From: a candidate division WOR-3 bacterium
GTDB taxonomy: Bacteria; Hydrothermota; Tepidihabitantia; SM23-42; JAOAFX01
DNA length: 64,000 nucleotides
Direction: 5' to 3'
NCBI GenBank assembly: GCA_037444665.1
Contig: JBBILZ010000001.1
Location: 25,434-89,433 of the forward strand
This document shows positions 1 through 64,000 of this stretch, in pieces. The position numbers were made by a program, and so were the translations under genes. How positions within the stretch are numbered: the first letter of the stretch is position 1; every line of letters starts with the position of its first letter. A model generated the notes under the pieces. The model made no database searches, had not been told where the DNA came from, and saw nothing but the letters and a program-made list of their open reading frames with translations.

Positions 1-539
1 TACTAAATATTGAAAATGTGAGTAATGCATTAGAGATAATTACTTCTTCTATTGGTCTTGCTATCAGTCAGCGCCACATTACAATCTCAACTGCGGGCAT
101 AATTGAGGGAATAGAGTATTTTTTGAATTCAAAATGGAAGATAAAGCTTGCCATATCACTCAATTTTGCAGACCAGTCAAAGCGCGAAAAATATATGCCC
201 GTTGCAAAGAATAATAGACTCAACGATGTGCTTAAACTTGCCCGTGAATATTCAGCAAAAAAACAGATGGTTACTTTTGAATATGTTTTAATTAAAGGTA
301 TAAATGATTCGCTTGAGGATGCACACCAACTTTTGAAATTACTAAAATCAATCCCCTCAAAAATTAATCTAATTCCTTATAATGAGCACCCTGAACTTCC
401 ATATCAGGCACCAGACAGAGAAACAATTGAGCAATTCCAGAAGGTTCTATTCAATTCAAACCATCCGGTTATCCTGCGCAAATCAAAGGGCAAGGATATT
501 CTGGCTGCCTGTGGCCAGCTCGCAGGACAACCCTGTTAA
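1..539 (+). CDS. rlmN: 23S rRNA (adenine2503-C2)-methyltransferase RlmN, C-terminal part (5' end cut by the window edge)
   Basis: ORF 18..539 is open back to nt 1. The translation has RlmN/Cfr-type radical-SAM C-terminal motifs (ISTAG, NLIPYN, ACGQLAG). Confidence 0.8.
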   Translation, partial: LNIENVSNALEIITSSIGLAISQRHITISTAGIIEGIEYFLNSKWKIKLAISLNFADQSKREKYMPVAKNNRLNDVLKLAREYSAKKQMVTFEYVLIKGINDSLEDAHQLLKLLKSIPSKINLIPYNEHPELPYQAPDRETIEQFQKVLFNSNHPVILRKSKGKDILAACGQLAGQPC

Positions 540-546
540 TTAAAAT

Positions 547-1125
547 TTAGTAGTTCTCTGCCAGAACTTCATAGAAAGATTGCGGATGTTTGCACGCCGG
601 ACATTCCTTAGGTGCATCAGCCCCTTCAAAAATATAACCACAATTTCTACAGTGCCATTTTACAACATTGCCTTTTTTAAAGACCGCATTATTTTTAACA
701 TTGGCAAGTAATTTCCGGTAACGGCTTTCATGAAATTTTTCCACTTTGGCAATCTCTCTAAATGAATGAGCAATTTCAGGAAAACCTTCTTCATCAGCAA
801 TCTTTGCAAAATCAGCATAGAGTTTTGTCCATTCAAAATTTTCGCCATCTGCAGCAGATTGAAGATTGGATGCAGTATCTTTTATCATTCCGGCTGGATA
901 TGCTGCAGTTATCTCCAGGTCACCACCTTCAAGATATTTAAAAAAGACTTTGGCATGCTCTTTTTCATTATCTGCAGTCTCTAAGAATATTGCTGAAATC
1001 TGTTCATAACCTTCTTTTTTTGCTGCCGAAGCAAAATATGTATAACGGTTACGTGCCTGACTTTCTCCGGCAAAAGAGATCAACAGATTCTTTTCTGTTT
1101 TTGTTCCTTTCAATGATTTAGCCAT
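547..1125 (-). CDS. rbr: rubrerythrin
   Basis: 192 aa. N-terminal ferritin-like di-iron helices with E...EKEH pairs, and a C-terminal rubredoxin-like CRNCGY...CPACKHP. Confidence 0.9.
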
Positions 1126-1137
1126 AAAGACTCCTAT

Positions 1138-2007
1138 TTATTTTAATATCTCTTTAATTAATTCTGCTACATTGGCCGGTGTCTCTCCAACCCTGACACC
1201 CGCAGACTCAAATGCCTTTATCTTTTCTGCCGCAGTTCCTGCAGTTCCTGAGATTATTGCACCAGCATGGCCCATCCTTTTGTCTGGTGGTGCAGTCTTA
1301 CCTACAATAAAACCGAATGCCGGTTTCTTAAAATACTTTTTAATATAGTCTGCTGCATCCTGCTCATCCCTGCCCCCGATTTCACCAACAAGCACAACCG
1401 CTTCTGTATCCGGGTCTTTTGCAAACAATTCAAGGCAATCAATAAATTTTGTGCCGATTATCGGGTCACCACCAATGCCAATACAGGTGGATTGACCAAG
1501 CCCTATTCTCGTAATATGGTCAACAATTTCATAGGTGAGCGTACCACTACGGGATATAACACCGACCTTTCCTTTCTTGAATATATGCCCTGGTAAAATA
1601 CCAACTTTTGCCTCACCTGCAGACACAAGACCTGGTGAATTAGGACCAATCAAACGACATTTTTTATCTTTTAAATAGGCAATAATCTTCACCATTTCAA
1701 CTGTGGGAATCCCTTCAGAAATACAAACAACCAGTTCTACGCCTGCATCAATCGCTTCATAGATTGCACCCGGTGCAAACTTTGCCGGAACAAAAATAAC
1801 CGAAGTATTAGCACCTGTGTTCTTCACTGCCTCAGCCACAGAATTGAATACAGGCACACCCTCAACCTCTGTGCCACCCTTTCCTGGGGTCACTCCTGCA
1901 ACAACCTTTGTTCCGTAATTTAGCATCTGCCGTGTATGGAAACTACCATCCCTGCCTGTAATACCCTGAACAACTAACTTCGTGTTTTTATTTATCAAGA
2001 TACTCAT
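1138..2007 (-). CDS. sucD: succinyl-CoA synthetase alpha subunit
   Basis: 289 aa, CoA-binding N-terminus ([13 protein letters not shown]) and the catalytic His loop. Lies directly downstream of sucC on the same strand. Confidence 0.9.
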
Positions 2008-2023
2008 TTTTTCTCCTTGTTAT

Positions 2024-3157
2024 TTATTTTGAAAGAAGTTCAATCGCCTTTTTGGCACCTTCATCCATTGTTTTGGCAAAGATCAATCCTGCCTCTTTTA
2101 AAATTTCCATTGCCTTATCTTCATTTGTGCCAGTTAATCGTGCTACAATAGGTTGTTTGATATTCAAAGATTTTTTTGCCTCAAGAATTCCTGTAGCAAC
2201 ATCATCACACCGTGTAATACCGCCAAATATATTCAAGAATATGACCTTTACATTCTTATCCCGCAACAGTATAGAAAGGGCATTCTTAACCTTTTCTGGA
2301 GAGGAAGAGCCACCAATATCCAGGAAATTTGCGGGTTCACCGCCAAAATACTTTACCAAATCCATTGTTGCCATTGCCAGGCCAGCGCCATTAACCACAC
2401 AACCTATATTACCATTAAGTTTTACATAGGACAGGTCACTTTCACGGGCAAGGAGTTCATTTTCATCCTCACTTTCTCTGTCACGCATTGCCTCAATCTC
2501 AGGGTGGCGATAAAGACCATTATCGTCAAAATTAATCTTGGCATCAAGGGCAATAAGTTTACCCGTATTATCAACAACCAGCGGATTTATCTCAGCAAGT
2601 GACGCATCATTTTCAACAAATAATCTGTAAAGTTTCTCTGCAATATTCGCACATTCAATCGCAGTCTTTGTATTTCCATAAAGAAAGAGTCCAATCTCTC
2701 TTGCCTTGTGTTCAAGTAGACCTAACAAAGGGTCAGCATAGACTTTGTAGATTGCCTCTGGTCTCTGCCGCGCCACTTCTTCAATCTCTACACCACCTTC
2801 TTTGCATGCCATAAAAACAATCTTCTTTTCATTACGGTCAATAATTATTCCCAGATAGGCTTCAGATGCAATACCTATTGCTTCAGAAACAAGCACTTTT
2901 TTTACAGGTATACCCTTTATCTCCATTCCCAATATCTTTGAACCAAATTCCTTAACCTCTGCATCATTCTTTGCTACTTTTATACCACCAGCCTTACCCC
3001 TGCCACCAACCATTACCTGCGCTTTGATAACACAGGGTAATCCTATCTCTTTTGCACTTAGAATAACTTCATCCAGATTAAAACAGACCTTTTCCCGGGG
3101 CACGGGAATATTATATTTTTTGAAAAATTCCTTTGCCTGATATTCATGGATTTTCAA
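2024..3157 (-). CDS. sucC: succinyl-CoA synthetase beta subunit (ATP-grasp)
   Basis: 377 aa starting MKIHEYQAKEFFKKYNIPVP, typical of SucC. Operon with sucD. Confidence 0.9.
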   Translation of the reverse strand: MKIHEYQAKEFFKKYNIPVPREKVCFNLDEVILSAKEIGLPCVIKAQVMVGGRGKAGGIKVAKNDAEVKEFGSKILGMEIKGIPVKKVLVSEAIGIASEAYLGIIIDRNEKKIVFMACKEGGVEIEEVARQRPEAIYKVYADPLLGLLEHKAREIGLFLYGNTKTAIECANIAEKLYRLFVENDASLAEINPLVVDNTGKLIALDAKINFDDNGLYRHPEIEAMRDRESEDENELLARESDLSYVKLNGNIGCVVNGAGLAMATMDLVKYFGGEPANFLDIGGSSSPEKVKNALSILLRDKNVKVIFLNIFGGITRCDDVATGILEAKKSLNIKQPIVARLTGTNEDKAMEILKEAGLIFAKTMDEGAKKAIELLSK

Positions 3158-3236
3158 ATTGCCTCCTTACAAAGGCAATTATATGCAGAATAACACCAAA
3201 GTCAAGATAACCAGCATGGCATCAGCATCGCCTTAC

Positions 3237-4475
3237 TTATTTTAATCTCCAGATAGGACGGCCTAAAACATATAGTAATATTGAATAAATTAAAGTAATA
3301 GAAGCTGCAATCAATATGGCAATCCTTTCGCCCAAAATATGTGCTACAGTACCGATCCAGAGTGCGCCAAAGGGCAAAAGACCAAAAAAGACAAAGGTAT
3401 AGATTCCCATTACCCTACCCCGCATCCCTTCTTCAACCTGCAATTGAACAAGGGAATTGCTGAGGTTCATAATTAAAATCTGGGACATACCCGCACAAAA
3501 AAGGAAGACAATGGATAAAAGAAATCTATCTGAACCAGTAAAAAGAATAATAAAGACAGGGAACAAAGATGTCCCGATACTGAGCAGTTTGCCCTTGAAA
3601 TTAAAAATACCTAAGGAAGCAATAAAAAGTGCTGATGTCAATGCGCCAAGACCACGCGCAGTTTGAAGAAACCCATTGGTTCGTGCATCACCATGAAGGA
3701 TCTTCACTGCCCAGGCAGGTAAGAGCGTAGAAAAGGTAACACCAAATAATGCCATTATTGCAATGGTAAGAACAAGTAGCCGAATTGTTGGATGTCTGAA
3801 AGTATATCTGATACCCTGTTTCAAATCCTCAAATGGAGAGTTTACTTTGTTTTTAACAAATTCAAATACAATCTTCATTTTGAAAAGGGCACTGATGACA
3901 GCAATAAATGTAATTCCGTTAATAACAAAACACCAGCCAGGACCGAGTGCGGCATAAATTATACCACCCATTGCTGGTCCCAGGGCAATTGCAGTATTAA
4001 ACATTGCAGAGTTCAGGGCAATGGCATTTGTTAATGCCTCGGGTTCAACCAGTTCACGAACAAATGCCTGGCGTGCTGGTGCATCAAATGCATTGGCAAT
4101 ACCCATACAGGCAGCCAGAAGAATAATATGCCAGGCCTGAACAACTTTCAAAAAAGTTAAAGATGCCAGAATAAATGCGAGTATCATCATCGCTGTTTGT
4201 GTAATAAATAGTATCTTTTTTCTGGGAACACGGTCAGCAATCACCCCGGCATAGAGCATAAAAATCCAGGTAGGCAGTCCTGCGGCAAAACCCACATAAC
4301 CTAAATATGCAGGAGAGTGTGTCAATTCATAGATAAAAAAACCCTGGGCAGTGGTCTGCATCCAGGTGCCAAAGAGTGAGACGAGCTGTCCAAAAAACCA
4401 GAGTTTGTAATTGGGATATTTCAGTGCCAGAAATGTCTTATGCCAGAAAAATTTTCTATCTGCTTCCATAATCAC
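3237..4475 (-). CDS. MFS transporter
   Basis: 412 aa, about 12 predicted TM helices, MFS-like N-terminus and an R/K-rich loop between TM2 and TM3. Confidence 0.7.
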   Translation of the reverse strand: MIMEADRKFFWHKTFLALKYPNYKLWFFGQLVSLFGTWMQTTAQGFFIYELTHSPAYLGYVGFAAGLPTWIFMLYAGVIADRVPRKKILFITQTAMMILAFILASLTFLKVVQAWHIILLAACMGIANAFDAPARQAFVRELVEPEALTNAIALNSAMFNTAIALGPAMGGIIYAALGPGWCFVINGITFIAVISALFKMKIVFEFVKNKVNSPFEDLKQGIRYTFRHPTIRLLVLTIAIMALFGVTFSTLLPAWAVKILHGDARTNGFLQTARGLGALTSALFIASLGIFNFKGKLLSIGTSLFPVFIILFTGSDRFLLSIVFLFCAGMSQILIMNLSNSLVQLQVEEGMRGRVMGIYTFVFFGLLPFGALWIGTVAHILGERIAILIAASITLIYSILLYVLGRPIWRLK

Positions 4476-5331
4476 TGAGCCCGAACTGTTCCAGTATTCT
4501 CAATGTATTACGATACTCTTCAGGACTAATACGACGATTGAGTTCACGATATTCATTTGCGCGATAACTTGGATGATACTGGTCCATTACATTAATAAAT
4601 GAATTCTTTGATATCTCGCTGGCAATAAATTCAAAGACACTCTCTGATGCAGCAAGATTATTGGGTAGAACCAGATGGCGTATTATTAATCCCTTTGTGG
4701 CAATACCATCTTCTATTATTAAATCTCCAACCTGCCTGTGCATCTCTTTCAATGCCTGTCTAACAGCATCCCAGTAATCTGGAACTTTTGAATATTTTTC
4801 ACCATTTTCATTATTTCCATATTTGATATCGGGCATATAAATATCAATTATACCTTCAAGTAATTTTAGTGTTTTTATAGATTCATAACCACCGCAATTA
4901 TACACAATAGGCAAATGCAATCCATTCTCCTGCGCTATTGCCGATGCTTCAATAATCTGCGGCACCCAGGGTGTGGGCGTGACAAGGTTTATATTATGGC
5001 AGCCCAGTTCCTGCAAATCAAGCATCATCTGCGCAAGCACTTCAATACTTATCTCGCGTCCCAGACCAAGTTGGCTGATATCATAATTCTGGCAATAGAT
5101 GCAATGCAAATTGCAGTGAGTAAAAAAAATTGTGCCAGAGCCGAATCTACCAACAAGACAGAATTCCTCACCAAAATGTTGGTGATAGGAAGAAACCTTC
5201 GGTCTCAATCCTGCTTTACAATTTCCCGTCTCACCTTTCAGCCGATTAACTTTACACTCCCTGGGGCAGAGCTGACAGGGGTTGAGCAATTTATAAAATT
5301 CGGCAATCAATTCCCCGGTAATTTTTTTCAT
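4456..5331 (-). CDS. radical SAM protein, PFL-activase-like (PflX/COG1313-type)
   Basis: 291 aa. CX3CX2C radical-SAM motif CNLHCIYCQNY, preceded by an extra N-terminal Cys cluster CQLCPRECKV...GNC. Confidence 0.7.
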   Translation of the reverse strand: MKKITGELIAEFYKLLNPCQLCPRECKVNRLKGETGNCKAGLRPKVSSYHQHFGEEFCLVGRFGSGTIFFTHCNLHCIYCQNYDISQLGLGREISIEVLAQMMLDLQELGCHNINLVTPTPWVPQIIEASAIAQENGLHLPIVYNCGGYESIKTLKLLEGIIDIYMPDIKYGNNENGEKYSKVPDYWDAVRQALKEMHRQVGDLIIEDGIATKGLIIRHLVLPNNLAASESVFEFIASEISKNSFINVMDQYHPSYRANEYRELNRRISPEEYRNTLRILEQFGLSDYGSR

Positions 5332-5372
5332 TTATAATTCAGGTATTCAGGCATTTTTGATTTTCAGGTTGT

Positions 5373-6419
5373 TTACTTTTCTCCATACCGATAATATGCA
5401 GCACAAGACCCTTCAGATGAAACCATACAGGCACCAACTGGACTGCCCGGAGTACACTTTTTGCCAAATAGTGGGCACTCGTGTGGAATCTTTAGCCCTA
5501 ACAAGACCTTACCACAGATACAACCCTTTGGCTTTTGCACCTCAGGAATTTTAATATCATATTTTTTTGTAGCATCAAATCGCTGATACAATTTTTTTAA
5601 TGTAAGTCCAGATTCAGGGATAATACCAATCCCGCGCCATTGCGAATCCACTGGCTCAAATACTCTATCAAGCAATTTTAAGGCAGTTGTATTACCTTCG
5701 GGTTTGACCACCCGGTTATATTCAATCTCTATATACGCCTGGTTTTTGCATATCTGCTCAACCAAATTTTTAATCCCTAATAGTATATCAATCGGTTCAA
5801 AACCTGTAATACAACCAGGTATGTGATATTTTTCTGCAATCAAGGTGTATGGTTTTGAGCCAATAATCGTTGAAACATGTCCGGGCAAAATAAAACCATT
5901 GACATTGAGCCGGGGCGATTGAGCAATAAATTCCAGGGCAGGCGGAATAATTTTGAACGCAGGAATTATATAAAAATTTTTGATATCTTTTTTTTCAGCC
6001 TCAAGAATGGTTGCGGCGACTGTGGGCGATGTGGTTTCAAAACCTACGCCGATAAATACTACATCTTTGTGTAAATTGTCCTGAGCAATAGCCAGCGCAT
6101 CCATTGGCGAATAAATAATCTTTGGATGATAAATTTCAAGGCTACCTTGCGAACCGGGCACACGCACCATATCACCGAATGTCGTAATTATCACATTTTT
6201 TTGCCGGGCAAGTTCTATGGTCCAATCAATAATGTTTTGTGGTGTTACACAGACCGGGCAACCAGGTCCAGAAAGGAGTTTTAAATTCTTCGGCATCATC
6301 TTTCTTATACCTGCACGGGCAATTGCCATGGTGTGCGTTCCACAAACCTCCATCAGAGCAATAGGTTTCTTTACATTATTCCTAATCTGCCTGACAATTT
6401 CTTCAACTGGATTTTTCAT
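5373..6419 (-). CDS. hypD: [NiFe]-hydrogenase maturation factor HypD
   Basis: 348 aa with the HypD motifs EVCGTHT and GPGCPVCVTP, and a C-terminal Fe-S CxxC...CxxC region ending CMVSSEGSCAAY. Confidence 0.85.
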   Translation of the reverse strand: MKNPVEEIVRQIRNNVKKPIALMEVCGTHTMAIARAGIRKMMPKNLKLLSGPGCPVCVTPQNIIDWTIELARQKNVIITTFGDMVRVPGSQGSLEIYHPKIIYSPMDALAIAQDNLHKDVVFIGVGFETTSPTVAATILEAEKKDIKNFYIIPAFKIIPPALEFIAQSPRLNVNGFILPGHVSTIIGSKPYTLIAEKYHIPGCITGFEPIDILLGIKNLVEQICKNQAYIEIEYNRVVKPEGNTTALKLLDRVFEPVDSQWRGIGIIPESGLTLKKLYQRFDATKKYDIKIPEVQKPKGCICGKVLLGLKIPHECPLFGKKCTPGSPVGACMVSSEGSCAAYYRYGEK

Positions 6420-6442
6420 ATTGTGAGTAAAAATTGTAACAA

Positions 6443-7615
6443 TTAAATTTTTTCAACCTTGTGATAATACATCACCACACGGCTGCGTCCAGCATTTTTT
6501 GCCTCATATAATGCCTTGTCAGCATTCTTTATCAATTCTGAAGGATTTAGGCCATCATCAGGATACGCAGCTACCCCTGCGGAAAATTCAATCTTTTTTT
6601 CACCAGGTGAATGGGTGGAGTCGTATATTTTAAAATTACTCAACAAATTTGCCACCATTTTTGCTGCTTCTTCTTTTTTCGTCTCCGGGAACATAACGAT
6701 AAATTCATCACCACCGTACCTACCTACCAGGTCTGTATCACGGAAATATTTACTGAAAATCTGTGATAGACGAATTAATAACTGGTCACCTGCCTGATGG
6801 CCAAATGTATCATTGAAATATTTAAAATTATCAAGGTCAATAATTGCTATAGCAAGACTGTGCTGGAATCTTTTTGCCCGGTTCAACTCTTCGGCAAGTT
6901 TATCCCTGAAGAATCCAATGTTATATAGTTTTGTCAGCGGGTCAATTGACGCAAGGTCGCGCATAATAGCTAAACTCATCGTATTCTGAAGTGCGGTTGA
7001 GGCGATCCGAACAACCACGCCAACAATGTTTTTTTCCCTTTCATCAAGGGAATTCTCGCGCTTGAATGCAATAACACCAAATAACCTATTTTGATACACG
7101 AGAGGATAACAAATATCAGGTGTAAAAAATATATATGGTTCTTTAATCCTTAAAACTTCTGATTCATGCGTTCCCAGAGGCATCCTTTTTTCAGCAGTCA
7201 CACCTACCCTGCCTTCGCCAACATCATAAACGAGTTTGGGCAACCAATTTTCATTCAATCCATGATGGGCAACGAGGTTTAATCGCTTCTCTTTTTCATC
7301 AAGAAAGAATAAAGCAACCTGGTCAGAATTGAGGTAATTATTCAAAAAACCTGTGATTTCCGTAGCAATCTCAAGTGGGTCTAATCGTGAGGTTAAACGA
7401 ATTATTGAAGAAAATAAGAGATTGTCCTGAGATGTGATATTGCGTAATTCATTGCGCATGCTAATATTTTCCTGTTTCTGTCGTTCCAGTTCATCGGTCA
7501 ATATCGCAATCTGGGACAATATTTCACTTTTTTTCTGTGTTTTTTGTGCCACAATGACTATGATAATTATCAAACCTATAACCAGAATTATGGCACCAGT
7601 AATTATATATTCCAT
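6443..7615 (-). CDS. diguanylate cyclase (TM, coiled coil, GAF-like, GGDEF)
   Basis: 390 aa. N-terminal TM helix and coiled coil, then a GGDEF domain with an intact RYGGDEF active site. Confidence 0.8.
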   Translation of the reverse strand: MEYIITGAIILVIGLIIIIVIVAQKTQKKSEILSQIAILTDELERQKQENISMRNELRNITSQDNLLFSSIIRLTSRLDPLEIATEITGFLNNYLNSDQVALFFLDEKEKRLNLVAHHGLNENWLPKLVYDVGEGRVGVTAEKRMPLGTHESEVLRIKEPYIFFTPDICYPLVYQNRLFGVIAFKRENSLDEREKNIVGVVVRIASTALQNTMSLAIMRDLASIDPLTKLYNIGFFRDKLAEELNRAKRFQHSLAIAIIDLDNFKYFNDTFGHQAGDQLLIRLSQIFSKYFRDTDLVGRYGGDEFIVMFPETKKEEAAKMVANLLSNFKIYDSTHSPGEKKIEFSAGVAAYPDDGLNPSELIKNADKALYEAKNAGRSRVVMYYHKVEKI

Positions 7616-7744
7616 TCTACACCAGTTATTTTATTATATACAATATTTTAAAAAAATCAATAGGTCACTCTTAGTCCCTTGTCATACTGTTATGCAACCC
7701 GTTTTCCCAATTTGTTAAATGGTAATTAGTAAATGATTAAATTT

Positions 7745-7945
7745 GGATAAGTAAGTAGTAAGTAGCGAATAACGAAACCAGATAAACTAAAAAGACTAAA
7801 TAGACCAGAGAAATCCAGTATCGAGTATCCAGTATCAAGGAAGCATCCGCGTCCTATAACCAATAACCATACTGGCTGCTATGCCCTACAACCTTAGACC
7901 TGTTTCTAACCAATCCCTGATATAGTGCCCGATAAATCGGGCGAT
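7745..7945. repeat. intergenic modular repeat element, copy A (inverted relative to copy B)
   Basis: Modules shared with 62634..62826 in reverse complement: hairpin gcccgataaatcgggc, agggcatag, cagtatggttattgg, tctctggtctatttagtcttttt, and a (TAC)-type tract gtaagtagtaagtag. Lies between the divergent GGDEF gene and rtcB. Confidence 0.6.
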
Positions 7946-8101
7946 TACACCTCTGGCAAAAGCAGATGATAAATCAGAAAACTCAGGAGAGTCAGAACCA
8001 TATTGACACAGACATATTTCAGTGTAGAATATATTGCCCATATTTAATATGGGTTCGCCAATCTATTTTTATAAATTTAAATATTGATTAAGGAGGTCAC
8101 C

Positions 8102-9556
8102 ATGGCGTGGCAAGGCGAACTGATTAAATTGGATGAATACCATTATAAAATACCAAAAACTTATAAAAGCGGTATGAAAACCGATGGCATTATATTTGCT
8201 TCTCCAAAGATGCTGGAAAAGATAAAAGAGGACCTGGCACCTGAACAGGTAGCAAATGTCGCAACCCTTCCTGGTATTGTTGGCTATTCACTGGCAATGC
8301 CTGATATCCATTGGGGCTATGGATTTGCCATTGGTGGTGTGGCAGGATTTGATATAAAAGAAGGTATTATCTCACCAGGTGGTGTTGGTTATGATATAAA
8401 TTGTGGTGTAAGACTTCTCAGAACAAATCTCAAGTATGCAGAAATAAAAAATAGAATAAAGGACCTGGTGCAGGCAATCTTCCATAATGTACCATCTGGT
8501 GTTGGTTCTACAGGCAAAATTAGAATTGACGAGCGTGAGGTAAAAGAGGTTCTGTTATATGGTGCTCAATGGGCATTAAAAAAAGGCTATGGCTGGAAAC
8601 GGGATATTGATAAGATAGAAGAGAATGGAATGTTGAAAGGTGCAAATCCAGAAAAGGTTTCAAAGAGGGCAATTGAAAGGGGTAGACCCCAATTGGGCAC
8701 ACTCGGTGCAGGAAACCACTTCCTTGAAATCCAGATCGTAGAAGATATTTATGATACTGAAGCAGCAAAAATTATGGGAATCTATGAAACCGGTCAGATA
8801 ACTGTTATGATACACACTGGTTCAAGAGGGCTTGGTTATCAAATCTGTGATGATAATGTAAAAACACTGGGTAATGCAGTGCATAAGTACGGCATAAATA
8901 TTCCTGATAGACAACTTGCCTGCGCACCGATTGAATCTCCCGAAGGAAAATCTTATTTTGAACAGATGGCTTGTGCAGCAAATTACGCCTGGGCAAATCG
9001 TCAGTGTATAATGCACTGGGTGAGAGAGGCATTTGAAAAGACCCTGAACAAAAAAGCAGAAGATTTAGAAATGGAACTCATTTATGATGTTGCTCATAAT
9101 ATTGCCAAATTTGAGGAACATCAGGTAGCAGAACAGATAAAAAAAATTTGCGTTCATCGTAAGGGCGCAACCAGGGCATTTGTGGCTGGGCACAAGGATG
9201 TTCCAGAGGTTTATAAAAAGATTGGACAGCCAGTCTTAATACCTGGTGATATGGGCTCACACTCTTATCTATTATTAGGGACAGAACAGGCAATGAAAGA
9301 AACATTCGGCTCAACCTGCCATGGTGCAGGAAGGCTGCTTTCCAGAACAAAGGCACTTGATGTAACCAGAGGAAGAAGGATTGATAAGGAACTTGAGGCA
9401 AAAGGAATCTTTGTCCTCTGCGCATCAAATGATGTTTTAAGAGAAGAAGTTCCAGAAGCATATAAAGATATTGATGTGGTGATTGAAGCAGTTGTAGGTG
9501 CGGGAATATCAAAAAAGGTAGCCCGTATGAGACCACTCGGTGTGGTGAAAGGTTAA
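8102..9556 (+). CDS. rtcB: RNA-splicing ligase RtcB
   Basis: RtcB motifs (GVGYDINCGVR, HxGSRGLG). I moved the start to the ATG at 8102 (MAWQGEL), which has an AAGGAGG ribosome-binding site 7 nt upstream. The ORF track begins at an upstream TTG at 8084. Confidence 0.9.
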   Translation: MAWQGELIKLDEYHYKIPKTYKSGMKTDGIIFASPKMLEKIKEDLAPEQVANVATLPGIVGYSLAMPDIHWGYGFAIGGVAGFDIKEGIISPGGVGYDINCGVRLLRTNLKYAEIKNRIKDLVQAIFHNVPSGVGSTGKIRIDEREVKEVLLYGAQWALKKGYGWKRDIDKIEENGMLKGANPEKVSKRAIERGRPQLGTLGAGNHFLEIQIVEDIYDTEAAKIMGIYETGQITVMIHTGSRGLGYQICDDNVKTLGNAVHKYGINIPDRQLACAPIESPEGKSYFEQMACAANYAWANRQCIMHWVREAFEKTLNKKAEDLEMELIYDVAHNIAKFEEHQVAEQIKKICVHRKGATRAFVAGHKDVPEVYKKIGQPVLIPGDMGSHSYLLLGTEQAMKETFGSTCHGAGRLLSRTKALDVTRGRRIDKELEAKGIFVLCASNDVLREEVPEAYKDIDVVIEAVVGAGISKKVARMRPLGVVKG

Positions 9557-9558
9557 AA

Positions 9559-10926
9559 ATGATAGAAAAATTAAAATCCATGCTTTCAAAAATTGATACA
9601 GATTATGCAGACCTGCGTTATGAAATAAAAAATGAAATCAAGATTGTCCTTTCAGGTAAAGATATTGTTGAAGTGAGTTCCTGCCCGACTGACGGCTTTG
9701 TGCTCAGGGTGATAAAAAATAAATCATTCGCTTCTATTGCCTTCACAAAAACAGATGATTTTGAAAAGGCACTAAAGACTGCATTTAATAATGCAGAGGT
9801 AATGTCTAAAAACAATGGCATTGCCATTGAATTTGCGCCAGTTCCGATTGTTAAGGATTGTTTCATACCAGAATTAAAAGAAGACCCGTCTAAGATATCA
9901 ATAGAAGAAAAGATTGCATTGACCCGTCACTATAATGAAATTCCCTATCAGGTTCCAAATATAATGCATACAGATATTGCATACAATGAAGTAATCAGAG
10001 AAAAATATTTTGTCAGTTCTGAAGGCTCAGAAATATCTGAAAAACTTGTAACGACCCGCATTGCCGGTTCAATCATTAGCAGTGATGGCAAGATTATTCA
10101 AACAGTGCGTGTGGGTGTTGGTGGAAGTAATGCTTTCAATATACTACGAAACCGCGACCAGGAATTTATAAAAAAAGCAGAAATTGTCAGCAATCTATTA
10201 AAGGCAGAGCCAATCAGTGGCGGAACTTATAATGTCATTTTGAATCAGAGCCTGGGTGGAGTATTTACCCATGAAGCATTCGGACACTTCTCTGAAGCGG
10301 ATTTGATTGAAAATAATCCATCTATGCGGGAAAAAATGAAGATTGGTGCACAATTGGGTACCGAGATTCTCAATATTAAGGATGACCCTACTATTCCTGA
10401 CCAGCTCGGTCATTATAAATATGATGATGAAGGCGTGCAGGCAACACCGGTTCAGTTGCTAAAGAATGGTATACTTACAGGCAGACTCCATTCACGCCGG
10501 ACAGCAAAGGCATTTAATGAACCATTCAATGGTCATTGCGTTGCTGAAGATTATCATTTTGCACCGATAATAAGAATGGGAACAATATTTATCCAGCCTG
10601 GCAATAAATCATTTGAAGAACTACTCCAGATTTTGGGTGATGGCTTGTATCTCTGCGATGCAATGGGTGGACAGACCAGTGGCGAGAATTTTACATTTGC
10701 TGCCCAGTATGGCTATAGAGTAAAAGCAGGAAAAATTGCAGGACTCATACGCGACATAAATATTTCTGGAAATCTATACGATACCCTGAATAATATTCAG
10801 GCAATTGGCAATGATTTGAAATTAGGCGAAATTGGCGGATGTGGCAAAGGGCAGATCAATATCCGCTCTTGTTATGGTGCCCCTCATATAGTTATTAAAA
10901 ATCTCATTGTTGGAGGCGTTCAATGA
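9559..10926 (+). CDS. tldD: TldD-family metalloprotease
   Basis: 455 aa with the HExxxH motif (HEAFGHFSE). Translationally coupled to rtcB and to the following paralog. Confidence 0.75.
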   Translation: MIEKLKSMLSKIDTDYADLRYEIKNEIKIVLSGKDIVEVSSCPTDGFVLRVIKNKSFASIAFTKTDDFEKALKTAFNNAEVMSKNNGIAIEFAPVPIVKDCFIPELKEDPSKISIEEKIALTRHYNEIPYQVPNIMHTDIAYNEVIREKYFVSSEGSEISEKLVTTRIAGSIISSDGKIIQTVRVGVGGSNAFNILRNRDQEFIKKAEIVSNLLKAEPISGGTYNVILNQSLGGVFTHEAFGHFSEADLIENNPSMREKMKIGAQLGTEILNIKDDPTIPDQLGHYKYDDEGVQATPVQLLKNGILTGRLHSRRTAKAFNEPFNGHCVAEDYHFAPIIRMGTIFIQPGNKSFEELLQILGDGLYLCDAMGGQTSGENFTFAAQYGYRVKAGKIAGLIRDINISGNLYDTLNNIQAIGNDLKLGEIGGCGKGQINIRSCYGAPHIVIKNLIVGGVQ

Positions 10927-12236
10927 AAGATTTTTTATCATTGGTAAAACAGAAAGTAGACCAGGCTGAATTGTATTTTTATCAATCAACATATAATTCA
11001 ATTAACTATCAAAATGGAATACTGGATAACATTGATGCAACCATTCAGTGTGGCTACTCTTTAAGGATTATAAAAAACAATACACTCGGTTTTGCCTATA
11101 CTAAAAATCTTAATGACCCCGAATCATTGCTACAGGGTGCACTCAGTTCACTCAATGCAGGAACGAAAACCAGCCTCAGGTTCCCCTCACATCAGAATAA
11201 GAGATTACTCAATACTTATGAACCGGCAATAGAAACATTCGACTCAAAACAGGCAGCTGAAGAATGTAATCGGATTATAGAAATTCTCAAGGGAAAATTG
11301 AATACCAAAATTGATATTCATCAGGTCTACGGTACAGAAGAGATGACCATATTAAACACCAGTGGTGCTGAACTGTCAAATAAATTTTCTTATTATCTGT
11401 TTATAGGTATTGCAGTATTCCCACACACTGCAAGTGGTCTTATGTATATTCTTAAAGATAAAAAATTTTCTCCAGTGCCCGATGCTGACCTATCTGATTT
11501 TATAAATATGTACAAGCAGGCAGAGCCTGAATGTAAATTAAATAGTGGTAGAATGAAGGTTCTATTTTTACCCGATACTCTATACACCCTGCTCTGGCGT
11601 TTTGCGAGTGGAACTGCGGGCAGTAATATCTATTACAAAAAATCTCCGCTCATTAATAAAATAGGACAAAAGATATTCAGTGAGAAATTAACAATCTTAG
11701 AAGACCCGCACAATGACAATTATCCATTAGCCCGTGCCTTTGACGACGAAGGAACAGAGACACAAAAATTGTCTCTGGTTGAAAACGGAATATTAAAAAA
11801 CTTTTATTATGACCTCTTCTATGCAGATAAAATGGGAACATCATCTACTGGCAATGGCTATAAAAGTATGATGTGGGGTGGTGAAACTGCTTCATTAAAA
11901 CCTGCCCCCAGTTTGAGCCATACTGTTATTAAACCCGGTGATAAGAATTTGAAAGAATTAATAGCTACAATAGATAAAGGAATCATTGTGGCGGGTGTGC
12001 TTGGTGCACACAGCGGCAATATACCAAATGGCGATTTCTCAATAGGCGTGGAACCCTGCTTATATGTAGAAAAAGGGCAAATTTTAGGCAGGGCAAAGAA
12101 TACAATGATTGCCGGCAATATCTATGATGTAATGAAGAATGTTGTCGCAATTGAAGACAGGCTACATCAAGTACTCGCAGCAGGCAAAGCCTTACCCTCT
12201 ATACTTTTTGATGAAATAATGGTGGTGAGTGCATAA
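10923..12236 (+). CDS. pmbA: PmbA/TldE-family protein (TldD partner)
   Basis: 437 aa paralog lacking HExxxH. Its start overlaps the tldD stop by 4 nt. Confidence 0.7.
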   Translation: MKDFLSLVKQKVDQAELYFYQSTYNSINYQNGILDNIDATIQCGYSLRIIKNNTLGFAYTKNLNDPESLLQGALSSLNAGTKTSLRFPSHQNKRLLNTYEPAIETFDSKQAAEECNRIIEILKGKLNTKIDIHQVYGTEEMTILNTSGAELSNKFSYYLFIGIAVFPHTASGLMYILKDKKFSPVPDADLSDFINMYKQAEPECKLNSGRMKVLFLPDTLYTLLWRFASGTAGSNIYYKKSPLINKIGQKIFSEKLTILEDPHNDNYPLARAFDDEGTETQKLSLVENGILKNFYYDLFYADKMGTSSTGNGYKSMMWGGETASLKPAPSLSHTVIKPGDKNLKELIATIDKGIIVAGVLGAHSGNIPNGDFSIGVEPCLYVEKGQILGRAKNTMIAGNIYDVMKNVVAIEDRLHQVLAAGKALPSILFDEIMVVSA

Positions 12237-12279
12237 AAACTAAATAATTAAATCTTGTAGTATTAGTGGTTCAAATTTT

Positions 12280-14049
12280 ATGGGCAGGATAAAAGAAAAG
12301 ATTGAACAGGCACCAGTAATGCCCGGTGTCTACATTTTCAAAAATTCAAAAAATAAACCAATTTATATTGGCAAGGCAGGCAATTTAAGGAACCGACTCA
12401 TTTCCTACCTTAATAATCCTGACCCACGTATAAAATCAATTATCAAATATGCTTGCGATATTGATACAATCATCACGAATTCTGATACTGAGGCATTGAC
12501 CCTTGAAGAATCACTGATCAAACTACACAGACCAAAATACAATATTCGTTTGAAAGATGATAAAAAATTTCCCTATTTGAAGATAACAATTCAAGAAGAA
12601 TTTCCAAGAATCTTTTTTACAAGAAATTTAAAAGCAGATGGCTCAATTATTTTTGGACCCTATACCAGCGCAAAAGCATTGCGCCAGACCCGGGATGCAC
12701 TTTGCAAGATATTCAAACTTGCTTCCTGCAGTAAAGATTTTTCCCGCACCCTTATCCGACCCTGTCTTGCTTATTCAATTGGTAGATGCAGTGCACCCTG
12801 TGTCCGTAATATTAGCCAGGAAGATTACCGACATCTTGTGCAAAAGGCAATAAGGTTTTTAAAGGGTGAGTCTGATGAGTTGACCAGAGAAGTTGAACGG
12901 TTAATGTGGGAACAGGCGAAAAAAGAAAATTTTGAAGGAGCAAAGATTTTAAGGGATGAACTCTTTGCCCTACGGAAAATCTCTCAGCGTCAGCAAATCG
13001 TTATCAGGGATAATATCAATCGCGATATAATTGGGATAGCCCGTAGCGGTTTCATTTGTATTGCCTGTCTTTTCAGGATTAGAGAGAACCGTTTACACTC
13101 AAAAGAAATTTATCATCTTAAAATAACACCCTCTGATACTGATGAAAATATTATTGCTTCATTTATCCGTTTAGTCTATACCCACATCTCATTTCTACCT
13201 GATGAGATTGTCGTCTCCAAATTGCCCAGTGATTGGGATATTCAAAAAAAATGGTTCAAAGAAAAGGGTTTTGATGTAAAGATAAGGGTTCCCGCTACTG
13301 AAGAGGTTAAGAATCTCTTTAACTGGGCAGTCAAGAATGCAGAGACCGAACTCGCAGGGCTGGTCATAAAAAAGAAAACTCCTACTCCTATCCTTGAATT
13401 ACAGAATATCTTGAAACTTGAAAAACCGCCCAGATGGATTGAGGCATTTGATATTTCAAATCTGAAAGAAAAATTTGCAGTTGGTGCTTCTGTCTCATTC
13501 TATGATGGCAGACCCAATAAACAGAGATATCGTCGGTATAGAATAAAACGAGTCTCGGGCCAGAACGATTTTGCAATGATAAAGGAAATTGTTGGCCGGC
13601 GCATTACTGATTTAAAAAAATCCGGTAAATTACCCGACCTTTTGTTGATTGATGGTGGTAAGGCACAGCAAAATGCAGCACTTGAATCAATAAAAGAGAT
13701 TGATTTACCCATTGCGGTATTTGCCATTGCCAAACGAAGTGACCAGCTCTATTATCCTGATGGAAAGGTTGTGTCAATTCCAGCACTATCAAGGAGTGTA
13801 GTATTACTGAAAAGGATCAGGGATGAGGCACACCGTTTTGCCATTGGTTACCATAGAAAATTAAGGGAAAAGACTATCACCAGTTCCATTCTTGATAAGA
13901 TTCCGGGCATCGGTACGAAAAGAAAGTTAACTCTGTTAAAATACTTTGGCAGTGTAGAAAATCTAAAAAAATCATCAGAAGATGAGATCGCCAGAGTGCC
14001 TGGTATTGGTAGAAAGACCGCGAAAATTATTTACGAAACATTGCATTAG
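12280..14049 (+). CDS. uvrC: excinuclease ABC subunit C
   Basis: 589 aa. N-terminal GIY-YIG domain (GVYIFKN...IYIGKAGNLRNR), a UVR domain and a C-terminal HhH. Confidence 0.9.
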   Translation: MGRIKEKIEQAPVMPGVYIFKNSKNKPIYIGKAGNLRNRLISYLNNPDPRIKSIIKYACDIDTIITNSDTEALTLEESLIKLHRPKYNIRLKDDKKFPYLKITIQEEFPRIFFTRNLKADGSIIFGPYTSAKALRQTRDALCKIFKLASCSKDFSRTLIRPCLAYSIGRCSAPCVRNISQEDYRHLVQKAIRFLKGESDELTREVERLMWEQAKKENFEGAKILRDELFALRKISQRQQIVIRDNINRDIIGIARSGFICIACLFRIRENRLHSKEIYHLKITPSDTDENIIASFIRLVYTHISFLPDEIVVSKLPSDWDIQKKWFKEKGFDVKIRVPATEEVKNLFNWAVKNAETELAGLVIKKKTPTPILELQNILKLEKPPRWIEAFDISNLKEKFAVGASVSFYDGRPNKQRYRRYRIKRVSGQNDFAMIKEIVGRRITDLKKSGKLPDLLLIDGGKAQQNAALESIKEIDLPIAVFAIAKRSDQLYYPDGKVVSIPALSRSVVLLKRIRDEAHRFAIGYHRKLREKTITSSILDKIPGIGTKRKLTLLKYFGSVENLKKSSEDEIARVPGIGRKTAKIIYETLH

Positions 14050-14067
14050 AAATAATTAGAAATTTCA

Positions 14068-14664
14068 TCAAAATCTACCGAATTTAAAGGTCAGATGGCA
14101 CGCTCCATTGCTTAATGCTTTATCACTGATACCATCAAGGTCAGTGCCATAGATATAGCGATATGAACCACCAAGGTCAATACGAAAACATCTTGTAACA
14201 TTTAAGGTCAATTCAGCACCGGGTTCAAATACAAAAACAGCATCGTCATACCAGGGTTCAAAATAATCCGTGCGGTAACATATATCACCTCCACCGATTA
14301 ATGAACTGATGCCAAAGTGAATCATCCTGCGTGAGCCAAATATCCATTCTAAGATCAAACCTCCATAACCAAAATCCATATAATAATCCCTTAATGGATA
14401 ATCTGTATGCACCACGACCCTGTTCACAAGGCCATATCCACCACCACCAATGGCAAATGTATGATTCAAAACGATTGCTCCACGACCACCAAAAAAACAA
14501 GCAAAATCATTATTCAGTTCAGTAAATTTTATGACCGGACCACCAAATATGCCTTTCTCTACAGGACCCTTAATTAGAACCTCGTCCTGTTTCTCTCTGG
14601 GCACAATCTCAACCGCACCAAACCCATAATAATTGAGCAATATAAATCCCAATATCAGATTCAT
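14068..14664 (-). CDS. putative outer-membrane beta-barrel protein (hypothetical)
   Basis: 198 aa with a signal peptide, Gly/aromatic-rich beta pattern and a C-terminal ...FKFGRF ending in Phe. Strong AAAGGAGG ribosome-binding site. Confidence 0.5.
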   Translation of the reverse strand: MNLILGFILLNYYGFGAVEIVPREKQDEVLIKGPVEKGIFGGPVIKFTELNNDFACFFGGRGAIVLNHTFAIGGGGYGLVNRVVVHTDYPLRDYYMDFGYGGLILEWIFGSRRMIHFGISSLIGGGDICYRTDYFEPWYDDAVFVFEPGAELTLNVTRCFRIDLGGSYRYIYGTDLDGISDKALSNGACHLTFKFGRF

Positions 14665-14775
14665 TATACCTCCTTTTAAGGTTAAATCCTACCATAATAA
14701 AAGGCAAAATCTGTGCCAGTCTTTTACTTGAAATTTCGTGCTAAAGTATGGTGCAGTTGTTCAAAAATTGTAATA

Positions 14776-14794
14776 TCTGCACAATTTTTGTGCA
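14776..14794. promoter_or_regulatory. candidate operator: 17-nt perfect palindrome TGCACAATTTTTGTGCA (18/19 nt with flanks) inside the -35/-10 spacer of the 14664 gene
   Basis: Seen in sequence. The core is identical to the 19-nt palindrome ATGCACAATTTTTGTGCAT at 35815..35833. On the minus strand it sits between TTGATG (-35-like) and TATTAC (-10-like), 17 nt apart. Confidence 0.45.
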
Positions 14795-14831
14795 TCAAAA
14801 TATTTGGTTGACAAAATATGTGGAAAAATTG

Positions 14832-15887
14832 TTAATTACTCTTTGGACTAAGGCGCTTGCGTATAAATTCTGCCCTTTTTACATCCCGCTCCTGTTCCTC
14901 AAGAATTTCGCCATAGAATAATTGAATATTCCCTGGCCTCGTGATAAGCATTATCTCATTAACCGTCTCTATATCAATATCTTTTATCAATCCTAATCCT
15001 ATACCCAACCTGACTGCAGAAAGAAGATTCAGAACCTCATCACTATTGATTAACCTTGCTGAACGGAGTATAGCAACACTGCGATATATCTTGTCCTCAA
15101 GTTCATTCTTTGCCCGACTCATTATCACATCCCTTGCCTTTTTTTCAACATCAATCAACATCCGTGCAAATTTATTTATCTTTTCAATCAATTCATCTTC
15201 TTTGAATCCAAGCGTATGTTGATTTGATATCTGAAACAGGTTGCCTTTTATTTCGCTTCCCTCACCATATATCCCGCGGACCATCATACCAAGATTTAGG
15301 GTGCTCTTTAATATCTTGTCAATCTCATTGGTATACACGAGTCCGGGAAGATGGAATAATACTGACGCCCTCAAGCCAGTGCCAAGATTTGTTGGGCAGG
15401 AAGTGATAAAACCATAATTATCATTAAATGCATAACCCAATTCCATGCCCAGAATCTCTTCAACTTCGTATACCTCACTGGCAAGATTTGTCAGATTCAA
15501 ACCACAGGATAGACCCTGAATCCTCAAATGGTCTTCTTCATTAACCATTATGGTAATATTCCCTTTTTCACTGATAAAAACTGCGGTTGGCTGTTCCTTT
15601 TTAATAATTGCTGGTGAAATGAGGTGTGATTCAAAAAGGGATTCTCGTTCCAGACCTTTGATATTCTTTATCAATAGATACTTTCCTTTTAAATTCATCT
15701 CTATTGCTGAACCAACAATCTGAACAAGTTTCTCTGCATCTGCTTGTTTCAATTTGATTTCAAAATGCATTCCTTCAATATTTCTTGCCACCCTGATGCG
15801 TGTGGAAACAACAATCTCATTCTCTTCACACTGCCTGCTCAGTTCAGGAGAAACCAACCACTTTATGTTATCAAACATTTTCCACAC
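14832..15887 (-). CDS. mcsB: protein-arginine kinase McsB
   Basis: 351 aa. Phosphagen-kinase signature CPTNLGTGLRASV and a C-terminal dimerisation region. Confidence 0.8.
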   Translation of the reverse strand: MWKMFDNIKWLVSPELSRQCEENEIVVSTRIRVARNIEGMHFEIKLKQADAEKLVQIVGSAIEMNLKGKYLLIKNIKGLERESLFESHLISPAIIKKEQPTAVFISEKGNITIMVNEEDHLRIQGLSCGLNLTNLASEVYEVEEILGMELGYAFNDNYGFITSCPTNLGTGLRASVLFHLPGLVYTNEIDKILKSTLNLGMMVRGIYGEGSEIKGNLFQISNQHTLGFKEDELIEKINKFARMLIDVEKKARDVIMSRAKNELEDKIYRSVAILRSARLINSDEVLNLLSAVRLGIGLGLIKDIDIETVNEIMLITRPGNIQLFYGEILEEQERDVKRAEFIRKRLSPKSN

Positions 15888-16344
15888 CCAGTGTTTTCAA
15901 TTTATCCCTTATCTGTGCTGCGTCTTCGTAGGCTTCTTTCTCAAGGGCACGGCGCAATTCTTCACGTAGTCTAAAGATTTCAATTGCCCGGCGACCACCA
16001 GTCTTTGCCCTTTTACCAATATGTTTCTCACTCTCCTGCACTTCCTTTATCAATGCCTTGATATACGGCTCAAAAACTGAGAGGCAATTACTGCATCCAA
16101 ACCTACCTATTTTCTTGAATTCAGCAAGACTTAAACAACAGACCGAACAGATCACCCTGTCATCATCATGGCTTATTTTCTCTGATATCTTATGGAGCAG
16201 TTCAATGGGCGATGGTTTCTTATCATTCAATAAATTTCTTTTGCGCGCACACTCCTCACACAGATGGAGTATATTTTCTTGATCGCCGACGACATTCTTA
16301 AAAAAATGTTTCGCAGGCTTTTGCTTGCAATCATCACATAGCAT
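15871..16344 (-). CDS. mcsA: McsA-like activator of McsB (zinc fingers plus UVR domain)
   Basis: 157 aa. Two CxxC pairs (CDDC...CEEC and CSVC...CSNC) and a C-terminal UVR motif EAYEDAAQIRDKLK. Overlaps mcsB. Confidence 0.7.
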   Translation of the reverse strand: MLCDDCKQKPAKHFFKNVVGDQENILHLCEECARKRNLLNDKKPSPIELLHKISEKISHDDDRVICSVCCLSLAEFKKIGRFGCSNCLSVFEPYIKALIKEVQESEKHIGKRAKTGGRRAIEIFRLREELRRALEKEAYEDAAQIRDKLKTLGVENV

Positions 16345-17023
16345 ATAACCTTCCTTCTTTTAAATTATAAACAACATCACCTAATTTGGCAATATCCATT
16401 GCATGGGTCACCAGAATAATTGTCCTTCCTTCATCTTTTAGATGGAGCAACATCTCCATTAGTTTATTTTTATTCTCATAATCAAGATTACCGGTCGGCT
16501 CATCTGCAAGAATCAATAAAGGATTATTGATCAATGCACGGGCAATAGCAACCCTTTGCCTCTCACCCCCGGACAATTCATCAGGAAATCTATTTTTTTT
16601 ATCACTGATACCCAGTCGCTCCAGAATTCCCAATGCCTGCTCATTCATTTCCTTAACCTTTGCACCATTTAAAATTGCGGGAACTATTACATTCTCCAGC
16701 ACAGTAAAATCAGGTAATAGATGGTGAAATTGAAAAACAAAACCAATATATTTATTTCTAATCCGGGAAAGAGCCCGGTCATCATTGGCAAACAGGTCAA
16801 CCTCATTGAACCAGACCCTTCCTTTTGTGGGTTGGTCAAGGCTACCCAGAATATTCAACAGTGTTGATTTACCGCTGCCTGATGGTCCAAATATTACGAC
16901 AAATTGGCCTTTTACTACTTTCAAATCAATACCCCTCAGAACATTTATTGTTTCGTTCTTTAAATAATATGTTTTTTCAATATGTTCTGCAATCAGTAAT
17001 TCACTCATTGCGTAATGCCTCAA
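16334..17023 (-). CDS. lolD: ABC transporter ATP-binding protein, LolD/MacB-type
   Basis: 229 aa with Walker [10 protein letters not shown], signature LSGGERQR and Walker B LILADEPT. Paired with an FtsX-family permease. Confidence 0.7.
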
Positions 17024-18200
17024 CCGTTACTAACCGCGCCGCACGAAATGCGGGATAGATTGTAGCAAAGAAACTTGTCACTATTGCTGCAATCGCTACT
17101 GCAATAAAATCATTGAGCGACATCTCTACAGGCAGGGTCTGAATAAAATAGACATCACCTGGCAGATTTACAAATTGATATTTATTTAATAGTATGCATG
17201 CGATAAGAGAAAAAGCAATACCCAGTAATGTTCCGATAATACCCATTATGCTCCCCACAAAAATAAATATCCTCATTATCTGATTTGTAGTAAAACCATA
17301 AGAACGTAGAATACCAATCTCTTTTGTCTTCTTCTTTACGATATTAACAAGGGTTCCAATGATATTAAATCCTGCGACAATGATGATTAAAGTCAGAACA
17401 ATAAATGTCACGATCTTTTCCAATTTTAATGCCGCAAATACTGAATGATTTGATTCTATCCAGTCCTGAACCCGAAATGGATAGCCAATCCTTTCTTCAA
17501 TAAGTTTAGCATAATAAGGTGTTTTATACACATCATCAACCTTTAGTTCTATTGCACTCACTGCATTACCAATTTCAAAAAGTGCCTGCACATCCTTGAT
17601 ATTCATATAAACAATCGTTGCGTTGTAATCATAGACACCCAGGTCAAAGATTCCTTTAAGCACAAGCCTCTTTGCGCGGGGCAGGAGCCCAATCTGTTCA
17701 GTAAATGGAGATGTAACAATAAGTGTATCACCAACACCAGTCTTTAGATTGCGTGCCAGTTCAATGCCAATCACACAACCATCTTCAAGGTCAAAAACAC
17801 CATCAATCATATGTTCATTAACTTCCGTAATCTTTTTTTCAAGTTCTACATCAACACCCCTTATCACCACACCATCAGCATTCTTTTTATTTCGGATCAA
17901 AGATTTGGTTATGATAAATGGCGCCTTCGCCTTAATGAATGGCAGCCCCTCAAGTTTATCCATAACCTGTTGATAGTTTTCCAGTGGTTCATTGAAAAAG
18001 CGACGCACAATTATATGGGGTGTTCCACCAAGAATTCTCCGCCGTAACTCATTCTGGAAACCATTCATTATTGATAGGGTGATGAGCAATGCGCTCACTC
18101 CGACAAAGATACCACCAATAGCAATGGCAGCAGATAGCGAGAAAAATCTCCGGTGCCGTGAACGGAGATACCTTCTGGCAATAAAAAGTTCAACGAACAT
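17001..18200 (-). CDS. lipoprotein-release-type ABC permease (LolC/E-like, FtsX family)
   Basis: 399 aa. N-terminal TM helix, a periplasmic MacB_PCD-like domain and three C-terminal TM helices. Confidence 0.65.
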   Translation of the reverse strand: MFVELFIARRYLRSRHRRFFSLSAAIAIGGIFVGVSALLITLSIMNGFQNELRRRILGGTPHIIVRRFFNEPLENYQQVMDKLEGLPFIKAKAPFIITKSLIRNKKNADGVVIRGVDVELEKKITEVNEHMIDGVFDLEDGCVIGIELARNLKTGVGDTLIVTSPFTEQIGLLPRAKRLVLKGIFDLGVYDYNATIVYMNIKDVQALFEIGNAVSAIELKVDDVYKTPYYAKLIEERIGYPFRVQDWIESNHSVFAALKLEKIVTFIVLTLIIIVAGFNIIGTLVNIVKKKTKEIGILRSYGFTTNQIMRIFIFVGSIMGIIGTLLGIAFSLIACILLNKYQFVNLPGDVYFIQTLPVEMSLNDFIAVAIAAIVTSFFATIYPAFRAARLVTVEALRNE

Positions 18201-19623
18201 CTTCCTTCCTCATCTGGGGAAAGAGAATCACATCACGAATTGATGGTTGGTTAAGAAGTATCATACATAAGCGGTCAACACCGATTCCCAGACCACCTGT
18301 GGGCGGCATCCCATATTCTAATGCCTCAAGAAAATCTTCATCAATCTCACCAATTCCTTCTTCTTTCTGGGCAAGTTGCTGCTCAAATCTCCTGCGTTGT
18401 TCAATCGGGTCATTCAATTCAGAAAAGGCATTCGCAACTTCCAGACCAAAAATAATTAATTCAAACCTTTCAACCAGTAATGGATTGTCACGATGTTCTT
18501 TCGCCAGGGGCGAGATAACTTTTGGATAATCAATAACAAATGTCGGCTCAATTAAAGATTTCTGAACAAGTTCACTAAAGAGTTTATCAATCTTATAGCC
18601 CATGGTTTGATTCTCGGTCTTTATCCCATACTTCTCGCATATACCATTCAATTCTTTTTCTGTTATCTTTATAATGTCCACACCCAAATTTTTATTGAGT
18701 GCCTCAGTATATTTTATTTTTTTAAATGGCACATTTATAGTAATATCTTTATCCTGAAATATAATTTTATTATCAGGATAGAGATTTTTAACCAGATATG
18801 AAATCAAATTTTCCACCAGTTCCATTATTCCCTGATAATCAGTATATGCCTGATATGCCTCAATCATTGTAAATTCTGGATTATGGAAGCGGTCCAGCCC
18901 TTCATTACGAAAATCCTTGCAAAGTTCCCAGACCTTTTCATAACCACCAACAATCAATCTCTTTAAATACAATTCATCAGCAATACGCAGATACATCTCC
19001 TGGTCAAGTGCATTATAAAAGGTCTTAAATGGTCTTGCTGCTGCACCTCCGTATATCGGCTGTAATACCGGAGTTTCAACTTCAAGAAAACCCTGCCCAT
19101 TAAAAAAATTGCGCAGATGGGAAATGAGCATTGAGCGCCTTTTAAATACCTCTCTTACCTCTTGATTAGCAATCAGGTCAAGATACCTCTTGCGATAACG
19201 AATTTCTATATCTTTCAGACCATGCCATTTCTCAGGCAGTGGCTTCAAGGATTTTGAAAGCAGAACAAATTTTTCTACAAGGATCGTGATCTCCCCGGTC
19301 TTGGTCTTGAACACCTTTCCCTGAACACCAATAAAATCACCAATATCAAAATTTTCAAAAAGTTTAAAATTCTCGCCGAGTTCTTGTTGCCGCAGATAAA
19401 TCTGGAGTCTTTCGTTCTCGTCTTGCAATGTTGCAAATATGGTCTTGCCATGGCTCCTTATCGCTATGATCCTACCGGCGGTGCTGACCTCGGTCTGGGC
19501 ATTACTCAATTCTTCAAATTTTTCTTTTATCTGGACAAAGTTATGGCTCCGATCAAATCTATACGGATAGGGATTAATCTGGAAATCCCGTAATCTTTTA
19601 AGTTTGTTTAGTCTCTCTTCCAT
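18190..19623 (-). CDS. lysS: lysine--tRNA ligase (class II)
   Basis: 477 aa. N-terminal OB fold, class II motifs 1-3 and a LysS-type C-terminus (GIGVDRLCMIL). Confidence 0.9.
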   Translation of the reverse strand: MEERLNKLKRLRDFQINPYPYRFDRSHNFVQIKEKFEELSNAQTEVSTAGRIIAIRSHGKTIFATLQDENERLQIYLRQQELGENFKLFENFDIGDFIGVQGKVFKTKTGEITILVEKFVLLSKSLKPLPEKWHGLKDIEIRYRKRYLDLIANQEVREVFKRRSMLISHLRNFFNGQGFLEVETPVLQPIYGGAAARPFKTFYNALDQEMYLRIADELYLKRLIVGGYEKVWELCKDFRNEGLDRFHNPEFTMIEAYQAYTDYQGIMELVENLISYLVKNLYPDNKIIFQDKDITINVPFKKIKYTEALNKNLGVDIIKITEKELNGICEKYGIKTENQTMGYKIDKLFSELVQKSLIEPTFVIDYPKVISPLAKEHRDNPLLVERFELIIFGLEVANAFSELNDPIEQRRRFEQQLAQKEEGIGEIDEDFLEALEYGMPPTGGLGIGVDRLCMILLNQPSIRDVILFPQMRKEDVR

Positions 19624-19670
19624 AAAGAATAATACACCAAACTATTGAAAAGTCAACTGCTGAAGTAAAA

Positions 19671-20975
19671 TTATGATTTTTTATAACAGAGCCTTGCCCA
19701 GTCAAATGCCTCAACAACATATTTGATAAATCTTCTCAACTCATTCTGATGTTTTCTGAATGCGGTATTAAGGATATTCTCACACAATTTTTGTTCTATT
19801 TCAAAATCTACATATGCAGTTTTGTATATACACAATAGATTATCAAAGATTATTTCAAAATCACCCCTGCTGAATTTTCTTAACAACACTTTATTTTTAA
19901 TAAATCTCGTGGTCCAATCATCTTCCGCGGGGGTTGTGGCAATTACCAGTAGAATATTTGTTTCTTTATAGGCATAGGGCGTGGGACGAACACGATTATG
20001 TAGCAGACGGTCATCAATCTTTTTCATATCTTTGTCATTCAAGGCAATACGTACCAACCCTTCAAGAAATGCCATACCCCTTTGTTGGAAATGATACTCC
20101 CAGATATGGTTCAACTCCTCAAATTCATCAATGATAATTACCAGACCACTGAGTCCAATCTGTTTTGTCAGATAACTGATACCACTGAGAATATAATTAT
20201 AAAAATCTGCAGCCGTAGAAAAATCATACAATGCCGGGATCTGCTGTCCACCCTTTATCCGATAAGGTGCTTCATGGTCTGTTGCATATTCTTTTGTAGA
20301 TTCGCCTTCTATCCATTGATAAAAGACTTCACTATATTTATCATTATCATCTTGCATATCTTTAATTTTTTTGAGGACCGGGGTTAAAAAACAATGGTCA
20401 GGCATCGGTATTTCAACTGATTGCCTCAATAAGTCACGGAATCCATATTCACAATTATCTTTGATAAATCTTAAACTATACACAAGTTCGTGATATATTT
20501 TTTTCGGCCGATACGGTGGGGTTTCCTGAATATGGAGCACACAATAGGTTGTAGCCACACCCTGTCTTAATGATAGATGCCGGAGGTATTCAGCAAGATG
20601 GGTCTTTCCTGAGCCATATTCACCCTCAATTAAAAAGACACCACCGCTCCCCTTTTTTAAATTATCCAGTGATTTCTGAAACAGGTCTATTTCATATGCC
20701 CGACCAAAGGTAAAGTGTTCAATACCCTGATATGGAACAACGCCCATTCTGAGCGCCTCAATTATCCTTCGGGACGAAATTCTGTCTAATTCTATTTCTT
20801 CAACATTCAGTTTTTTTAGCCATTTTGTCGGAAGCCAGAGGACCAATCCACTACGGAATTGGACGCGGGACTCAATATCGTTCCATCTTGTTTCAAGGAC
20901 CACGCCTTCACCAAAAATATTATGGACAACTATGTTAAAATTCTTCTTGTTCAACTTCTTCTTTTTCTTTATCAA
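19671..20975 (-). CDS. P-loop NTPase of unassigned family (paralog A)
   Basis: 434 aa. Walker A GEYGSGKTHL near residue 120 and Walker B LVIIIDEFEEL near residue 285. The ~160-aa spacing is atypical for AAA+. Its N-terminus overlaps the 3' end of paralog B by 41 nt. Confidence 0.6.
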   Translation of the reverse strand: MIKKKKKLNKKNFNIVVHNIFGEGVVLETRWNDIESRVQFRSGLVLWLPTKWLKKLNVEEIELDRISSRRIIEALRMGVVPYQGIEHFTFGRAYEIDLFQKSLDNLKKGSGGVFLIEGEYGSGKTHLAEYLRHLSLRQGVATTYCVLHIQETPPYRPKKIYHELVYSLRFIKDNCEYGFRDLLRQSVEIPMPDHCFLTPVLKKIKDMQDDNDKYSEVFYQWIEGESTKEYATDHEAPYRIKGGQQIPALYDFSTAADFYNYILSGISYLTKQIGLSGLVIIIDEFEELNHIWEYHFQQRGMAFLEGLVRIALNDKDMKKIDDRLLHNRVRPTPYAYKETNILLVIATTPAEDDWTTRFIKNKVLLRKFSRGDFEIIFDNLLCIYKTAYVDFEIEQKLCENILNTAFRKHQNELRRFIKYVVEAFDWARLCYKKS

Positions 20976-22191
20976 GGAGCTCTGCTACACGCGCCTTGAA
21001 TATTGTCATTGCTGTATTTTTGTCAATCGGTTGATTGTTCTCTCTTATCCTCTGAAATGCCTCAATTATTCCCACAACAAAAGTGCGGCGATAAAATATA
21101 TCAAGTATCTGTTTTTCAAGAACCGCTGCAATCATATTTTTTAGGGAGATTGAAAGGGTATTTGAATCAAATTCAAAATTATATGCAGATTCAAATACTT
21201 TTGCCAGCCTCTCCCCTAATTTTTGTAAAAATTCTTCTGGATTCATCTCTATCTTTTCCAGGTCAATTTTAACTCCGGTAGGATTTATCTTTGTAAAACT
21301 TGAGCGCAACCTCTGTTTCAATGCCTCATATACTCCACCTGTCCCTTCAAGCAAAAGATGTTCATCAGGGACCGCATAAAAGAATATAGCACCGGGCAAT
21401 CGGGAATTTCCACACTCGTCAATAATCTGGCGGAGATTGTCCAGGGCACGGCGTTTATCCTTTGTTGAAGAGATGCTCATACCCCTCTCTGCCTCATCAA
21501 ATAAGAAAATAATACCATTATAACCGATTATATTCACAAATTGGATAAAACTCCTTAGCATCCTGAAGGCAGTAGAGCGGTCTATCCTTTCTGCAATACG
21601 ATGTTGCAGTTTCAATTCTCTTACTATATCCTCACCCTTTAACCACTGGACTAAAGAATAAAATCTTTCCTCATCATCAGCCGCAAGGCTCTTGAGTGCT
21701 TCTTTAATACAATTTGTATAACTTGTGCTTTCAAGATTTTTTATGAGTGAAGCAAAATCTCTATCATCGCGAACACGATAATACCATTTACGAAGCAAAG
21801 CCTCTATACCTAATTCCCAGGGGCTCAGCATCTCCTGTTCTGTCAAAGGTGTGCTGATATTTGAAACAATCTTTTTATAGACCAATTCCAGCCTATCAAA
21901 TGGACATTCTGTAGCGCTCAATGATACATAACTTGTAATATAATTGTATTTCCAGGCAAGGTTTCTGATTGAATATAAAAAATGTGTCTTACCTCCACCA
22001 TAATTGCCCGTAATCAATTTAAATGTAGAGATGCTCTGCCTGCCCGGAAAATTAAAATAGTCATTTTCTAACACATTCAAATAAGGTTCAAGCCCGACTG
22101 TAAAATATTCAATGCCAAATTCAGGTGGCGTTCCAAAACCACCGAGTTTATCTATTATTCTTCTTGCAATCACTTGATTTATCCTGCTCAT
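20935..22191 (-). CDS. P-loop NTPase of unassigned family (paralog B)
   Basis: 418 aa. Walker A GNYGGGKTHF near residue 70 and Walker B IIFLFDEAERG near residue 230. Clear paralogy to A around both motifs. Confidence 0.6.
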   Translation of the reverse strand: MSRINQVIARRIIDKLGGFGTPPEFGIEYFTVGLEPYLNVLENDYFNFPGRQSISTFKLITGNYGGGKTHFLYSIRNLAWKYNYITSYVSLSATECPFDRLELVYKKIVSNISTPLTEQEMLSPWELGIEALLRKWYYRVRDDRDFASLIKNLESTSYTNCIKEALKSLAADDEERFYSLVQWLKGEDIVRELKLQHRIAERIDRSTAFRMLRSFIQFVNIIGYNGIIFLFDEAERGMSISSTKDKRRALDNLRQIIDECGNSRLPGAIFFYAVPDEHLLLEGTGGVYEALKQRLRSSFTKINPTGVKIDLEKIEMNPEEFLQKLGERLAKVFESAYNFEFDSNTLSISLKNMIAAVLEKQILDIFYRRTFVVGIIEAFQRIRENNQPIDKNTAMTIFKARVAELLDKEKEEVEQEEF

Positions 22192-22205
22192 ATCCTCTCA
22201 ACTCC

Positions 22206-22226
22206 TTACTACTTACTACCTACTAT
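22206..22226. repeat. TAC-tract repeat fragment (ttactacttactacctactat)
   Basis: Same motif as in the A, B and 57.66 kb copies. Overlaps the stop of the 22216..23097 gene and supplies the AAGGAG ribosome-binding site of NTPase B on the minus strand. Confidence 0.5.
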
Positions 22227-23097
22227 CCTTCTCTATCGCCATATATCCATAATAAGTCCCTTCACCTTCTTCATCATCAGGTATCCAGATTGCCTGTTTT
22301 TTATCTGTGGTTGCATCAAATGTTGCAACATATAGATGAATAGATTTCTGAGTGAATTCAGATTTTTTAAAAAGATACAAAAGATAAGCAAGTTCTACCC
22401 TTGAAAATTCACGATAGTTCTCTTTCCTGGGGTCAATAAAAAACTGCGGTGGTTGTTGTAAGAACACATACTCATCCAATACATCTACGAGAAGCACCTT
22501 TTCTCCATACGGTCGATTCAACAGGTTCAACCTTCTTTTGTATGCACTTTCAAGGTCAAGATAAAATTCCTTTGGGTCAAATTTTTTCTTTTTCAATTCT
22601 TCGTCAAATTTTTTTATAGTCTGATAGACTGTTTCCGGTTCAAGAGGGATTTTGGACTTTAATTTCTCAATCTGTGGTCCAAAATACAGGGCTGCCTCGC
22701 CAAATTCAAAGTTTAAAACAAGGGTATAAAAACCGACTCTTAATATTGGATACTGGCCCTTTATTATTCTGTTATCCTGTTGGAAAAGTGTTTTGAGTTT
22801 TTCACCGAATGCAAAGCGAAATTCCTCTTTTGCCTTTTCAACCTCTTTCTTTTCCTGATTGAGCCAGTCAATTAACTGGTTTTTCAAATCAAATTCTGCA
22901 AGGCTATTCGCAATTTTTAAGAGTTCAGAAACTCTTTTCTCCATAATATAGGCATTATCTACTGGACTCTCTTTTAATTTCGCATAGTCGTTTATCAATT
23001 TTGTTATTTTACCTGCTGCCTTTATCAATCCCTTGAATCCTTCTACAATCTCTTTCATTAGCAGCAATATAATAACCAAAAATATACCCGATGTCAA
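22216..23097 (-). CDS. hypothetical protein, first gene of the NTPase A/B operon
   Basis: 293 aa with no motif I recognise. A short hydrophobic N-terminus is followed by K/E-rich helical regions. Co-directional and close to NTPases B and A. Confidence 0.5.
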   Translation of the reverse strand: MTSGIFLVIILLLMKEIVEGFKGLIKAAGKITKLINDYAKLKESPVDNAYIMEKRVSELLKIANSLAEFDLKNQLIDWLNQEKKEVEKAKEEFRFAFGEKLKTLFQQDNRIIKGQYPILRVGFYTLVLNFEFGEAALYFGPQIEKLKSKIPLEPETVYQTIKKFDEELKKKKFDPKEFYLDLESAYKRRLNLLNRPYGEKVLLVDVLDEYVFLQQPPQFFIDPRKENYREFSRVELAYLLYLFKKSEFTQKSIHLYVATFDATTDKKQAIWIPDDEEGEGTYYGYMAIEKDSR

Positions 23098-23342
23098 TAA
23101 GTTTTTGGGAAAACAATCCTACTTTATCAAAGTTTTTTCAATCATTGACTTATTAAAATTTCTGGTTAAAATGGATTGCAAGGTTATTATGCAAACAAGC
23201 GAAAAGAGAACGAATAATCTATTCAACAGCAAGTTTTTTACCAAGGCAGATTGTAAAATCCAGAATCTCAGAAGAGAAAATTAAACCTTTTGAGACTATC
23301 AATGCAACACTCCTTTTTGCAGATATATCTGGATTCACGGCA

Positions 23343-25898
23343 ATGAGTGAAAAACTTGCCCGCTTAGGCAAAGAAGGGGCAGAAGAAGTAAACAAGATAA
23401 TCAACTCCTTTTTTGCTCCACTCATCAGTGTCGTGTATAAGTGGGATGGAGATATTTATCGGTTTGGTGGCGATGCTTTCTTAGCATTCTTCCCTGAAAT
23501 GCCGGCAAAAGAGTTATCAAGCAAAAGGGCACTGAAAGCGGGTATTGAGATTTCAAAATTTGTTAAAGCCCATGAAATAACAAAGACCAAAGTAGGCTCA
23601 TTCAAAATCAAAATCCATATCGGGTTGACAAAAGGCAAGATCTATTTTCAGGACCTGAAAAATAATTTCTTTCTTGGTGGCAGGATAGTAAATGATTTAA
23701 TGAAAATGATTGACCTTGCTGGTCCTGGTCAGATTGTTGTCAGCTCTGATGTTAAAAAAGAACTACCTGAAGTAAGTTTTACACCAAAAGAGGATACCTG
23801 GCAATATCTCGGAATGAAAATGAAACCGGCTAAAACACAGACAGAAATTAGTAAATTCTCCCCTAAAATATCTGATGATAAATTTACTACACTAAAAAAT
23901 TATATTCCTGATTGGTTACTTAAAAGGATTGAATTGAAACCACATTTTGACCACAAGGATGGAGAACATAGAAAGATTGCGGTCATCTTTTTGCATTTTG
24001 CCGGTATCCCCTATGATAAAAATCCTAAACAGGCGAGCGCAATGCTGGAGAGATTGTATAAAATTGTGAGCCAGTCAGTAGAAAAATACGACGGCTGGAT
24101 AAATGCAATTGATATCTATAAAGACAGCGAAAGATTTCTTGTGGTCTTTGGTTTTCCCAAAATTTATGAAGATGATGAAAAGAGGGCTGTTCTTTTTGCC
24201 TATGAAATTCTGAACCATCCTGAATTAAAACGGTTGCATTTGAGGGCAGGGATAAACTCGGGTTCAGTCTTTGCCGCACCCGTAGGCAGTGAATTGAGGC
24301 GTGAATATGCAACATTGGGTGATGCAGTAAATCTTGCAGCAAGGCTTGCTGCCAAAGCACAGAACCAAACAATTGTAGCAAGCGAACCCATATTTAATAA
24401 AACATTTGGACTCTTTGATTATGAATTTTTAGGTGAACAGGAATTTAAAGGGAAAAAGAAAAAGATTAAGACATATAAGATAATCAGAAAAAAACAGATT
24501 GAAAAGAAGGCACTGACAAGATGGCTCTCTGAAAGTGAAAAGATTGTTGGTAGAGATAAAGAAATTAAAAAGATGCAAAACCTTGTCAGTTTATGTTCTA
24601 CGGGAAAGGGACAGATTCTCGGAATTACTGGTGAGCCCGGGGTCGGAAAATCAAGACTGGTTCAGGAACTTATTAAATTTACAGAAAAGGCAGGATACTA
24701 TATTGTTAAAGGTGATTGCATTTCCTATGGCAGTGCCTTTTCATACCATCCCTGGGTAGAAATTTTAGAACAATTTTTTGATATTTCATCCAGCGATTCC
24801 TTAAAAATACGCACTAATAAAATAAAAGAGAAGTGCATCAGTGTTGATAAAAAACTTACTCAGTGGCTGCCAGTAATTGGCGAGGTTATGGGTGTTCCAT
24901 TCTTAGAAACATCACTCACAAAATACTTAGATGCCAAGATAAAAAAACAGCGTGTTTTTGATATTATCTTTGACTTCTTGAAATTTGTTGCCCGGACCAA
25001 ACCAGTAAATGTAATTATTGAAGACCTGCACTGGGCTGATACTGCTTCAATGGAACTTGTGAATTATATTGGTAGAAACATTGAGGATAAACAGATACTT
25101 TTAACACTGGTCTATCGTCCATTAAAGAAAAAAGAAGAATTTATGGAGAAGGGCTGGACAACTGAATTGAGTTTAAAAGAACTTTCAAAAGAAGAGAGTA
25201 TTGAGCTCGTTCAACTTTTACTCAATATCAAAAATATCCCTGATGACCTGAAAAAAATTATTATTGAAAAATCACAGGGGAACCCTTTTTATATTGAAGA
25301 ACTCGTAAAATCACTGATTGAGCAGGGCTATGTGATTGAAGAAAAAGGAACATGGAAATTTAAGGGTGATATAAAGAAACTTCAATTACCTGATACACTT
25401 GAGGCGGTTATCTTATCAAGGATTGACCGACTTGACCTGGAAGACCGTGATGTATTGCAGACCGCTTCAGTCCTGGGCAGGGAGTTTGATGAATTCTTGC
25501 TTGAACAAATATTCCCTGCGCCACAACTATTAAAAAAATCCCTTCATAATCTTGAGCGCCTTGATTTGATAAAACAGGAAGACAGCAAAGGAAAAAGGCA
25601 TTACTTTTTCAAACATATCCTCACCCAGGAGGTTGCATATGGTACCCTGTCTTTTGCCCGCAAACAAGAACTCCATCGCCAGACCGGCAGATTTATAGAG
25701 ACTGAACTTAAAGACCGAAAAGAAGAATTTCTGGGTCTGCTCTCTTACCACTTCTATGCGGGTGGAGATTATGATAAATCTCTGCTCTATTCAGTTGAAG
25801 CAGGTGAAAAGGCAAAAAAGGTCTATGCCAATGAAGAGGCAATAGAATTCTTCACCCGGGCAATTGATTCATACGAAAGATTGGAAGGAAAGATATAG
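23343..25898 (+). CDS. tandem class III nucleotidyl cyclase domains, STAND (AAA_16-type) ATPase and the start of a TPR region
   Basis: CHD1 carries the metal-binding Asp motifs (LLFADISGFT, GDAFLAFF), while CHD2 carries the N/R motifs (GDAVNLAARL). Walker A GITGEPGVGKSRL, then GNPFYIEEL and TASVLGREF, typical of MalT/AfsR-like ATPases. The conserved LLFADISGFT motif is encoded from about 23289, upstream of the first in-frame ATG/GTG/TTG at 23343, so the true 5' end is unresolved. Confidence 0.7.
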   Translation: MSEKLARLGKEGAEEVNKIINSFFAPLISVVYKWDGDIYRFGGDAFLAFFPEMPAKELSSKRALKAGIEISKFVKAHEITKTKVGSFKIKIHIGLTKGKIYFQDLKNNFFLGGRIVNDLMKMIDLAGPGQIVVSSDVKKELPEVSFTPKEDTWQYLGMKMKPAKTQTEISKFSPKISDDKFTTLKNYIPDWLLKRIELKPHFDHKDGEHRKIAVIFLHFAGIPYDKNPKQASAMLERLYKIVSQSVEKYDGWINAIDIYKDSERFLVVFGFPKIYEDDEKRAVLFAYEILNHPELKRLHLRAGINSGSVFAAPVGSELRREYATLGDAVNLAARLAAKAQNQTIVASEPIFNKTFGLFDYEFLGEQEFKGKKKKIKTYKIIRKKQIEKKALTRWLSESEKIVGRDKEIKKMQNLVSLCSTGKGQILGITGEPGVGKSRLVQELIKFTEKAGYYIVKGDCISYGSAFSYHPWVEILEQFFDISSSDSLKIRTNKIKEKCISVDKKLTQWLPVIGEVMGVPFLETSLTKYLDAKIKKQRVFDIIFDFLKFVARTKPVNVIIEDLHWADTASMELVNYIGRNIEDKQILLTLVYRPLKKKEEFMEKGWTTELSLKELSKEESIELVQLLLNIKNIPDDLKKIIIEKSQGNPFYIEELVKSLIEQGYVIEEKGTWKFKGDIKKLQLPDTLEAVILSRIDRLDLEDRDVLQTASVLGREFDEFLLEQIFPAPQLLKKSLHNLERLDLIKQEDSKGKRHYFFKHILTQEVAYGTLSFARKQELHRQTGRFIETELKDRKEEFLGLLSYHFYAGGDYDKSLLYSVEAGEKAKKVYANEEAIEFFTRAIDSYERLEGKI

Positions 25899-27027
25899 AT
25901 TGCGGACACAAGATTATCTGACAGAAGATAAATGTAGTTCAGTTAGACAAAGTGAACAAGTGAAAAGTATTCGCCAAAATCTATTAATAAAAGCCCTCAG
26001 AGGCAGAGCAGAGATTAATTATTTAACAGGAAAAATTGACGAAGGCATAAGAGATTATACACAGATACTCCAAGAATATGGTGAGAAGAATAGAGACGGA
26101 AATTTTTTTACAATGTTGGATACGATGATTCATATTGCTAATCTTCTGGCGGTTGGAAAGAGTGATTTTTCAGGGGCACAAACACTGATAAAAAAAGCAT
26201 TTAAAAAATTGGGCAAAAAAATGAATACCCGTACCTATGCCCGTGGTCTAAATTGTCTGGGTATAATTTTTAGGCGCCAAAGTAAATATGTTCAAGCACT
26301 AAGTCATTTCAGAAAAGCCTTACGCATATATCAGACTTTAAAAGAAAAAGAAGGTATCGCCGGTGTTTACTCTAACATTGCGCTTACCTATTTTAACAAA
26401 GGTAATCTTGATATTGCACTGAAATATTATAAAAAATGCTTCATTCTATGCCGAGATTCAAATGACCTGCCGACCATAGGAACAACCCTGGGCAATATCG
26501 GCCTTGTTTATCAGGAAAAGCGTCAATATGATAATGCTTTAAAGTACTATAAAGATTATTATGCACTGTCTCTAAAATCAGGCCATAAATTGGGTGTCAG
26601 TATTGCTTTAAGAGACATTGGCGCAATTTATGAAAAAAAATGTTTTTATGATAGGGCATTAGAATATTACAAGAAATCTCTTACTATAGCCGAAGAGATA
26701 AATGCACAAAGAGAAATCGGCATTGTTTCCGGACTCATTGGCTTCACATATAAAGAGCAGGGAGACTTTACCAATGCACTAAAATATTTGACCAGGGCGC
26801 TATCTATATTTGAAAAAATCTCTGATAAAAAACGGTTGGGTTTTGCTTTTATGCATTTAGGGATGGTCTATAGCGAACTCAAAAAATTTGAGGTAGCAAA
26901 ACAGTATCTCAATCAGGCTCAAAAAATTTTTGAAGATATCGGTGATAAAATATCTCTGTCCCGTGTTTTTACCTTGCTCTCAAAATTGGAGACCACACAG
27001 GGGAACGATAGTTACAATGAAAGATAA
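25864..27027 (+). CDS. TPR-repeat protein, paralog 1 (5' overlaps the cyclase ORF in another frame, 3' cut by an in-frame TAA)
   Basis: 387 aa of 34-residue TPR units (e.g. GNIGLVYQEKRQYDNALKYYK). The homology to paralogs 2 and 3 begins near SIRQNLLIKALRGRAE, with a possible GTG start around 25953. A TAA at 27025-27027 is followed in frame by the conserved C-terminal module. Confidence 0.55.
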   Translation: MIHTKDWKERYRLRTQDYLTEDKCSSVRQSEQVKSIRQNLLIKALRGRAEINYLTGKIDEGIRDYTQILQEYGEKNRDGNFFTMLDTMIHIANLLAVGKSDFSGAQTLIKKAFKKLGKKMNTRTYARGLNCLGIIFRRQSKYVQALSHFRKALRIYQTLKEKEGIAGVYSNIALTYFNKGNLDIALKYYKKCFILCRDSNDLPTIGTTLGNIGLVYQEKRQYDNALKYYKDYYALSLKSGHKLGVSIALRDIGAIYEKKCFYDRALEYYKKSLTIAEEINAQREIGIVSGLIGFTYKEQGDFTNALKYLTRALSIFEKISDKKRLGFAFMHLGMVYSELKKFEVAKQYLNQAQKIFEDIGDKISLSRVFTLLSKLETTQGNDSYNER

Positions 27028-27045
27028 ATATTTTTCTCAACAATC

Positions 27046-27258
27046 TTGAAGACTCGTGTGAGACTTGAATATGCAAAATCTCTTTACGAACTTGGGAAAG
27101 TATACCTAACTTGTCGTGAAACGTGGAACGTGAAAGGTAAAACGGCGAAAAAGGCGTTACAATATTTAAAAGAAGCAGAAAAGATTTTCAAAAAAGCAGG
27201 TGCTGAATTGTGGTTGAAGAAAACCAGCGACTTAATAAATCAATTACCCAATTATTAA
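27046..27258 (+). other. orphaned C-terminal module of TPR paralog 1, same frame and separated by a single in-frame stop
   Basis: The 70-aa ORF VRLEYAKSLYELGKVYL...AGAELWLKK matches the C-terminus of paralog 3 (LELAKSLYELGKVYL...AGAELWLKK). Its frame is identical to 25864..27027. Confidence 0.5.
27073..27221 (+). repeat. ~149-bp direct repeat, copy 1 (3' module of the TPR paralogs), about 85-90% identical to 29999..30148
   Basis: Aligned by eye: gcaaaatctctttacgaacttgggaaagtata...gcaggtgctgaattgtggtt. Confidence 0.7.
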
Positions 27259-28722
27259 ATGAAGGTGGATGCAAGAAGAGACCTTTTATTACGTGCATTA
27301 GAAGGAAAGGGTGCGGTTTTAATGTTGATTGGAAAATTTGATGCAGCTGCGAGCCTTTATCATCAATTGGCAAATAAGGGGCAGGATAATCCACTGATCG
27401 TAGCAAGGGCAGAAAGATCAATTGCTGATGTTTACCTGAAACAGGGCAAATACGATGAAGCTCTAAAAATTCTTGAAGGCAAAAAAGAAAATATCATCGG
27501 TGATTCAGAAAGTGGAGCAATTGAAAAGGCGTTAATTCATATATCTAAAGGTGGGGTTTACAGGTATAAAGGAGAATTAAGAAAAGCAACTAAAGAAATA
27601 AACAATGGATTAAAAATCTTATCTTTTATTCACAAAGAAACTAAGTTAAAAAAGAGATTTATTATCAAAAAAGCGCAGGCAACCGCCTTCAATAACCTGG
27701 CTTCAATTTCTCTGCTTAAAGGTAATTATAAAAAAGCAATAAAATTGTATAACAAATCATTGAAAATAATAAAAGATTTAAACGAAAAACAGGCAATTGG
27801 AACAACAAACGGTAATCTGGGCCTAATTTTTTTGGATAAAGGCGAATATTCAAAGGCAATTAATCTATTTATGAACCATATAAAAATATCAAAAATGATT
27901 GGTGATAAACGAGGCCTTAGTTTGGCAATTGGGAATTTAGGTTTGGTCTATGAAAATATGGGCAATTATAATAAGGCGATTGGGTTATTTACCAGATATC
28001 TTAAAATCGCTCAAGAGTTAGGAGATGAGCGTGGGATAGGGACTGCCTGTGGTAATTTAGGGCTGGCGTATAGAGACAAACAACAATATTCTGAAGCAAT
28101 TAAATTTCTCTTAAAAGATTTGGTCATTTCCGAAAAAATAGGCGACAGATACGGTTCCGGTATCTCTTGCTTAAATCTGGCTTTTGCTTATCTGGAAAAA
28201 GATAGTTTTAATGATGCAAAAAAATATTTATTCAGATCATTTAAAATATTTAAGAATATGGGTGATACATTTGATATGATTTATGTTAATCTGGGTTTAG
28301 CACTGTTAGGTTTATTGAAAATTAAAATGGGAACTGCGTCGCGACTTAGTATTGGGAAAACATTAAAATTTATTAAAAACGCACTAAAAACTGCAAAGGA
28401 GATGAATTCTAAAACAGCAATAGCAGATTGTTATTTTATATTTGCAAAAGCATATGTAGCCATTTCCAACTTCAAAAATGCTCAAATATATTTTAAAAAA
28501 GCCATCAAATATTTCAATAATCTGAAGTCAAAAAGGATGCTCGCTGATTCATACTTTGAATACGCAAAAATGCTAAAAAACTGGGAATCACCGAGACTTG
28601 AAGGTACCAGGAAATTTGAACAAAATTTAAAAAGGGCATTAAAGATATATAATGAATTAAGCTTGCCACAAAAAATCAAAGAAGTAAAAAAAGTAATGGA
28701 ACAAAACTTTGCTAATGATTAA
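27259..28722 (+). CDS. TPR-repeat protein, paralog 2
   Basis: 487 aa. N-terminus RRDLLLRALEGKGAVLMLIGKFDAA is homologous to paralogs 1 and 3, and the body is many TPR units. The TAAATG junction with the preceding ORF suggests coupling. Confidence 0.7.
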   Translation: MKVDARRDLLLRALEGKGAVLMLIGKFDAAASLYHQLANKGQDNPLIVARAERSIADVYLKQGKYDEALKILEGKKENIIGDSESGAIEKALIHISKGGVYRYKGELRKATKEINNGLKILSFIHKETKLKKRFIIKKAQATAFNNLASISLLKGNYKKAIKLYNKSLKIIKDLNEKQAIGTTNGNLGLIFLDKGEYSKAINLFMNHIKISKMIGDKRGLSLAIGNLGLVYENMGNYNKAIGLFTRYLKIAQELGDERGIGTACGNLGLAYRDKQQYSEAIKFLLKDLVISEKIGDRYGSGISCLNLAFAYLEKDSFNDAKKYLFRSFKIFKNMGDTFDMIYVNLGLALLGLLKIKMGTASRLSIGKTLKFIKNALKTAKEMNSKTAIADCYFIFAKAYVAISNFKNAQIYFKKAIKYFNNLKSKRMLADSYFEYAKMLKNWESPRLEGTRKFEQNLKRALKIYNELSLPQKIKEVKKVMEQNFAND

Positions 28723-30169
28723 AACCGGAAATTTAAGAAAACAGTTGCTAATCGACGCATTAGAAGGAAGAGCCAATGTATATAGACTTATAGGCGAATA
28801 CGATGAAGCAATACAAGACTATCAGAAGGCTATATTCTGGTGTAAAAAGGGAACAAAACCAGACTCCCTTTTAATAGCAAATCTAATAATTCACCTTGCT
28901 GACATCTTTCGAGAAGGCAAAAATGATTATGATAAGTCAGCGATGCTTATTAAAAAATTATTTAACAGGATGAGTAAAAAAAATAAAAATGCGCTTTATC
29001 CACTCGGTTTAAATATCCTTGGTATTATTCTCACCCACAGAGGAAGGTATAAACAAGCACTGGAATATCATAAAAAGGCACTCAGTATTAATAAAAAATT
29101 AAAGGACAAAACAGAAACAGGGAAAACATATTTGGTTATTGGAGACATTTATTATTATACAGGTGACTTCACAAATGCATTGAAATACTACAAAAAATCG
29201 GCTACAATATTAAAAACAACAGGCAATAAAACCAATCTTGATATAGCTTATAATAATATCGGTTCTATTTATTATGACCAGGGTAAATCTTTTATGGCGT
29301 TAAAATATTACAAAAGATCTCTTAACATATCTGAAAAGATAGAATCCAAACTTGATATTGGCGTTACTTGTGGCAATATTGGAACAGTATATCATAGTAT
29401 AGGCAACCTTGATATTGCCTTGAAATATTATGAGAAATCTATTAACATATTAAAGCAGATTGATTATAAAATAGGAATTACCACAGGTTACAACAACCTT
29501 GGTGCTGCATATTACGATAAAGGTAGATTCCATACCGCATTGAGATACTATAGAAAATCTTTAAGTACATTTCAGGAGATAGGTTATTATTTGGGGATTG
29601 GACTCGTTTATTTGAAGATGGGTCAGGCTTATACAGGATTAAGAAATTTCAGCCGAGCGGATAAATATCTTAAATTAGCAGAAAAAATATTTATGGGGAA
29701 TCCCAATAAAAAAATTCTATCAAAAATTTATATAGGTTTCTCGGAATTATACTACGGAAAAAAAGATTACGAAGGTGCATTTAAACATGCAAACAAGGCA
29801 CTCTCTTTAACAAGAGAAACAAAAATAATAGAACAGAAGATTTCGGCATTAAGACTAATGGGGAAGGCAATAAAGTGCCTGACGCATAATACAGGGCACA
29901 CGATGCAGGATAAAGCAATACCATCCACTAAAAAAGCGATTTCTTATCTTGAAGAATCAATTGCCCTTGCGCGGAGATACAATATGAAACTGGAACTTGC
30001 AAAATCTCTTTACGAACTTGGGAAAGTATATTTACCTTCTCGTGAAACGGAAAATGCGAAAGGCGAAACGGAGAAAAAGGCGTTACGATATTTAAAAGAA
30101 GCAGCAGAAATTTTCAAAAAAGCAGGTGCTGAATTGTGGTTAAAGAAAGTAAAAAACTTAATCGCTTAA
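28709..30169 (+). CDS. TPR-repeat protein, paralog 3
   Basis: 486 aa. N-terminus RKQLLIDALEGRANVYRLIGEYDEA and a C-terminal module shared with the paralog-1 tail. Overlaps the end of paralog 2. Confidence 0.7.
   Translation: MLMIKTGNLRKQLLIDALEGRANVYRLIGEYDEAIQDYQKAIFWCKKGTKPDSLLIANLIIHLADIFREGKNDYDKSAMLIKKLFNRMSKKNKNALYPLGLNILGIILTHRGRYKQALEYHKKALSINKKLKDKTETGKTYLVIGDIYYYTGDFTNALKYYKKSATILKTTGNKTNLDIAYNNIGSIYYDQGKSFMALKYYKRSLNISEKIESKLDIGVTCGNIGTVYHSIGNLDIALKYYEKSINILKQIDYKIGITTGYNNLGAAYYDKGRFHTALRYYRKSLSTFQEIGYYLGIGLVYLKMGQAYTGLRNFSRADKYLKLAEKIFMGNPNKKILSKIYIGFSELYYGKKDYEGAFKHANKALSLTRETKIIEQKISALRLMGKAIKCLTHNTGHTMQDKAIPSTKKAISYLEESIALARRYNMKLELAKSLYELGKVYLPSRETENAKGETEKKALRYLKEAAEIFKKAGAELWLKKVKNLIA
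29999..30148 (+). repeat. ~149-bp direct repeat, copy 2
   Basis: See 27073..27221. Confidence 0.7.
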
Positions 30170-30263
30170 TTATTATCAGAAACCCAGTAATAAATAAACT
30201 AAAATATATAAAAAGTAAAATGATATTCATACAGAATAGAGTTAAGCTTAATTCTTTACATTA

Positions 30264-30291
30264 TTGACATAGCGAATTTAATCTATATAAT
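30264..30291 (+). promoter_or_regulatory. sigma70-type promoter TTGACA-N16-TATAAT for the FBP aldolase/phosphatase gene
   Basis: Perfect hexamers at 30264-30269 and 30286-30291. AAGGAGG ribosome-binding site at about 30314, ATG at 30327. Confidence 0.6.
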
Positions 30292-30326
30292 AATTTATTA
30301 TATCTAATAAGTGTTAAGGAGGCATA

Positions 30327-31412
30327 ATGGCGATTACTTTGAGCATTATTAAGGCAGATATTGGTGGGTATGTGGGGCACTCAAGCATGCATCCCAATAT
30401 AATTGCCCGTGCAATTCAATTGCTTGATGCCCAGAAAAATAAGGGCACAATTGTTGACTTCCATGTTTCGCATTGTGGCGATGACCTGGAACTCATTATG
30501 AGCCATCGGCTCGGCAATGATTCTAATGAGATTCATAAACTTGCCTGGGACATATTTGTTGAATGCACAAATGTCGCAAAAGAATTAAAACTTTATGGTG
30601 CGGGTCAGGACCTTCTTTCTGATGCCTTCTCTGGTAATGTCAAAGGTATGGGACCAGGCTGTGCTGAAATGACCTTTGAAGAACGTAAAAGTGAACCGGT
30701 TATTGTCTTTGCCGCAGATAAAACCTCTCCTGGTGCCTGGAACTATCCTTTATTCAAAATGTTTGCTGACCCATTCAATACAATTGGACTGGTCATTGAC
30801 CCGAGCATGCACGATGGATTTGTTTTTGAAGTGCACGATGTTTTCCATGACAAGAATGCCAAAATGAACACACCCGAAGATATGTATGACCTTTTGTGTC
30901 TCATTGGTGCATCTGAACATTATATTATAAAGAATGTCTATAAAAAAGATGGCACCATTGCTGCGACAACTTCAACCCAGAAAGTAAATTTACTTGCAGG
31001 AAGATATGTAGGTAAAGATGACCCGGTAATGATTGTGCGCTGTCAGAGTGGTCTACCTGCAGTTGGTGAGGTACTTGAGCCATTCTCATTCCCTTATATG
31101 GTAACAGGCTGGATGCGTGGCTCACACTGGGGACCATTTATGCCAGTTTCAGTGGAACAAGCAAACCCCACAAGGTTTGACGGGCCACCAAGGCTAATTG
31201 CACTGGGCTTTCAAATATCAAATGGAATGCTTGTTGGACCAAGGGATATGTTTGCTGACCCGAGTTATGACCATACCAGGCAGAAGGCAAATGAGATTGC
31301 TGATTATATCAGAAGGCATGGTCCATTTGAACCACAAAGGTTACCTCTTACGGAAATGGAATATACTACACTTCCTCAGGTGCTCAATAAATTAAAAGAC
31401 CGGTTTAAATAG
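30327..31412 (+). CDS. fbp: fructose-1,6-bisphosphate aldolase/phosphatase (bifunctional, archaeal-type class V FBPase)
   Basis: 361 aa. N-terminus ITLSIIKADIGGYVGHS is the hallmark of the FBP aldolase/phosphatase family. Confidence 0.85.
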   Translation: MAITLSIIKADIGGYVGHSSMHPNIIARAIQLLDAQKNKGTIVDFHVSHCGDDLELIMSHRLGNDSNEIHKLAWDIFVECTNVAKELKLYGAGQDLLSDAFSGNVKGMGPGCAEMTFEERKSEPVIVFAADKTSPGAWNYPLFKMFADPFNTIGLVIDPSMHDGFVFEVHDVFHDKNAKMNTPEDMYDLLCLIGASEHYIIKNVYKKDGTIAATTSTQKVNLLAGRYVGKDDPVMIVRCQSGLPAVGEVLEPFSFPYMVTGWMRGSHWGPFMPVSVEQANPTRFDGPPRLIALGFQISNGMLVGPRDMFADPSYDHTRQKANEIADYIRRHGPFEPQRLPLTEMEYTTLPQVLNKLKDRFK

Positions 31413-31438
31413 AAAAGCGATAAATTTTTCAATCCCTA

Positions 31439-31473
31439 AAAATCCCCCTTTTTTAAGGGGGATTTTATTTTTA
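31439..31473 (+). terminator. rho-independent terminator after fbp
   Basis: Hairpin aaatccccc-ttttttaa-gggggattt followed by a T-tract. Confidence 0.7.
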
Positions 31474-31485
31474 AAAAAATTTACT

Positions 31486-31512
31486 TGACTAAGGACAAAA
31501 TCCGCATATAAT
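31486..31512 (+). promoter_or_regulatory. promoter TTGACT-N15-TATAAT, leaderless (the ATG lies 6 nt after the -10)
   Basis: Hexamers at 31486-31491 and 31507-31512, ATG at 31518, with no room for a Shine-Dalgarno sequence. Confidence 0.55.
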
Positions 31513-31517
31513 TTCGC

Positions 31518-32576
31518 ATGAATAAAATATTATTTAAATATTTCAGTTTTCAGCATTATATTATCTCAGAAAAAAAAGCGCTGGTGATTTTTTTATTATC
31601 AATAATCACCCTCTGCTCTGCTCAGATCTGGCAACCTGGTGCTACTGGATATACATTTTTGAAATTGGGTATTGGTGTTCGTCCAGTGGCAATGGGTAAT
31701 GCATTTACTGCTTTGAGCGATGATGGCAATGCAGTATTCTGGAACCCGGCAGGGCTCGGCGTTAATAACAGTTATTATATTTCGGGTATGGGAATGTCGC
31801 ATCTTGGTTTTATCCAGTATTATAATCTAACTTCATCAATCTTTTTAGGCAAAAAGGCCGGCTCACTGGGCATTGGTATTTGCTACCTGACTGCAAAAGA
31901 TACAAGGCGTGATGAGGCAGGCAATGAATCTGAAGATTTCCGTAATTCTGATATGCTGTTAAATTGTGGTTATGGAAAGAGTATTGGCAAAAAAAATCAA
32001 ATCTCATTTGGTGGTGGTGCAAAAGTTGTTTACAGTCGGCTGGAGAGTGTGAGTGCCTATGGATTCCTGGGTGATTTTGGTCTAATACTACATCCTGTTA
32101 AATTTATTTATTTAGGAACCACAATCAAAAATTTAGGCACACCAAGAAAGTTTATTGAAAAGTGGGAATATCCACCAGTAAATTTTCGGCAGGGGCTTGC
32201 CTTAAAAATACCATTCGGTCAAAGCCACTGGGCACTGAGCATTGATTATTCTCTATATCCAGACTATATACCAACATTTTCTATTGGTAGTGAAGTTCAC
32301 ATTCGTGAACCAAAGATAATGCAACAAACTACCAAAGCAATATTTGGTCAGGAAACAATGATTTCGGGATTTTCCTTGATGGCTGGTTATCAGACTGGTT
32401 ATCAGGACCTGGGCTGGTCAGGTTTAACTTTTGGTTTTTCTTTAGAGATAATGATAGGCTCGGGACTATTTCTTGATATTGGTGCAGTAGCTCTCTCCTA
32501 CGGATATTTAGGCTATTCTGAGCGTATCGGTATTGGATTAAATTATGCGCCAGAGTTAAAGAAGGCAAAGAGTTAG
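31518..32576 (+). CDS. outer-membrane beta-barrel protein, PorV/PorQ-like (T9SS-associated family)
   Basis: 352 aa with a signal peptide. N-terminal motif VAMGNAFTALSDDGNAVFWNPAGLG, which I recall as the signature of the PorV/PorQ/UPF0164 barrel family, followed by an alternating beta pattern. Confidence 0.5.
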   Translation: MNKILFKYFSFQHYIISEKKALVIFLLSIITLCSAQIWQPGATGYTFLKLGIGVRPVAMGNAFTALSDDGNAVFWNPAGLGVNNSYYISGMGMSHLGFIQYYNLTSSIFLGKKAGSLGIGICYLTAKDTRRDEAGNESEDFRNSDMLLNCGYGKSIGKKNQISFGGGAKVVYSRLESVSAYGFLGDFGLILHPVKFIYLGTTIKNLGTPRKFIEKWEYPPVNFRQGLALKIPFGQSHWALSIDYSLYPDYIPTFSIGSEVHIREPKIMQQTTKAIFGQETMISGFSLMAGYQTGYQDLGWSGLTFGFSLEIMIGSGLFLDIGAVALSYGYLGYSERIGIGLNYAPELKKAKS

Positions 32577-33543
32577 TATAATTACTCGCCGCATTCCAGA
32601 TTAGTATTCCATCTGCATCAGCATTCATAGCACCCAATATTTGAGAAAATATATAATCATCATTATAGTCTTCAGCATAAAGGTCAAAACCCTGGACAAA
32701 TGGAATCACCTTTACATTGAGTGGTAATTTTTTGAATGCCTCTTCTACTGAATCAAAATAGATCCAGTAGTTCCGCCAGTATTCGCAGACCTCTTTTTTA
32801 AAGTTAGGATGAAAATGTGAAGGATAGAGCATTGGATAGACAACATCTACAACCGCGCCAAAGCGTGAGACTTCCTGGCCTTCGGTCTTTAAATCATACC
32901 ACACTGCATAGCCAAAGATGCAGATGCCAATCTCAGCGTCAACCTTTTTTCTGACCTCTTCAAGGAATCCAATGATTGGCTCATACCTTGAACCTTTGAC
33001 ATCGGTCCATCTGATGCTCTCAAGGTTCCCATCTGTTGGAAATCTTATGTAGTCAAAAGCAAATGAATGAACCCCTTTTTTTGTCAACTCCTCAACAATA
33101 CTTATCAGATACTGTTGCACTCTTTTATTATATGGATTTACCCAGGCAGTCCCTGTTTTATCATACCAGATTTTACCTGCTGTATCACGGATTGCACAAT
33201 CATCATATTGAGCAAGATAACCATCACGAAAGCAGACAATCCTTGCAATCAATTTCACATTTTTCTCTTTACATCTTTTAATCAAATAATCAAGGTCAAT
33301 GTATTTTCTGAATGCCTTAAGTTCCTTAACTAAATTTAGTTCTGATTCATAGGTGAGATAACCATAATCACCTTTTAAATCCACAACGATTGTATTAATA
33401 TAACCAGAGTCAGCATAAGCAAAGACCTTTTCTAAATAACTCTTCTTGCCTGCCTGATAAGGATTCAGATAGATACCCTGAATAAGACTATCAGGATTAG
33501 TCAAAAATATTGAATACAGGACAAATATTACACAGGGGTTCAT
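32329..33543 (-). CDS. putative glycoside hydrolase-like TIM-barrel protein (GHL10/DUF4015-like)
   Basis: About 404 aa from the internal Met MNPCVIFVLYSIFL, which has a signal peptide. The ORF track extends it to 33576. The family call is from memory and uncertain. The 3' 248 nt overlap the convergent PorV-like ORF, so one end is probably mis-called. Confidence 0.45.
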   Translation of the reverse strand: MNPCVIFVLYSIFLTNPDSLIQGIYLNPYQAGKKSYLEKVFAYADSGYINTIVVDLKGDYGYLTYESELNLVKELKAFRKYIDLDYLIKRCKEKNVKLIARIVCFRDGYLAQYDDCAIRDTAGKIWYDKTGTAWVNPYNKRVQQYLISIVEELTKKGVHSFAFDYIRFPTDGNLESIRWTDVKGSRYEPIIGFLEEVRKKVDAEIGICIFGYAVWYDLKTEGQEVSRFGAVVDVVYPMLYPSHFHPNFKKEVCEYWRNYWIYFDSVEEAFKKLPLNVKVIPFVQGFDLYAEDYNDDYIFSQILGAMNADADGILIWNAASNYTNSLPSLTLAHNLIQYRYAQNSLNIRRRELLHQYQEIVPSLSLSLKKNQKLNLTSPGPDNQSDNQPSRKIPKSLFPDQILLW

Positions 33544-34162
33544 TTTTCTTACAGAATTCTTTACCCAATCTAACAATTAAAGCATGGTATTCATTGTATA
33601 ATTGAGTATCTTTATATAAATTATCTTCAAATAATCTTTTGACCTCATCATAGTGAGCATCCTGGTTTATTAACTTATGCCTTGATAATATCCTGCGGGT
33701 ATATGCATCAACCACAAAAACCGGTCTGCCCAGCGCATAAAGAAGAATGGAATCAGCAGTCTCATACCCAATCCCCGGGATAGAGAGAAGTTCTTTTCTG
33801 ATAATTTCTGTAGCCCTGGTTTCAAAATTTGCGATATCGCCTTCATAATTCTCAACAAAATACTTTAAGAAAGCAATCAATCTTTTGCTCTTCAGTCTAT
33901 AGAATCCAGATGGCTTTATTAAATCTGGAATTCTGTCCATATTTTTTAACAATTTTTTGGGATTCATTAATTTTGCTTTTTTAATGTTATTGATTGCCTT
34001 TTCTACATTTTTCCAGCTTGTATTCTGGGTGAGAATAGCACCTATCATAATCTCAAATGGCGAATCTCCAGGCCACCAGTATTGGGGACCAAATTTATTA
34101 AAAAGACAATAATAAATATTTAAAAATAATTTACCTGAATCTTTATCTCTCTTTTTGCCCAT
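33497..34162 (-). CDS. HhH-GPD superfamily DNA glycosylase (endonuclease III-like, no Fe-S cluster)
   Basis: 221 aa. HhH motif LLSIPGIGYETADSILLYALGRPVFVVDAYTRRIL, with no C-terminal 4-Cys cluster. Confidence 0.65.
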   Translation of the reverse strand: MGKKRDKDSGKLFLNIYYCLFNKFGPQYWWPGDSPFEIMIGAILTQNTSWKNVEKAINNIKKAKLMNPKKLLKNMDRIPDLIKPSGFYRLKSKRLIAFLKYFVENYEGDIANFETRATEIIRKELLSIPGIGYETADSILLYALGRPVFVVDAYTRRILSRHKLINQDAHYDEVKRLFEDNLYKDTQLYNEYHALIVRLGKEFCKKNEPLCNICPVFNIFD

Positions 34163-34192
34163 TAATAACTGGATACAATCTGAGTTGATTTT

Positions 34193-34843
34193 TTATTCTA
34201 AGTGATAGTCAGTGAGACTGAACTCACCATTACTATTCTTGAATCTAACCAGACCTATACCCGGTGCATAGTATTCTTCTAAATATATCTGTTGGGAAAT
34301 AGTTGAATCTGGTGTCGCAACAGACTCAGATATTGAGATAATAACCTTATAGACCTCGCCATAGAGTTCATCATCTTGATAGTCTGAAACCAATCCCTCT
34401 ATCAAATATCTTGCCTTTATCCATTCACCAAAAAAATCAAGTGAATCTGAAAGCGAATCAATGAATCTATTTCCAGTGACCAATGGCAGTTCAAGTCTGG
34501 TAATATAACCCTGTAAAATTGTATAAATAGAGCCACCATAATTGTGCGTTATCTCTATATATTCTTTGATGCCTTTGATATCCTTAGAAAAATAATGGAA
34601 TTCACCAGAAGCATTGAAAGGATAAACTTCCCTTTGTAATAATGTATCCACTGGTTCAACTGTAATACTCACAATCTCGGGTTTGTATAAATCATTATTT
34701 GCGTATCGCCACCAATTCCCTTCTTTTACTGGAAAGTATTCACTGCCCGAACGCTCAATAATATTATTCTTGCAGGAATTAGAAGAGATTATTATTATAC
34801 ACACTAAAACAGTTCTTATCAGCAATTTAAAATTCATAACCAA
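34193..34843 (-). CDS. hypothetical lipoprotein
   Basis: 216 aa, signal peptide ending ...ISSNSC. No recognisable domain. Confidence 0.5.
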   Translation of the reverse strand: MVMNFKLLIRTVLVCIIIISSNSCKNNIIERSGSEYFPVKEGNWWRYANNDLYKPEIVSITVEPVDTLLQREVYPFNASGEFHYFSKDIKGIKEYIEITHNYGGSIYTILQGYITRLELPLVTGNRFIDSLSDSLDFFGEWIKARYLIEGLVSDYQDDELYGEVYKVIISISESVATPDSTISQQIYLEEYYAPGIGLVRFKNSNGEFSLTDYHLE

Positions 34844-35291
34844 TCCCTAAATTTATGCCCAGGCTACCAGCTTGGGCTTTAAAATCAGTTATACCACTGT
34901 AATAGAACATAGGATAGATATTCAGTGCCTCATAATGGAAATTTATGAGAAAACCGATTGTGTAATTGAATCCTATACCCCACTCCTTATTTTTGTTCAA
35001 TGTTCTTGATACATAGCCACCACCAAATTCTAAGAATGGTGATATGCGCCAGTTCATTTTTTTTATCAAAAGTGTAACACCATAGTTACTAAAAGAATAT
35101 CCCGGATTCTTTCCCTGATAATAAGAACCAAACAGCCCGAGGTCTAAATAGACATTATGATTTAAATCTTCTTTACCGATAAATGCTTTAAAAGATAGAC
35201 CGTTGTTCAACTCATTATCAAGCCCGATGATTGGTTGATTAAAACCTGCCTCAACACCTGCATGTATACTCAATATTACAATCAATAACAT
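34827..35291 (-). CDS. small outer-membrane beta-barrel protein (hypothetical)
   Basis: 154 aa. Signal peptide, alternating aromatic/Gly pattern and a terminal ...GIGYEF. Confidence 0.5.
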   Translation of the reverse strand: MLLIVILSIHAGVEAGFNQPIIGLDNELNNGLSFKAFIGKEDLNHNVYLDLGLFGSYYQGKNPGYSFSNYGVTLLIKKMNWRISPFLEFGGGYVSRTLNKNKEWGIGFNYTIGFLINFHYEALNIYPMFYYSGITDFKAQAGSLGINLGIGYEF

Positions 35292-35400
35292 ACTAAATAA
35301 TAACTAAAAAAAAATAAAAGTCAAGAGAAAATGCACAGATAAATTTTTAGAGCTTTTCCTGAAAATGTAGTGTAGGGCTTTATGCACGTGAAATAAAGGA

Positions 35401-35458
35401 TATCAAGATATCAGAATATCAGAGGGAAGGGCATCAGGGTAGCAGGGTATCAGAGTAT
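35401..35458. repeat. intergenic repeat copy C, module 1 ((TATCA/CAGGGTA)n-like tract)
   Basis: tatcaagatatcagaatatcagagggaagggcatcagggtagcagggtatcagagtat. Related to cagtatcgagtatccagtatcaagg in copy A. Confidence 0.45.
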
Positions 35459-35519
35459 TTAATTGTATTGTAGTTTCAGTACATTTCACCACGCAACATT
35501 ACGGACTAAATTCTAAGCA

Positions 35520-35700
35520 CTAAAAGAATCGTTTATCAGTTTATCCGCCAAACTGTATGGCGGACGAAAATCGCTTCGGTTAGGTTTTTGTAGTCGTTCA
35601 ACGACAAACGACACCGTTAGACGAAACGCATCTCTAAACCGACAAACGTTTAACGATTTACGTGGGTAACTGAGATTTAAATATTGGTGTGGATTATGTT
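35520..35700 (-). ncRNA. candidate structured RNA (unclassified), a GC-richer island in an AT-rich divergent intergenic region
   Basis: Locally higher GC and several short stems (ccgccaaactgtatggcgg, cgtttatcag...cgtttaacga, repeated gacgaaa/acgacaaacg). The only ORF is a weak 77-aa one on the minus strand. Strand and boundaries are guesses. Confidence 0.2.
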
Positions 35701-35728
35701 CCCCGATTCCTCCTGATTCCATTTCAGC

Positions 35729-35766
35729 ATTTAGGTATTTAGGCATTTTGGACTTTTAGGCATTTT
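35729..35766. repeat. intergenic repeat copy C, module 2 (tttaggcattttggacttttaggcatttt)
   Basis: 29/29 identical to 62664..62692 in copy B. Confidence 0.6.
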
Positions 35767-35814
35767 ATTTTATAAGTCATGGTCATTTAAGTTTACCGCA
35801 CAAGTTTTAGTATA

Positions 35815-35833
35815 TATGCACAATTTTTGTGCA
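35815..35833. promoter_or_regulatory. candidate operator: 19-nt perfect palindrome ATGCACAATTTTTGTGCAT about 80 nt upstream of the FN3-lipoprotein operon
   Basis: Core identical to 14776..14794. Confidence 0.45.
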
Positions 35834-35911
35834 TTATTTATGAAAAACTCCCGAAATTTCAAGGCTTTAACCTGGCACAGGATTTGCATATTATATTGGC
35901 AGAGGTGCCAA

Positions 35912-36682
35912 ATGAAAAGAATAAAAGATTCCCTTCAATTGATTCTGGTCGCATCCGGGCTAATTTTTTCGCCCTGCTGTTATGAAGAAGCAGACAATGA
36001 GCCACCTGCAGTTCCCAGAGGTTTGAATTCCATTACTGGTGACGAACAAGTGATGCTCACCTGGTATCAGAATACTGAACCTGACCTTGCTGGTTATAGG
36101 GTCTTTCGCAGTCCTGCACCAGAAGGACCTTATTATCTTATCGGTGAAACAAACTTAGATTATTTCCTTGATTATGGTTTAATGAACGGACAAACCTATT
36201 TCTATGCAATCTCTGCTTATGACATACATAATAACGAAAGTGAACTTTCTTATGAGACGGTCTATGATACACCCAGACCCGAAGGATTTGATGAAAAAAT
36301 CTTTGATTATACTGAATACCCTGCGTATGCTGGTTGGGACTTCAGCAATTATACAGTAGTTCCATACAATTATTCAAACTGTGATTTTTATTTTGGTTAT
36401 GACGATTACAATAATTCTTATTATTTCTTCATTGGTAAGCCCGGTGGATTGATTCAGGATATGGGTTATACCTATTCTTTTGATGAGATTGGTTATGCGC
36501 CTGATGATGGTTGGTCTCCAACCGGCATTGCACAAGCCATTGAAGGCCATACCTATGTTATCTGGACCTGGGACAACCATTTTGCCAAAGTCCGTATCAC
36601 ATCAATAAAATCTGATTATGTCGTGTTTGACTGGGCATACCAGGTTGACCCGGGTAACCCGGAACTGGTGAGGAAAAAATGA
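35912..36682 (+). CDS. secreted or lipoprotein-like protein with a fibronectin type III domain
   Basis: Start set at MKRIKDSLQLILVASGLIFSPCC, which has an AGAGGTG ribosome-binding site. The ORF track starts at 35816, inside the operator. FN3-like segment PPAVPRGLNS...LTWYQNTEPDLAGYRVFRS...TYFYAISAYD. Confidence 0.55.
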   Translation: MKRIKDSLQLILVASGLIFSPCCYEEADNEPPAVPRGLNSITGDEQVMLTWYQNTEPDLAGYRVFRSPAPEGPYYLIGETNLDYFLDYGLMNGQTYFYAISAYDIHNNESELSYETVYDTPRPEGFDEKIFDYTEYPAYAGWDFSNYTVVPYNYSNCDFYFGYDDYNNSYYFFIGKPGGLIQDMGYTYSFDEIGYAPDDGWSPTGIAQAIEGHTYVIWTWDNHFAKVRITSIKSDYVVFDWAYQVDPGNPELVRKK

Positions 36683-36723
36683 AAAATAATCTGCATTTTT
36701 GCAGAGCAACAAAGGAGGTTAAA

Positions 36724-37698
36724 ATGAAACGCTTATTTTTACTCACCCTTGCCGCAATCCCACTATTTGCATTCAGTGTCAATTTCATCTACTGCGATTA
36801 TGATTATGATGATGACTACTGGAACGATGAATACTGGTATCCTGAACCCGATTATTATGATGACTACTGGGTCTATTACCCACATGGCTATTATTGTGTT
36901 TACTATGTGTGGTACCATCCCTGGTGGTGGGATTGGTATTGGTGGCATTGCCATTGGTGCCACCATTTTGACTGGCACTTTTTCCGTGCTGGTTTCTATG
37001 TTGTCTGGTATGAAGACGGATGCTGGTGGTTCAGACCGAGATATGGCAGGTGGGTACGATACAAAGTTCCCTATGCCTATAATGAATTCAGATATAAAGC
37101 AAGGTCCTATGGAGTCAATCTTCCAGAAAAGCCCACAAGGGAAATTAATATTCCTTATAATGAAAAAGAGATTCAACGCCTGACAAAAGAAAAGGACCCA
37201 CAACTATATGCACGCATAGAAAAAGAGTACAGGTCAGGGAACCTGGACAGAATGAAGCAAGAATACGAAACAAAAGTAAAAAGAGAAATTGCAGTGAAGA
37301 ATGAAGAATACAGAAAAACAAAATTACAAAACCCGGCTGATGAACGATATAATACAGGCAAGGATGTAAATAATAAAACAATTGACCGAAGAAAATCTGA
37401 TTCTTATAATGATGATAGGCAAAAGTCAGATTATAATGAGTCAAGAATAATAAAGAAGTCTAAAAATGTGCCTGACAATGATACTGAAACTCCTGAAAGA
37501 TATGACGAATCTGATAATAGAAAATACGAGCAAAAAAAGAATTACACAGCACCAGACAAGTCTAAACAAACTGAACGCGGAGACGAATACAACGCACCAA
37601 AAACTCCAAAAACACCAATCAGAAACCTACCCCCACCTGACCAGGAACAGGAAAAAAGAACGGTTAAAAAACAGAGTGTGCAAAAATCAAGGAGATAA
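36724..37698 (+). CDS. secreted Trp/Tyr/His/Asp-rich low-complexity protein with a Lys/Glu/Arg-rich C-terminal tail (novel)
   Basis: Start at MKRLFLLTLAAIPLFAFS with an AAGGAGG ribosome-binding site. The ORF track starts at 36679, which overlaps the upstream stop in an ATGA. About 100 residues with roughly 16 Trp, 28 Tyr, 7 His and 4 Cys (e.g. YHPWWWDWYWWHCHWCHHFDWHFF). An antisense ORF exists but lacks these supports. Confidence 0.55.
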   Translation: MKRLFLLTLAAIPLFAFSVNFIYCDYDYDDDYWNDEYWYPEPDYYDDYWVYYPHGYYCVYYVWYHPWWWDWYWWHCHWCHHFDWHFFRAGFYVVWYEDGCWWFRPRYGRWVRYKVPYAYNEFRYKARSYGVNLPEKPTREINIPYNEKEIQRLTKEKDPQLYARIEKEYRSGNLDRMKQEYETKVKREIAVKNEEYRKTKLQNPADERYNTGKDVNNKTIDRRKSDSYNDDRQKSDYNESRIIKKSKNVPDNDTETPERYDESDNRKYEQKKNYTAPDKSKQTERGDEYNAPKTPKTPIRNLPPPDQEQEKRTVKKQSVQKSRR

Positions 37699-37700
37699 AA

Positions 37701-38348
37701 ATGTTCACCACCATATTTTTCTTAATCATCAGCATAAATACAGAAACAGTTGCGATGACTACTCCGGACAATTCATTAAATATTGAGAGCTGGCTTAATA
37801 AAGACGAACCCGTATATGTCCCTGGTGAACGACTGAAAATCTTCTTTAAGGTGGATAAGGACTGCTATGTCGCAGTCTATGATATTGATGTTGGGGGAAG
37901 GGAAAATCTTCTCTTCCCCCAGCAAGGGGACAATGGATTTGTTCAGGCAAATAAGGTCTATGAACTACCCCCTGCAGATGCAGATTTTGATTATGAGATA
38001 ACCGGCCCTGAAGGCATAGAAAAAATTATTATTCTTGCCTCAATTAAAGAATTGCCTGACCTTGCTGATACCATAGAAGTATCAAAAAGAGAAATTGAGC
38101 TATCCATTGAAGAACCAGAGCCAGCAAAACTGAGAATTATCTCAACACCTCCCAAATCCAGGATCTATATCAAAGAAGTAATGACTGGCGAGCGTGTTTA
38201 TGTCGGAAAAACACCACGGACCATTGTCTTAAAGCCTGGCGAATATATTGTGGAGATAAAAAAATTAGGGTATCAGACCATTAAAAGGCGAATCTGGCTT
38301 GAGCCGGAAGAAAAAAGAAGGATCTATGTTAGTCTATGGCCCTGGTAA
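37701..38348 (+). CDS. secreted protein with a DUF4384-like domain and a C-terminal PEGA domain
   Basis: 215 aa. Signal peptide, VYVPGERLKIFFKVDKDCYVAVYDIDVGG (DUF4384-like, from memory) and a PEGA-like IISTPPKSRIYI...GKTPRTIVLKPGEYIVEIKKLGY. Starts 3 nt after the upstream stop. Confidence 0.45.
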   Translation: MFTTIFFLIISINTETVAMTTPDNSLNIESWLNKDEPVYVPGERLKIFFKVDKDCYVAVYDIDVGGRENLLFPQQGDNGFVQANKVYELPPADADFDYEITGPEGIEKIIILASIKELPDLADTIEVSKREIELSIEEPEPAKLRIISTPPKSRIYIKEVMTGERVYVGKTPRTIVLKPGEYIVEIKKLGYQTIKRRIWLEPEEKRRIYVSLWPW

Positions 38349-38390
38349 TCTTGACAAACCAATTATATTTTATATAATTGAGGAGTTAAA

Positions 38391-38759
38391 ATGAATAGAA
38401 TATTCTTAAGCATTATCTTTATTCTCGGTAGTTTATGGGCAGTGAAACCTGTGCCCAGAATTGAAAAAACAGATGAAGACAAAAAACCTGTTATACAGAT
38501 TCAGATTCCTGATGAGAATAAAGAGGACCAAAAAGAACAGAATAATAATTCTTTAGAGACTAACAAACCAAAGAACCAGAATAATAAAAATGACCAGTTC
38601 ATTGATAGTGACTCAAATAATGTAAATGACCAGCGTGAAAATGACCTGTTAAAGATAAAACAATTGAAAAACAAATTTAAGGACCTCTTCAAAAAAGATA
38701 GCGACACAGATAGAAAACCCAAAGAACCAGTAAAAACAAAGAAATCTGTTAAAAAATAG
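38391..38759 (+). CDS. secreted Lys/Asn/Gln/Asp-rich low-complexity protein
   Basis: 122 aa. Signal peptide followed by a KNQDE-rich, probably disordered, polypeptide. Confidence 0.4.
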   Translation: MNRIFLSIIFILGSLWAVKPVPRIEKTDEDKKPVIQIQIPDENKEDQKEQNNNSLETNKPKNQNNKNDQFIDSDSNNVNDQRENDLLKIKQLKNKFKDLFKKDSDTDRKPKEPVKTKKSVKK

Positions 38760-39450
38760 TTGATGTGTATTCCTTCAATATGATGCTGTTTTTACCCGAA
38801 GAAGTTAAAAGTTTCACAAAGCGGTGGGGAAAATTTTTTTCAATATAAAAATAGAATTTTATACTCGTAAATACTACGCGCGGCTTCATCATTATCTTCC
38901 AGCATTCAAAAATACCAACAGGTGTTGTTACACTATCTTCACCAATCACCTCTAAATCAGCATTCACTATCATAAATTCAGGCACGAGTAATCTTATCCT
39001 TTTTTTAAAATCTTTACTATAGGTAAAACCCCTTAATACAAAGTCAAGTGTATGTCGGTCATATACCGGCGCACTCTCTTTATAAAAACTCTTTCTGCCC
39101 TGATAATTGACTTCAATAATATGATCTTTTTTAACACTCAACTCCCATTTTCCTTTTATGATTTTATTTAGATAGATTGTCTGTAGATTTACTGGGTCAA
39201 GGATTGTTTCCACTGTGCGGTCTGAAATATATGTAATACGATAGCCAGCACTGTCCCTTTCTGATTTTACTTCTATCTTACCAATCTTTCCCTTATCATT
39301 TGTCTCATAAACAATATATTCGCTATCAGGCAATAGAGATTCACCAGCAAAAAGATAAAACGATAATAAAAAAAATATACAAAAAGCATACTTTGAAAAA
39401 TTGTTAGCAGAAACAGTTGTGTGAAATCTCACAATCTTAAGACTTTGCAC
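38749..39450 (-). CDS. hypothetical exported protein (possibly DUF3108-like)
   Basis: 233 aa, hydrophobic N-terminus and beta-rich. The family guess is weak. Confidence 0.4.
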   Translation of the reverse strand: MQSLKIVRFHTTVSANNFSKYAFCIFFLLSFYLFAGESLLPDSEYIVYETNDKGKIGKIEVKSERDSAGYRITYISDRTVETILDPVNLQTIYLNKIIKGKWELSVKKDHIIEVNYQGRKSFYKESAPVYDRHTLDFVLRGFTYSKDFKKRIRLLVPEFMIVNADLEVIGEDSVTTPVGIFECWKIMMKPRVVFTSIKFYFYIEKNFPHRFVKLLTSSGKNSIILKEYTSTIF

Positions 39451-40123
39451 CTAAATGGTCAACAATGTCCAATAATTGAATAATATCATCAATCTCATAA
39501 TCTGCACCAGAATTTTTTGTTCCAAAGGTATCACCATATCGGGCAAAAACAGTTTTCATTCCGATGACTTTTGCACCAGTAATATCCCTCTCTGCCCAAT
39601 CACCCACCATCATTCCCTCTTCTGGTTTTATATTCAATTTTTCAAGGGTGATTTTAAATGGTGCTGGGTCAGGTTTTCTTTTATAGGTATCTTCAAAAGT
39701 AACGACAACATCAAAAAGGTGATGGAGATTCAATTGACAGAGCCTTAGCCATGCCTGTAACTTAGGGGCATCAGTCACAACTGCAAGTTTTAAACCCCTT
39801 TTTATCAAACCGATAAGAGTAATATAAACATGGGGATAGAGCACGAGTGCTGCTTCACGCGCCCGGCGATAACCAACAATGCCGGCGGCATGGATCCGTG
39901 AATCAATGTGGCCAAACTCCCGTGTCAAAAATTTATCAAAGACAGTCTGGTCTTCAATACCCACTTCTCTGTATATATCAAAAATTTTCTGTCGTGCAAC
40001 ATTCCTGTCCATCTTGAGACCCGCATCTATCATTGCACTTACTGCGGCGTCCACTGCTGACTCTTTCATTGCCATAAAATCTACGAGGGTATTATCAAGG
40101 TCAAAGATTATACCTTTTATCAT
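39437..40123 (-). CDS. HAD-superfamily hydrolase (phosphoglycolate phosphatase-like)
   Basis: HAD motif I IIFDLDNTLVD and motif IV near VGDWAERD. Confidence 0.7.
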   Translation of the reverse strand: MIKGIIFDLDNTLVDFMAMKESAVDAAVSAMIDAGLKMDRNVARQKIFDIYREVGIEDQTVFDKFLTREFGHIDSRIHAAGIVGYRRAREAALVLYPHVYITLIGLIKRGLKLAVVTDAPKLQAWLRLCQLNLHHLFDVVVTFEDTYKRKPDPAPFKITLEKLNIKPEEGMMVGDWAERDITGAKVIGMKTVFARYGDTFGTKNSGADYEIDDIIQLLDIVDHLGAKS

Positions 40124-41130
40124 AAATTTGCCCTCAATATCTTCGCTGATTTTTCTGGTCCATACCGGTTAATGTAAAAACCTGTACCCAGTTCAAAACC
40201 TGTTGTCCGATATATTCGTGGAATTATCTCAATATGCCAGTGAAAATCCTGTTCAATGGTTTTCCAGTAATCAGGACGCGGCAAAAGATTGGGACTATCA
40301 GTGAGCACAAGATTATACGGTGGGTCACTAAATCCATTGCGAATTGAACCGCAGATTTTTTTTAAGGTATATGCGAGGTCATCCAGTTCAATCTTGCTGA
40401 TGAGTTTGTAAGAGTATTTATGATTTTTTGGAATGACCATAACCTCACCAGGAAATCGTGAGGCATAAGGAGCAAATGCTACAAAATTATCGGTCTGGAG
40501 AATGAGTCTTTCTGCCATATCAATTTCCTGCTGAATAATATCACAGAAGATACACCTTTCTTTATAGCGATAATATTCGTAAGAGCCATTGAGTTTTTGT
40601 TTTACGCGATTTGGTGTTGCAGGCAGGGCAATCAAATCAGAATGAGTATGATTAATCGTTGAAGAACCAGCAAGCCGACCATAATTTTTAAAAATTAATA
40701 CATATCTGATTCTCTTATCTTTGTGCAAATCTTCAATTCTATATCGGTATGTATCAAGGACAAGTGAAATCTGCTGTGTGCTGAGGTCAGCAAAATTTGT
40801 TATATGTGTGGGCGATTCTATTATCACCTCATTGGCACCAGTGCCAGTAACCATATCATAAACGCCAACACCAAATTTTTCCAGTTCACCTTCAACCCTT
40901 AAAATAGGGTGAATATTCGGAACAACACGCACTCTCCAGCCTGGACCATTGGGCTGAGAACCATCCCTTATTGCATATATCTCTTTGGGTGTGTTCAATT
41001 CATTACCTTCACAGAATGGACAGGGTCCAGATTGAGTGGCAATCTCAGCAGAGACCACCGGGATCACATCGTTTTCCGTATCAATAATTACCCAGGTATC
41101 GGTCACAATATCCCTTCTTACCTCGGACAT
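40120..41130 (-). CDS. GalT-family (HIT-like) hexose-1-phosphate nucleotidyltransferase
   Basis: 336 aa. Zn site CPFCEGNE and a histidine triad region FKNYGRLAGSSTINHTHSD resembling GalT FENRG...HPHGQ. Confidence 0.6.
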   Translation of the reverse strand: MSEVRRDIVTDTWVIIDTENDVIPVVSAEIATQSGPCPFCEGNELNTPKEIYAIRDGSQPNGPGWRVRVVPNIHPILRVEGELEKFGVGVYDMVTGTGANEVIIESPTHITNFADLSTQQISLVLDTYRYRIEDLHKDKRIRYVLIFKNYGRLAGSSTINHTHSDLIALPATPNRVKQKLNGSYEYYRYKERCIFCDIIQQEIDMAERLILQTDNFVAFAPYASRFPGEVMVIPKNHKYSYKLISKIELDDLAYTLKKICGSIRNGFSDPPYNLVLTDSPNLLPRPDYWKTIEQDFHWHIEIIPRIYRTTGFELGTGFYINRYGPEKSAKILRANL

Positions 41131-41243
41131 TTTACCTCCTTAACCGTCATACTCTCCATCTATTTTTGCCATAACAATCACAAATCTTTATCTGAATTTT
41201 TCGGGTAATATCAATCTGGAAATTGGCCAGAGAATTCAATCTG

Positions 41244-43070
41244 TTATTCAACCGTCACACTCTTTGCCAGATTCCTTGGCCGGTCAACATCCAGTCCTTT
41301 GAATGTTGCAATAAAATAGGCGAGTAATTGCAATGGTATAACTGCAAGGATTGGTGAAATAAATTCATTGCATCCGGGAATTTCTATTACATATTTACTA
41401 ACTTTAGCGGTCTGCTGGTCCCCTTTTGTAACCACACTGATAACCTGACCTTTGCGCGCAACAACTTCCTGAATATTGTTTAACATTTTTTCGTAGACAC
41501 TGGCTTCTGGGTTAATACAGACCACCGGCATATTTTCATCAATCAGGGCGATCGGGCCATGTTTCATTTCACCTGCGGCATAGCCTGTTGCATGGATATA
41601 AGAAATTTCTTTTAATTTCAGAGCACCTTCAAGTGCAGTTGGATAATTTATTCCCCTACCTAAAAATAGAAAGTCCCTTACATTATAAAACTTTAAAGCA
41701 ATCTTCCTGATCTCTTCCTGCTGATTTAATATCTCTTCTACCTGTCCAGGTATTTTTTTCATTTCATTCAAATGATAAGATAATTCATCCTGACGAACAA
41801 ATCCTCTTAATGCACCGAGATAAAGGCTGAACAGAAATAGATTTAAAATTTCTGCCGTATATGCCTTGGTTGATGCAACACCAATTTCAGGGCCAGCCAT
41901 AATTGAAATGGCACTATCTGACTCTTTGTAGATACTTGAATGTAATACATTTACCAATGAAACAACCCTCAGGAATCGTGCCTTTGCCTCTCTCAATCCT
42001 GCAATCGTGTCAGCAGTTTCACCGGACTGGCTGATTGCCATTACCATTGTATCTCCATCAAGAACCATATCCCGATAACGAAATTCACTTGAAATATCAA
42101 CTTCAGTGCTGACACGAGCGAAACGCTCAATTAAATATTTACCAACGACTCCTGCATGCCAGGATGTTCCACAGGCCTGGATATATATTCGGGAAATCTT
42201 CAAAAAATCCTTATCTGAAAAATTCAGTTCTTCACCAAAATTAATTTTATTATTAATAATGCGTGCATTAATAATCTGTGAAAGTACGCGGGGTTGTTCA
42301 TAGATCTCTTTGAGCATGAAATGGGGAAAATTATCTTTTTCAATGTCTTTTATTTTGATCGTAACCTTTCGTGGCTGAATTGCAATCTCTTCACCCTTAA
42401 AATCTTTGATTAAATAATTTTTGGGTGCAATCTCGGCAACTGTATCATTGGGCATATCTATTATCCTGTCAAATATTGCAATAACACCAGAGACGTCACT
42501 TGCCAGCGCTGATTCATTATCATTCACAGCCAGGACCAGTGGTGCATCGTGCCGGGCACAAACAATACGGTCAGGCTCTTTTGTAGAAATCACAGCAAAT
42601 GCAAAATTGCCTTTTAAACGGGATACAGATTGTAGCACCGCATCAAATAAACTGGTCTTTAAATTCTCCTCAATAAGATGGACAATAACTTCTGAGTCTG
42701 TATAAGAACGGAAGATATGTCCCCTGCTCTCAAGTTCGTCTTTTAATAAATGATAGTTTTCAATAATACCATTTACAACCAGGGCAAGGTTCTCATTACA
42801 ATCAATAAGGGGATGGGTATTTTCCTCATGCGGACTGCCATGTGTTGCCCAGCGTGTGTGGCCAATTCCAATGCCTCCGCTCACTGGTGCCCTTTTTATT
42901 AATTCCTGAAGTTCACTCAGCTTGCCTGGAACTTTACGAATGAGAAGTTCTTCATTGTTTATTACTGCAATTCCGCTTGAATCATAGCCACGATATTCAA
43001 GACGCCACAGACCACCCAATAGTACACTTGTAATATCCCTTGGTCCAACATAACCAACAATTCCACACAT
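41244..43070 (-). CDS. glmS: glutamine--fructose-6-phosphate aminotransferase
   Basis: 608 aa. N-terminal MCGIVGY with the Ntn Cys2, two SIS domains and a C-terminal ...KSVTVE. Confidence 0.9.
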   Translation of the reverse strand: MCGIVGYVGPRDITSVLLGGLWRLEYRGYDSSGIAVINNEELLIRKVPGKLSELQELIKRAPVSGGIGIGHTRWATHGSPHEENTHPLIDCNENLALVVNGIIENYHLLKDELESRGHIFRSYTDSEVIVHLIEENLKTSLFDAVLQSVSRLKGNFAFAVISTKEPDRIVCARHDAPLVLAVNDNESALASDVSGVIAIFDRIIDMPNDTVAEIAPKNYLIKDFKGEEIAIQPRKVTIKIKDIEKDNFPHFMLKEIYEQPRVLSQIINARIINNKINFGEELNFSDKDFLKISRIYIQACGTSWHAGVVGKYLIERFARVSTEVDISSEFRYRDMVLDGDTMVMAISQSGETADTIAGLREAKARFLRVVSLVNVLHSSIYKESDSAISIMAGPEIGVASTKAYTAEILNLFLFSLYLGALRGFVRQDELSYHLNEMKKIPGQVEEILNQQEEIRKIALKFYNVRDFLFLGRGINYPTALEGALKLKEISYIHATGYAAGEMKHGPIALIDENMPVVCINPEASVYEKMLNNIQEVVARKGQVISVVTKGDQQTAKVSKYVIEIPGCNEFISPILAVIPLQLLAYFIATFKGLDVDRPRNLAKSVTVE

Positions 43071-43134
43071 TATAAATGATTATATAAAAATTAATAAGGT
43101 TGTCAAGGATTTGCTAAACAAATTTTTTATTTCT

Positions 43135-45147
43135 TTATTTTACCAGCAAATTTATCGTCCTCTTAAAAACCTCTGGTTCAATCTCAACGAGTGTAATACT
43201 TTTTAAAAAATCTAAAAAACCCGCAATATCTAAATTCAAAAGATGGTCTTGTACCTGCAATTCAAAGGGTAGATCATAAAAGAATGCACCACTGCCAAGG
43301 GCATCTTCAAATCTTGCAATATTTTCAGCAATTATCTTTTTTATGGATCCCTCACGGGGTACAGGAAACTTCATATCCGGCATCTGAAATTTATTGAGCG
43401 TGAGTATTTTTCCTTCAATATCAAGTGCATCAATACCTTCTTCATAAAGTGCTTCAGCAATAATAAAACCATAAAGCGAACCAAGAAGATGAATAATATG
43501 GGTGTTCTTGCCATCATAAAAAAGAGGAAAATCATGGAGCCCGAGATGCGGGAAAAATCTATTTTTTAAGACTGCCGAAAGTAAATAATTGTAATTTCCT
43601 GCGCCCTTTCCTTCAAAGATTTTGGAAAAGTCAGGACCTTCACCAATACATCGCGCATAAATCTTTTTTTCTTTTTCCAGCACATTTACTTTTTCCCAGC
43701 ATCTTCCGCCCAGGATAAATCTCTCAAGAACATAATAAATCCTTCCCAGCATATGCCCGGTGCTAATATCAAAAACACTGTATTCGCCAAAAGATTTTTC
43801 AGTAATATTGGAATGAATCTTTCCGTAAGTAATTTTATTTTCTAATTTATCACTCAGAAAATATATGCCTGGTCTCATCTCTCTAATAATCCCATCATTG
43901 AACAGTTTCTGAAAGATCGCTTTTAAAATCTCTTCAGGATAAATTGTACTGAATATCTGAAAAAGACTATTAAAGGTTGTGCCAATCCTGCGCCTTTGAT
44001 AAAGATACGAATATACCTGCTGTGGTATAACGGATAATAGAGGTTGATAATTCTTTTCATATAATATTCCCTGTCGGGCAAGTTCAAAGAATGTTTCAAA
44101 GAGAATCTTTTCCCAGTCATTTGAGTAAACAGCAATGGCAAAGAGATTATCAGTGCGGCGATTTCCCCTGCCTGTCCTCTGAAGTAAGGATGAAATATTA
44201 TAGGGCGGACGATAAAGCACAATCGCATCAACATCACCAATATCAATACCAAGTTCTAAGGTTGAGGTCGCCAGTAATATTGCCCGATCAGATTGATTCA
44301 TAAATTTTTCCACCTCTTCCCTTTTGGTTCTCGGCAGACTTGCGTGATGCACAAATACCCGGTCTTCAAAAGCCGGAAATTTAATTTTTTGTGAAAAACT
44401 TTCAGCAAGGCTCCGCGCATTAAAAAAAGCAAGTATTTTCTTTAATTGCCGCTTCTGTATTATGTTATACATCTCTTTTATAAAATTTTTTGCCGGCACC
44501 AGCATATACTCAATTTCACGCATTGATTTAAGGAAACAGACTTGTGGGTTATCAAAGTATCGCTTGCCAATCTCTATATCATCAATCGTTGCAGAAAGTG
44601 CACAATACTGCACTCTTTTATTATTTTTTTCCAGAATTTTTCTTAATCTAATTAAAAGAATCCTCAACTGGTCACCCCTTGGAGTATTATCAAGAAGATG
44701 GATCTCATCAAGGATTATTGCAGAAAGATTCAAAAAAATCTCAGGCACACGGGTCAACATAGAATCAAATGATTCTGGAGTAGTTAAAAGGACATTGGAT
44801 AGATTTCTTTTATTAATAATAGGATGGTCTCCAGTCTTACGACTTATTGAAAGATTTAAATCATTTATCGGCTCTTCCAGCCTTCTAAAAAGGTCATTGA
44901 CCAGGGCACGGGTCGGTGTAATATAGAGCACTTCAAGACCTTTTGTATCGCCTTGAAGCAGATTTTCCAATACTGGAGCAATCACTGCCTCGGTCTTGCC
45001 AGTGGCAGCAGGTGAAATTACCACAACATTTTCTTTATTGAGAATATGGGGAATAGCAAGTTCCTGGATTGGAGTAAACCTTCCAAATCTGCTAAAAAAC
45101 GGACCCCAGGTATATTTCAATAGCTCTTTAATTTGTTGAGAATCCAT
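43135..45147 (-). CDS. DEAD/DEAH-box (DEIH) superfamily-2 helicase, Lhr-core-like
   Basis: 670 aa. Motif I SPAATGKT, motif II DEIH and motif VI QRTGRGNRR, with a roughly 250-aa C-terminal extension. Confidence 0.55.
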   Translation of the reverse strand: MDSQQIKELLKYTWGPFFSRFGRFTPIQELAIPHILNKENVVVISPAATGKTEAVIAPVLENLLQGDTKGLEVLYITPTRALVNDLFRRLEEPINDLNLSISRKTGDHPIINKRNLSNVLLTTPESFDSMLTRVPEIFLNLSAIILDEIHLLDNTPRGDQLRILLIRLRKILEKNNKRVQYCALSATIDDIEIGKRYFDNPQVCFLKSMREIEYMLVPAKNFIKEMYNIIQKRQLKKILAFFNARSLAESFSQKIKFPAFEDRVFVHHASLPRTKREEVEKFMNQSDRAILLATSTLELGIDIGDVDAIVLYRPPYNISSLLQRTGRGNRRTDNLFAIAVYSNDWEKILFETFFELARQGILYEKNYQPLLSVIPQQVYSYLYQRRRIGTTFNSLFQIFSTIYPEEILKAIFQKLFNDGIIREMRPGIYFLSDKLENKITYGKIHSNITEKSFGEYSVFDISTGHMLGRIYYVLERFILGGRCWEKVNVLEKEKKIYARCIGEGPDFSKIFEGKGAGNYNYLLSAVLKNRFFPHLGLHDFPLFYDGKNTHIIHLLGSLYGFIIAEALYEEGIDALDIEGKILTLNKFQMPDMKFPVPREGSIKKIIAENIARFEDALGSGAFFYDLPFELQVQDHLLNLDIAGFLDFLKSITLVEIEPEVFKRTINLLVK

Positions 45148-45194
45148 TATTTATCAGTTCTCTTTTATCAATCCTGAAATTATCTCTAAAAAAA

Positions 45195-46289
45195 TTATTT
45201 AATCAATATTATTTTATTGAACGAATAAGCATCTGAAATCTTAAAAAAATACACACCATTCGGTAACCTTGACAGGTCAATATGATTGATTGGCTCTGCC
45301 AATACTGTTTTTTTGATAATTCTACCAGAGCAATCAAAAATATATATTCTTGCCCCAGCACTTGCCTTATGTAGTAATAAATTCCCATTTGTTATTGTTG
45401 GTTGCATTGAACTTTTTGTTATTTTATGGCACACCTCTTCCAGAGCAACAAGTGGACCAAAATAGATAGAACCAGCAGAACCATCTTCTCCATTACCAAA
45501 ACCACCATTACCACCTATTCCACCTGCAACTGATAAAGATAAATAGTTTGTATCCAAGACTGAATAAAAGATCTTAATACGGCCACCTCCAGCACCACCG
45601 CCACCGCCACCTGAGGCATCACCGCCTGCTCCTCCCTTTGCAAAGATTGACGAATATCTAATGGTCAATGTATCGGTCCACATTTTAATGCCACCGCCTG
45701 AACCACCACCACCTGCTTCATAACCTCCATCATAGCCACGCATTCCATTGGCTGACACTGCAGAAGAGTCTATGATTATTTTGTTTCCTTTTAAATAGAT
45801 AAGTGCTCCGCCATTACCACCAAAACCATCCACATATGAGAGCCTTCCAGCACCACCACCTGAACCCGGATTGATAACAGTATCATTTGGACTCCCATAC
45901 GAAATCCCACCAGCACCCGGGCTTACATCACCTCCAGCACCACCAGCCCCTCCATAACCAGCACCACCGCCACCACCACTGATTCCTGCGTGGCCATATC
46001 CGGGTCCATATCCATCAGGATGGGTATTCGTGCCTCCGAGATAACCAAAGCCATCTCCTTGAATAACAGAGGAATTATGAATATGTATCAGGGGTGCCTG
46101 CAAAATGACCTTGCCCGTTGAATCAATACCATTCCAGAGCCTTACTTTTAATTTGGCATTGTTCAGATGAACTTTTATATTATATTGATGAAGGTTGCAC
46201 ATCACAAGACTATCATTGACAATTAACAGACTGTCATTGTCTTCATAAATGTAATTGATTAATATAAAAACTCCTAATAATATACCCAT
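45195..46289 (-). CDS. glycine-rich secreted protein with a T9SS C-terminal sorting domain
   Basis: 364 aa with long GGxGG tracts. C-terminal PNGVYFFKISDAYSFNKIILIK resembles the T9SS CTD. Confidence 0.55.
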   Translation of the reverse strand: MGILLGVFILINYIYEDNDSLLIVNDSLVMCNLHQYNIKVHLNNAKLKVRLWNGIDSTGKVILQAPLIHIHNSSVIQGDGFGYLGGTNTHPDGYGPGYGHAGISGGGGGAGYGGAGGAGGDVSPGAGGISYGSPNDTVINPGSGGGAGRLSYVDGFGGNGGALIYLKGNKIIIDSSAVSANGMRGYDGGYEAGGGGSGGGIKMWTDTLTIRYSSIFAKGGAGGDASGGGGGGAGGGRIKIFYSVLDTNYLSLSVAGGIGGNGGFGNGEDGSAGSIYFGPLVALEEVCHKITKSSMQPTITNGNLLLHKASAGARIYIFDCSGRIIKKTVLAEPINHIDLSRLPNGVYFFKISDAYSFNKIILIK

Positions 46290-46344
46290 ATAGCCTCCAC
46301 AAAATTATATATAACTCTGTTGGCCTGTCAATAAAATATTCATA

Positions 46345-46383
46345 ATAAAAAACCCGCCCCTTAAAATTTTTTAAGGGGCGGGC
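46345..46383 (-). terminator. rho-independent terminator, bidirectional hairpin, downstream of the 989-aa gene
   Basis: cccgcccctt-aaaatttttt-aaggggcggg, with a T-tract on the minus strand (A-run at 46345-46352 on the plus strand). Confidence 0.65.
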
Positions 46384-46402
46384 ACATAGTAAGATGCGGT
46401 TT

Positions 46403-49342
46403 TTACTTCACGAGTATGAGTTTGTGGCTTGCAGTCTTTGCTTCGGCTTCAAGTATCAAGAAGTAGACACCACTGAGCACTGAACGGCCGCTATTGTCCT
46501 TGCCATCCCAGTACACGGTCTTGGCACCTGCAGACTCAAATGGACGGTCAACAAGTGTCCTGACCAATCTGCCAGCACCATCATAGACCTTCAGCGTGAC
46601 ATGGCCATTCTTTGTTGTCGCATAAGAGATCGGTGTATAACCCTTTGTCGGATTAGGTATATTAGGTGCAAACCCGAACTTGAGCTGTGATATTGGTGTG
46701 TTCGGTTTTTCCTGAACACCAGGGACTAAACCAGTATGGAAGACCTCATGGTCAGGTATGTATGCACCACTATAATAACCACTCGCGACAAAGACACCCA
46801 CATCGCCGGCAGCGGTCAAGGTGACTGCAACTGGTGATACATTACCCATTGGGTGCGGTTTGGGCTTATTCCAGTTGGTCCAGGTATTTGTATATGGGCT
46901 ATATGACCAGGTCTCGTCACTTGCGCCACCTGAAATCTGACCGCACACGACCCAGAGCTCTTTATTAACATGGTCCACACCACTGGGCACACGATAACGG
47001 CCGACCATTCCTGGAATGGTTGCTGGTGAACCCCAGGCAATCTGGGAGCAGTTGTTCGGATTGATGATACCTACGATGTAGTCATTGCGATAGGTTGATG
47101 AACCATCATATCCACAGGCGACAATAGCAAATGTATCAATCACACCACCTGCAGCACAACCCCTGCCAACACCGGTCATTGATGTTGCCTGGGTCCAGGT
47201 GTCAAGATATGTATCATAGAAGTAGACATTGGTATGAGGTGCGGGTGATCCACCCCAGTTTCCACCGCCAAATGTAAAGATCAATGAGTCTTTGTAAACA
47301 CCACTGACCTGATCCATATTTCCCATAGGACAGTTAGCACCACTTGACCACTGATTAGAACCCGGGTCATATATATCAACCCTCGTAAGGGCTGTTGGCC
47401 AGGCATCAGTACCACCGAGTCTGTAGTATTTTCCATTTACACCCTGGGCAGTTCCATAAGCACCACAGCCATAAGGATTTGTTGGACCCGCAGTCCAGGA
47501 ACCAGCAGTAATATCATATATCTGGGTCTGGTTAGTATAACCACTAGTAGTTCTAATGCCAAAGACCATATATTTACCATCATTTATGGTCGCCATTGAA
47601 TGTCCTGAACTTGGTGATGGGAACTGGGCAGAGAGAATCTCCCAGAATGTCGGATTGACCGTGGAAACCTGTGTCAATGTATCATTTACTGGATTCACAT
47701 CTCCTGCCATTACAGTAAATGCCTTTATTGTGTAACTGATACCGGTCGTGCCACAGCAGGTCCAGTTCGTGAATGTAATGGTCGTATCTGCGCCTGCATT
47801 GAGTGTAATATTCTGGGTCTGGTTATAGACCAAAGTCCCTGAAGAGTCAATCTGGAAATAAACATCAAATGTTTCGTTGTTATTTCCATAGTTTCTATAG
47901 GTTGCACTTGGAGTATATGTGGTATTGGGTAAGAGGTTTGTTGGTGGTTGATTAATAGCAGTCGTTCCCACATCATGCTGCGCTACATAGAGTTCGCCAT
48001 TGATTGTCACATTATCAATCGCTCCATACCACATCCAGCCACCGCCATCATCATAATATGCATAGACCTGTAATCTTGGATAGGTTTTATATGCACTCAC
48101 ATCTGCTGAATCCCATCTTCCAGAAACATCAGCAGTATAGGTCATTAAAGGCACAACATGCCAGGTTGAGCCATCAAAGTATTTGATACCGACTTCCAGA
48201 TACTCAGGGGTTCCAAGATAATTGAATGTCACACCCCATTTTAGCCAGTTCGTTGTGCTGTGGGGCACAATCACTGGAGAAAGTGCAGTATCCTGGAGTG
48301 GAGGTGCACTACTTCCTGCAGCATCATCATCAAACCAGAGACAGGAATCCTGTGCATTGGGTGGCATCCAACCTGTATGGAGATTGGAAGGTGCAACACC
48401 CCAGCCATTAGGGAATGCATAGGCACCGGTCTTTGTCCAGCCCTGCCAGCCGGTCTCAAAATCCCACCGAACAGTATCATTAAGTACGATACCCACATCA
48501 TATACCCAGATCTTATCCGGACCTGACTGGTCAAGGATATAGACATACTGGCCATCAAATGCACAGTCTGCCTCATAACCCTGGGTCTGACCCGGGTCGC
48601 ACTGCCAGACCGATTCTGGTGTTGCTGCAGGCACACCATTGGTCAGTCTGAATTGATAGAAATGGGATGGTGCTGCCTCTTCAGCCTGGAACATTAAGGT
48701 TGGTGCACTGGTTCCACTATAAGCACCACTGGCTCCGCAAGGATATTGGGGACGGCTTATTGTAGTCCAGGTACCGGTCTGGGATGGTTGGGCATATCCA
48801 AGAACATTGGAAGTCCAGTCTGTAGCATAGACTGCGTCATCAACACCATTGAAGTCAAGGCCTTCAAGGGTGCCGGATACTGTGCGATAGACACTCCCAG
48901 TTCCATTGGTCACATCTATGCGATAGATGGTATTGTTAAATCCTGCCATATACATTATGTTGCTACCAGCGTATCCAATACCGAGCCTGTATGTAGGGAC
49001 GCCTGAACCAAATGTCACTGAATCAATCTTTGTGCAGGGGGAATGTTTCTGAATCGCATACATCTTATTATAAGCACTATTCCACTGGGTAACCCAGAGT
49101 GCATCCCTTTCCCAGTCATAGGCAAGACCCCAGCAATAACCAGTTGCATTAATTGGACTCAAATCAATCGTATCAACCAAGGTTGGGGTTGACAGAGGAC
49201 CATTATAGGGCACACCCTTTGGATTACCTGGAACTTTAAACACATGGGATGGTACTGCACTCGGTGCTGATAGGTCATCATTGGCTCCGAATGCCATCGG
49301 TACCAACACCAGGATTAATAATAGATATGCTATTTTTTTCAT
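46403..49342 (-). CDS. large secreted cell-surface protein with Kelch/beta-propeller-like repeats and a T9SS C-terminal sorting domain
   Basis: Start set at MKKIAYLLLILVLVPMAFG, which has an AAGGAG ribosome-binding site. The ORF track has 49372. C-terminus SGVYFLILEAEAKTASHKLILVK, a T9SS CTD. Kelch-like GKYYRLGG and SLIFTFGG. The gene is visibly more GC-rich than its surroundings. Confidence 0.6.
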   Translation of the reverse strand: MKKIAYLLLILVLVPMAFGANDDLSAPSAVPSHVFKVPGNPKGVPYNGPLSTPTLVDTIDLSPINATGYCWGLAYDWERDALWVTQWNSAYNKMYAIQKHSPCTKIDSVTFGSGVPTYRLGIGYAGSNIMYMAGFNNTIYRIDVTNGTGSVYRTVSGTLEGLDFNGVDDAVYATDWTSNVLGYAQPSQTGTWTTISRPQYPCGASGAYSGTSAPTLMFQAEEAAPSHFYQFRLTNGVPAATPESVWQCDPGQTQGYEADCAFDGQYVYILDQSGPDKIWVYDVGIVLNDTVRWDFETGWQGWTKTGAYAFPNGWGVAPSNLHTGWMPPNAQDSCLWFDDDAAGSSAPPLQDTALSPVIVPHSTTNWLKWGVTFNYLGTPEYLEVGIKYFDGSTWHVVPLMTYTADVSGRWDSADVSAYKTYPRLQVYAYYDDGGGWMWYGAIDNVTINGELYVAQHDVGTTAINQPPTNLLPNTTYTPSATYRNYGNNNETFDVYFQIDSSGTLVYNQTQNITLNAGADTTITFTNWTCCGTTGISYTIKAFTVMAGDVNPVNDTLTQVSTVNPTFWEILSAQFPSPSSGHSMATINDGKYMVFGIRTTSGYTNQTQIYDITAGSWTAGPTNPYGCGAYGTAQGVNGKYYRLGGTDAWPTALTRVDIYDPGSNQWSSGANCPMGNMDQVSGVYKDSLIFTFGGGNWGGSPAPHTNVYFYDTYLDTWTQATSMTGVGRGCAAGGVIDTFAIVACGYDGSSTYRNDYIVGIINPNNCSQIAWGSPATIPGMVGRYRVPSGVDHVNKELWVVCGQISGGASDETWSYSPYTNTWTNWNKPKPHPMGNVSPVAVTLTAAGDVGVFVASGYYSGAYIPDHEVFHTGLVPGVQEKPNTPISQLKFGFAPNIPNPTKGYTPISYATTKNGHVTLKVYDGAGRLVRTLVDRPFESAGAKTVYWDGKDNSGRSVLSGVYFLILEAEAKTASHKLILVK

Positions 49343-49524
49343 TTCATCTCCTTTTTTTCTGCAAAAGAACACACCAGAATACTATTATTCTGGATATTTG
49401 GTTGTATTTTTTTTGCTATCACCCCCTTTCAATTTTTTTGTCATGTTTGTAAATTCTAATAACAATATATTATAATCAAAAAATGGAAAATGTCAATACC
49501 CATTTTACCCTCAGTTGTTATTCG

Positions 49525-49552
49525 TTGACAATGATAATTTATTGGCTATAAT
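49525..49552 (+). promoter_or_regulatory. promoter TTGACA-N16-TATAAT, leaderless (ATG 6 nt after the -10)
   Basis: Hexamers at 49525-49530 and 49547-49552, ATG at 49559. Confidence 0.55.
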
Positions 49553-49558
49553 TATCTT

Positions 49559-50569
49559 ATGCTAAAGGAATTGTGCGAAATATCTGGGGTAAGTGGTGAT
49601 GAAGATAGAATACGACTATTTATAAAAGAACAGCTCTATAAATATGTTGATGATTTAACCGAAGATGCCTATGGAAATCTTATTGTTCATAGAGGTAAAG
49701 GAAAAAATCCAAAGATTTTACTTGCCGCACATATGGATGAAGTTGGAATGATGATTACCAATATTGAAAAGAATGGACTATTGAAATTCAAAACAATAGG
49801 TCTGCGTGCCCAGTCCATTCTTGCAAAACGGGTAATTGTTGGTGAGAAAAAAATATCTGGTGTGATTGGACATAAACCAATCCATTTATCCCAGCCCACA
49901 GAAAGGAATAAATTACCTGAAATCAAAGAACTTTTTATTGATATCGGCACAAACTCACGAGAAGAAGCAGAAGGGTTTGTCCAGATTGGTGATTTGGCAA
50001 CATTTGATACAAAATTTTATAAAGATGGCGAGAATCTTTATGGCAAGGCATTTGATAATCGCATCGGTTGTTATGTGCTGATGAAATTACTACAGGACAC
50101 AGACCTGAGCGCTTATTTTGCCTTCACTGTCCAGGAGGAGTTAGGATTAAGAGGGGCAAAACTTGTGGCATATCGGGTTAACCCGGACATTGCCATTGCG
50201 GTTGATACAACAGGAACAAATGAATTGCCTGAGGAAAAGGATATACCAATATATCCTGCCCTTGGCAATGGACCAGTATTGACCATTTCTGATGCAACAA
50301 TCATCTGTGATAGAAAAATTATTAAATTAATTGAAAATACAGCAAAGAAACATAATATAAAATACCAGTACAAACAACCAATGATTGGAGGTACTGATGC
50401 AGGGGTAATCCATCTTGCACGCGAAGGTATCCCTTCTGCTGTGCTCTCAATACCTGCACGATATATACATTCTCCATTATCAATCGCCTCAATGAAAGAT
50501 ATTAATAATACCATAAAATTATTAACCTTCACCATAGAAGAAATTTTAAGGGGAGTAAAATGGAATTGA
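49559..50569 (+). CDS. M42-family aminopeptidase (FrvX/YsdC-like), copy 1
   Basis: 336 aa with HMDEVGMM and the M42 domain organisation. Confidence 0.75.
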   Translation: MLKELCEISGVSGDEDRIRLFIKEQLYKYVDDLTEDAYGNLIVHRGKGKNPKILLAAHMDEVGMMITNIEKNGLLKFKTIGLRAQSILAKRVIVGEKKISGVIGHKPIHLSQPTERNKLPEIKELFIDIGTNSREEAEGFVQIGDLATFDTKFYKDGENLYGKAFDNRIGCYVLMKLLQDTDLSAYFAFTVQEELGLRGAKLVAYRVNPDIAIAVDTTGTNELPEEKDIPIYPALGNGPVLTISDATIICDRKIIKLIENTAKKHNIKYQYKQPMIGGTDAGVIHLAREGIPSAVLSIPARYIHSPLSIASMKDINNTIKLLTFTIEEILRGVKWN

Positions 50570-51555
50570 TTAAAAATCTCACTGAAATTTATGGTCCTTC
50601 AGGACGGGAAGATAGGGTCCGTATGCTGATAAAATCAGAAATAAAAAAGTTCTGCAAAAATATCAGGACCGACGCGCTCGGTAATTTGATTGCCCACATA
50701 CCAGCAACTGGTAAAAAAAATGCAAAGAAATTAATGTTCTGTGCGCATATGGATGAAATCGGTCTAATTGTAAAACATATTGACAAACAGGGGTTTCTGA
50801 GATTTACCAGCGTAGGCGGTATCTTTCCCGAGAAGATTTTACATCAACGCGTAATCTTTGAAAATGGTGTGACCGGTGTTATTGGTGTAGAAACAAAACC
50901 AGAAACGCCAAAACCACCAACCATTGATAATTTTTATATTGATATTGGAGCAGATAATCAGAGCCAGGCAAAGAAATTGGTCCAGATTGGTGATATTGCT
51001 TCATTTTATCAACAAGCTGAAATTATAAATAATAAAATTTTCTCCAAGGCACTTGATGACCGAATAGGCTGTTATTGTCTCATTGAAACAATGAAAAGAT
51101 TAAAGAAGAACTCTTTTGACCTCTATTTTGTATTTTCTACACAGGAAGAAGTGGGTCTGCGTGGCGCCCGCACCAGTGCCTTTAGTATTAATCCAGATTA
51201 CGCAATTGCAGTTGATGTCACGGCAACAGGAGATACGCCTGAATCACCCCAGATGGCAGTGAGTATTGGTAAGGGTGTCGCCATAAAGATAAAGGACAGT
51301 GCATTTATTACCAGTACTATTATCAAAGATAAGATCATAAGCTATGCCCAGAATTTTAAAATTCCCTATCAATTAGAAATCTTAGAGCGAGGCACAACCG
51401 ACGCCGCGATTATTCAATTAATTAAAGAAGGAGTATTGAGCGGAGTCCTGTCCATCCCGACCCGCTATATCCATTCACCAAATGAAGTGTGTGACCTGAA
51501 TGATGTCAGTGCAACCATCAATCTTTTACAAGTTTGTGCGGAAAAGGGTTTTTAG
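50560..51555 (+). CDS. M42-family aminopeptidase, copy 2 (tandem paralog)
   Basis: 331 aa with HMDEIGLIV. Overlaps copy 1 by 10 nt. Confidence 0.75.
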   Translation: MELIKNLTEIYGPSGREDRVRMLIKSEIKKFCKNIRTDALGNLIAHIPATGKKNAKKLMFCAHMDEIGLIVKHIDKQGFLRFTSVGGIFPEKILHQRVIFENGVTGVIGVETKPETPKPPTIDNFYIDIGADNQSQAKKLVQIGDIASFYQQAEIINNKIFSKALDDRIGCYCLIETMKRLKKNSFDLYFVFSTQEEVGLRGARTSAFSINPDYAIAVDVTATGDTPESPQMAVSIGKGVAIKIKDSAFITSTIIKDKIISYAQNFKIPYQLEILERGTTDAAIIQLIKEGVLSGVLSIPTRYIHSPNEVCDLNDVSATINLLQVCAEKGF

Positions 51556-51561
51556 CAATTA

Positions 51562-52314
51562 ATGAAAAAAGGATATTCAATAGTATTCAGTTCTACAAAT
51601 TCCACAACCTCCCGACATTTTTTTCTTTCCCGCAAAATGTTCTTTGCAATTGCTTTTATACTTTCCCTTATATTAATCTTTATTATTTTCGGACTCGTAA
51701 AATACAGTGCCCTGTCTTATCGTATTATTGAGATGGAACTATTAAGAAGACGCAATGCAGAAATGGAAAAGGAGTTTAGCAAACTTGAAGCAATCAAGAA
51801 GAATTTAGAAATTGCGCAAGCAGAAAATCAAAAAATAAAGGCAATGCTGGGTATTGATAAATCACCTGCTGAAGTTACGCCTTCATTTGAAAAAATTGAG
51901 AATAAATACGAAAAAGAGATAAATGATTCAAAAAAAGACGAAAACCTTCCTTATTTATTACCGGTGCTTGGCCAAATCTCAAGAAAATTTTCTGAAGCGC
52001 ATAAGGGTATTGATATTGCTGCACCTATGTATTCACCAGTAATCGCTGCAGCAGGTGGCAAAGTTGCCTCTGTTGGTTGGGATTCACTCTATGGAAATTA
52101 TATTATCATTGAGCACAGTGAAAATTATAAAACTTTTTATGGACATCTCCATTCTATCCTCGTAAAGTTTGGTGATGTGGTCTCTGCTGGAAAAATCATT
52201 GGCTCACTTGGGTCAACAGGTAAATCAACATCTCCGCACCTCCATTATGAAGTAAAAAATCAGGGACAATCTGTTGACCCGATGGTTTATTTACCTACAA
52301 GGTCAGAAAAATAG
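51562..52314 (+). CDS. M23-family peptidoglycan metalloendopeptidase
   Basis: N-terminal TM or signal sequence and a coiled coil. M23 motifs HKGIDIAAP and GSTGKSTSPHLHYE. Confidence 0.7.
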   Translation: MKKGYSIVFSSTNSTTSRHFFLSRKMFFAIAFILSLILIFIIFGLVKYSALSYRIIEMELLRRRNAEMEKEFSKLEAIKKNLEIAQAENQKIKAMLGIDKSPAEVTPSFEKIENKYEKEINDSKKDENLPYLLPVLGQISRKFSEAHKGIDIAAPMYSPVIAAAGGKVASVGWDSLYGNYIIIEHSENYKTFYGHLHSILVKFGDVVSAGKIIGSLGSTGKSTSPHLHYEVKNQGQSVDPMVYLPTRSEK

Positions 52315-52323
52315 AGGAGGTTT

Positions 52324-53280
52324 ATGAAAGCATTAATTACTGGCATTTCAGGATTTGCTGGCAGCCATCTTGCAGACTATCTTTTATCGCTTAATAACTT
52401 TGAAGTCTTTGGAACAATTAAGTGGCGGTCAAGGCTTGATAATATAAATCATCTCCTTGATAAAATCAAATTGTATGAATGCGATATTAGAGATGCGTCA
52501 GCCATAAAATATGTGGTGAGCGAGGTGAAACCAAACTATATATTCCATCTTGCTGCCCAGAGCTATGTGCCCTTTTCCTGGCGTGCACCTTCAGAAACCT
52601 TATCAACCAATATCCTCGGTGAATTAAATCTATTTGAGGCAGTGAGGGAGTTAAAGATTGATGCGTCTATTCACATTGCTGGCTCAAGCGAAGAATATGG
52701 AATGGTCTATCCTGATGAAATACCGATCAAGGAAACAAATCCATTAAGACCATTGAGCCCTTATGCAGTAAGCAAAATCGCCCAGGATATGCTCGGTTAT
52801 CAGTATTATAAAAGTTATGGAATAAAGATCATTAGAACCAGGGCATTCAATCATACTGGTCCGCGCCGCGGTGAGGTCTTTGTCACTTCTAATTTTGCCC
52901 GACAGATTATTGAAATTGAAAAAAAGAAAAGACAACCAGTAATTTATGTTGGCAATCTTGAAGCAGTAAGGGATTTTCTTGATGTGCGTGATGTGGTCCG
53001 TGGTTATTATCTTGCTCTGAACAAAGGAGAACCCGGTGAAGTTTATAATATCGCATCAAGTAAAGGCGTAAAAATTAAAGAACTTCTGGACTTAATGATT
53101 AAACTGGCTCATCTTAATCTCAAGGTCATACAGGAGCCGTCCCGTATGAGACCTTCAGATGTTGAACTGCTCGTTGGTTCAAATGAAAAATTTAAAAAGG
53201 CAACGGGCTGGCAACCTGAAATACCATTTGAAAAAACGATCCAGGACCTTCTTGATTATTGGCGGTCAAGGATAATATGA
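52324..53280 (+). CDS. NAD-dependent sugar epimerase/dehydratase (GDP-mannose-4,6-dehydratase-like SDR)
   Basis: GxxGxxG ITGISGFAGSHL and the extended-SDR catalytic YxxxK. Confidence 0.65.
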   Translation: MKALITGISGFAGSHLADYLLSLNNFEVFGTIKWRSRLDNINHLLDKIKLYECDIRDASAIKYVVSEVKPNYIFHLAAQSYVPFSWRAPSETLSTNILGELNLFEAVRELKIDASIHIAGSSEEYGMVYPDEIPIKETNPLRPLSPYAVSKIAQDMLGYQYYKSYGIKIIRTRAFNHTGPRRGEVFVTSNFARQIIEIEKKKRQPVIYVGNLEAVRDFLDVRDVVRGYYLALNKGEPGEVYNIASSKGVKIKELLDLMIKLAHLNLKVIQEPSRMRPSDVELLVGSNEKFKKATGWQPEIPFEKTIQDLLDYWRSRII

Positions 53281-54209
53281 AACGGATTCTGGTCACCGGT
53301 TCTGAAGGTTTTGCCGGCTCACATTTAATGAAAATCTTAAAAGAATCGCTCAATATCATAATACCTACCTGTTTTCCCTTATTAAAACCGAAACATGGCA
53401 AATTCATCAGCCTTGACATTACTAATATTGATATGGTGCGCGAGATATTTAAAACACACAATCCAGACATAATTTTCCATCTGGCAGCAGTAAGTTCTGT
53501 TGCCAAGTCGTTTCTTGACCGACCATTTACTTATAATACAAATGTAATGGGGACAGTGAACCTGCTTGAGGCTGCGCAATCATTAAATAAAAAAATTAAG
53601 TTTATTTTTATTTCTACCTGCGAGGTCTATGGTGGTGGAGAAAATTTAAAAGAAGATGCTCCCATCGTTTTGAAAAATCCCTATGCCGTAAGTAAATATG
53701 CCTGCGAACTTATCTGTAAAGAATACACCAGTTCAAATATTGAAATTATAATCTTAAGACCATTCAATCATACGGGTCCTGGACAATCTGATGATTTTGT
53801 TGTTCCTTCTATTGCACGACAGGTTGCCGAGATTGAGCAGGGTAAAAAGATACCCTTGATTGAATTGGGCAATACTCAAATAAAAAGAGAATTTATGGAT
53901 GTTATGGATGTGGTGCTGGCTTACAAACTTGCCATTGAAAAATCTCTTGTTCCGGATATTTATAATATTTCTTCAAATAAAAGCCATTCCCTTGCCGATA
54001 TTATTGAAATTTTCAAAAAAATGACCCGGGTTAAATTTGATATAAAGATTGACCCATCACGCCTGCGCAAAACCGATATTCCTATCCTCACTGGTAACGG
54101 AGAAAAATTTTCACAATTGACTGGCTGGAAACCAAAAATAAAATTAGAAAAGACCATAGAAGACACACTGAATTATTGGCGGGCAAAAGTGCAGGATACT
54201 AACAAGTAA
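53277..54209 (+). CDS. NAD-dependent sugar epimerase/reductase (SDR), second copy
   Basis: Start at MKRILVTGSEGFAGSHL, whose ATG overlaps the upstream TGA. The ORF track starts at a TTG at 53259. Confidence 0.65.
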   Translation: MKRILVTGSEGFAGSHLMKILKESLNIIIPTCFPLLKPKHGKFISLDITNIDMVREIFKTHNPDIIFHLAAVSSVAKSFLDRPFTYNTNVMGTVNLLEAAQSLNKKIKFIFISTCEVYGGGENLKEDAPIVLKNPYAVSKYACELICKEYTSSNIEIIILRPFNHTGPGQSDDFVVPSIARQVAEIEQGKKIPLIELGNTQIKREFMDVMDVVLAYKLAIEKSLVPDIYNISSNKSHSLADIIEIFKKMTRVKFDIKIDPSRLRKTDIPILTGNGEKFSQLTGWKPKIKLEKTIEDTLNYWRAKVQDTNK

Positions 54210-54253
54210 AAAGTAAACCGATGTGCTTTCCTTTGTAAATAATCATTTTTACT

Positions 54254-55345
54254 ATGAATATTCTGGTAATTAACTGGCAGGACTGGCAAAATCCTTACGC
54301 AGGTGGTGCAGAGGTCTATTTTTATGAAATATTTTCGCGCCTGATCAAAAAGGGGCATAAGGTAATATTGCTCTGTAGCAGAGGGCAAAAACAAAAACGA
54401 TATGAAATTGTTGATGGTTTTGAAATTTTTCGTATCGGGAGAAGATCAAATTTCAATTTTTTTGTGCCGTCTGCGCTGCGTGCATTAATGCGACACAAAA
54501 AGATTGATGTAATAATTGATGACCAGAACAAAATCCCTTTCTACTCACCACTCTTTACTAAAAGCAGAAATCTTATTATGATTATGCATCTTTTTAGAAA
54601 GGCAATATTTAAAGAAACAAACTTTATCTTTGCAAGTTATGTATTTATTACGGAACGACTCATTCCACTACTTTATCCCCATTCACATTTCATTGCAATT
54701 TCGCAGAGCACTGCCGGTGACCTACGCGCTATGGGAGTGAAGAACAAAATCTATGTTGTCTATAGCGGGATACCCAAAATTACAATTAAAAGTAATGTGC
54801 CACGTCAGAAAAATCTCATTGCTTATGTGGGAAGGATTAAAAAATATAAATCCATTGACCATCTTCTGTACGCTGTGCACAATCTCAAAAAAGAATATCC
54901 AGTAGAATTGACCATTGTAGGTGGGGGCGATGGCCTGTTAGATTTGAAGAAAATTGCCCAGAGATTGAATCTTGCTGTTAATTTCAGGGGTTTTGTAAAA
55001 GAAAATGAGAAATACGAGGTATATCACCAGGCACGCATTGTAGTCCAACCCTCTATCAAAGAAGGTTGGGGGTTGACCTCAATTGAAGCGCAGGCATGCG
55101 GAACCCCTGTCATCTGCGCCAATAGTCCAGGTTTAAAAGAAACAGTAATTGATGGAAAAACAGGCTATTTATATGAATATGGCAATATCCCTCAATTGAC
55201 CGATAGAATCAAAGAGTTACTCATTGATGATGAAAAATGGAAAAGTTTTTCAAATGAAGCACAGGAATGGACGAAAAATTTTTCGTGGGACAAAGCCGCA
55301 GAAATGATGGATAAAATCCTTTGTGCAGAAATGGAAAATCTATGA
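54254..55345 (+). CDS. glycosyltransferase family 4 (GT-B, GT1/GT4-type)
   Basis: C-terminal EGWGLTSIEAQACGTPVICANSPGLKETV. Confidence 0.75.
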   Translation: MNILVINWQDWQNPYAGGAEVYFYEIFSRLIKKGHKVILLCSRGQKQKRYEIVDGFEIFRIGRRSNFNFFVPSALRALMRHKKIDVIIDDQNKIPFYSPLFTKSRNLIMIMHLFRKAIFKETNFIFASYVFITERLIPLLYPHSHFIAISQSTAGDLRAMGVKNKIYVVYSGIPKITIKSNVPRQKNLIAYVGRIKKYKSIDHLLYAVHNLKKEYPVELTIVGGGDGLLDLKKIAQRLNLAVNFRGFVKENEKYEVYHQARIVVQPSIKEGWGLTSIEAQACGTPVICANSPGLKETVIDGKTGYLYEYGNIPQLTDRIKELLIDDEKWKSFSNEAQEWTKNFSWDKAAEMMDKILCAEMENL

Positions 55346-57600
55346 AATCTATTATTTTTATATGTATCATTACATTATTGAGTCCTTGTCTCATTTTTTC
55401 GGCGACCCGGAATCCTGTTGATGACTTTTCAATTGCACTCAAAAATTATGAGCAGGGTGAATATTATATTGCCCGGGTATTCTTTGAGCAGTTTGTCAAT
55501 AACAACCCTTATGATACATTAATTCCACAGGCATATTACTATCTATTAAAAATCTATGACCAGAATAATGATTTGACGAAATTCTTCAGTCGTGCAAATA
55601 AATTTCTTGAGTCTTTCACATATGATAAAAAAAGGGAAGAAATTTTCAATCTGTTGCTCAAAAAACTTGTAGAGCAGAATACATATTATCTTGCTTATAA
55701 ATACATTCAGAAATATGATTATATATCCGTTGACACCGTTCTTCTTAGTAAAATCATTCTGAACCTGAGCACGCAGACGATTTTTATTGATAAATTCTTA
55801 GAAATTTTCCCTGAAAATGAATCATTAAAGATTTTAAAGGCATTGACAATAAAAAACTTAAATGAGCGGACGCAGATATTCCAAACAATAAAAAAACCCA
55901 GGAGTAGTTTATATTTAATTGATAATTATCTGCTCATAGGAGATACTGTAAGTGCGTGGGAAGAATATCAAAGTATCAAATTGAATGAAATCCCTGAAAA
56001 TATGTTATACCGGTGGGCAATGTTTGCAATTATCTTCAATGAAAATGACTTGAAGAAAATACTATCCCGACTGGAGACCTATCCGGAGTTAAAAGAAAAA
56101 AAGAAAATCTTAAATATATTCATAGAAAAAAGACTCCCTGACAGTATTTCTATCCAGCAGGACCAGGACCTTAAATTTGTCCAGAAATTTTTTAATATGC
56201 GCCATATTGATTCAACTCAACTGCTCTTTCCTGAGAACATAAATATGGATTCTATTCTGAATGACACATCCAACATTGAAAATAATCTTTTAAGTTTAAG
56301 GCAACAGATTAAATCAAATTATAAACTTGATTCAATCTACTGTGAACATCTTATCAAAAAGCAGGCATACGCCGAAGCCTATAATGTGATTAAAGATTAT
56401 TTACCATATCCTGAAACAAGAAATTTTAGCCGTATGACAAGGGCATTAAAATACTGCGCTGAAAATAATTTTAAAATGGCATTGAATGACCTTATATTCT
56501 GTTTAAACAACGACCCTTACATAAAGTTCATTTATGCCGAATGCCTTAAACAAACCGGTCGTGACCCGGTGCCAGTTTACGAAGAACTGTTAGCCAGTTG
56601 TCGTGATTCACTGATTAGGTTTCAGAGTTTGAGTGAATATATTAAATACAAATATAATAAAGACGATTATCCAGCCATAACCAAAATAGTCTTTCAAGAG
56701 ATTCAGAATGATACTGATCTTACAAAACTTTATCTTTTGAGCCTTGTCCGCACAGGTAAGACTGCAAAGGCAGAAACACTTTATCAAAAAATATTCGGTA
56801 ACCTTGATCTGGATTTCCATAACGCCCGCATCAATTATCTTATGGAAAACAAATTATGGAAAAAAGCCAGTATCGTACTGGATTCCCTTATCAAAATTAC
56901 GGAGTATCAGAATAACCAAATCTTAAATTACAATAATGCTCTGGTTGCCTTTTGCACTGAAAATTATGCGTATGCTGAAACCTGTTTTCATAATTTCATC
57001 AGCCGTTTCAAAAAGAACAAATATTATTATCCAGCATTATTCAAAATTGGGACACTAAAATATTTAAAGCAGAGTTTTGATTCTGCTGCATATTATTATG
57101 GTCTCGCGGCAAAAGATTCTATGCTGCGTATAGAGGCATTACAGAATCAGTTGCTTGCCCTCAAAAAAAGTGAACGCTGGGCAGAGCTGATTGATGTGGG
57201 ACAAATGTTTATTAAAATCTGCCCCGATTCAATGAAACCAGATTATTACTTTGAAATTGGCTATGCCTGTTTAAGGGCAGGGTTAATAAACCAGGCAATA
57301 AAAAATCTAAAAACAGCTATCAGTTTAAAATCAAATGTTAATTATCATTACTGGCTCGGTGAAGCATATCTTGGTAAAGGTGATTTTCAAAGGGCTTTGT
57401 ATCACTATCAAAAAATAGTTTATAACTTTAAAAAAGACGAAATGTGGTATCCAACTGCCCTGTTTAAAACTGGACTTGCCTTAGAGATGCTTGATGAAAT
57501 GAAAGAAGCAAAGGAAATTTACCACAGGATTATCAAGGAAAGGGGAACCGGTGATATCTGGGGCAATGAAGCACAAAAAAGGCTGGAGTTATTAAAATGA
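55342..57600 (+). CDS. exported TPR-like helical-repeat protein
   Basis: Start at MKSIIFICIITLLSPCLIFS, an ATGA overlap with the GT4 stop. About 750 aa of helical repeats. Confidence 0.5.
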   Translation: MKSIIFICIITLLSPCLIFSATRNPVDDFSIALKNYEQGEYYIARVFFEQFVNNNPYDTLIPQAYYYLLKIYDQNNDLTKFFSRANKFLESFTYDKKREEIFNLLLKKLVEQNTYYLAYKYIQKYDYISVDTVLLSKIILNLSTQTIFIDKFLEIFPENESLKILKALTIKNLNERTQIFQTIKKPRSSLYLIDNYLLIGDTVSAWEEYQSIKLNEIPENMLYRWAMFAIIFNENDLKKILSRLETYPELKEKKKILNIFIEKRLPDSISIQQDQDLKFVQKFFNMRHIDSTQLLFPENINMDSILNDTSNIENNLLSLRQQIKSNYKLDSIYCEHLIKKQAYAEAYNVIKDYLPYPETRNFSRMTRALKYCAENNFKMALNDLIFCLNNDPYIKFIYAECLKQTGRDPVPVYEELLASCRDSLIRFQSLSEYIKYKYNKDDYPAITKIVFQEIQNDTDLTKLYLLSLVRTGKTAKAETLYQKIFGNLDLDFHNARINYLMENKLWKKASIVLDSLIKITEYQNNQILNYNNALVAFCTENYAYAETCFHNFISRFKKNKYYYPALFKIGTLKYLKQSFDSAAYYYGLAAKDSMLRIEALQNQLLALKKSERWAELIDVGQMFIKICPDSMKPDYYFEIGYACLRAGLINQAIKNLKTAISLKSNVNYHYWLGEAYLGKGDFQRALYHYQKIVYNFKKDEMWYPTALFKTGLALEMLDEMKEAKEIYHRIIKERGTGDIWGNEAQKRLELLK

Positions 57601-58127
57601 TAAGAAAATCGCCCTATCATTTTATTCGTGGTATCATTCCTTTTGCAGTATTCCCCTATTTTCACTTACTACTTACTACTTACTACCTACTACTTACTAA
57701 CTGCTGCGGTTACTCCACCCGTTCATTATTACCTGGATATATTAAAAAGGTCCATATAAAAATCTTTGAAAACCAGACCCTTAAGCCTGGGTTGGATGAA
57801 ATAGCAACCCAGACGACGACTGAAGCATTTCGCAATAATTCAGGTTTGAAAATTGTCAGTGAAGATGAAGCTGATATTGTTGTCAGTGGCAAAATAACTG
57901 GTTTTTCAAAAGACCCTTATGTATATACTGGTGCCCTTGATGTTTCACAATATAAAATTACTGTCAAATTCTCGGTTACCTGTTTTGATCAGGTGAAGAA
58001 TACAATCTACTGGCAAGGTGATATTTCAGATTGGGCAATTTATACTACTGATGAAGATGCAAGTATCAAAGAAGCAACCAAAAGAGCTGCGGAAAGGCTC
58101 GTAACAACTATTTTAACTAACTGGTAA
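57597..58127 (+). CDS. LptE-like LPS-assembly lipoprotein
   Basis: 176 aa. CGYSTRSLLP resembles LptE CGWHLRD after the lipobox. The hydrophobic N-region FHLLLTTYYLLLT is encoded by the TAC-tract repeat. Start overlaps the upstream stop (ATGA). Confidence 0.4.
   Translation: MIRKSPYHFIRGIIPFAVFPYFHLLLTTYYLLLTNCCGYSTRSLLPGYIKKVHIKIFENQTLKPGLDEIATQTTTEAFRNNSGLKIVSEDEADIVVSGKITGFSKDPYVYTGALDVSQYKITVKFSVTCFDQVKNTIYWQGDISDWAIYTTDEDASIKEATKRAAERLVTTILTNW
57664..57700. repeat. TAC-tract repeat (acttactacttactacttactacctactacttactaa) inside the LptE-like ORF
   Basis: Same family as 7751-7765, 22206-22226 and 62801-62825. Confidence 0.55.
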
Positions 58128-58183
58128 AATTATTTTTATCTATTGATAAAATGCTGAAATGTAAACAATTATGACCTCTATTA

Positions 58184-58211
58184 TTGACATAATTATTTTA
58201 ATGTCTATAAT
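58184..58211 (+). promoter_or_regulatory. promoter TTGACA-N16-TATAAT, leaderless or near-leaderless (ATG 8 nt after the -10)
   Basis: Hexamers at 58184-58189 and 58206-58211, ATG at 58220. Confidence 0.55.
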
Positions 58212-58219
58212 GATTTAAG

Positions 58220-60265
58220 ATGGAACCAGAAATTTCAATAGTTATTGTTAATTATAATGTCAAACACTTTCTGGAACAATGTTTAATGGCAATTGAGCGC
58301 GCAAAACATAACCTTACGATAGAAATCATTGTGGTTGACAACGCCTCAGTTGATGGCAGTCAAACCATGCTCAAGAAAACATTTCCTCAAGTTAGACTTA
58401 TTGAAAACCATAATAACCTGGGCTTTGGCAGGGCAAATAATCAGGCATTAAAGATTGCCCGCGGCAAATATATATTGATTTTAAATCCCGATACATTAAT
58501 TCAGGAAGATACCCTTCAGGTATTAAAGAATTTTCTTGATGAACATCAAGAGGCGAGTATGGTAGGTTGCAAATTGATTAATCCAGATGGTTCATTCCAG
58601 ATTGCCAGCCGCAGGAGCATCCCGACGCCGTGGGTGGCATTCGCCAAAATCATCGGGTTGAGCAGAATGTTTCCAAAAAGCAAAATCTTTGGCAGATATA
58701 ATCTTACCTATCTCTCCCCAGAGATTGAATCTGAGGTTGATATCCTGTCCGGTTCTCTAATGATGGCAAGAAAGGATGTCCTTGAAAAAGTAGGCTATTT
58801 TGATGAGGATTATTTTATGTATGGGGAGGACATTGATTTGTGTTATAAAATAAAAAAGGCAGGCGGAAAAATTTACTACACACCAAGAACAAAAGCAATT
58901 CATTATAAAGGCGAAAGCACAAAAAAAGGAGAATTTTCTTACATTACCAACTTTTATTCATCAATGTTAATATTTATTGATAAACATTTCAAAAATCATT
59001 ATTCGGTATTGGTGAAGTTTATTTTAGTGCTGGGTATATATTTAAGGGCAATTATTGCCTTTTTTCTCTCTTTTTTTAAAAGCATAACCGCCGTGCTATT
59101 TGATTTTCTTATAATCATACTTTGTATCTTTATGGCAATAAAATTATGGCTACCTCATTATCCACTGACACGATTTAGCATCATCTTTCCAGTATACACA
59201 TTGGTCTGGCTGTTCAGTATATATTTATCAGGGGCATACCATCCCCGTGGGAAATACCATATTAAGCAGGTCATTGCCGGTGCCCTTGTCGGATTTTTAT
59301 TAAATTCCACATTCACCTACTTTTTTAAGCAGTTTGCATATTCACGGGTAGTAGTCTTGATTGCCTTTGGCCTGAACACATTTCTTTTAAGTTGCTGGCG
59401 TACAATCTATCGCCTCATTGGCCCGCATTCAATCAAACACCCACTTTCTAAACTCCGCCGCACAATTATTGTCGGTGCGGGCAAAGAAGGTTTGAGAATT
59501 CTTAAGAAATTGAGGACAAGACCTGATATTCCTTATGAAGTATGTGGTTTTGTTGATTTTGATGAAAAAAATATTGGCAAAGAAGTTGATGGCGCTGAAG
59601 TTCTGGCAACAATTAAAAATATCAAAGATGTAATAAAGATACAAAAAATTGATGATGTAATATTTTCAAGTGACCGCCTCAGTAATAAACAAATACTTGA
59701 AACAATATCGTATGCCAGTGGCACAGGCGTAAATTTCCGTATTGTTCCTCATGAACTGGAGTATATTATAGCAAAATCATCAGTTGATGAGATTGATACT
59801 CTTCCATTATTAGATTTTATGAGTTCTTATGACCCGATTGATTTGATGGCGAAAAGATTCTTTGATATTTTTATCGCGGTGATTATGATTATTATATTAT
59901 CGCCGCTCTGGTTGATAAATTTTATTACAGGAGCAAAATTGGTGGGTAAAAAGATTCTCACTGAAAAAAATGTGTTAGAAACAATTTACATATTTGAAGG
60001 AGGAATACCTTTTTTAAAAAATACACCGCTATATTTTGCGGTCTTAAAAGGAACACTGAGTATGGTCGGTGCAGAGATGAGTGATATAGATAAACAAAAA
60101 GAAAGACCACCATTTAAATTAGGGCTGACAGGATTTGTACAGGTTAAATCCCGTGAAAAGAACAAAAAACTCAGCCCGCAGGAGAAAATTTATTATAACC
60201 TTTATTATTTAAAGAACCGTTCCCTGATTACAGACCTGCAGATTTTATTGAAATCTATATTTTAA
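58220..60265 (+). CDS. bifunctional GT2 glycosyltransferase and polyprenyl-phosphate sugar-transferase-like protein
   Basis: N-terminal GT-A (ISIVIVNYN, DNASVDGS, DxD). A central TM block, then a Rossmann TIIVGAGKEGLRIL as in WbaP-type PGPTs. The C-terminal sugar-transferase motif is degenerate (LKGTLSMVGAE versus canonical GDMSLVGPRP). Confidence 0.55.
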   Translation: MEPEISIVIVNYNVKHFLEQCLMAIERAKHNLTIEIIVVDNASVDGSQTMLKKTFPQVRLIENHNNLGFGRANNQALKIARGKYILILNPDTLIQEDTLQVLKNFLDEHQEASMVGCKLINPDGSFQIASRRSIPTPWVAFAKIIGLSRMFPKSKIFGRYNLTYLSPEIESEVDILSGSLMMARKDVLEKVGYFDEDYFMYGEDIDLCYKIKKAGGKIYYTPRTKAIHYKGESTKKGEFSYITNFYSSMLIFIDKHFKNHYSVLVKFILVLGIYLRAIIAFFLSFFKSITAVLFDFLIIILCIFMAIKLWLPHYPLTRFSIIFPVYTLVWLFSIYLSGAYHPRGKYHIKQVIAGALVGFLLNSTFTYFFKQFAYSRVVVLIAFGLNTFLLSCWRTIYRLIGPHSIKHPLSKLRRTIIVGAGKEGLRILKKLRTRPDIPYEVCGFVDFDEKNIGKEVDGAEVLATIKNIKDVIKIQKIDDVIFSSDRLSNKQILETISYASGTGVNFRIVPHELEYIIAKSSVDEIDTLPLLDFMSSYDPIDLMAKRFFDIFIAVIMIIILSPLWLINFITGAKLVGKKILTEKNVLETIYIFEGGIPFLKNTPLYFAVLKGTLSMVGAEMSDIDKQKERPPFKLGLTGFVQVKSREKNKKLSPQEKIYYNLYYLKNRSLITDLQILLKSIF

Positions 60266-60738
60266 TCCTCAGGTGGTTTGTTGCGCCCTTTGCGCACTTC
60301 CCTTATTAATTCCCTGATCTCCCTTTCAAAATCTTCCTGGAATATCATAAATTTTGCCTGCTGTACTGGTGTAAGTATCTGCCTTAAATCCTCTATCTCT
60401 TTCATCTGCGCAGTTATCCTTTTTTTATGAATCTCCTGAAATTTATTCAAAACATTTACGATTTCCTGCTCCGGCGTATTATTTTTTAACAAATCTCTCA
60501 ATTTCTGAATTAATTCCAGCCTTTGTTTTTGAAATTCTTGCTCGGTCTTTCTCATCTCTTTCAGGTGAGGAAAAAATTTTGTGGTCTGTTCTTCGGTCAG
60601 GTCAAGTGCTTCAGTTAATTTATAAATCCTCACCTTCTCAATTATCTCGCGCGGGTCTTTTTTATCGTATGGTTCCTGTGCTACAAGCAGCAACACAGGC
60701 ACAAATAACAATATTAATTTTTTCATAGATACCCCCAA
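60262..60738 (-). CDS. periplasmic Spy/CpxP-family (LTxxQ) protein
   Basis: Signal peptide and LTEEQ/LTPVQ motifs in a K/E-rich helical protein. Confidence 0.6.
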   Translation of the reverse strand: MGVSMKKLILLFVPVLLLVAQEPYDKKDPREIIEKVRIYKLTEALDLTEEQTTKFFPHLKEMRKTEQEFQKQRLELIQKLRDLLKNNTPEQEIVNVLNKFQEIHKKRITAQMKEIEDLRQILTPVQQAKFMIFQEDFEREIRELIREVRKGRNKPPED

Positions 60739-60762
60739 TGTTTTTTTGAAATTAAAAAAAAT

Positions 60763-61326
60763 CTAAAGATATTTTTTTCCATATTTCTCGCTAATAACCT
60801 CAATAAATTTCCGCTGCTCATCCGTGGTCAAATCTTTTAATCCCTGTTCAATATCTTCGTCAAAGTATTCTTCAAGGGCATTAAACTGGCTCACTATATT
60901 ATTATCAACTATCCTTTCCAGCAACAGGGCATTGAAATATTTATCCTGCGAAAGGCTAAATATGGGCACTGAAATTTCCAGGGATTGCTCTTTTTGCCGA
61001 TTAAAAAGAAGAACAAACACTAATACACCCAGTGCCGGTATAAGAATACTCCAGATTTTCCACAATGCTTTCTTCAAAACAATCTCCTGCTGGCGCACCC
61101 TACTTTTCATTTTTATAAAAACCTCTTCTGCCGGGATAACGACTTCATCTTTATCCATCATTGCATAAATCTTTTTAATCGCTGACAACTCTTTCTGACA
61201 TACATCACATTCTTTCAAATGGGCTTCAAATATGCTTTTATTTTGAATATCCAGCAACCCTTCAATATAGTCTATGACTCTCTCCTGAAATTGACATTTA
61301 TTAATTTTTTTATTCATCATATCCAA
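60763..61326 (-). CDS. zinc-finger (zf-HC2) anti-sigma factor
   Basis: N-terminal C...HLKECDVCQKEL, one TM helix and a periplasmic C-terminal domain. Overlaps the sigma gene. Confidence 0.6.
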   Translation of the reverse strand: MDMMNKKINKCQFQERVIDYIEGLLDIQNKSIFEAHLKECDVCQKELSAIKKIYAMMDKDEVVIPAEEVFIKMKSRVRQQEIVLKKALWKIWSILIPALGVLVFVLLFNRQKEQSLEISVPIFSLSQDKYFNALLLERIVDNNIVSQFNALEEYFDEDIEQGLKDLTTDEQRKFIEVISEKYGKKYL

Positions 61327-61847
61327 TCCTTTAATAAAATTCTTAATTTTCTAATCGCCTGAAAATGATTTGCCTTTGCAGCGCCTGAAGAGATTCCCAT
61401 TATCTCTCCAATCTCATCAAATGTATATCCTTCATAGTGTCTGAGGATAAAAGCCATTTTCTGGCGTCCAGGTAACTTGGCAAGGGCGTCATCTATTGCC
61501 TTTTTTAACATCAGATTCCTCTCTCCAGGATTTGGTATTGAACTATCAATTTCCAGTTCGTCATGCGATTTTCTTTTAAATGAAATACAGGTATTAATGG
61601 TAATACGATAGAGCCAGGTAAAGAATTTACTCCTTTCATCAAATTTTTTAAGATTTCTATAAACCTTTGTAAAAACTTCCAGTGTGAGTTCCTGGGCATC
61701 TGCCTCATTTCTAACATACCGATAACAGATTGAGTAAACAGGATGTTTATACATTTCAAATAGCGAATCAAATGCCTTTTCATCACCATTTTTATATCTT
61801 CTGACCAATAATAATTCTTCATTATCATTCATTATATTTTGACGCAA
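61317..61847 (-). CDS. ECF-type RNA polymerase sigma-70 factor
   Basis: Region 2 (FDSLFEMYKHPVYSICYRYVRNEADAQELTLEVF) and region 4 (AFILRHYEGYTFDEIGEIMGISSGAAK). Confidence 0.8.
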   Translation of the reverse strand: MRQNIMNDNEELLLVRRYKNGDEKAFDSLFEMYKHPVYSICYRYVRNEADAQELTLEVFTKVYRNLKKFDERSKFFTWLYRITINTCISFKRKSHDELEIDSSIPNPGERNLMLKKAIDDALAKLPGRQKMAFILRHYEGYTFDEIGEIMGISSGAAKANHFQAIRKLRILLKDWI

Positions 61848-61957
61848 TTGATTATCCTGTGGTTTAATCCGCTAAACAATAATAATTATTGGTCTTGATG
61901 TCTGAATAACCTGAAGATTGACAAATTGGTGGAATTTTAATGTTAATTAATGCAAAT

Positions 61958-62131
61958 TTAATAATCCTCCTCGGTATAAGGCTCAAATTGCTCTTTCTCA
62001 GCACCACATTCAGGGCACACCCAATCATCAGGAAGCTGTTCAAAAAGTGTGCCTGGTTCAACACCATTATCTGGATCCCCGTATTCAGGGTCATAAATAT
62101 AGCCGCAAATAGTGCATTGCCATTTGCCCAT
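61958..62131 (-). CDS. rubredoxin (57 aa, absent from the ORF track because it is under 60 aa)
   Basis: My own translation of the minus strand: [57 protein letters not shown]. Classic CxxCG...CPxCG. GGAGG ribosome-binding site 7 nt upstream. Confidence 0.8.
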
Positions 62132-62199
62132 TATACCTCCTTTAAAGCAGTCTATTATATTTATTAATTTATACCTGTCAATACAAAAATAATACTAAT

Positions 62200-62706
62200 T
62201 TATCTGTGTTGAGGACATATTACTGCACCATTTTCAGAATTATATATATATGTCTGCCCGGTCACCGGACAAAATGTTTCCTGAGCACTGATATCATTCA
62301 AGTCTTCAAGTTTTTCTGGATATTTACCATTCTCTGTATAATATATTTGTATTGCCATTTCTATTTTTCGTAGCTGTGCCTGGCACTGTAAAATATTTGC
62401 CCTTTCTGGCGGTGATACTGCAGCCTGATTTTCTCGGCTTCCCCGTGTATATATTATACCGGCTTTATAGACCAGTACTGCTACAATAATCAGTGCAATG
62501 ATGAGCACAAGAAATGCATAAGTCCTCGCTATTCCTCTTTTCACAATGGTGATTATAAACAATTTATCATAAATGTCAATTATTGATTTAGCTGAGGTCT
62601 CTCCACTATTCTGATTTATCTTTCCAATTGTAGTTGCCCGATTTATCGGGCGTAGATTAATTTTTAGGCATTTTGGACTTTTAGGCATTTTAATTTTACA
62701 GGGCAT
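62200..62706 (-). CDS. hypothetical membrane protein with a pseudopilin-like segment (start uncertain)
   Basis: A TM helix YAFLVLIIALIIVAVLV, then LRKIEMAIQIYYTENGKYPEKLEDL resembling the GspG/T4-pilin conserved region. The 5' 70 nt of the called ORF lie in repeat copy B, so the true start is probably the internal GTG at ...VKRGIARTYAF. Confidence 0.35.
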   Translation of the reverse strand: MPCKIKMPKSPKCLKINLRPINRATTIGKINQNSGETSAKSIIDIYDKLFIITIVKRGIARTYAFLVLIIALIIVAVLVYKAGIIYTRGSRENQAAVSPPERANILQCQAQLRKIEMAIQIYYTENGKYPEKLEDLNDISAQETFCPVTGQTYIYNSENGAVICPQHR

Positions 62707-62826
62707 AGATACCGGTATGGTTATTGGGCATGGTCTATTTAGTCTTTTTGGTCTATTTTGTTTCTCTGGTCTTTCTGTTTCTGTTATTTTCTACATACTA
62801 CTTACTACCTACTACCTACTCATCCA
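62634..62826. repeat. intergenic modular repeat element, copy B
   Basis: Hairpin gcccgatttatcgggc, tttaggcattttggacttttaggcatttt, agggcatag, ccggtatggttattgg, ggtctatttagtcttttt and a TAC tract. See copy A. Confidence 0.6.
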
Positions 62827-62888
62827 CCCATTCCCTGATTCTACTTGACACCCCTGTTAATACCATACTTGCCTGAAAGCCTTTTTTA

Positions 62889-62896
62889 TGTAAAAT
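62889..62896 (+). promoter_or_regulatory. extended -10 promoter TGTAAAAT, leaderless (truB ATG 6 nt downstream)
   Basis: TGnTAAAAT at 62889-62896, ATG at 62902. Confidence 0.4.
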
Positions 62897-62901
62897 TAAC
62901 T

Positions 62902-63567
62902 ATGCCTGAGATAAATCATATAATTCCTGTTTACAAACCTGTTGGGCCGGCAACATTTGATATAATTAGAATCTTCAAGAAAAAAACCAATTACCAGGGC
63001 AAGATAGGCCATGGTGGTTCACTTGACCCATTTGCCTGTGGCGTTGTGCTTCTGCTCTTAGGAAAAGCAACCCAGCGATTTGAAGAAATATCATCATGGC
63101 AAAAAGTTTATATTGCTGGCGCCAGATTGGGCGCAACTTCTACAACCGGAGATGTTGTAGGAGAAATAAAGACCGACCCATCCAAAAACCATTCCCAAAT
63201 AGGACGCCATTTATTAGAAAATACCATAAAAAACTTCATTGGTGAAATAGAGCAAAAAGTCCCCATTTATTCAGCGGCAAAATTTCAAGGCACCCCGATG
63301 TACAAACTCGCGCGCAATGGCATTGAAATAGAAAAGACAAAAAAGGTAAAAGTTTACAATATTGAATTTATTTATTTGAAATATCCACTATTAACCCTGA
63401 AAATAACCTGTGCCGGTGGAGTTTATATTCGCCAGCTGATACAGGATATAGCTGACAAAATTGGTGAGAAGGCATTCTTATACTTCCTTGAACGTTGCCA
63501 GGTCGGTGAGTTTACAAAAGAAAATTGTATTAGTATTGATAATTTTGATAAAATTACCATTCAATAA
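62902..63567 (+). CDS. truB: tRNA pseudouridine(55) synthase
   Basis: Start at MPEINHIIPVYKP. The ORF track begins at 62845, inside the repeat. TruB motif HGGSLDPFACGVLL. Confidence 0.85.
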   Translation: MPEINHIIPVYKPVGPATFDIIRIFKKKTNYQGKIGHGGSLDPFACGVVLLLLGKATQRFEEISSWQKVYIAGARLGATSTTGDVVGEIKTDPSKNHSQIGRHLLENTIKNFIGEIEQKVPIYSAAKFQGTPMYKLARNGIEIEKTKKVKVYNIEFIYLKYPLLTLKITCAGGVYIRQLIQDIADKIGEKAFLYFLERCQVGEFTKENCISIDNFDKITIQ

Positions 63568-63985
63568 TCAAATCTTCTTCAGGAAAAAATTTTTTCTTTA
63601 TAATGCGACAATATTGTTTATCCTGATAAAATTCAATTTTATTTATTCTATAATTTATCTTTAAACCAAAATTCTTTGGTGCAATTATTACAAACTCAGC
63701 ATTCATAATCGGTCTCCCCCATTTCTTGGTCGTTGTTGTAATGTATCTAAAATACCTTTTCTTCAATTTCTGGGAATAAGTAATCTTAAATGAATTTTCT
63801 CTTCCTGGTTCCATCTTCATAACAAAATAGATTCCATTTGTATCCTTATCAAAGGGATAATGAAGTAAAATTGTATCTGGGTAATAATGGAATGAATCAA
63901 CAGGGAAAGGATAGAAAAATTTTACAAATTTTACTGTTTTTGTAGCATTCTCAAAAAAATATTCACCTGTAACACACACATCCAT
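63554..63985 (-). CDS. hypothetical protein
   Basis: 143-aa ORF convergent with truB. No recognisable motif. It lies close to the window end. Confidence 0.3.
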   Translation of the reverse strand: MDVCVTGEYFFENATKTVKFVKFFYPFPVDSFHYYPDTILLHYPFDKDTNGIYFVMKMEPGRENSFKITYSQKLKKRYFRYITTTTKKWGRPIMNAEFVIIAPKNFGLKINYRINKIEFYQDKQYCRIIKKKFFPEEDLIIEW

Positions 63986-64000
63986 TGTTCTTAATTCAAT

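Follow-up and report, generated by a model that had tools for sequence, protein, structure and literature searches.

Tandem arrays of very short units have been described from the intergenic regions of several bacterial lineages. In the summary of Mrazek (2007) given in PMC4679880, they include the STRRs of cyanobacteria and long simple sequence repeats (LSSRs), in which units of 5–11 nt lie head to tail, mainly between genes; as summarised there, the units are mostly 7 nt long, arrays of several types may adjoin, and their occurrence across lineages is sporadic. Repeats of the heptamer TAACTGA are found in Beggiatoaceae, Cyanobacteria and Bacteroidetes, and in Bacteroidetes mixed heptamer assemblages occupy long intergenic regions that are shorter and repeat-free in close relatives (MacGregor 2015, PMC4679880). 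Contigs end within these repeats, and some arrays lie just upstream of start codons (PMC4679880). Geobacter metallireducens carries dozens of multicopy intergenic ‘global regulator binding sites’ of three to five tandem units, which are hepta-, octa- or nonanucleotides (GTTGCTYN, TCTCCGTS[Y], MTYCTGA) and are confined to this one species, its sister species being without them (Aklujkar 2009, PMC2700814). For both the TAACTGA and the Geobacter MTYCTGA arrays, a role as regulator binding sites was proposed by the authors (PMC4679880, PMC2700814). Ever since cyanobacterial STRRs were first described, it has been asked what makes, and what reads, short hepta-, octa- and nonamer arrays in intergenic DNA.

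Other intergenic repeats are modular. The BIMEs of Escherichia coli are composed of alternating REP types with fixed linkers, and the pneumococcal BOX element comprises boxA, boxB and boxC modules with a stable fold. GTAG REPs are defined by a 6–13-bp stem, a 2–3-nt ‘TY’ loop and an unpaired GTAG tag, which in some families is separated from the stem by a dinucleotide; they are usually located downstream of genes and not between divergent promoters (PMC3733652).

Here, we describe three intergenic islands, A, B and C, in a 64,000-nt stretch of DNA (the window, in what follows) from a candidate division WOR-3 bacterium with a GC content of ~38%. A full-text literature search returned no paper on such repeats in WOR-3. 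The islands are a known kind of bacterial repeat DNA, here in a new lineage of uncultured bacteria, and by comparison with the literature, STRR/LSSR arrays, TAACTGA assemblages, Geobacter multicopy arrays and GTAG REPs appear to be the closest precedents. Our main reading, to which we assign a probability of roughly 0.55, is that the three islands are mosaics of repeats, neither a gene nor a single discrete transposon, and that they consist of recently gained copy-and-paste repeat DNA, which lengthens through slippage and is tolerated where it does no harm, with any role exerted at the level of DNA.

A preliminary description, made from the letters of the window alone, had proposed a modular intergenic repeat family, which proved to be real for all three islands. 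The modules that it quoted are present where it had placed them, far above the chance level estimated from dinucleotide-preserving shuffles. The hairpin GCCCGATTTATCGGGC occurs at 7927–7942 (minus strand) and 62636–62651 (plus strand), with 0.2 matches expected by chance; the central module AGGGCATAG-N6-GTATGGTTATTGG at 7860–7887 (minus) and 62700–62727 (plus), with 0 expected; and TGGTCTATTTAGTCTTTTT at 7789–7807 (minus) and 62731–62749 (plus). An identity of 29 nt claimed between B and C was borne out by the 29-mer TTTAGGCATTTTGGACTTTTAGGCATTTT, which is exact at 35738–35766 in C and 62663–62691 in B. Likewise, A is largely the reverse complement of B, as had been stated: six colinear exact blocks (12, 16, 9, 13, 19 and 11 nt) total 80 nt, whereas shuffles averaged 5 nt and never exceeded 23 nt, and the best other tile of the window reached 30 nt. 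These blocks span 7979–7750 (A, minus strand) and 62609–62808 (B), about 230 nt, and take in TTCTGATTTATC, which lies left of the hairpin, so that the homology exceeds the coordinates first given. The two islands are paralogous: a stretch of at least 230 nt is present in both, with its modules in the same order.

Low-complexity likeness without conserved order, or an assembly artefact, which the preliminary description had weighed against itself, is most improbable as an explanation, and is excluded for the composite elements. The TAC tract is indeed generic simple sequence, since it has matches in contigs of unrelated giant viruses and phages; the degenerate nonamer pattern, too, appears in unrelated viral contigs. 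However, the hairpin with its flank, the central module and the 29-mer are exact, with about 0 matches expected, and the modules of A and B are colinear. Furthermore, the sequence is not an assembly artefact, because Logan contigs, an independent assembly of run SRR11582170, reproduce it identically.

Most of the modules are short tandem arrays. TRF detected them at 7750–7836, 35400–35458, 35727–35765 and 62662–62820, with periods of 7, 8, 9, 17 and 18. The array classes comprise CTACNTA heptamers (period 7), GATACTG heptamers (period 7, in A only), ATATCAGN/AGGGTATC units in C (period 8), GGCATTTT(A) units (period 8–9) and TGGTCTATT-type nonamers, for which a period of 18 is a possible reading too. 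Units of 7–9 nt combine invariant cores (CTAC, ATCAG, TRGTYT and GGCAT) with variable spacer bases. Repeats are lacking only from the hairpin with its flank and from the ‘central’ module.

Island A, defined from the promoter scan and the colinear blocks as the full gap between two outward-facing -35 hexamers (7661–8002), is read on the minus strand, and its part homologous to B lies at 7750–7979. Its REP-type hairpin, GTAATC-GCCCGAT-TT-ATCGGGC (7927–7948), has a degenerate tag (GTAA for GTAG). This is followed by the central module (7860–7887), the heptamer array (GATACTG/GATACTC) that is present in A only (3.4 units, 7813–7836; TRF and alignment), a nonamer array of the TRGTYTNTY class consisting of TGGTCTATT TAGTCTTTT TAGTTTATC TGGTTTCGT (7766–7813; TRF), and a CTAC-core heptamer tract of about 2.3 units (7745–7765; TRF and colinear blocks).

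Island B, delimited by alignment and promoter scan as the segment that is missing in relatives (62595–62846, plus strand), carries the GTAG-tagged hairpin GTAGTT-GCCCGAT-TT-ATCGGGC (62630–62651). A GGCATTT(T/A) array of 8–9-nt units follows (62662–62692), which contains the 29-mer identical to that of C, and then the central module (62700–62727), a TRGTYTNTY-class nonamer array that also reads as 2.9 units of 18 nt (62731–62782), and a CTAC-core heptamer array (CTACNTA) of 4.3 units (62788–62822), the three arrays having been delimited by TRF. A small hydrophobic peptide or toxin was considered as a product of B and rejected: the 43-codon open reading frame at 62717–62848 stops after 11 codons in A.

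Island C, also on the plus strand, is composed differently. An ATCAG module ([N3-ATCAG]x3, GGGAAGG, [ATCAG-like]x3) lies at 35401–35458 and a GGCATTT array with the shared 29-mer at 35727–35766, both detected by TRF. By direct reading, a CG-rich stretch at 35540–35665 contains two short palindromes and irregular repeats with an ACG core. This stretch occurs in the window only, has no BLAST matches and is missing in both relatives available for this site (L209 and L210). Within the ATCAG module, GGGAAGGGCATCAGGGTAGCAGGG (35424–35447) has four G3 runs and is a potential G-quadruplex. Its centre, GGGAAGGG, fits the E. coli KOPS consensus, GGGNAGGG. This KOPS-like GGGNAGGG centre is a lead only, as are HutP- or TRAP-like readers of spaced triplets.

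This anatomy altered two earlier claims. Instead of one discrete element with fragments, the islands are a mosaic of independent module classes, most of them tandem arrays of 7–9-nt units. A ‘tatca’ tract reported as common to A and C stands as a shared core, but there is no alignable sequence around it, and the period is 7 in A and 8 nt in C.

Compared with STRRs and LSSRs as summarised in PMC4679880, the likeness of the islands is close: TRF shows short head-to-tail units in mainly intergenic arrays, with several types adjoining. The window nevertheless departs from that summary in having units of 7, 8 and 9 nt that pair an invariant core with a variable spacer and are not near-identical, and in combining these units in a conserved order in paralogous copies. 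With the TAACTGA repeats, the repeats of the window have in common the mixture of repeat types, the shorter and repeat-free regions of relatives, contig ends within arrays and arrays close to start codons. The reverse complement of TAACTGA, TTATCAG, contains the same ATCAG core as the (G/A)ATATCAG units of the window (PMC4679880). In contrast, the exact heptamer is missing from the window, where the units are GATATCAG/AATATCAG (8 nt) and AGTATCN (7 nt); the period in C is 8 and not 7, and an architecture of three units, GGGNRGG and three further units is not described in PMC4679880. The Geobacter sites resemble the islands as intergenic tandem hepta-, octa- and nonamers that are missing in relatives, but they are mostly pairs on opposite strands, have other units and have no reported REP hairpin (PMC2700814).

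The hairpin links the islands to a second class of repeats. In both A and B, GCCCGAT-TT-ATCGGGC has the palindromic stem of a GTAG REP, and the likeness to GTAG REPs and REPINs (Di Nocera et al. 2013, PMC3733652; Bertels and Rainey 2011, PMC3116915) extends to the 7-bp stem, the TT loop and, for the unit of B, an unpaired 5' GTAG with the intervening dinucleotide. The tag reads GTAGTT in B and GTAATC in A, and GTAG is also present in the copies in L080, L141, L189 and IMG/VR. In contrast to the described families, the units in the window are single, one tag is degenerate, and the hairpins lie between divergent promoters and inside a larger composite. There are two copies in the 64 kb, one per island in A and B, without the inverted doublets of REPINs; one Logan contig (L206) starts exactly at the GTAGTT of B (62630). 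Elsewhere, L080 matches the motif at 24 of 25 bases, and L141 and the WOR-3 relative L189 carry it with a compensatory change from G:C to A:T. It also occurs in 13 IMG/VR contigs, in many of them as a REPIN-like inverted doublet.

The doublet, which is present in unrelated contigs, has the form GTAGTT-GCCCAATTTATTGGGC-AATTGT-GCCTGATGAATCAGGC-AACTAC at L141 2603–2652 and at the IMG/VR loci L193–L205. It is nearly identical among many contigs of 52–58% GC, sometimes with two per contig, and in L199 a (GTAT)n run adjoins the GTAG tag. A proposed homology between the central module and a REP half-site (TTATTGGGCA) was too short to claim.

Among the guesses in the preliminary description, ‘REP/BIME-like’ came nearest, given the GTAG-tagged REP form of the hairpin. 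The BIME part did not stand: BIMEs alternate REPs of opposite orientation with conserved linkers, while each island has a single hairpin. With BIMEs and BOX elements the islands do share the mosaic, modular build of an intergenic repeat, with sub-modules present in varying numbers and combinations, although neither of those consists mainly of 7–9-nt tandem arrays, as the islands do.

Syntenic relatives, located by protein searches, carry shorter intergenic regions at all three sites. The region between the GGDEF and RtcB genes (site A) measures 486 nt in the window, 215 nt in L184–L187 (RtcB 92% identical) and 171 nt in L188 (90%). That between the left gene and truB (site B) measures 357 nt, compared with ~120 nt in L207 (TruB 85%) and 87 nt in L208 (78%), and that of site C 620 nt, compared with 334 nt in L209 (82%) and 285 nt in L210 (83%). 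The orthologous regions are thus 237–335 nt shorter, and the flanking promoters are kept. At site A, both promoters align in all genomes and ~330 nt, including the island, are missing in L184–L188. At site B, L208 (about 9914–10000) has its two divergent -35 boxes abutting (TGTCAATTATTGACT). Across sites A and B, the -35 boxes of relatives are 20–65 nt apart or abut. At site C, a sigma-54-type promoter and its upstream palindrome are conserved in L209 and L210, and the arrays are missing. Further searches for the locus with RtcB, in genome and metagenome contigs, recovered only relatives of 76–77% identity, without the elements.

The comparison of presence and absence recommended in the preliminary description therefore gave a clear result, with A, B and C all missing at orthologous sites in relatives of 78–92% protein identity. 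On this alignment evidence, all three islands were gained in this lineage after its split from those relatives, with the promoters left undisrupted.

Clean presence and absence is also what would be expected if a MITE or a decayed insertion-sequence remnant had inserted at each site, and in L208 a single TTGAC stands in place of the TTGAT (62589–62593) and TTGAC (62847–62851) that border B on its left and right. We consider this origin quite improbable. The flank match of B is the 4-nt TTGA, too short to count as a target-site duplication, and the junctions of A are not definable in the alignment with relatives. As the preliminary description had noted, terminal inverted repeats are missing, none of 10 nt or more being found at the ends of A or B. 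There is no conserved open reading frame, that of 43 codons in B being cut to 11 codons in A, and C has single modules in common with A and B but not shared ends. In the 92% relative L184, a fragment of an ISL3-family transposase lies at 13027–13224, downstream of tldD/pmbA, where the window has uvrC; this site is a local rearrangement between close relatives.

Promoter scans place A between a minus-strand promoter at 7660–7633 (GGDEF gene) and a plus-strand promoter at 8003–8030 (rtcB), and B between a minus-strand promoter at 62579–62552 (12/12) and a plus-strand promoter at 62869–62896 (truB). Since both pairs face outward, A and B lie upstream of both of their flanking promoters. According to open reading frames and promoter scans, A, B and C are all located between divergently transcribed genes, as had been reported for the window. 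A general preference for divergent regions, which had also been suggested, does not extend to relatives: L013 and L104 carry the same module types between convergent or co-directional genes.

Several other roles tied to transcription or replication were considered and rejected. The hairpin lacks a T-run on both strands and is not an intrinsic terminator; Rho-utilisation sites would suit tracts rich in C and poor in G, but in B and L013 the tracts have no consistent orientation to transcription; and GC skew merely tracks gene orientation, against a replication origin or iterons.

Some features of the surrounding genes are worth recording. The genes flanking B look leaderless, with -10 hexamers that end 5–7 nt before their starts (GTG at 62544 on the minus strand and ATG at 62902). 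Near C, a sigma-54-type promoter (TGGCAC-N5-TTGCA) has an NtrC-like palindrome (TGCACAA-N3-TTGTGCA) ~40 nt upstream, these elements occupying 35817–35833 and 35873–35888, and precedes a hypothetical gene for a 256-aa FN3-like protein (35912–36682).

The islands could alternatively act as RNA, as transcribed 5' leaders or as antisense or sponge sRNAs, with arrays bound by an RNA-binding protein, for instance S1, Csp, CsrA or a ring protein specific for spaced triplets. At two intercistronic sites, start codons do have lone arrays in GUAG sense immediately upstream, which relatives retain at the orthologous sites, and this location agrees with that reported for TAACTGA repeats (PMC4679880). For the islands themselves, a role as RNA is unlikely. 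A and B are upstream of both flanking promoters, and neither a good-scoring sigma-70-like internal promoter nor a terminator was detected within them. The fold of B scored z = +0.69 and -0.37 against shuffles on its two strands; Rfam returned 0 matches at the gathering threshold, with noise only at E ≤ 10, and the orientation of arrays relative to neighbouring genes is mixed. These results speak against the sRNA or promoter cassettes that the preliminary description had entertained, and the folding check that it proposed identified the hairpin as the sole stable helix, the remainder of B folding no better than shuffles.

The same kinds of modules recur in related WOR-3 genomes at non-orthologous loci. 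L188 has a ATCAGGGT-type array and a nonamer array of 7.7 TGGTTTCTT units in another divergent intergenic region, while in L104 (RtcB 77%) the region downstream of uvrC holds a TAC-like tract together with GATACAT heptamers and ACTAGAAAG/ACTAAATAG nonamers. In L013 (RtcB 69%, with a higher GC content), most of the larger intergenic regions hold arrays of 7–9 nt, some of them between convergent and co-directional genes. The ATCAG architecture of three units, GGGNRGG and three units is present in the window and at three L013 loci; over these, 22 of 24 units keep the ATCAG core unchanged, whereas the spacer bases vary freely. The last three bases of the CTAC heptamer are NTA in the window, TYK in L013 and L040, and AAC in L208.

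L013 also has dispersed composites of its own, so that mosaic repeat islands characterise the wider lineage. An identical 24-mer, ATCAGGACATCAGGGGATCAGTGG, occurs there at 7531–7554 and 20470–20493, and a common CTGATCC(R)CTTGCCTTC junction at 7550–7570 and 14750–14770.

Scans for the exact pattern of the central module gave 0 matches in the genome and the metagenome contig collections, so that the ‘family’ rests on the three islands, the small arrays in the 64 kb and the assembly breaks described below. The ATCAG pattern of three units plus centre gave 0 matches in IMG/VR. As a probe, three copies of the degenerate nonamer TRGTYTNTY were unspecific and were discarded, their >120 IMG/VR matches being most likely T-rich coding repeats.

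Because only the spacers vary, slippage alone is a poor explanation, and either recognition of the cores or a generating process with sequence specificity is favoured. Across the genomes compared, conserved cores with variable spacers fit better with a selected binding function than with purely selfish or neutral DNA. It is possible, if less probable than our main reading, that the islands are selected protein-binding platforms, such as operators or loading sites for nucleoid proteins that bind cooperatively along 7–9-bp repeats in the manner of ribbon-helix-helix proteins, and that they insulate or co-regulate the divergent promoters. This alternative overlaps with our main reading and does not exclude it. 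In its favour, the invariance of ATCAG cores and the arrangement of three units, GGGNRGG and three units are kept in L013 despite its different GC content; CTAC and TRGTYT cores are kept in four genomes, with a spacer ‘dialect’ specific to each; and an ATCAG/TCAG core also occurs in the TAACTGA and Geobacter MTYCTGA repeats (PMC4679880, PMC2700814). Against this, the same promoter pairs exist without islands in close relatives, where the islands are evidently not needed, the flanking genes are functionally unrelated, L013 has the same arrays between convergent genes, and periods of 7–9 bp do not hold sites on a single face of the helix. A still broader and more doubtful proposal is that the 7–9-nt arrays constitute a lineage-wide vocabulary of binding platforms for oligomeric proteins, with an ATCAG element that crosses phyla (TAACTGA, MTYCTGA), and that the hairpin and (GTAGNNN)n tracts are substrates of one HUH/RAYT-type enzyme, which would assemble and mobilise the mosaics.

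Under our main reading of copy-and-paste repeat DNA, new copies of the composite would arise elsewhere through exchange between repeats, be it recombination or gene conversion, or through single-strand mobilisation via the REP hairpin by a hypothetical RAYT or other HUH-type enzyme. Arrays would then lengthen and shorten through replication slippage, from which breaks in short-read assemblies within arrays would follow. Such breaks are observed: Logan contigs L001 and L103 break at 7793 and 7818, at the junction of the nonamer and heptamer arrays of A, another break at 62630 coincides with the hairpin of B, and a further Logan contig ends within another CTAC array just beyond the end of the window. 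They reflect either additional genomic copies or length variation in the population. The islands would persist at sites where insertion does no harm, and their immediate mechanical effect would be to move two overlapping divergent promoters 250–330 bp apart. Any function would probably lie at the DNA level, where invariant cores at a spacing of 7–9 bp suggest cooperative binding of a hypothetical abundant small DNA-binding protein.

For the wider question of what makes or reads such arrays, the window offers a compact test case, with dated gains at three promoter pairs and empty sites in close relatives, cores that are conserved while spacers drift, and a physical link between array classes and a REP-type hairpin. 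There are also practical consequences. The islands break short-read assemblies of WOR-3 genomes, and spurious open reading frames arise, as with a listed frame of 168 codons (62200–62706) that is an over-extension through island B, its true start aligning with that of a 115-aa gene in L208. Finally, arrays can be translated upon landing in signal peptides.

Outside the islands, the window contains further small arrays. TAC heptamer tracts lie at 22200–22226 and 57660–57707, in addition to that of B (62789–62822). The two lone tracts had been taken for fragments of the large element, but they are independent arrays of the same unit type, one of them within a coding sequence and the other over a stop codon and ribosome-binding site. 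A GGCATTT-like array of TTCAGGY units (5337–5372, plus strand; TRF) fills a 41-nt intercistronic gap and is conserved in L184 and missing in L188. The CTAC heptamer tract at 22200–22226 (plus strand) overlaps both the stop codon of one gene on the minus strand and the ribosome-binding site of the gene that follows, and its mRNA therefore reads GUAG; it is kept at the orthologous site of L210 (3510–3545) and degenerate in L209. A second start-codon-proximal CTAC/GTAG array occupies an intercistronic position at L206 2470–2507 (approximately 65100–65136 in window coordinates, just past its end), and on the mRNA both arrays have GUAG sense and immediately precede start codons. At the orthologous intercistronic site of L208 (12195–12215), two copies of CTACAAC are retained, and the spacer letters and copy number vary by relative. 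The tract at 57660–57707 (plus strand) is translated in the signal peptide of the lipoprotein LptE (...FHLLLTTYYLLLTNCCGYS), and the L208 ortholog, which is without the array, is 10 aa shorter. A CTAC array at L040 3739–3766 is likewise translated, in the signal peptide of an unrelated Omnitrophota lipoprotein (...FLSTCYFLLATFLCGC).

Follow-up and report, generated by a model that had tools for sequence, protein, structure and literature searches.

Within the 64-kb stretch of WOR-3 DNA analysed here (the window), two transcription units encoding predicted envelope proteins are each preceded by a copy of the same palindrome, TGCACAATTTTTGTGCA. The first unit, on the minus strand (14068..14664), codes for a 198-aa protein ending in F, predicted to form an eight-stranded outer-membrane beta-barrel of the OmpA-TM/OmpX/Ail type. 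Pfam gave no match for this protein; its AF2 model (pLDDT 88.7) matched OmpA-TM, NspA, Ail and OmpX in a Foldseek comparison with the PDB, and its family comprises 121 members from WOR-3, Zixibacteria, Fidelibacterota, Ignavibacteria and other groups. The second unit is a four-gene operon on the plus strand (35912..38759), coding for an FN3 lipoprotein (35912-36682), a Trp/Tyr-rich (W-rich) exported protein (36679-37698), a DUF4384+PEGA protein (37701-38348) and a 122-aa ORF (38391-38759). An N-terminal FN3 is the sole recognisable domain of the lipoprotein; its C-terminal beta domain yielded no informative match, and an NCBIfam search returned nothing for any of the target proteins. The start at 35816 given by the longest ORF of the FN3 gene is an artefact, as that ATG lies within the palindrome. 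The gene order FN3 / W-rich / DUF4384 is kept in close WOR-3 relatives, and the FN3-DUF4384 pair in many distant ones.

The palindrome occurs at 14778-14794 (site 1) and at 35817-35833 (site 2). An earlier note on this DNA had claimed exactly these two copies, and the claim was borne out even with up to three mismatches allowed, at which no third copy was found in the window and none of 100 shuffles reached the observed count. The looser pattern TGCACA-N5-TGTGCA, with up to two mismatches, recovered the same two positions only. The placement given for them was also correct: site 1 lies upstream of the barrel gene, and 78 nt separate the end of site 2 from the true ATG of the FN3 gene at 35912. 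Both copies are perfect 7-3-7 palindromes, TGCACAA-TTT-TTGTGCA, within a common stretch of 23 nt that differs at one position, ATAT[C/A]TGCACAATTTTTGTGCAT (repeat family D9). The half-sites had been described as 7-8 nt long; the 7-nt arms are indeed perfect in both copies, while the 8-nt arms of the 19-nt form, ATGCACAA-TTT-TTGTGCAT, are perfect at site 2 only (35816-35834), the outer pair at site 1 being C/T. A match of this kind had furthermore been considered vanishingly unlikely by chance. As regards a repeated 17-mer by itself this was too strong, first-order Markov simulations yielding 0-2 of them and the window containing 58, which stem from other repeats. As regards a repeated perfect 7-3-7 palindrome the claim stood: the window holds 16 such palindromes, TGCACAA is the sole arm that recurs, and pairs sharing an arm appeared in only three of 300 first-order Markov simulations. 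Lone half-sites TTGTGCA are at chance level in the window (17 vs 12.9 expected). The recurrence of the perfect palindrome is not due to chance.

The two best matches to a sigma-54 (-24/-12) promoter in the window are those found downstream of the two palindromes, and the -24 GG and -12 GC elements required before the gene are present at both sites. At site 1, the sigma-54-type promoter TGGCACAGATTTTGCC (14718-14703, minus strand) shows one mismatch, lies 59 nt from the palindrome and would start transcription near 14693; it is followed by the RBS AAGGAGG and the ATG at 14664. At site 2, TGGCACAGGATTTGCA (35873..35888, plus strand) is a perfect TGGCAC-N5-TTGCW and the only match to the sigma-54 pattern without mismatches in the window; it lies 39 nt from the palindrome, with a start inferred near 35898, and is followed by the RBS GAGGTG and the ATG at 35912. 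The 20-nt difference in spacing between the two sites is taken up at site 1 by a degenerate second copy, ATTACAATTTTTGAACA in minus-strand reading (14758..14774), which agrees with the palindrome at 12 of 17 positions at an offset of exactly 20 bp. Site 2 has in turn a weak distal element (35797..35813); its left half-site, CGCACAA (35797-35803), precedes the perfect palindrome by 20 bp. With the second copy at site 1 and the half-site at site 2, both promoters therefore have sites centred near -93 and -73, the offset between the tandem elements corresponding to two helical turns. These putative enhancer elements, to none of which a strand was assigned, differ in which of them is perfect: at site 1 it is the distal one (14778..14794, with its centre some 93 nt ahead of the inferred start), at site 2 the proximal one (35816..35834, core 35817-35833, centred about 73 nt upstream), the partner being degenerate or a half-site. 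The two palindromes have opposite orientations relative to their own promoters, the spacer being AAA in one case and TTT in the other; among relatives its sequence is variable and always A/T-rich.

A further element, the box CGAAATTTCAAG, is identical at both promoters and lies 9 nt upstream of TGGCAC in each (14727..14738 on the minus strand and 35852..35863 on the plus strand), where it may be a site for an architectural protein or for bending. Comparison by eye with the IHF site WATCAANNNNTTR gave a partial fit at site 2 only (TTTCAAGGCTTTA). A further sequence of the window, TGGCATTATATTTGCT at 8185-8200, was rejected as a sigma-54 promoter of rtcB; it lies inside coding sequence, the true rtcB ATG being 8103.

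The conservation of this arrangement was assessed in orthologous loci sampled independently of the motif. FN3 orthologues were collected through ortholog alignment, with no motif criterion, from 80 metagenome loci, 73 of which had usable upstream sequence. A sigma-54-like promoter (TGGCAC-N5-TTGC with up to one mismatch, in the interval -150..+60) was present upstream of 44 of these 73, where the remaining sequence of the loci would predict 0.31. Palindromes with up to two mismatches numbered 26 in 17.4 kb of sequence upstream of FN3 genes, vs two in 310 kb elsewhere (0.11 expected). Among the FN3 orthologues with at least 62% identity, all eight had the palindrome, at a spacing of 38-40 or 60 nt. 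Likewise, the palindrome was found in all four barrel orthologues (L129-L132, with 78, 68, 57 and 57% identity), also sampled without the motif, carrying 0, 1, 1 and 2 mismatches and located 59-60 nt upstream of TGGCAY-N5-TTGC. Absence from the orthologous promoters of related genomes had been named beforehand as evidence against a regulatory role, and the palindrome thus came through that test in both gene families. One of these barrel orthologues (L132) keeps the palindrome in a setting of different neighbouring genes that lacks mcsB, the gene that ends just before site 1 in the window; the element consequently belongs to the barrel promoter and not to the end of mcsB.

The related loci, 641 kb in total, contain 48 palindromes with up to one mismatch, and a strict sigma-54 match lies within 130 nt of 41 of them. 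Among the remaining seven, five are accompanied by a promoter slightly off the strict sigma-54 pattern; another, in L038, is an additional distal copy located 56 nt ahead of the main palindrome of that locus, and the last, at position 4406 of L006, is probably a chance match. The spacings between palindrome and promoter cluster at 38-39, 48-50, 59-60 and 69 nt, a ladder of about 10 bp which suggests a dependence on the face of the helix, its statistics being inflated by the kinship of the sequences and hence indicative only.

Complementarily, 185,579 genomes, one per species, were scanned for TGCACA-N5-TGTGCA followed after 35-65 nt by TGGCAC-N5-TTGC, which yielded 47 loci. Given that this pattern demanded palindrome and promoter together, the scan alone cannot prove their association, which is proved by the motif-independent ortholog sets. 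About 27 of the loci belong to WOR-3, Stahlbacteria or Zixibacteria MAGs, and among these 16 precede FN3-lipoprotein orthologues (43-98% identity) and one precedes a barrel orthologue. Two of the loci (L021 and L039) share one contig, JBBINQ010000006.1, and are near-identical to the two sites of the window. Several of those checked among the matches outside WOR-3 precede glnA, the ammonium transporter gene amt, a UrtA-type binding protein, an ANTAR response regulator or genes of similar kind, the glnA/amt-type matches falling in Proteobacteria and other phyla; these non-WOR-3 matches are classical nitrogen-regulated NtrC targets. The alignment of the 17 sequences of the 59/60-nt class (A1) revealed the second site at the same 20-bp offset, with a conserved right arm TTGTGC; the invariance of G48 and C51 in this second site does not stem from the pattern used in the scan. 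The same alignment conserves the box, with the consensus CCGAAATTTCA, and a C before TGGCAC, neither of them imposed by the pattern either. This box consensus is also conserved in alignment A4, and the box is present in the close WOR-3-type loci L048-L051, L056 and L057; in distant clades, inspected by eye and unscored, it is not evident. The last two of these close loci also carry distal half-sites, TTTGTGCT, homologous to that of site 2.

The sequence of the palindrome points to a particular class of binder. The motif of the window, TGCACAAnnnTTGTGCA, shares 15 of its 17 positions with the NtrC box of E. coli, TGCACCAnnnTGGTGCA, and has the same 17-bp dyad geometry; the agreement includes every position found to be strongly conserved by genomic SELEX, GCAnnA / TnnTGC (PMC8743547; for a table of Salmonella NtrC sites, see PMC4987338). 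In more remote FN3 orthologues this position is occupied by variants that differ between clades, namely TGAACAAnnnTTGTGCT, TCTACACAATGTGTATA and GTTCACAATTGTGAAC. At seven Zixibacteria loci, a gene of the architecture REC/Sigma54_activat/HTH_8 precedes the FN3 gene in the same orientation, and the variant TGAACAAnnnTTGTGCT is found ahead of the FN3 promoter. The gap between regulator and FN3 gene ranges from 123 nt (L104), where the palindrome starts 12 nt past the stop codon of the regulator, to about 1.6 kb with another ORF between (L077). One locus (L121) presents the whole series in order: a PAS-HisKA-HATPase kinase, a REC/Sigma54_activat/HTH_8 regulator, the palindrome, the sigma-54 promoter, the FN3 gene and the DUF4384 gene. 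The linked regulators are from Zixibacteria wherever the organism is named, and some are annotated by their sources as ZraR or HydG. A profile search with these bEBPs returned at least 8,000 matches, the names within the best 120 being all Zixibacteria with the exception of one Terriglobales. Against the NCBIfam NtrC equivalog TIGR01818 the Zixibacteria regulator scored 467.9 bits (cut-off 558.6), against ZraR 440 bits (cut-off 760) and against PrsR 442 bits (cut-off 503), and it was also below the AtoC and NtrX cut-offs. Being below all the equivalog cut-offs tested, the Zixibacteria regulators are to be regarded as members of the NtrC family and not as NtrC proper; they furthermore belong to another phylum than the window and flank a variant motif, not the exact TGCACAA form. 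Pfam detected no Sigma54_activat domain in essentially all the ORFs of the window, a scan of all loci for GAFTGA and Walker-A motifs found no bEBP adjoining the WOR-3 targets, and no protein with an RpoN box (rpoN) is encoded in the 64-kb window or in any related locus examined.

Several alternative explanations of the palindrome were considered in the light of these data. Short repeats are dispersed over intergenic regions of the window, one of them (35738-35771) some 45 nt ahead of site 2, and the palindrome might in principle be a functionless member of such a family or a repeat arisen by chance. The probability of this is negligible: the other copies of the dispersed repeats lack the palindrome, which is conserved at specific positions in orthologous promoters of different phyla, and the reading is refuted for practical purposes; membership of the dispersed repeat family, which the earlier note had named among the grounds that would refute its proposal, did not materialise. 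An RNA hairpin or intrinsic terminator, which at site 1 would end the upstream mcsB transcript, would be compatible with the modest predicted stability of the stems (-8.5 and -9.9 kcal/mol; z = -2.4 and -2.8), with one weak terminator-like call at site 2 and with the palindrome of site 1 starting 38 nt past the mcsB stop codon. Such an explanation is scarcely probable, since site 1 has neither a terminator call nor a U-tract, no co-directional gene ends upstream of site 2, the palindrome stays with the barrel gene at the locus lacking mcsB, and a fixed spacing to a downstream -24 element is unexpected for a terminator. Compared with known intrinsic terminators, the combination of a GC-rich stem, a U-tract and the end of a co-directional gene is found at neither site.

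The palindrome could alternatively be a Rex- or CRP/FNR-like operator that represses or activates and that at site 1 would occupy a sigma-70 spacer, TTGATG-17-TATTAC, as the earlier note had read it. Both hexamers are literally present on the minus strand, and the palindrome has the geometry expected for a dimeric HTH protein. We consider this very unlikely. The promoter scan does not call TTGATG/TATTAC, and the lone sigma-70-like call, TGCACA-16-TACAAT, is within chance expectation; the -35 hexamer is not conserved in the four barrel orthologues, in which the palindrome is preceded by ctaat, cataat, aattt and ccagt. No comparable sigma-70 arrangement exists at site 2, whereas a sigma-54 promoter is common to both sites. 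The Rex consensus is an 18-bp operator of 7-4-7 geometry, TTGTGAA-N4-TTCACAA, and those of CRP and FNR are TGTGA-N6-TCACA (5-6-5) and TTGAT-N4-ATCAA (5-4-5). The 7-3-7 palindrome of the window differs from Rex in arm sequence and spacing and from CRP/FNR sites in geometry and sequence, so that the resemblance suggested previously gives way to the much closer NtrC box; the search proposed for a regulator of these families ended negatively in the window, which encodes no CRP/FNR or Rex protein. A different possibility is that the palindrome binds a factor other than a bEBP, such as a dimeric HTH repressor or co-regulator, while the true bEBP acts from solution or from another site. No regulator was found in the window or in the WOR-3 loci examined, the conserved CGAAATTTCAAG box indicates at least one further element, and some bEBPs, those of group 5, act without binding DNA (PMC7175178, table). 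Against this, none of the strongly conserved positions of the NtrC box is altered in the site, the tandem 20-bp copies and the 10-bp ladder to the -24 element fit the geometry of an enhancer, and an HTH_8 bEBP is encoded beside the variant site in Zixibacteria; such a non-bEBP factor is unlikely, though it is the least improbable of the alternatives.

The explanation which most probably accounts for the palindrome is that it constitutes the enhancer (UAS) of a sigma-54 promoter, the predicted binder being an NtrC-family group 1 bEBP with a receiver, an AAA+ and a Fis-type HTH domain. The sigma-54 promoters downstream, the failure of the sigma-70 reading and the likeness to the NtrC box argue for the enhancer of an activator and not for a repressor operator in a promoter spacer. 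The broader proposal of the earlier note, a common cis-regulatory site for a predicted dimeric HTH protein controlling outer-membrane and surface genes, is upheld by this reading, and the site is kept in the orthologous promoters of both the barrel and the FN3 genes. The binding of a bEBP at the palindrome and the resulting activation are inferred. According to the proposed mechanism, a partner kinase would phosphorylate the activator, whose dimers, bound at the tandem sites, would seed assembly of the AAA+ ring. Bending of the short stretch between enhancer and promoter, which includes the CGAAATTTCAAG box, would then allow the ring to contact the sigma-54 holoenzyme in its closed state on TGGCAC-N5-TTGC, and ATP hydrolysis would open the promoter. 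Pairing of bEBP DNA-binding domains on one or more UAS and looping assisted by bending constitute the textbook mechanism (PMC7175178). The predicted output would be the co-ordinated production of envelope proteins, i.e. the eight-stranded barrel together with the products of the FN3-lipoprotein / W-rich / DUF4384-PEGA operon, to which relatives would add a DUF4476 protein, an Hsp20-like protein and a 334-aa exported protein preceded by the same module.

The closest parallel is found in the enteric NtrC (NR-I) boxes at glnAp2, glnHp2 and glnK-amtB, which share with the sites of the window a 17-bp dyad, outer arms TGCAC..GTGCA and an A/T-rich spacer, as well as the occurrence of two or more sites upstream of TGGCAC-N5-TTGC. 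TGCACAA-N3-TTGTGCA differs from the enteric TGCACCA-N3-TGGTGCA by one base per half-site, C to A, and the regulator class, REC-AAA+-Fis HTH, is that of enteric NtrC and also of the regulator linked to the FN3 gene in Zixibacteria relatives. In contrast, the sites of the window (-73/-93) are nearer to the promoter than the classical NtrC sites at glnAp2 (-108/-140), and the targets are envelope proteins, unlike those of the NtrC nitrogen regulon (glnA, amtB/glnK, amino-acid transport). Membership in that regulon is not shown; the element would nevertheless work like an NtrC enhancer. Among solved structures, the best matches of the Zixibacteria regulator are Aquifex aeolicus NtrC1 and NtrC4 (4l4u, E=5e-121; 1ny5; 3dzd), which have the same three-domain architecture and are group 1 bEBPs of a deep-branching, non-proteobacterial lineage. 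As in the ZraSR-ZraP and PspF-pspA systems and that of the PEP-CTERM regulator PrsR, a sigma-54 activator would here be dedicated to a few exported or envelope proteins; unlike in those systems, no ZraP, PspA or PEP-CTERM proteins are found among the targets. The arrangement is conserved across the uncultured WOR-3 lineage, yet as predicted it is a standard enhancer/sigma-54 switch and mechanistically conventional.

A wider hypothesis, which we advance tentatively and regard as somewhat short of an even chance, is that of a hitherto undescribed envelope regulon across several uncultured FCB-related phyla, controlled through sigma-54 by a dedicated NtrB/NtrC-like two-component system. WOR-3 would have retained an essentially NtrC-type box but shifted the regulon from nitrogen to the cell surface, with enhancer and regulator co-evolving within each clade. 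If this were true, the regulon would take in the FN3 lipoprotein and its DUF4384/PEGA companion, small outer-membrane barrels and proteins of the DUF4476 and Hsp20-like types; the site would have the form TGCACAA in WOR-3 and TGAACAA in Zixibacteria, with TACAC or TTCACA variants in other clades.

WOR-3, Stahlbacteria and Zixibacteria lack, to our knowledge, any cultured representative amenable to genetics, and our literature search returned nothing on sigma-54 or bEBP regulation in these three groups. The predicted combination of an enhancer, a sigma-54 promoter and a conserved box would provide a concrete regulatory module for uncultured lineages and the first regulon for those of WOR-3, Stahlbacteria and Zixibacteria. 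It would tie to one control circuit about 2,000 FN3-lipoprotein genes so far designated "hypothetical" together with a family of small outer-membrane barrels, and would be of use for the annotation of uncultured phyla. It would also represent a case of an NtrC-like DNA box outside nitrogen control, which fits the proposal that sigma-54 mainly controls the cell exterior (PMC3162934).

Apart from those of the FN3 and barrel genes, the scan recovered loci preceding a DUF4476 exported protein and an Hsp20-like protein. The window has no orthologues of these or of the 334-aa protein, the other WOR-3 targets. Rfam gave no match for loci in which a long leader follows the promoter module; in five genomes the module is followed by a structured leader of about 120 nt and then by a gene for an exported protein of 334-349 aa.

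Four different palindromes, GTTCACAATTGTGAAC, TCTACACAATGTGTATA, TCTATACAGACTGTACA and TGAACAATTTTTGTGCT, were found upstream of orthologues of the FN3 lipoprotein gene (35912-36682), each characteristic of its clade (read at the related loci L058, L068/L069, L073/L075/L112 and L077-L121), and all lie about 60 nt ahead of the sigma-54 promoter. With the position kept and its palindrome differing from clade to clade, the comparison suggests co-evolution of the enhancer and its regulator for a single conserved target gene. The arms of the window's palindrome recur exactly in an unclassified MAG (L036:1539-1694), as TGCACAA-ATT-TTGTGCA; the sigma-54 promoter of an ammonium transporter gene follows them at a distance of 64 nt. 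The TGCACAA variant of the box therefore serves true nitrogen control somewhere as well.

At five other loci (L005, L006, L017, L033 and L037), palindrome and sigma-54 promoter precede a leader of about 120 nt containing two conserved hairpins, GTCTTTnnnnAGAC and GCCGGCAG...CTGCCGGC, after which an exported protein of 334-349 aa is encoded, with a barrel-like look in its C-terminal half. The leader of these loci had no Rfam match, and the two-hairpin sequence could be a leader or a riboregulatory element. At L045 (775-1300), the box and a sigma-54 promoter accompany a palindrome of the perfect type, but the module strand carries no ORF for more than 2 kb and the sequence downstream is of low complexity; this module may direct a non-coding transcript.

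The possibility, raised in the earlier note, that the motif belongs to a dispersed repeat was not borne out, as the palindrome lies outside both families of short dispersed intergenic repeats of the window (TTTAGGCATTTTGGACTTTTAGGCATTTT / TTACTACTTACTAC...; copies at 5346-5379, 35738-35771 and 62663-62696, and in a second group at 22192-22238, 57652-57712 and 62788-62820) and outside the 7-9-nt micro-tandem arrays in several long intergenic regions (7813, 35428, 35727, 57664, 62662-62820). At L129, the barrel orthologue has a 'tttaggtgtttaggcat' stretch resembling these repeats inserted into its leader. Perfect 7-3-7 palindromes number 16 across the whole window, against about 7.3 expected from first-order Markov simulations; examples are those at 9813, 10785 and 24336, and another, CCCATATTTAATATGGG (8037), lies immediately upstream of rtcB. 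A sigma-54-like sequence, TGGCATTATATTTGCT (8185-8200), was rejected as a promoter: the true rtcB start codon is the ATG at 8103, which places the match within the coding sequence, and chance probably explains it. Near rtcB the window has no activator of the RtcR type; the divergent gene encodes a GAF-GGDEF protein.

The T9SS C-terminal sorting domain protein and the 989-aa Kelch / FlgD-Ig protein (45195-49372, minus strand), together with LptE (57597-58127), indicate a diderm source with type IX secretion. Genes for the protein arginine kinase McsB and for an McsA-like protein with a UVR motif form a pair (14832-16344, minus strand) here in an outer-membrane-bearing lineage; the pair comes after lysS and a LolCDE-like ABC/FtsX pair, adjoins neither ctsR nor clpC in the window, and its regional gene order is kept in the barrel-orthologue loci L129-L131. 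Elsewhere (19671-22191 and 23343-30169), two BrxC/BrxD-like ATPase ORFs stand side by side, followed downstream by an adenylate/guanylate-cyclase + AAA_16 protein and three TPR proteins, and a sequence of 188 nt is directly repeated at 27059 and 29985.

Follow-up and report, generated by a model that had tools for sequence, protein, structure and literature searches.

Analysis of the window, that is, the whole 64-kb stretch of WOR-3 DNA considered here, confirmed three open reading frames on the minus strand, genes C, B and A (Table 1), where a sequence-only reading had placed a three-gene operon. The genes are real, but the unit is incomplete: they are the first three of a four-gene cassette, C-B-A-H, encoding the protein C, two BrxD-family ATPases and an Lhr-like helicase. 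In the window, gene H lies 22 kb from the triad on the same strand, upstream of glmS. Housekeeping genes flank both parts (lysS, lolCDE, uvrC, glmS and FBPase, with lysS-lolCE-lolD-mcsA-mcsB on the same strand downstream of A), and the accessory-looking position proposed earlier is not evident here. The divergent cyclase-STAND gene, to which the operon had been linked, is absent from all other loci, so that this association is not conserved. No tRNA or Rfam element was found in the window.

Table 1. Features of the C-B-A-H cassette in the 64-kb window.
Feature	Position	Strand	Description
Promoter-like site	23069..23097	(-)	TTGACA-17-TATTAT, directly upstream of gene C
Gene C	22216..23058	(-)	280 aa, marker protein of the cassette
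Gene B	20935..22191	(-)	418 aa, full-length BrxC_BrxD (DUF2791) AAA+ ATPase
Walker A of B	21982..22008	(-)	GNYGGGKTH, residues 62-70 (K68)
Walker B of B	21487..21513	(-)	IIFLFDEAE, residues 227-235 (D232-E-A-E)
Gene A	19671..20975	(-)	434 aa listed; probably 427 aa from TTG 20954
Tudor-like domain of A	20811..20936	(-)	N-terminal, residues about 14-55
Walker A of A	20598..20624	(-)	GEYGSGKTH, residues 118-126 (G118, K124)
Insert of A	20145..20537	(-)	Residues 147-277, ~130 residues, AAA+ strand 2 to 3
Walker B of A	20118..20144	(-)	LVIIIDEFE, residues 278-286 (D283-E-F-E)
Gene H	43135..45147	(-)	670 aa, Lhr/Ski2-like SF2 helicase, fourth cassette component

Two gene starts differ from those first proposed. 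The 293-aa form of C begins at TTG 23097, the start codon used in the mechanical list of reading frames, which coincides with the -35 hexamer of the promoter-like site. This site matches 11 of the 12 consensus positions and has the top score in the scanned region, as a consensus match only. Because of this coincidence, and since all 92 close homologues measure 277-292 aa, translation of C most likely starts at ATG 23058. For gene A, the shorter form probably applies, reducing the overlap with B from 41 to 20 nt; the overlap is likewise 20 nt in the relatives L004 and L005, and in the AF2 model of the long form pLDDT stays below 50 over residues 1-13.

A and B are paralogous (25% identity over 268 residues, E 3e-14). 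Across 51-54 orthologues of many phyla, their Walker motifs show at least 90-100% conservation, so that chance matches can be dismissed. The distance between the Walker lysine and aspartate is 159 residues in A and 164 in B. The earlier description of two paralogues with a spacing of about 160 residues is thus borne out, but the family is not unassigned as it had been called. At the Pfam level, PF10923 (BrxC_BrxD, DUF2791; cut-off 22.2 bits) matches B with 155.7 bits (residues 5-387) and A with 99.9 bits (two stretches), and the PADLOC BrxD model gives 127 and 86 bits for the two ATPases, in support of the BrxD likeness suggested earlier. The PADLOC SngB scores (82 bits for B, 63 for A) are below the BrxD scores, there being no curated PADLOC cut-offs. 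Neither protein reaches the equivalog cut-off of 350 bits of the NCBIfam BrxD model NF033438 (126.1 bits for B, 87.7 for A), and B shares 23-26% identity with annotated BrxD proteins on plasmids. B is the most conserved protein of the cassette, 55-73% identical to its WOR-3 orthologues; K68, D232, E233, N252, R254, R294 and R369 are invariant, and B has extra invariant arginines that are absent from A.

A is a BrxD-family AAA+ ATPase of the ORC/Cdc6 (initiator) clade with an additional N-terminal small beta-barrel. In the AF2 model, Walker A follows strand 1 of an AAA+ core and strand 3 carries Walker B; the chain ends in a helical lid (helices 370-430), with no strands after residue 364. The closest structural neighbours of A belong to the initiator clade, with a subunit of the Orc1/Cdc6 heterodimer as the best match and TnsC and MuB further down. 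A sequence search of solved structures revealed no relative of A. The C-terminal winged-helix DNA-binding domain of Orc1/Cdc6 is absent from the model. The long Walker A-B spacing results from the insert between strands 2 and 3, which is predicted to form helices and one beta-hairpin and carries the strongly conserved stretches W221-I-E-G-E-S-T-K and I246-P-A-L-Y-D (invariant columns). The RecA-like fold of HerA/FtsK, with which this arrangement had been compared, is not seen. A STAND (AAA_16) identity was likewise rejected: the match (35.5 bits) covers the P-loop region only (residues 90-156), and the fold is that of the initiator clade, with no repeat domain.

The N-terminal barrel of A is Tudor-like: the AF2 model places four strands within residues 15-49, and the sequence bears the signature H-x3-G-x-G...F...W. 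Residues H18, G22, G24, R30, F40 and W47 are conserved in all phyla (51 orthologues), and the domain is also kept in archaeal copies of A. The Pfam family PF21196 (PcrA_UvrD_tudor, cut-off 23.9 bits) is matched by five of ten orthologous fragments, one at 24.8 bits, one at 23.4 and three at about 12, and does not match the copy of A in the window.

The first protein, C, has no family in Pfam, NCBIfam, PADLOC or PHROG, in agreement with the earlier remark that it has no recognisable domain, and shows no match to TerB, TerB_N, TerB_C or SngA. In the predicted structure, three helices form an N-terminal bundle, which is accompanied by a five-stranded sheet and, at the C-terminus, by a helical/three-stranded module. 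The orthologue alignment contains no conserved enzymatic motif and no conserved acidic cluster. C defines an uncurated family with an apparently new fold, the predicted one being unmatched. Some relatives carry a Rho_N/SAP-type insert, a nucleic-acid-binding motif (25.4 bits, cut-off 24.9). The family comprises at least 734 clusters at 50% identity; within the WOR-3 phylum its members share 35-94% identity, which looks like vertical descent. C was not found by tblastn in phage genomes, PLSDB plasmids or IMG/VR, nor by the PHROGs scan, and its remote plasmid homologues are recognised by profile HMM only.

H has a DEAD and Helicase_C core in Pfam (113 and 63 bits), and its best PADLOC match, SngC (218.9 bits), is closely followed by BrxHI (217.9 bits). 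In the PDB it matches Lhr (5v9x, E 3e-23) as well as Brr2/Hel308, and it scores far below the threshold of the NCBIfam Lhr-type equivalogs (183.7 against 850). WOR-3 copies of H bear an extra C-terminal extension of ~140 residues, the helicases elsewhere measuring 517-561 aa. The ATPase and helicase motifs are intact in the cassette proteins.

Loci L001-L006 of WOR-3 share the conserved C-B-A triad; in L002, L003 and L004 the gene immediately after A encodes the helicase, with 52%, 50% and 63% identity to H, respectively. In L003, the one shared housekeeping gene available for comparing divergence, an epimerase, is 66% identical, against 37-56% for the cassette. Using the non-WOR-3 sub-alignment A3 of C, which is biased to one subfamily and leaves WOR-3 unsampled, a genome scan identified 63 loci. 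They occur in bacteria (Clostridia, Poribacteria, Planctomycetota, Chloroflexota, Acidobacteriota, Cyanobacteria, Cloacimonadota and Nitrospira, among others) and in archaea (ANME-1/2, Methanosarcinales, Thaumarchaeota, Korarchaeota and Archaeoglobaceae, among others). The strict order C-B-A-H is found in 44 loci; 45-47 are complete and eight are cut by contig ends. At every locus of the scan the second gene matches B best and the third A, and the duplication that produced A and B is therefore ancient. The cassette is spread very patchily over more than 20 phyla. No fifth conserved gene was found: clusters of flanking reading frames are shared only among close relatives.

The suggestion of a candidate uncharacterised system with an unknown partner, C, is supported; the helicase, the Tudor-like N-terminus of A and the wide phyletic spread had been missed. 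No description of the cassette was found in the literature on DUF2791, PF10923, BrxD, Shango/SngB and BrxHI/Lhr, and neither a 2026 survey of BREX nor the YprA paper covers it. The cassette appears to be previously undescribed.

Around the triad and the helicase in the window (roughly 12-50 kb scanned), no gene for PglZ, PglX, PglW, BrxC or a nuclease is present, consistent with the earlier statement that this is not a canonical BREX locus. Apart from generic methyltransferases, nothing of PglZ, PglX, PglW and BrxC occurs among 116 immediate neighbours of the main cassette elsewhere, most of which are unknown genes or serve ordinary metabolism. Some chromosomal copies have type I RM, Old, Mokosh-like or HEPN/MNT genes beside them, and WOR-3 loci generally are flanked by housekeeping genes. 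The main cassette is only weakly associated with defence.

Since A and B are called BREX ATP-binding proteins by Pfam, PADLOC and the NCBI annotation alike, and H scores as BrxHI, the locus might be read as a decayed remnant of type 2 BREX in which BrxD was duplicated and the rest lost. This explanation is effectively refuted by the conserved stand-alone architecture: more than 45 loci that lack PglZ, PglX and PglW carry the intact four-gene set with C, the similarity of B to BrxD is low in both identity and equivalog score, and in Aulosira a distinct set lies beside a complete BrxD-BrxHI pair.

The Aulosira set represents a sister cassette with the same four positions and sizes as C-B-A-H, whose proteins carry no annotation beyond hypothetical or BREX ATP-binding domain protein. 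It directly follows PglZ-BrxD-BrxHI on a conjugative plasmid (Aulosira laxa NIES-50 plasmid3) and lies near AbiEi/AbiEii on pDESTI.01 of Desulfomonile tiedjei. It opens with a 279-aa protein remotely homologous to C (31-34 bits), followed by B-like (134-146 bits), A-like (101-135 bits) and H-like (363-376 bits) proteins. In contrast to the main cassette, there is no Tudor-like domain on the A-like protein, the helicase measures ~700 aa, and the genes are plasmid-borne and adjoin known defence genes (type 2 BREX; AbiE).

Two plasmid copies, and an ATPase whose fold and best structural match are those of Orc1/Cdc6, with TnsC and MuB among the other matches, could also suggest the initiator set of an integrated or extinct mobile replicon, that is, two ORC/Cdc6-like initiators with a helicase, as in archaeal plasmids and viruses. 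We consider this highly improbable: integrase, transposase, Rep and partition genes are not consistently adjacent, the proteins lack the winged-helix origin-binding domain, and C, A and B are unmatched in phage, viral and PHROG collections. On the Desulfomonile plasmid, the ParA and HTH proteins are encoded by separate genes upstream of the sister cassette.

A stronger competitor, though still an unlikely one, is housekeeping genome maintenance, in which a helicase and its loader would act on R-loops, transcription-replication conflicts or damaged DNA, with the Tudor-like domain tethering them to RNA polymerase as in PcrA/UvrD and H acting in the manner of Lhr. Lhr-type helicases, which H matches in the PDB and, below the equivalog threshold, in NCBIfam, are repair enzymes, and the Tudor-like domain of A may belong to the PcrA/UvrD kind, a binder of RNA polymerase in bacteria. 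The WOR-3 genes lie among lysS, lolCDE, mcsAB, uvrC and glmS and look vertically inherited, the flanks are stable in seven genomes of the Terriglobia/Versatilivorator group, and the cassette contains no toxin-like effector (nuclease, protease, pore or NADase). Retention of the helicase despite its separation is atypical of mobile defence systems and would suit a domesticated role in the cell. However, a maintenance role is difficult to reconcile with the very patchy distribution over both domains with flanks unrelated between phyla, with the plasmid copies beside BREX and AbiE, with pseudogenised (L018) and orphaned (gene C in L008) copies, and with the fact that the closest characterised relatives are all defence components. 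Moreover, the Tudor-like domain occurs in archaea, whose RNA polymerase would lack the bacterial PcrA-binding context.

We favour, with a probability of about one half, a C-B-A-H cassette that couples an ORC/Cdc6-style ATP switch to a helicase, related to BrxD-BrxHI and Shango and serving defence or surveillance. Because homology and gene order relate it to both systems, a Shango/BREX-related defence or DNA-surveillance machine appears the most likely role. By analogy, we infer that the four proteins may form a complex that loads the helicase. The ancient paralogues A, with its Tudor-like N-terminus, and B would assemble as a hetero-oligomer on nucleic acid, and C, which has no catalytic signature, could be an adaptor or recognition subunit. 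The ATP-bound complex would then recruit, load or license the Lhr-like 3'-5' helicase H on its target, presumably foreign DNA. In the WOR-3 lineage of the window, the cassette sits among housekeeping genes, has probably long been kept, and has been split, its helicase now 22 kb away. A more ambitious proposal, which we put forward only tentatively, is an ancient and widely transferred system of immunity or foreign-DNA surveillance, operating by helicase-loading, nuclease-free interference and domesticated and split in WOR-3. In it, the heteromeric ATPase pair and the adaptor C would place H on invading DNA. If true, interference would come from the action of the helicase itself.

Within prokaryotic immunity, BrxD-BrxHI and SngB-SngC rank with the most poorly understood components, without known mechanism or structure. 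As a stand-alone, minimal and very widespread relative, the cassette presents the ATPase-helicase core apart from the methylation and PglZ machinery and could serve to ask how an ORC-like ATPase acts on an Lhr-like helicase. It adds two new elements, the uncurated family C with its unmatched predicted fold and the fusion of an AAA+ ATPase to a Tudor-like domain, putatively of the PcrA/UvrD type. Its bias towards uncultured lineages may explain why defence-island screens in model bacteria missed it, and the split arrangement embedded among WOR-3 housekeeping genes offers a useful test of whether such modules become domesticated.

In initiator-clade switches such as Orc1/Cdc6, TnsC, MuB and DnaA, ATP-dependent assembly on DNA recruits a helicase or transposase. 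The archaeal Orc1/Cdc6 heterodimer (PDB 2qby) resembles the cassette in its paired paralogous ATPases. In contrast to Orc1/Cdc6-type initiators, the cassette ATPases have no C-terminal winged-helix domain and no sequence-level family membership, carry the 130-residue insert between strands 2 and 3, and are partnered with a monomeric-type SF2 enzyme rather than a ring helicase.

The likeness to BrxD-BrxHI of type 2 BREX/Pgl is closer. In both, an ATPase of PF10923 with an ORC/Cdc6 AAA+ fold and an insert after strand 2 is encoded immediately upstream of an Lhr/Ski2-like SF2 helicase. BrxD is described as an AAA+ protein of ORC/Cdc6 type whose linkage to BrxHI is tight and which may load or activate that helicase (PMC12839542), a logic that the cassette may share. 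However, the cassette has two divergent ATPases (25% identical to each other, 23-26% to BrxD) instead of one, with scores far below the NCBIfam BrxD cut-off; A bears a Tudor-like N-terminus, whereas BrxD is described without an extra domain. The dedicated, apparently new-fold protein C is present, PglZ, PglX, PglW and BrxC are absent, and the helicase outside WOR-3 is shorter (~525 aa) and lacks the C-terminal region of BrxHI.

Shango is a phage-protective system (10.1101/2022.11.11.516204) built from a TerB-like protein, an ATPase and a DEAD helicase. Like the cassette, it combines a non-enzymatic first protein, a DUF2791-type ATPase and then a DEAD/DEAH helicase, with no obvious effector; SngC is the best PADLOC match of H, and SngB matches both A and B. 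The cassette differs from Shango in that C is not a TerB protein and is predicted to fold differently, there are two ATPases in place of one, a Tudor-like domain is present, and the helicase, adjacent in most other loci, is 22 kb away in the window. The cassette also occurs mainly in archaea and uncultured bacterial phyla rather than in Proteobacteria.

The genes C, B and A form a co-directional run of ORFs on the minus strand of the window, in which a partner protein, C, precedes two P-loop ATPases. A and B can be aligned with 25% identity over 268 residues (E 3e-14) and are paralogues as judged by sequence. Their Walker A motifs (GEYGSGKTH in A, GNYGGGKTH in B) lie 159 and 164 residues, respectively, from the Walker B motifs (LVIIIDEFE and IIFLFDEAE), and both motifs are invariant (at least 90-100% conserved) across 51-54 orthologues from many phyla. 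The Walker A lysine is K124 in A and K68 in B, and K51 in the helicase H described below. The paired NTPases with long Walker spacing noticed in the sequence-only reading are thus real, while its long starts for C and A have to be replaced. For C, translation most likely begins at ATG 23058, giving 280 aa, since the TTG farther 5' belongs to a promoter-like site as its -35 hexamer, and all close homologues, of 277-292 aa, align from that methionine. As this site stops only ~10 nt before the ATG, the transcript would be leaderless or very short-leadered. The start of A is probably TTG 20954, which yields a 20-nt overlap with B, as in relatives.

Coordinates of the features (nucleotides of the window, unless residues or a plasmid record are indicated)
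Feature	Position	Strand	Remarks
lysS-to-mcsB run	14832-19623	minus	
Promoter-like site TTGACT-16-TATTAT	19656-19629		just upstream of lysS
A	19671-20975	minus	434 aa
B	20935-22191	minus	418 aa
C, as listed	22216-23097	minus	293 aa as listed
Promoter-like site TTGACA-17-TATTAT	23069-23097	minus	near-consensus; -35 hexamer is the TTG listed as C start
Cyclase-AAA_16 and three TPR genes	23343-30169	plus	851-aa protein with two adenylate/guanylate cyclase domains and an AAA_16 STAND-type NTPase, then the TPR proteins
Archaeal-type class V fructose-1,6-bisphosphatase/aldolase	30327-31412	plus	PF01950, 605.8 bits
H	43135-45147	minus	orthologue of the helicases after A; upstream of glmS
H, extra region	43135-43560	minus	C-terminal ~140 residues
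Neighbours of H	45195-49372	minus	glycine-rich 364-aa protein with Por_Secre_tail (T9SS) sorting domain; 989-aa protein
A, strand 1	residues 112-117		then Walker A; AF2 model
A, strand 2	residues 141-146		AF2 model
A, insert	residues 147-277		~130 residues, helical with one hairpin; AF2 model
A, strand 3	residues 278-283		bears Walker B; AF2 model
A, strands 4 and 5			after strand 3; AF2 model
A, helical lid	residues 370-430		AF2 model
Sister cassette, Aulosira laxa NIES-50 plasmid3 (L070)	record 12393-24287		conjugative plasmid; directly downstream of PglZ-BrxD-BrxHI
Sister cassette, Desulfomonile tiedjei pDESTI.01 (L071)	record 10215-15641		close to AbiEi/AbiEii

The resemblance to BREX ATPases suggested in the sequence-only reading, which had named DUF2791 and PADLOC as places to look, holds for the family and not for the equivalog. 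Both proteins belong by sequence to Pfam PF10923 (BrxC_BrxD, formerly DUF2791), with 155.7 bits over the full length of B and 99.9 bits for A, and PADLOC matches them to BrxD (127 bits for B, 86 for A) and to SngB, the Shango ATPase (82 and 63 bits). However, with 126 (B) and 88 bits (A) they stay below the NCBIfam BrxD equivalog cut-off of 350 bits, and on this measure they are not BrxD equivalogs. The AF2 model of A, built from 72 homologues (pLDDT 85.7, pTM 0.81), displays a regular AAA+ fold, so that the refuting outcome named in the sequence-only reading, Walker motifs failing to superimpose in a model, did not occur. The insert follows strand 2, so that the long Walker spacing corresponds to the insert of the family, in agreement with PMC12839542, where BrxD is placed among AAA+ proteins of the ORC/Cdc6 type. 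The paralogues are asymmetric in sequence, the invariant arginines R254 and R294 being present in B and absent from A.

At its N-terminus A also carries an additional four-stranded domain (residues 15-49 in the AF2 model), and its signature (H18, G22, G24, R30, F40, W47) is maintained among orthologues from bacteria as well as archaea. PF21196 (PcrA/UvrD Tudor) is matched by 5 of 10 orthologous fragments, one of them above threshold (24.8 vs 23.9 bits); the window copy has no PF21196 match by itself. The PcrA/UvrD Tudor domain binds RNA polymerase, which by analogy could be the partner of this Tudor-like domain. An internal partner or nucleic acid is at least as likely, since the domain is conserved in archaeal copies. 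Some archaeal orthologues of ~380-390 aa (L051 and L058 from Thaumarchaeota, L033 and L034 from ANME-1) are devoid of it, and the two thaumarchaeal loci have no adjoining helicase.

No match to C was found in Pfam, NCBIfam, PADLOC or PHROGs, using the window protein and ten diverse relatives. The 92 homologues returned by a word-based search (35-94% identity) belong without exception to candidate division WOR-3 or to unnamed MAGs. When 1.84 billion representatives were searched with a profile, 734 clusters (50% identity) reached E <=1e-3, and 213 of these reached E <=1e-30. The residues conserved across phyla are mainly glycines, prolines and aromatics, together with E131, Q202 and R220; no nuclease-like acidic cluster was found among them in the cross-phylum alignment. 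One sub-lineage carries a Rho_N/SAP-type insert, which hints at an association with nucleic acid.

In three more distant WOR-3 genomes (L002-L004), a helicase (DEAD/Helicase_C, 650-707 aa) lies directly 3' of A. Its orthologue in the window, H, is 63% identical to that of L004 and is Lhr/Ski2-like by sequence, with SngC (218.9 bits) and BrxHI (217.9 bits) as best PADLOC matches. The WOR-3 cassette helicases are longer than those of all other phyla (517-561 aa), and the extra C-terminal region of H has no Pfam match. Beside H lie a Por_Secre_tail gene and a further large gene. Peptidase_C25/Por_Secre_tail genes also adjoin the cassette in several relatives' loci (L004, L005), which probably only mirrors the abundance of this type of gene in WOR-3.

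A sub-alignment of C without WOR-3 sequences, run against one genome per GTDB species, hit 63 loci, and the four proteins of the window were then used to search the ORFs there. Bacteria with such loci include Clostridia, Poribacteria, Planctomycetota (with Ca. Brocadia), Kapaibacteria, Caldatribacterium, Chloroflexota, Terriglobia, Cyanobacteria, Cloacimonadota, KSB1, Nitrospira, Tectomicrobia and Deltaproteobacteria; among the archaeal carriers are ANME-1/2, Methanosarcinales, Methanoperedens, Thaumarchaeota, Methanodesulfokora, Archaeoglobaceae and Micrarchaeota. The triad recurs as a conserved neighbourhood: the strict order C-B-A-H is found in 44 of the 63 loci and the cassette is complete in 45-47, while eight are cut by a contig end after A, two carry the triad but lack a nearby helicase (L048, L058), one is pseudogenised (L018) and one is an orphan C (L008). 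In every locus gene 2 scores best with B and gene 3 with A, which places the ATPase duplication before the spread. These data establish the triad as three-quarters of a conserved, autonomous and horizontally spread four-gene module, whose parts are a pair of ORC/Cdc6-type ATPases with intact catalytic motifs, an Lhr-like helicase that is likewise intact, and a non-enzymatic protein with a new predicted fold. In L018, on the Ca. Poribacteria chromosome OZ244587.1, C, B and A are each split into two ORFs, hence its assignment as pseudogenised; in L008 (OZ240244.1), neither ATPase nor helicase occurs within 9 kb of C.

Around the cassette, no fifth gene common to different phyla was found among the flanking ORFs, and the immediate neighbours (n=116) are heterogeneous; both observations make it unlikely that the module is a replicon initiator. 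A minority of these neighbours is of defence type (type I RM at ~2 loci, Old, a Mokosh-like helicase-nuclease, HEPN/nucleotidyltransferase pairs and dCTPase-like genes), as a raw tally. The context in the window is housekeeping, with uvrC, mcsAB, lolCDE and lysS on one side of the triad and, on the other, the cyclase-AAA_16 protein and three TPR proteins, the fructose-1,6-bisphosphatase, an HhH-GPD glycosylase and glmS. The cyclase gene, noted as divergently transcribed in the sequence-only reading, is not conserved beside the cassette in other loci. Downstream of A, the same-strand genes are lysS, lolC/E, lolD, mcsA-like and mcsB, and a public contig has an identical arrangement of the triad and this run.

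The lysS-to-mcsB genes are tightly packed and co-directional, with mostly overlapping stops and starts, and lysS may possess its own promoter, given the promoter-like site upstream. The run mixes, unusually, outer-membrane lipoprotein sorting with an McsA-like (UVR motif) protein and the McsB arginine kinase; this protein-arginine kinase pair is best known from Firmicutes. On the plus strand, the cyclase-AAA_16 protein scores 243 bits against the TOMM kinase/cyclase family (cut-off 705) and precedes three TPR proteins in succession (387, 487 and 486 aa), and the archaeal-type fructose-1,6-bisphosphatase stands in a bacterial genome. The whole window (1-64000) holds no tRNA genes or Rfam families at gathering score.

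Direct searches did not find C in phage, viral-contig or plasmid collections. With B as the tblastn query, two plasmids proved to carry a sister cassette, made up of a remote homologue of C (279 aa, 31-34 bits to the C profile), a B-like protein (134-146 bits), an A-like protein without the Tudor-like domain (101-135 bits) and an H-like helicase (~700 aa, 363-376 bits vs 245 for the neighbouring BrxHI). The annotation of these genes goes no further than hypothetical or BREX ATP-binding domain proteins, and their helicases are of similar length to those of WOR-3. On the Aulosira plasmid the sister cassette adjoins PglZ-BrxD-BrxHI as a separate set, which, together with an identity of 23-26% between the ATPases and annotated BrxD, renders a BREX remnant unlikely. 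Both host species are cultured, making the sister cassette open to experiment.

Orc1/Cdc6 heterodimers, TnsC/MuB and the BrxD-BrxHI relationship proposed in PMC12839542 suggest by analogy that A and B may assemble on nucleic acid into a hetero-oligomer that depends on ATP. C is the putative subunit for recognition or adaptation in this complex, which would in turn recruit or license H. We estimate a probability of about one half that the cassette serves in defence or surveillance. This role is favored by its relatedness to components of Shango and of type 2 BREX, by a distribution that is patchy, by plasmid copies lying next to BREX and AbiE, and by the decayed copies. A housekeeping role in genome maintenance is less likely but still plausible, with the lack of an effector in the cassette, the weak association with defence islands, the apparent vertical persistence in WOR-3, the housekeeping flanks in the window and the retention of an unlinked helicase in its favor.

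The candidate uncharacterised system with a partner protein postulated from sequence agrees with these results: no description of the C-B-A-H cassette was found in the searchable literature, and PADLOC 2.0 does not list it as a system. C-B-A-H should be annotated neither as BrxD proper nor as Shango, since it does not pass the tests that define them. It is best filed with the modules of Shango and type 2 BREX that combine a DUF2791 ATPase with an Lhr-like helicase, from which it differs in the duplicated ATPase and in the Tudor-like domain on one copy, A, and, compared to Shango, in a new protein family, C, in place of TerB.

Follow-up and report, generated by a model that had tools for sequence, protein, structure and literature searches.

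A bacterial homolog of soluble adenylyl cyclase in a candidate division WOR-3 genome, with its TPR array in separate genes and its start split off by one extra base

Full-length soluble adenylyl cyclase (sAC, ADCY10) comprises two cyclase domains, C1 and C2, followed by a P-loop-bearing region predicted to be a STAND domain (PMC12802110); the P-loop occupies residues 516-523, and putative TPR motifs have been described (PMC3475452). Catalysis and adenine binding in sAC involve Asp47, Asp99, and Thr405, and the bicarbonate site is formed by Lys95 and Arg176 (PMC12250328); animal sACs without the latter two residues also exist (PMC12867704). For the STAND region of human sAC no role has been demonstrated, and no tested nucleotide had an isoform-specific effect on the full-length enzyme (PMC12802110). 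In bacteria, the Chloroflexus cyclases are described as bicarbonate-activated sAC relatives (PMC11006738, citing Kobayashi 2004).

A window of 64,000 nucleotides from a candidate division WOR-3 bacterium (contig JBBILZ010000001.1 of assembly GCA_037444665.1) was analyzed and found to encode a homolog of sAC/ADCY10, a type of gene already known in bacteria. Our reading of the locus, to which we assign a probability of about 0.8, is that of a bacterial sAC homolog with one composite catalytic site, an NTPase gate, and TPR subunits acting in trans, the start of which is split by an extra base. The following domains were identified, and residues are numbered throughout in the repaired 902-aa protein.

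23277..23816, forward strand: first cyclase homology domain (CHD1), C1-like; best PDB match sAC C1 residues 13-191 (E=3e-15)
23955..24491, forward strand: second cyclase homology domain (CHD2), C2-like; best PDB match sAC C2 residues 264-418 (E=2e-12)
24543..25100, forward strand: STAND P-loop NTPase (Pfam AAA_16); from Pfam, a collinear alignment with an ADCY10-like protein, and structural matches
25101..25652, forward strand: helical and winged-helix-like part of the STAND module; from the secondary structure of the model and the alignment
25653..25895, forward strand: four-helix C-terminal arm with about two TPR-like repeats; from the model and the ortholog ends

Like sAC, the window protein presents C1, C2, a P-loop STAND NTPase, and a TPR-like region in the same order, and sAC ranked first in sequence for each CHD and in structure for the C1-C2 core. 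An HMM search for cyclase domains located Guanylate_cyc (Pfam accession PF00211) in two stretches, with 80.3 bits against a cut-off of 21.9. Together with the PDB matches and the motifs, this bore out the original prediction, made from the sequence without database searches, of a single-chain pseudo-heterodimer of C1-like and C2-like CHDs. The residues that it had named were also found. CHD1 keeps both metal-binding aspartates, D45 (23322-23324, in FADISGFT) and D95 (23472-23474, in GGDAFLAFF), and at the Asn and Arg positions it has N168 and K172 (IVNDLMKM, 23685-23708), hence the Asn but no Arg. In CHD2 the metal positions are degenerate, with H269 (23994-23996) and R315 instead of Asp, and the transition-state pair N381 (24330-24332) and R385 (24342-24344) is kept in GDAVNLAARL. 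The full chemistry set of two Asp, one Asn, and one Arg therefore occurs once per protein, split over both CHDs, and neither CHD is complete alone. The division of labor is alike in sAC, where Asp47 and Asp99 lie in C1 and Asn412 and Arg416 in C2. The Asp pair of C1 and the Asn/Arg pair of C2 were invariant among 116 family sequences; the complementary degeneracy was family-wide in this set, and no ortholog with two full CHDs bearing all catalytic residues was found. The proposed parallel with the C1 and C2 domains of mammalian adenylyl cyclases thus stands for the complementary domains, but PDB, Foldseek, and BLASTP matches place sAC, and not the membrane cyclases, as the closest known relative.

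An AlphaFold2 model of the protein (pLDDT 83.9, pTM 0.71) superposed on the sAC C1-C2 core, as far as a predicted structure can tell. The top 24 Foldseek matches in the PDB were all the single-chain human sAC C1-C2 core, with target-normalized TM scores of 0.75-0.78 over approximately 465 columns. In the model and the alignment, CHD1 and CHD2 are predicted to pack together in one chain in the manner of sAC C1 and C2.

The base-recognizing positions differ from those of sAC. In class III cyclases, the canonical base-specifying pair is Lys with Asp or Thr for ATP, and Glu with Cys or Ser for GTP. The window protein carries neither combination, as Lys334 and Thr405 of sAC are replaced by Ala306 (24105-24107) and Ala374 (24309-24311), respectively. 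Because of these two alanines, ATP specificity, and even efficient turnover, is not assured. Among the 116 family sequences, 64 carry the K/T pair and 29 carry A/A. A neighbor-joining tree indicated K/T as the ancestral state of the family and A/A as a derived clade that contains the window protein; the variants A/T, T/T, S/T, and R/T occur inside this clade, and further variation was limited to the two sites, while the metal and transition-state residues remained invariant.

It is conceivable, albeit unlikely, that the enzyme is active without being specific for cAMP in this crown clade, where the substrate choice may have shifted or relaxed toward GTP, pyrimidine NTPs, or promiscuity. Such a change would be consistent with the substitution of both positions in a derived clade of 29 sequences with invariant chemistry residues, with the K/T pair kept in the 64 others, and with the adenine contact made by Thr405 in sAC (PMC12250328). 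The strongest PADLOC similarity, to the pyrimidine cyclases of Pycsar, points in the same direction, via the generic cyclase fold only. However, no positive determinant for another base was found, and the variation inside the clade resembles relaxed constraint more than a new specificity code. Additionally, the mycobacterial class III cyclases Rv0386 and Rv1900c lack the canonical pair and still make mainly cAMP.

The loss of base-recognizing residues in the A/A clade would also fit a non-enzymatic role, in which the tandem cyclase-like module serves as a nucleotide-binding sensor and the protein as a STAND regulator with an ATP-sensing head, comparable to the cyclase-like ATP-binding protein of Pseudomonas aeruginosa. 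A structure of this kind, PDB 6yii (a 473-aa 'Class III adenylyl cyclase-like ATP-binding protein'), was the Foldseek match at rank 38. Its target-normalized TM of 0.56 is far below that of the sAC core, and the invariance of the two Asp, the Asn, and the Arg in 116 of 116 sequences, the A/A clade included, is hard to explain without catalysis. A pure sensor is therefore considered very unlikely.

Behind the cyclase core, the same polypeptide continues into a STAND P-loop NTPase, then a winged-helix region, and finally a short arm of TPRs. AAA_16 (Pfam accession PF13191) scored 80.6 bits against a cut-off of 32.6, with the Walker A motif GEPGVGKS at 24630-24653 (residues 481-488) and the Walker B motif VIIEDLHWAD at 25011-25040 (residues 608-617), followed by GNPFYIEEL at 25278-25304 and TASVLG at 25461-25478. 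In Foldseek, the C-terminal half matched 5juy, the Apaf-1 apoptosome (E=2e-10), and 6mfv, a STAND-TPR protein (E=9e-9), with low TM scores because the query was a multi-domain model. No HTH or LuxR domain was found by Pfam in this protein or in the downstream TPR proteins, and the expectation of an AAA_16/STAND NTPase after which TPRs begin, with no DNA-binding output, was correct.

The order of these domains is not unusual, contrary to the original prediction. In animal ADCY10 entries, PF13191 likewise follows PF00211. An ADCY10-like protein of the ostrich (P0139) gave one collinear BLASTP alignment (residues 7-703 against 2-659, E=6e-42), which spans the P-loop, the Walker B region, and GNPFYIEEL, the latter aligned with GIPYYCEEL. 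Candidate division WOR-3 has many orthologs of about 900 aa, and relatives with the tandem-cyclase-STAND layout are spread over many phyla. Since full-length ADCY10 and these many relatives share the domain order, the architecture belongs to a known and widespread kind.

Several differences from sAC were observed besides the Ala/Ala pair. The window protein is about 900 aa in length against 1610 aa for sAC, the identity between the two is only about 22-23%, and no heme-domain region was seen in it. At the position of sAC Lys95 it has Arg91, a conservative change shared by 75 of the 116 sequences, and at the position of Arg176 it has Met171 with Lys172 adjacent, where the family is variable. 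Because Arg176 is replaced by Met at a variable position, bicarbonate control in the style of sAC is not to be assumed. The Rv0386-type cyclase-ATPase-LuxR proteins and the TOMM kinase/cyclase family (TIGR03903) likewise join a class III cyclase to an AAA_16/STAND NTPase with helical repeats behind it. In contrast to the two CHDs of the window protein, they carry one CHD that needs homodimerization, and a LuxR HTH or an N-terminal kinase; no kinase domain was found in the window protein by Pfam. TIGR03903 aligned to residues 308-889 with 244 bits, far under its cut-off of 705.75 bits.

A further difference lies in the TPR array, which in sAC is part of a long C-terminal helical/TPR region in one polypeptide, whereas in the window it is found in separate genes:

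25900..27027, forward strand: TPR gene T1, 375 aa; TTG start two bases past the cyclase stop, GGAAGG upstream
27046..27258, forward strand: 70-codon ORF in the frame of T1, homologous to the C-terminal end of T3
27259..28722, forward strand: TPR gene T2, 487 aa; 25-28% identity to T1 and T3, shared N-terminal junction motif
28709..30169, forward strand: TPR gene T3, 486 aa; 35% identity to T1, shared N-terminal junction motif

Relatives in Chloroflexota, 1360-1470 aa in length with fused TPRs, shared 33-36% identity over 95-99% of the query, and they differ from the window protein also in having Lys (or Gly) with Thr at the base-recognizing positions. The sAC-like cyclases of Chloroflexus aurantiacus reportedly combine two cyclase domains with a long C-terminal extension resembling that of sAC, and one of these enzymes is said to have responded to bicarbonate. 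In the clade of the window protein, the polypeptide ends after about two TPR-like repeats, at the point from which fused relatives continue into the TPR array. The N-terminus of T1 corresponds to this point (motif LLIKALRGRAEINYLTGKIDEGIRDY), and the motif found just past the junction in the fused relatives opens the TPR proteins, so that T1, T2, and T3 each begin exactly at the fission point. The long array that is fused in some relatives, including those of Chloroflexota, is thus carried here on three separate, translationally coupled genes. The original prediction of a TPR sensor downstream in the same protein was right in that TPRs begin there, about two of them, but the array itself lies in other genes, and the stop at 25896-25898 is native. 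TPR genes lay directly 3' of the cyclase in every context examined (L001, L002/L003, L004/L005, and L007). The T1 stop (TAA, 27025-27027) is common to the relatives, and the 70-codon ORF, given its homology to the end of T3, represents the cut-off tail of T1. T2 and the body of T3 are missing in the two closest relatives.

An N-terminal enzymatic domain, a STAND NTPase, and a repeat sensor are also the shared logic of Avs proteins, to which the layout had been likened. The locus could accordingly be read as an antiphage gene of Avs-like or Pycsar-like type, whose TPRs recognize a phage protein, upon which the cyclase emits a cyclic-nucleotide alarm. PADLOC models of PycC did match the cyclase domains (best 69.5 bits), reflecting the class III fold that the two have in common, and genes for BrxD/SngB-like ATPases lie divergent and upstream of the cyclase. 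However, no Avs model matched in PADLOC. No gene for a cNMP-binding effector, as in Pycsar, adjoins the cyclase, whose neighbors are TPR proteins, BrxD-like ATPases, and FBPase in a housekeeping neighborhood that includes a class II aminoacyl-tRNA synthetase, UvrC, and McsB. The context also varies among orthologs: the BrxD-like genes adjoin the cyclase only in the closest relatives, while Mfd and capsule genes are found upstream in L002 and L004. Furthermore, a conserved single-copy ortholog in a phylum-level family under purifying selection is unlike the patchy distribution of defense genes. The analogy with Avs was therefore not upheld, no evidence supports an Avs- or Pycsar-type defense role, and this reading is regarded as highly improbable.

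As assembled, the gene for this bacterial sAC homolog has a disrupted 5' end. The following features were identified there:

23145..23172, forward strand: sigma-70-like promoter match just 5' of the native start (TTGACT, 16-nt spacer, TAAAAT; 10/12)
23189..23206, forward strand: native ATG and first six codons (MQTSEK/R); from ortholog N-termini and DNA alignments
23202..23206, forward strand: extra-base site; GCGAAAAGAGAA in the window, GCG-AAAGAGAA in L007, GCGAAAA-AGAA in L001
23208..25898, forward strand: main frame, encoding residues 7-902 after repair; closed by the native TAG 25896-25898

The cyclase-STAND frame is open from 23157, after a TAA at 23154-23156, to the TAG stop at 25896-25898 on the forward strand. 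No canonical in-frame start occurs in it between the stop at 23154 and the ATG at 23343, which would give a product of 851 aa; the codons of LLFADISGFT (23313-23339) lie 5' of this ATG. The ATG at 23189 is in another frame, and its translation ends after 31 codons. The stop at 23154-23156, the two ATGs, and the placement of LLFADISGFT 5' of the first in-frame start had been read correctly beforehand, as had the disruption of the 5' end, but its site had not. A T6 run at 23234-23239 had been suspected, and this run was identical in DNA alignments with two intact orthologs, which rules it out. The break instead maps to one extra base at 23202-23206, seven codons past the ATG at 23189, relative to two intact close relatives. 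The base is, from the alignments, either a putative A3-to-A4 homopolymer expansion or an inserted G.

Alignment with orthologs of 900-910 aa with intact N-termini (MQTSEKERIFYSMASFLPRQIV in P0001 and ..MQTSERERIFYSMASFLPRQIV in P0241) fixed both the indel and the true start, the ATG at 23189, which with its first six codons is out of frame with the gene body because of the extra base. A Shine-Dalgarno-like AAGG (23179-23182) precedes this ATG. The promoter match is weak evidence, as the consensus scan returned three sites where 1.4 were expected. The repaired protein of 902 aa is 95% identical to P0001, also of 902 aa, and its end, ...ERLEGKI, is common to all close orthologs, which marks the stop as native. 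The NCBI annotation, P0242, is the 851-aa product from the ATG at 23343, in which D45 is missing.

The gene as assembled cannot yield the full protein, and the extra base reflects either an error of assembly or a mutation that inactivated the gene very recently. If the latter, the gene would be a recent pseudogene and the cyclase dead in the source organism, because the product from the ATG at 23189 stops after 31 codons and that from the ATG at 23343 lacks the first metal-binding Asp. We consider this rather unlikely. The base is present in the deposited assembly, from which NCBI called the short product, and no canonical start compensates for it. Over approximately 20 kb of synteny with the two relatives it is also the sole uncompensated 1-nt coding indel, so the assembly is not generally error-ridden. 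Conversely, nothing else in the 2.7-kb gene is broken: dN/dS is 0.07-0.09 against the two relatives, and no further indel occurs over 2688 nt. Both relatives have an intact start, and the TPR genes that follow are undamaged. Moreover, consensus or polishing errors typically take this form, a change of one base within a short run rich in A and G. In annotation, the 851-aa product is to be treated as an artifact that a single-base indel has created, and no 'correction' is called for at the T6 run.

With the start repaired, the sAC homolog would have one active site, formed by D45 and D95 from C1 and N381 and R385 from C2, and the mirror-image site, being degenerate, would be at most regulatory. 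The product would be a 3',5'-cyclic nucleotide, most likely cAMP, an assignment less certain than usual because of the Ala/Ala pair at the adenine-recognizing positions of sAC. The cyclase may be gated by the NTPase, working as a nucleotide-dependent switch or an oligomerization module. Judging from gene order and the junction motif, the T1, T2, and T3 proteins could be trans-acting subunits with a sensor or adaptor function. A bolder version, which we hold to be quite unlikely, is that the cyclase of the crown clade was remodeled in two respects: since both base-recognizing positions are Ala and the catalytic residues are invariant, a cyclic nucleotide other than cAMP, or several, may be made, and the sensor was split off into TPR paralogs, three divergent ones in the window, which may dock as interchangeable sensor subunits on one cyclase-NTPase core. 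If true, the A/A change and the split paralogous TPRs would describe a modular, multi-input STAND signaling enzyme.

The full architecture of human sAC, with C1, C2, and STAND, has been retained in a bacterial phylum without cultured members. The A/A clade is a natural experiment on the contribution of the Lys/Thr pair, and a compact, possibly thermophilic homolog of 900 aa with its TPR part separate could be a tractable model for STAND control of an sAC-type cyclase.

The cyclase-STAND protein of the window belongs to the known bacterial cyclase-STAND proteins of the type of human soluble adenylyl cyclase (sAC, ADCY10). Its reading frame follows a TAA at 23154-23156 and is open from 23157 to a TAG at 25896-25898. 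The first in-frame ATG, GTG, or TTG is the ATG at 23343, which yields a product of 851 aa and leaves the codons of the LLFADISGFT motif 5' of the start. An ATG at 23189 lies in a different frame that stops after 31 codons, and a T6 run is present at 23234-23239. All of these positions had been given correctly in the original prediction.

A protein search with the repaired protein of 902 aa, to which residue numbers refer, identified a large family of homologues of 895-925 aa, most of them under the name candidate division WOR-3. The best match (P0001) was exactly 902 aa in length with 95% identity, and its N-terminus reads MQTSEKERIFYSMASFLPRQIV.... The window encodes MQTSEK from ATG 23189 in one frame and then RERIIYSTASFLPRQIV in the main frame; the alignment to orthologues that had been proposed for locating the true N-terminus hence placed it at ATG 23189, matching P0001. 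A DNA alignment against the syntenic contigs of the two closest relatives (L001, and L007 from GCA_037443805.1), both of which are intact at this locus, revealed one extra base at 23202-23206 of the window, where the window reads GCGAAAAGAGAA, L007 GCG-AAAGAGAA, and L001 GCGAAAA-AGAA. The earlier suspicion of a one-nucleotide frame problem was therefore justified, but the T6 run was not its site. While deletion of one T at 23234-23239 would also produce a 902-aa ORF, this candidate was rejected because the run is identical in the window and the two intact orthologues and the indel is at 23202-23206.

A start-proximal single-base indel is present in the cyclase-STAND gene of this assembly. It was the only uncompensated single-base coding indel in the approximately 20 kb that are syntenic with the two relatives. 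Over the other 2688 nt of the gene, no indel was present against either of them, and the dN/dS values were 0.09 and 0.07. A long-standing pseudogene was excluded, and these comparisons suggest either an isolated consensus error or a very recent mutation. The deposited annotation (P0242 in NCBI protein, 23343-25898) is the truncated 851-aa product from ATG 23343; it is without the first metal-binding Asp. Annotated lengths in the relatives are 902 and 908 aa.

The Pfam scan identified PF00211 in two stretches (80.3 bits, cut-off 21.9) and AAA_16 (80.6 bits, cut-off 32.6) in the cyclase-STAND protein and found no DNA-binding domain, in agreement with the predicted arrangement of two class III cyclase domains (C1-like CHD1 and C2-like CHD2) followed by an AAA_16/STAND region. 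Among PDB sequences, the best match of CHD1 was sAC C1 (residues 13-191, E=3e-15) and that of CHD2 was sAC C2 (residues 264-418, E=2e-12). An AlphaFold2 model of residues 7-902, with 62 aligned sequences as input, had a mean pLDDT of 83.9 and a pTM of 0.71. The best 24 Foldseek matches of this model in the PDB were all to the single-chain human sAC C1-C2 core (target-normalised TM 0.75-0.78, rmsd 3.4-4.1 Å, approximately 465 columns, 22-23% identity), with the soluble domains of AC9 and AC8 ranking below it, and the C-terminal half matched Apaf-1 and the STAND-TPR protein 6mfv. The intramolecular C1/C2 dimer anticipated earlier was thus also predicted by the model, in an sAC-like form.

The residues of sAC were mapped on an alignment of 116 sequences, namely the window protein with 115 homologues. 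The sAC sequence used for this was checked against the PDB alignment coordinates of CHD1 and CHD2 and by its 97% identity to macaque ADCY10.

Catalytic and degenerate positions in the window protein and their conservation among the 116 sequences
D45: sAC Asp47 (C1), metal binding; invariant
D95: sAC Asp99 (C1), metal binding; invariant
N381: sAC Asn412 (C2), transition state; invariant
R385: sAC Arg416 (C2), transition state; invariant
H269: C2 position matching Asp47, degenerate site; His in 83/116, Asn in 25/116
R315: C2 position matching Asp99, degenerate site; Arg nearly invariant
N168: C1 Asn-equivalent, degenerate site; Asn in 70/116
K172: C1 Arg-equivalent, degenerate site; variable

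The complementary degeneracy of CHD1 and CHD2 that had been read from the window was real and family-wide across these sequences, which implies one catalytic site per chain.

Homology to ADCY10 extended beyond the cyclase core. Full-length sAC comprises C1, C2, and C-terminal regulatory regions with an autoinhibitory motif and a predicted P-loop STAND domain (PMC12802110), and it contains putative TPR motifs as well as a P-loop at residues 516-523 (PMC3475452). With sAC C1-C2 as the query, animal ADCY10 entries with PF13191 after PF00211 were retrieved, as were bacterial C1-C2-AAA_16 proteins from Chloroflexota, Cyanobacteria, and Sericytochromatia with 28-30% identity over approximately 95% of the query. 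The window protein and an ostrich ADCY10-like protein shared one collinear BLASTP alignment (7-703 and 2-659, E=6e-42), which covered the Walker A motif (GEPGVGKS in the window, GVTGSGKS in the ADCY10-like protein), the Walker B region (VIIEDLHWADTAS and FVIDNAHYIDSAS), and the GNPFYIEEL motif of the window (GIPYYCEEL). At least 579 relatives were confirmed in a scan of species-representative genomes. Matches of 2.5-2.9 kb, a length sufficient for two CHDs and STAND, included among those listed several Chloroflexota lineages, Actinomycetota, Binatia, Acidobacteria, Bacteroidota, Gemmatimonadales, and others. Additionally, Kobayashi et al., a study cited in PMC11006738, reportedly described in 2004 sAC-like cyclases of Chloroflexus with two catalytic domains. 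Given the homology to ADCY10 through the STAND domain, the relatives across phyla, and the Chloroflexus precedent, the architecture is known and widespread; a cyclase-STAND layout, whose cNMP-producing version the original prediction had considered unusual, occurs in ADCY10 and in many bacterial lineages.

Several positions differed from sAC. The base-recognising residues Lys334 and Thr405, of which Thr405 contacts adenine (PMC12250328), are replaced by Ala306 (24105-24107) and Ala374 (24309-24311) in the window. The K/T combination was the commonest and the outgroup state (64/116), while A/A occurred in 29 of the 116 sequences, including the window, and marked a derived crown clade of the WOR-3 family. 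Inside this clade, the further states A/T, T/T, S/T, L/T, R/T, and K/A were observed with the chemistry residues constant. These substitutions point to a remodelled or relaxed base pocket in the A/A clade, and no new specificity code was identified at its sites in the 116-sequence alignment. At the bicarbonate site, Lys95 of sAC is Arg in the window, and the switch residue Arg176 is Met with a Lys adjacent, at positions that are variable across the family. Human-style bicarbonate control of the window protein cannot be assumed from these residues, which are likewise missing in non-mammalian animal sACs (PMC12867704).

A further difference from sAC is that the TPR sensor of the window is encoded on separate genes, T1, T2, and T3 (25900-27027, 27259-28722, and 28709-30169, all forward strand), all of which were strong TPR_12/TPR_MalT matches in Pfam. 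Judged from its orthologues, the cyclase stop at 25896-25898 is native. The cyclase and T1 frames overlap at 25846-25898, and a fused cyclase-TPR protein produced by a second frameshift or a programmed +1 shift was considered at this 3' end. It was rejected because all close orthologues terminate with ...SYE(R/K)LEGKI, because T1, directly downstream, has a TTG start at 25900, two bases past the stop, with GGAAGG upstream, and because gene callers also find this gene pair in L001 and L007. TPR genes were found 3' of the cyclase gene in all orthologous contexts fetched (contigs L001, L002/L003, L004/L005, and L007), where the upstream genes vary, and the operon of the cyclase gene with TPR genes is conserved. 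The TPR array is fused to the cyclase-STAND part in some family members, with lengths of 1226-1459 aa, and in the Chloroflexota relatives, with 1360-1470 aa. In these fused proteins, ...AIESYEKLE... is followed by a motif like ELFISVLKARGEIYNLIGKYNKGIEEF, and the same junction motif opens the separate TPR proteins (T1 LLIKALRGRAEINYLTGKIDEGIRDY, T2 LLLRALEGKGAVLMLIGKFDAAASLY, T3 LLIDALEGRANVYRLIGEYDEAIQDY); the sensor arm was therefore split off at a fixed point. Fused forms were nested among split forms in a neighbour-joining tree, so fusion and fission were repeated. With a pairwise identity of only 25-37%, T1, T2, and T3 are anciently diverged paralogues rather than recent duplicates.

An in-frame TAA at 27025-27027 interrupts T1 and is followed by a same-frame 70-codon ORF (27046-27258) homologous to the C-terminal end of T3. 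Both the stop and the small ORF are also present in L001 and L007 and are thus an inherited state, in which T1 either tolerates its truncation or is a protein in two pieces. Stop-codon recoding was rejected as an explanation for this TAA, since under code 11 the rest of the window is densely packed with intact ORFs. The segment at 27223-29984, which carries T2 and the greater part of T3, is absent from L001 and L007. A contig of run SRR11582170 has an identical T2 gene, so the same strain may be present in that run. The segment lies between two copies of a direct repeat of approximately 170 nt with 85-90% identity (27059-27222 and 29985-30148), which correspond to the tails of T1 and T3. L007 has one tail, of chimeric appearance, and both relatives therefore probably lost T2-T3 through recombination between the tails. 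The end of the operon is marked by a perfect 12/12 sigma-70-type promoter match (30264-30291) before a class V fructose-1,6-bisphosphatase gene (30327-31412; PF01950, E=4e-182), a type of enzyme characteristic of archaea and of deep-branching bacteria, which are often thermophilic. Beyond it, several ORFs of 150-350 aa at 31518-32576, 34193-35291, and 35816-37698 lie in synteny with L001 and L007 and had no Pfam match.

An Avs- or Pycsar-type role found no support. PADLOC returned no match to Avs models, and the neighbours are housekeeping genes (class II aminoacyl-tRNA synthetase, ABC transporter, McsB, UvrC, class V FBPase, and glycosylase), against the Avs-type analogy drawn earlier. The only PADLOC matches were to PycC and were not counted as support, because they reflect the generic class III fold. 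The sole NCBIfam match was a partial, sub-threshold one to the TOMM kinase/cyclase fusion family, and no cNMP-binding or phosphodiesterase genes were present among the neighbours scanned. Upstream, a divergent gene trio (19671-23097, reverse strand) consists of two BrxD/SngB-like PF10923 ATPase genes, which are paralogues of each other (products of 434 and 418 aa), and a gene whose 293-aa product matched no family. This cluster is conserved in the closest relatives and may be a defence-type module. A functional link to the cyclase was rejected, as the BrxD/SngB-like pair adjoins the cyclase gene only in the closest relatives and is unlinked in more distant orthologues.

Domain composition, complementary catalytic residues, STAND homology through to ADCY10, and the conserved operon with TPR genes form the observed basis of a possible mechanism, together with the predicted sAC-like C1-C2 dimer. 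A single active site would produce a 3',5'-cyclic nucleotide, probably cAMP, with an uncertain specificity in the A/A clade. The cyclase may be gated by the STAND NTPase, in the role of a nucleotide-dependent switch or oligomerisation device, and the separate TPR proteins, acting in trans as sensors or adaptors, would lengthen the short C-terminal arm of the protein (approximately residues 822-902). Even in human sAC the STAND region has no proven role, and the full-length form showed no isoform-specific effect of any nucleotide tested (PMC12802110). This lineage is noteworthy in two respects: its TPR sensor is encoded by split-off genes, and its base pocket carries Ala/Ala.
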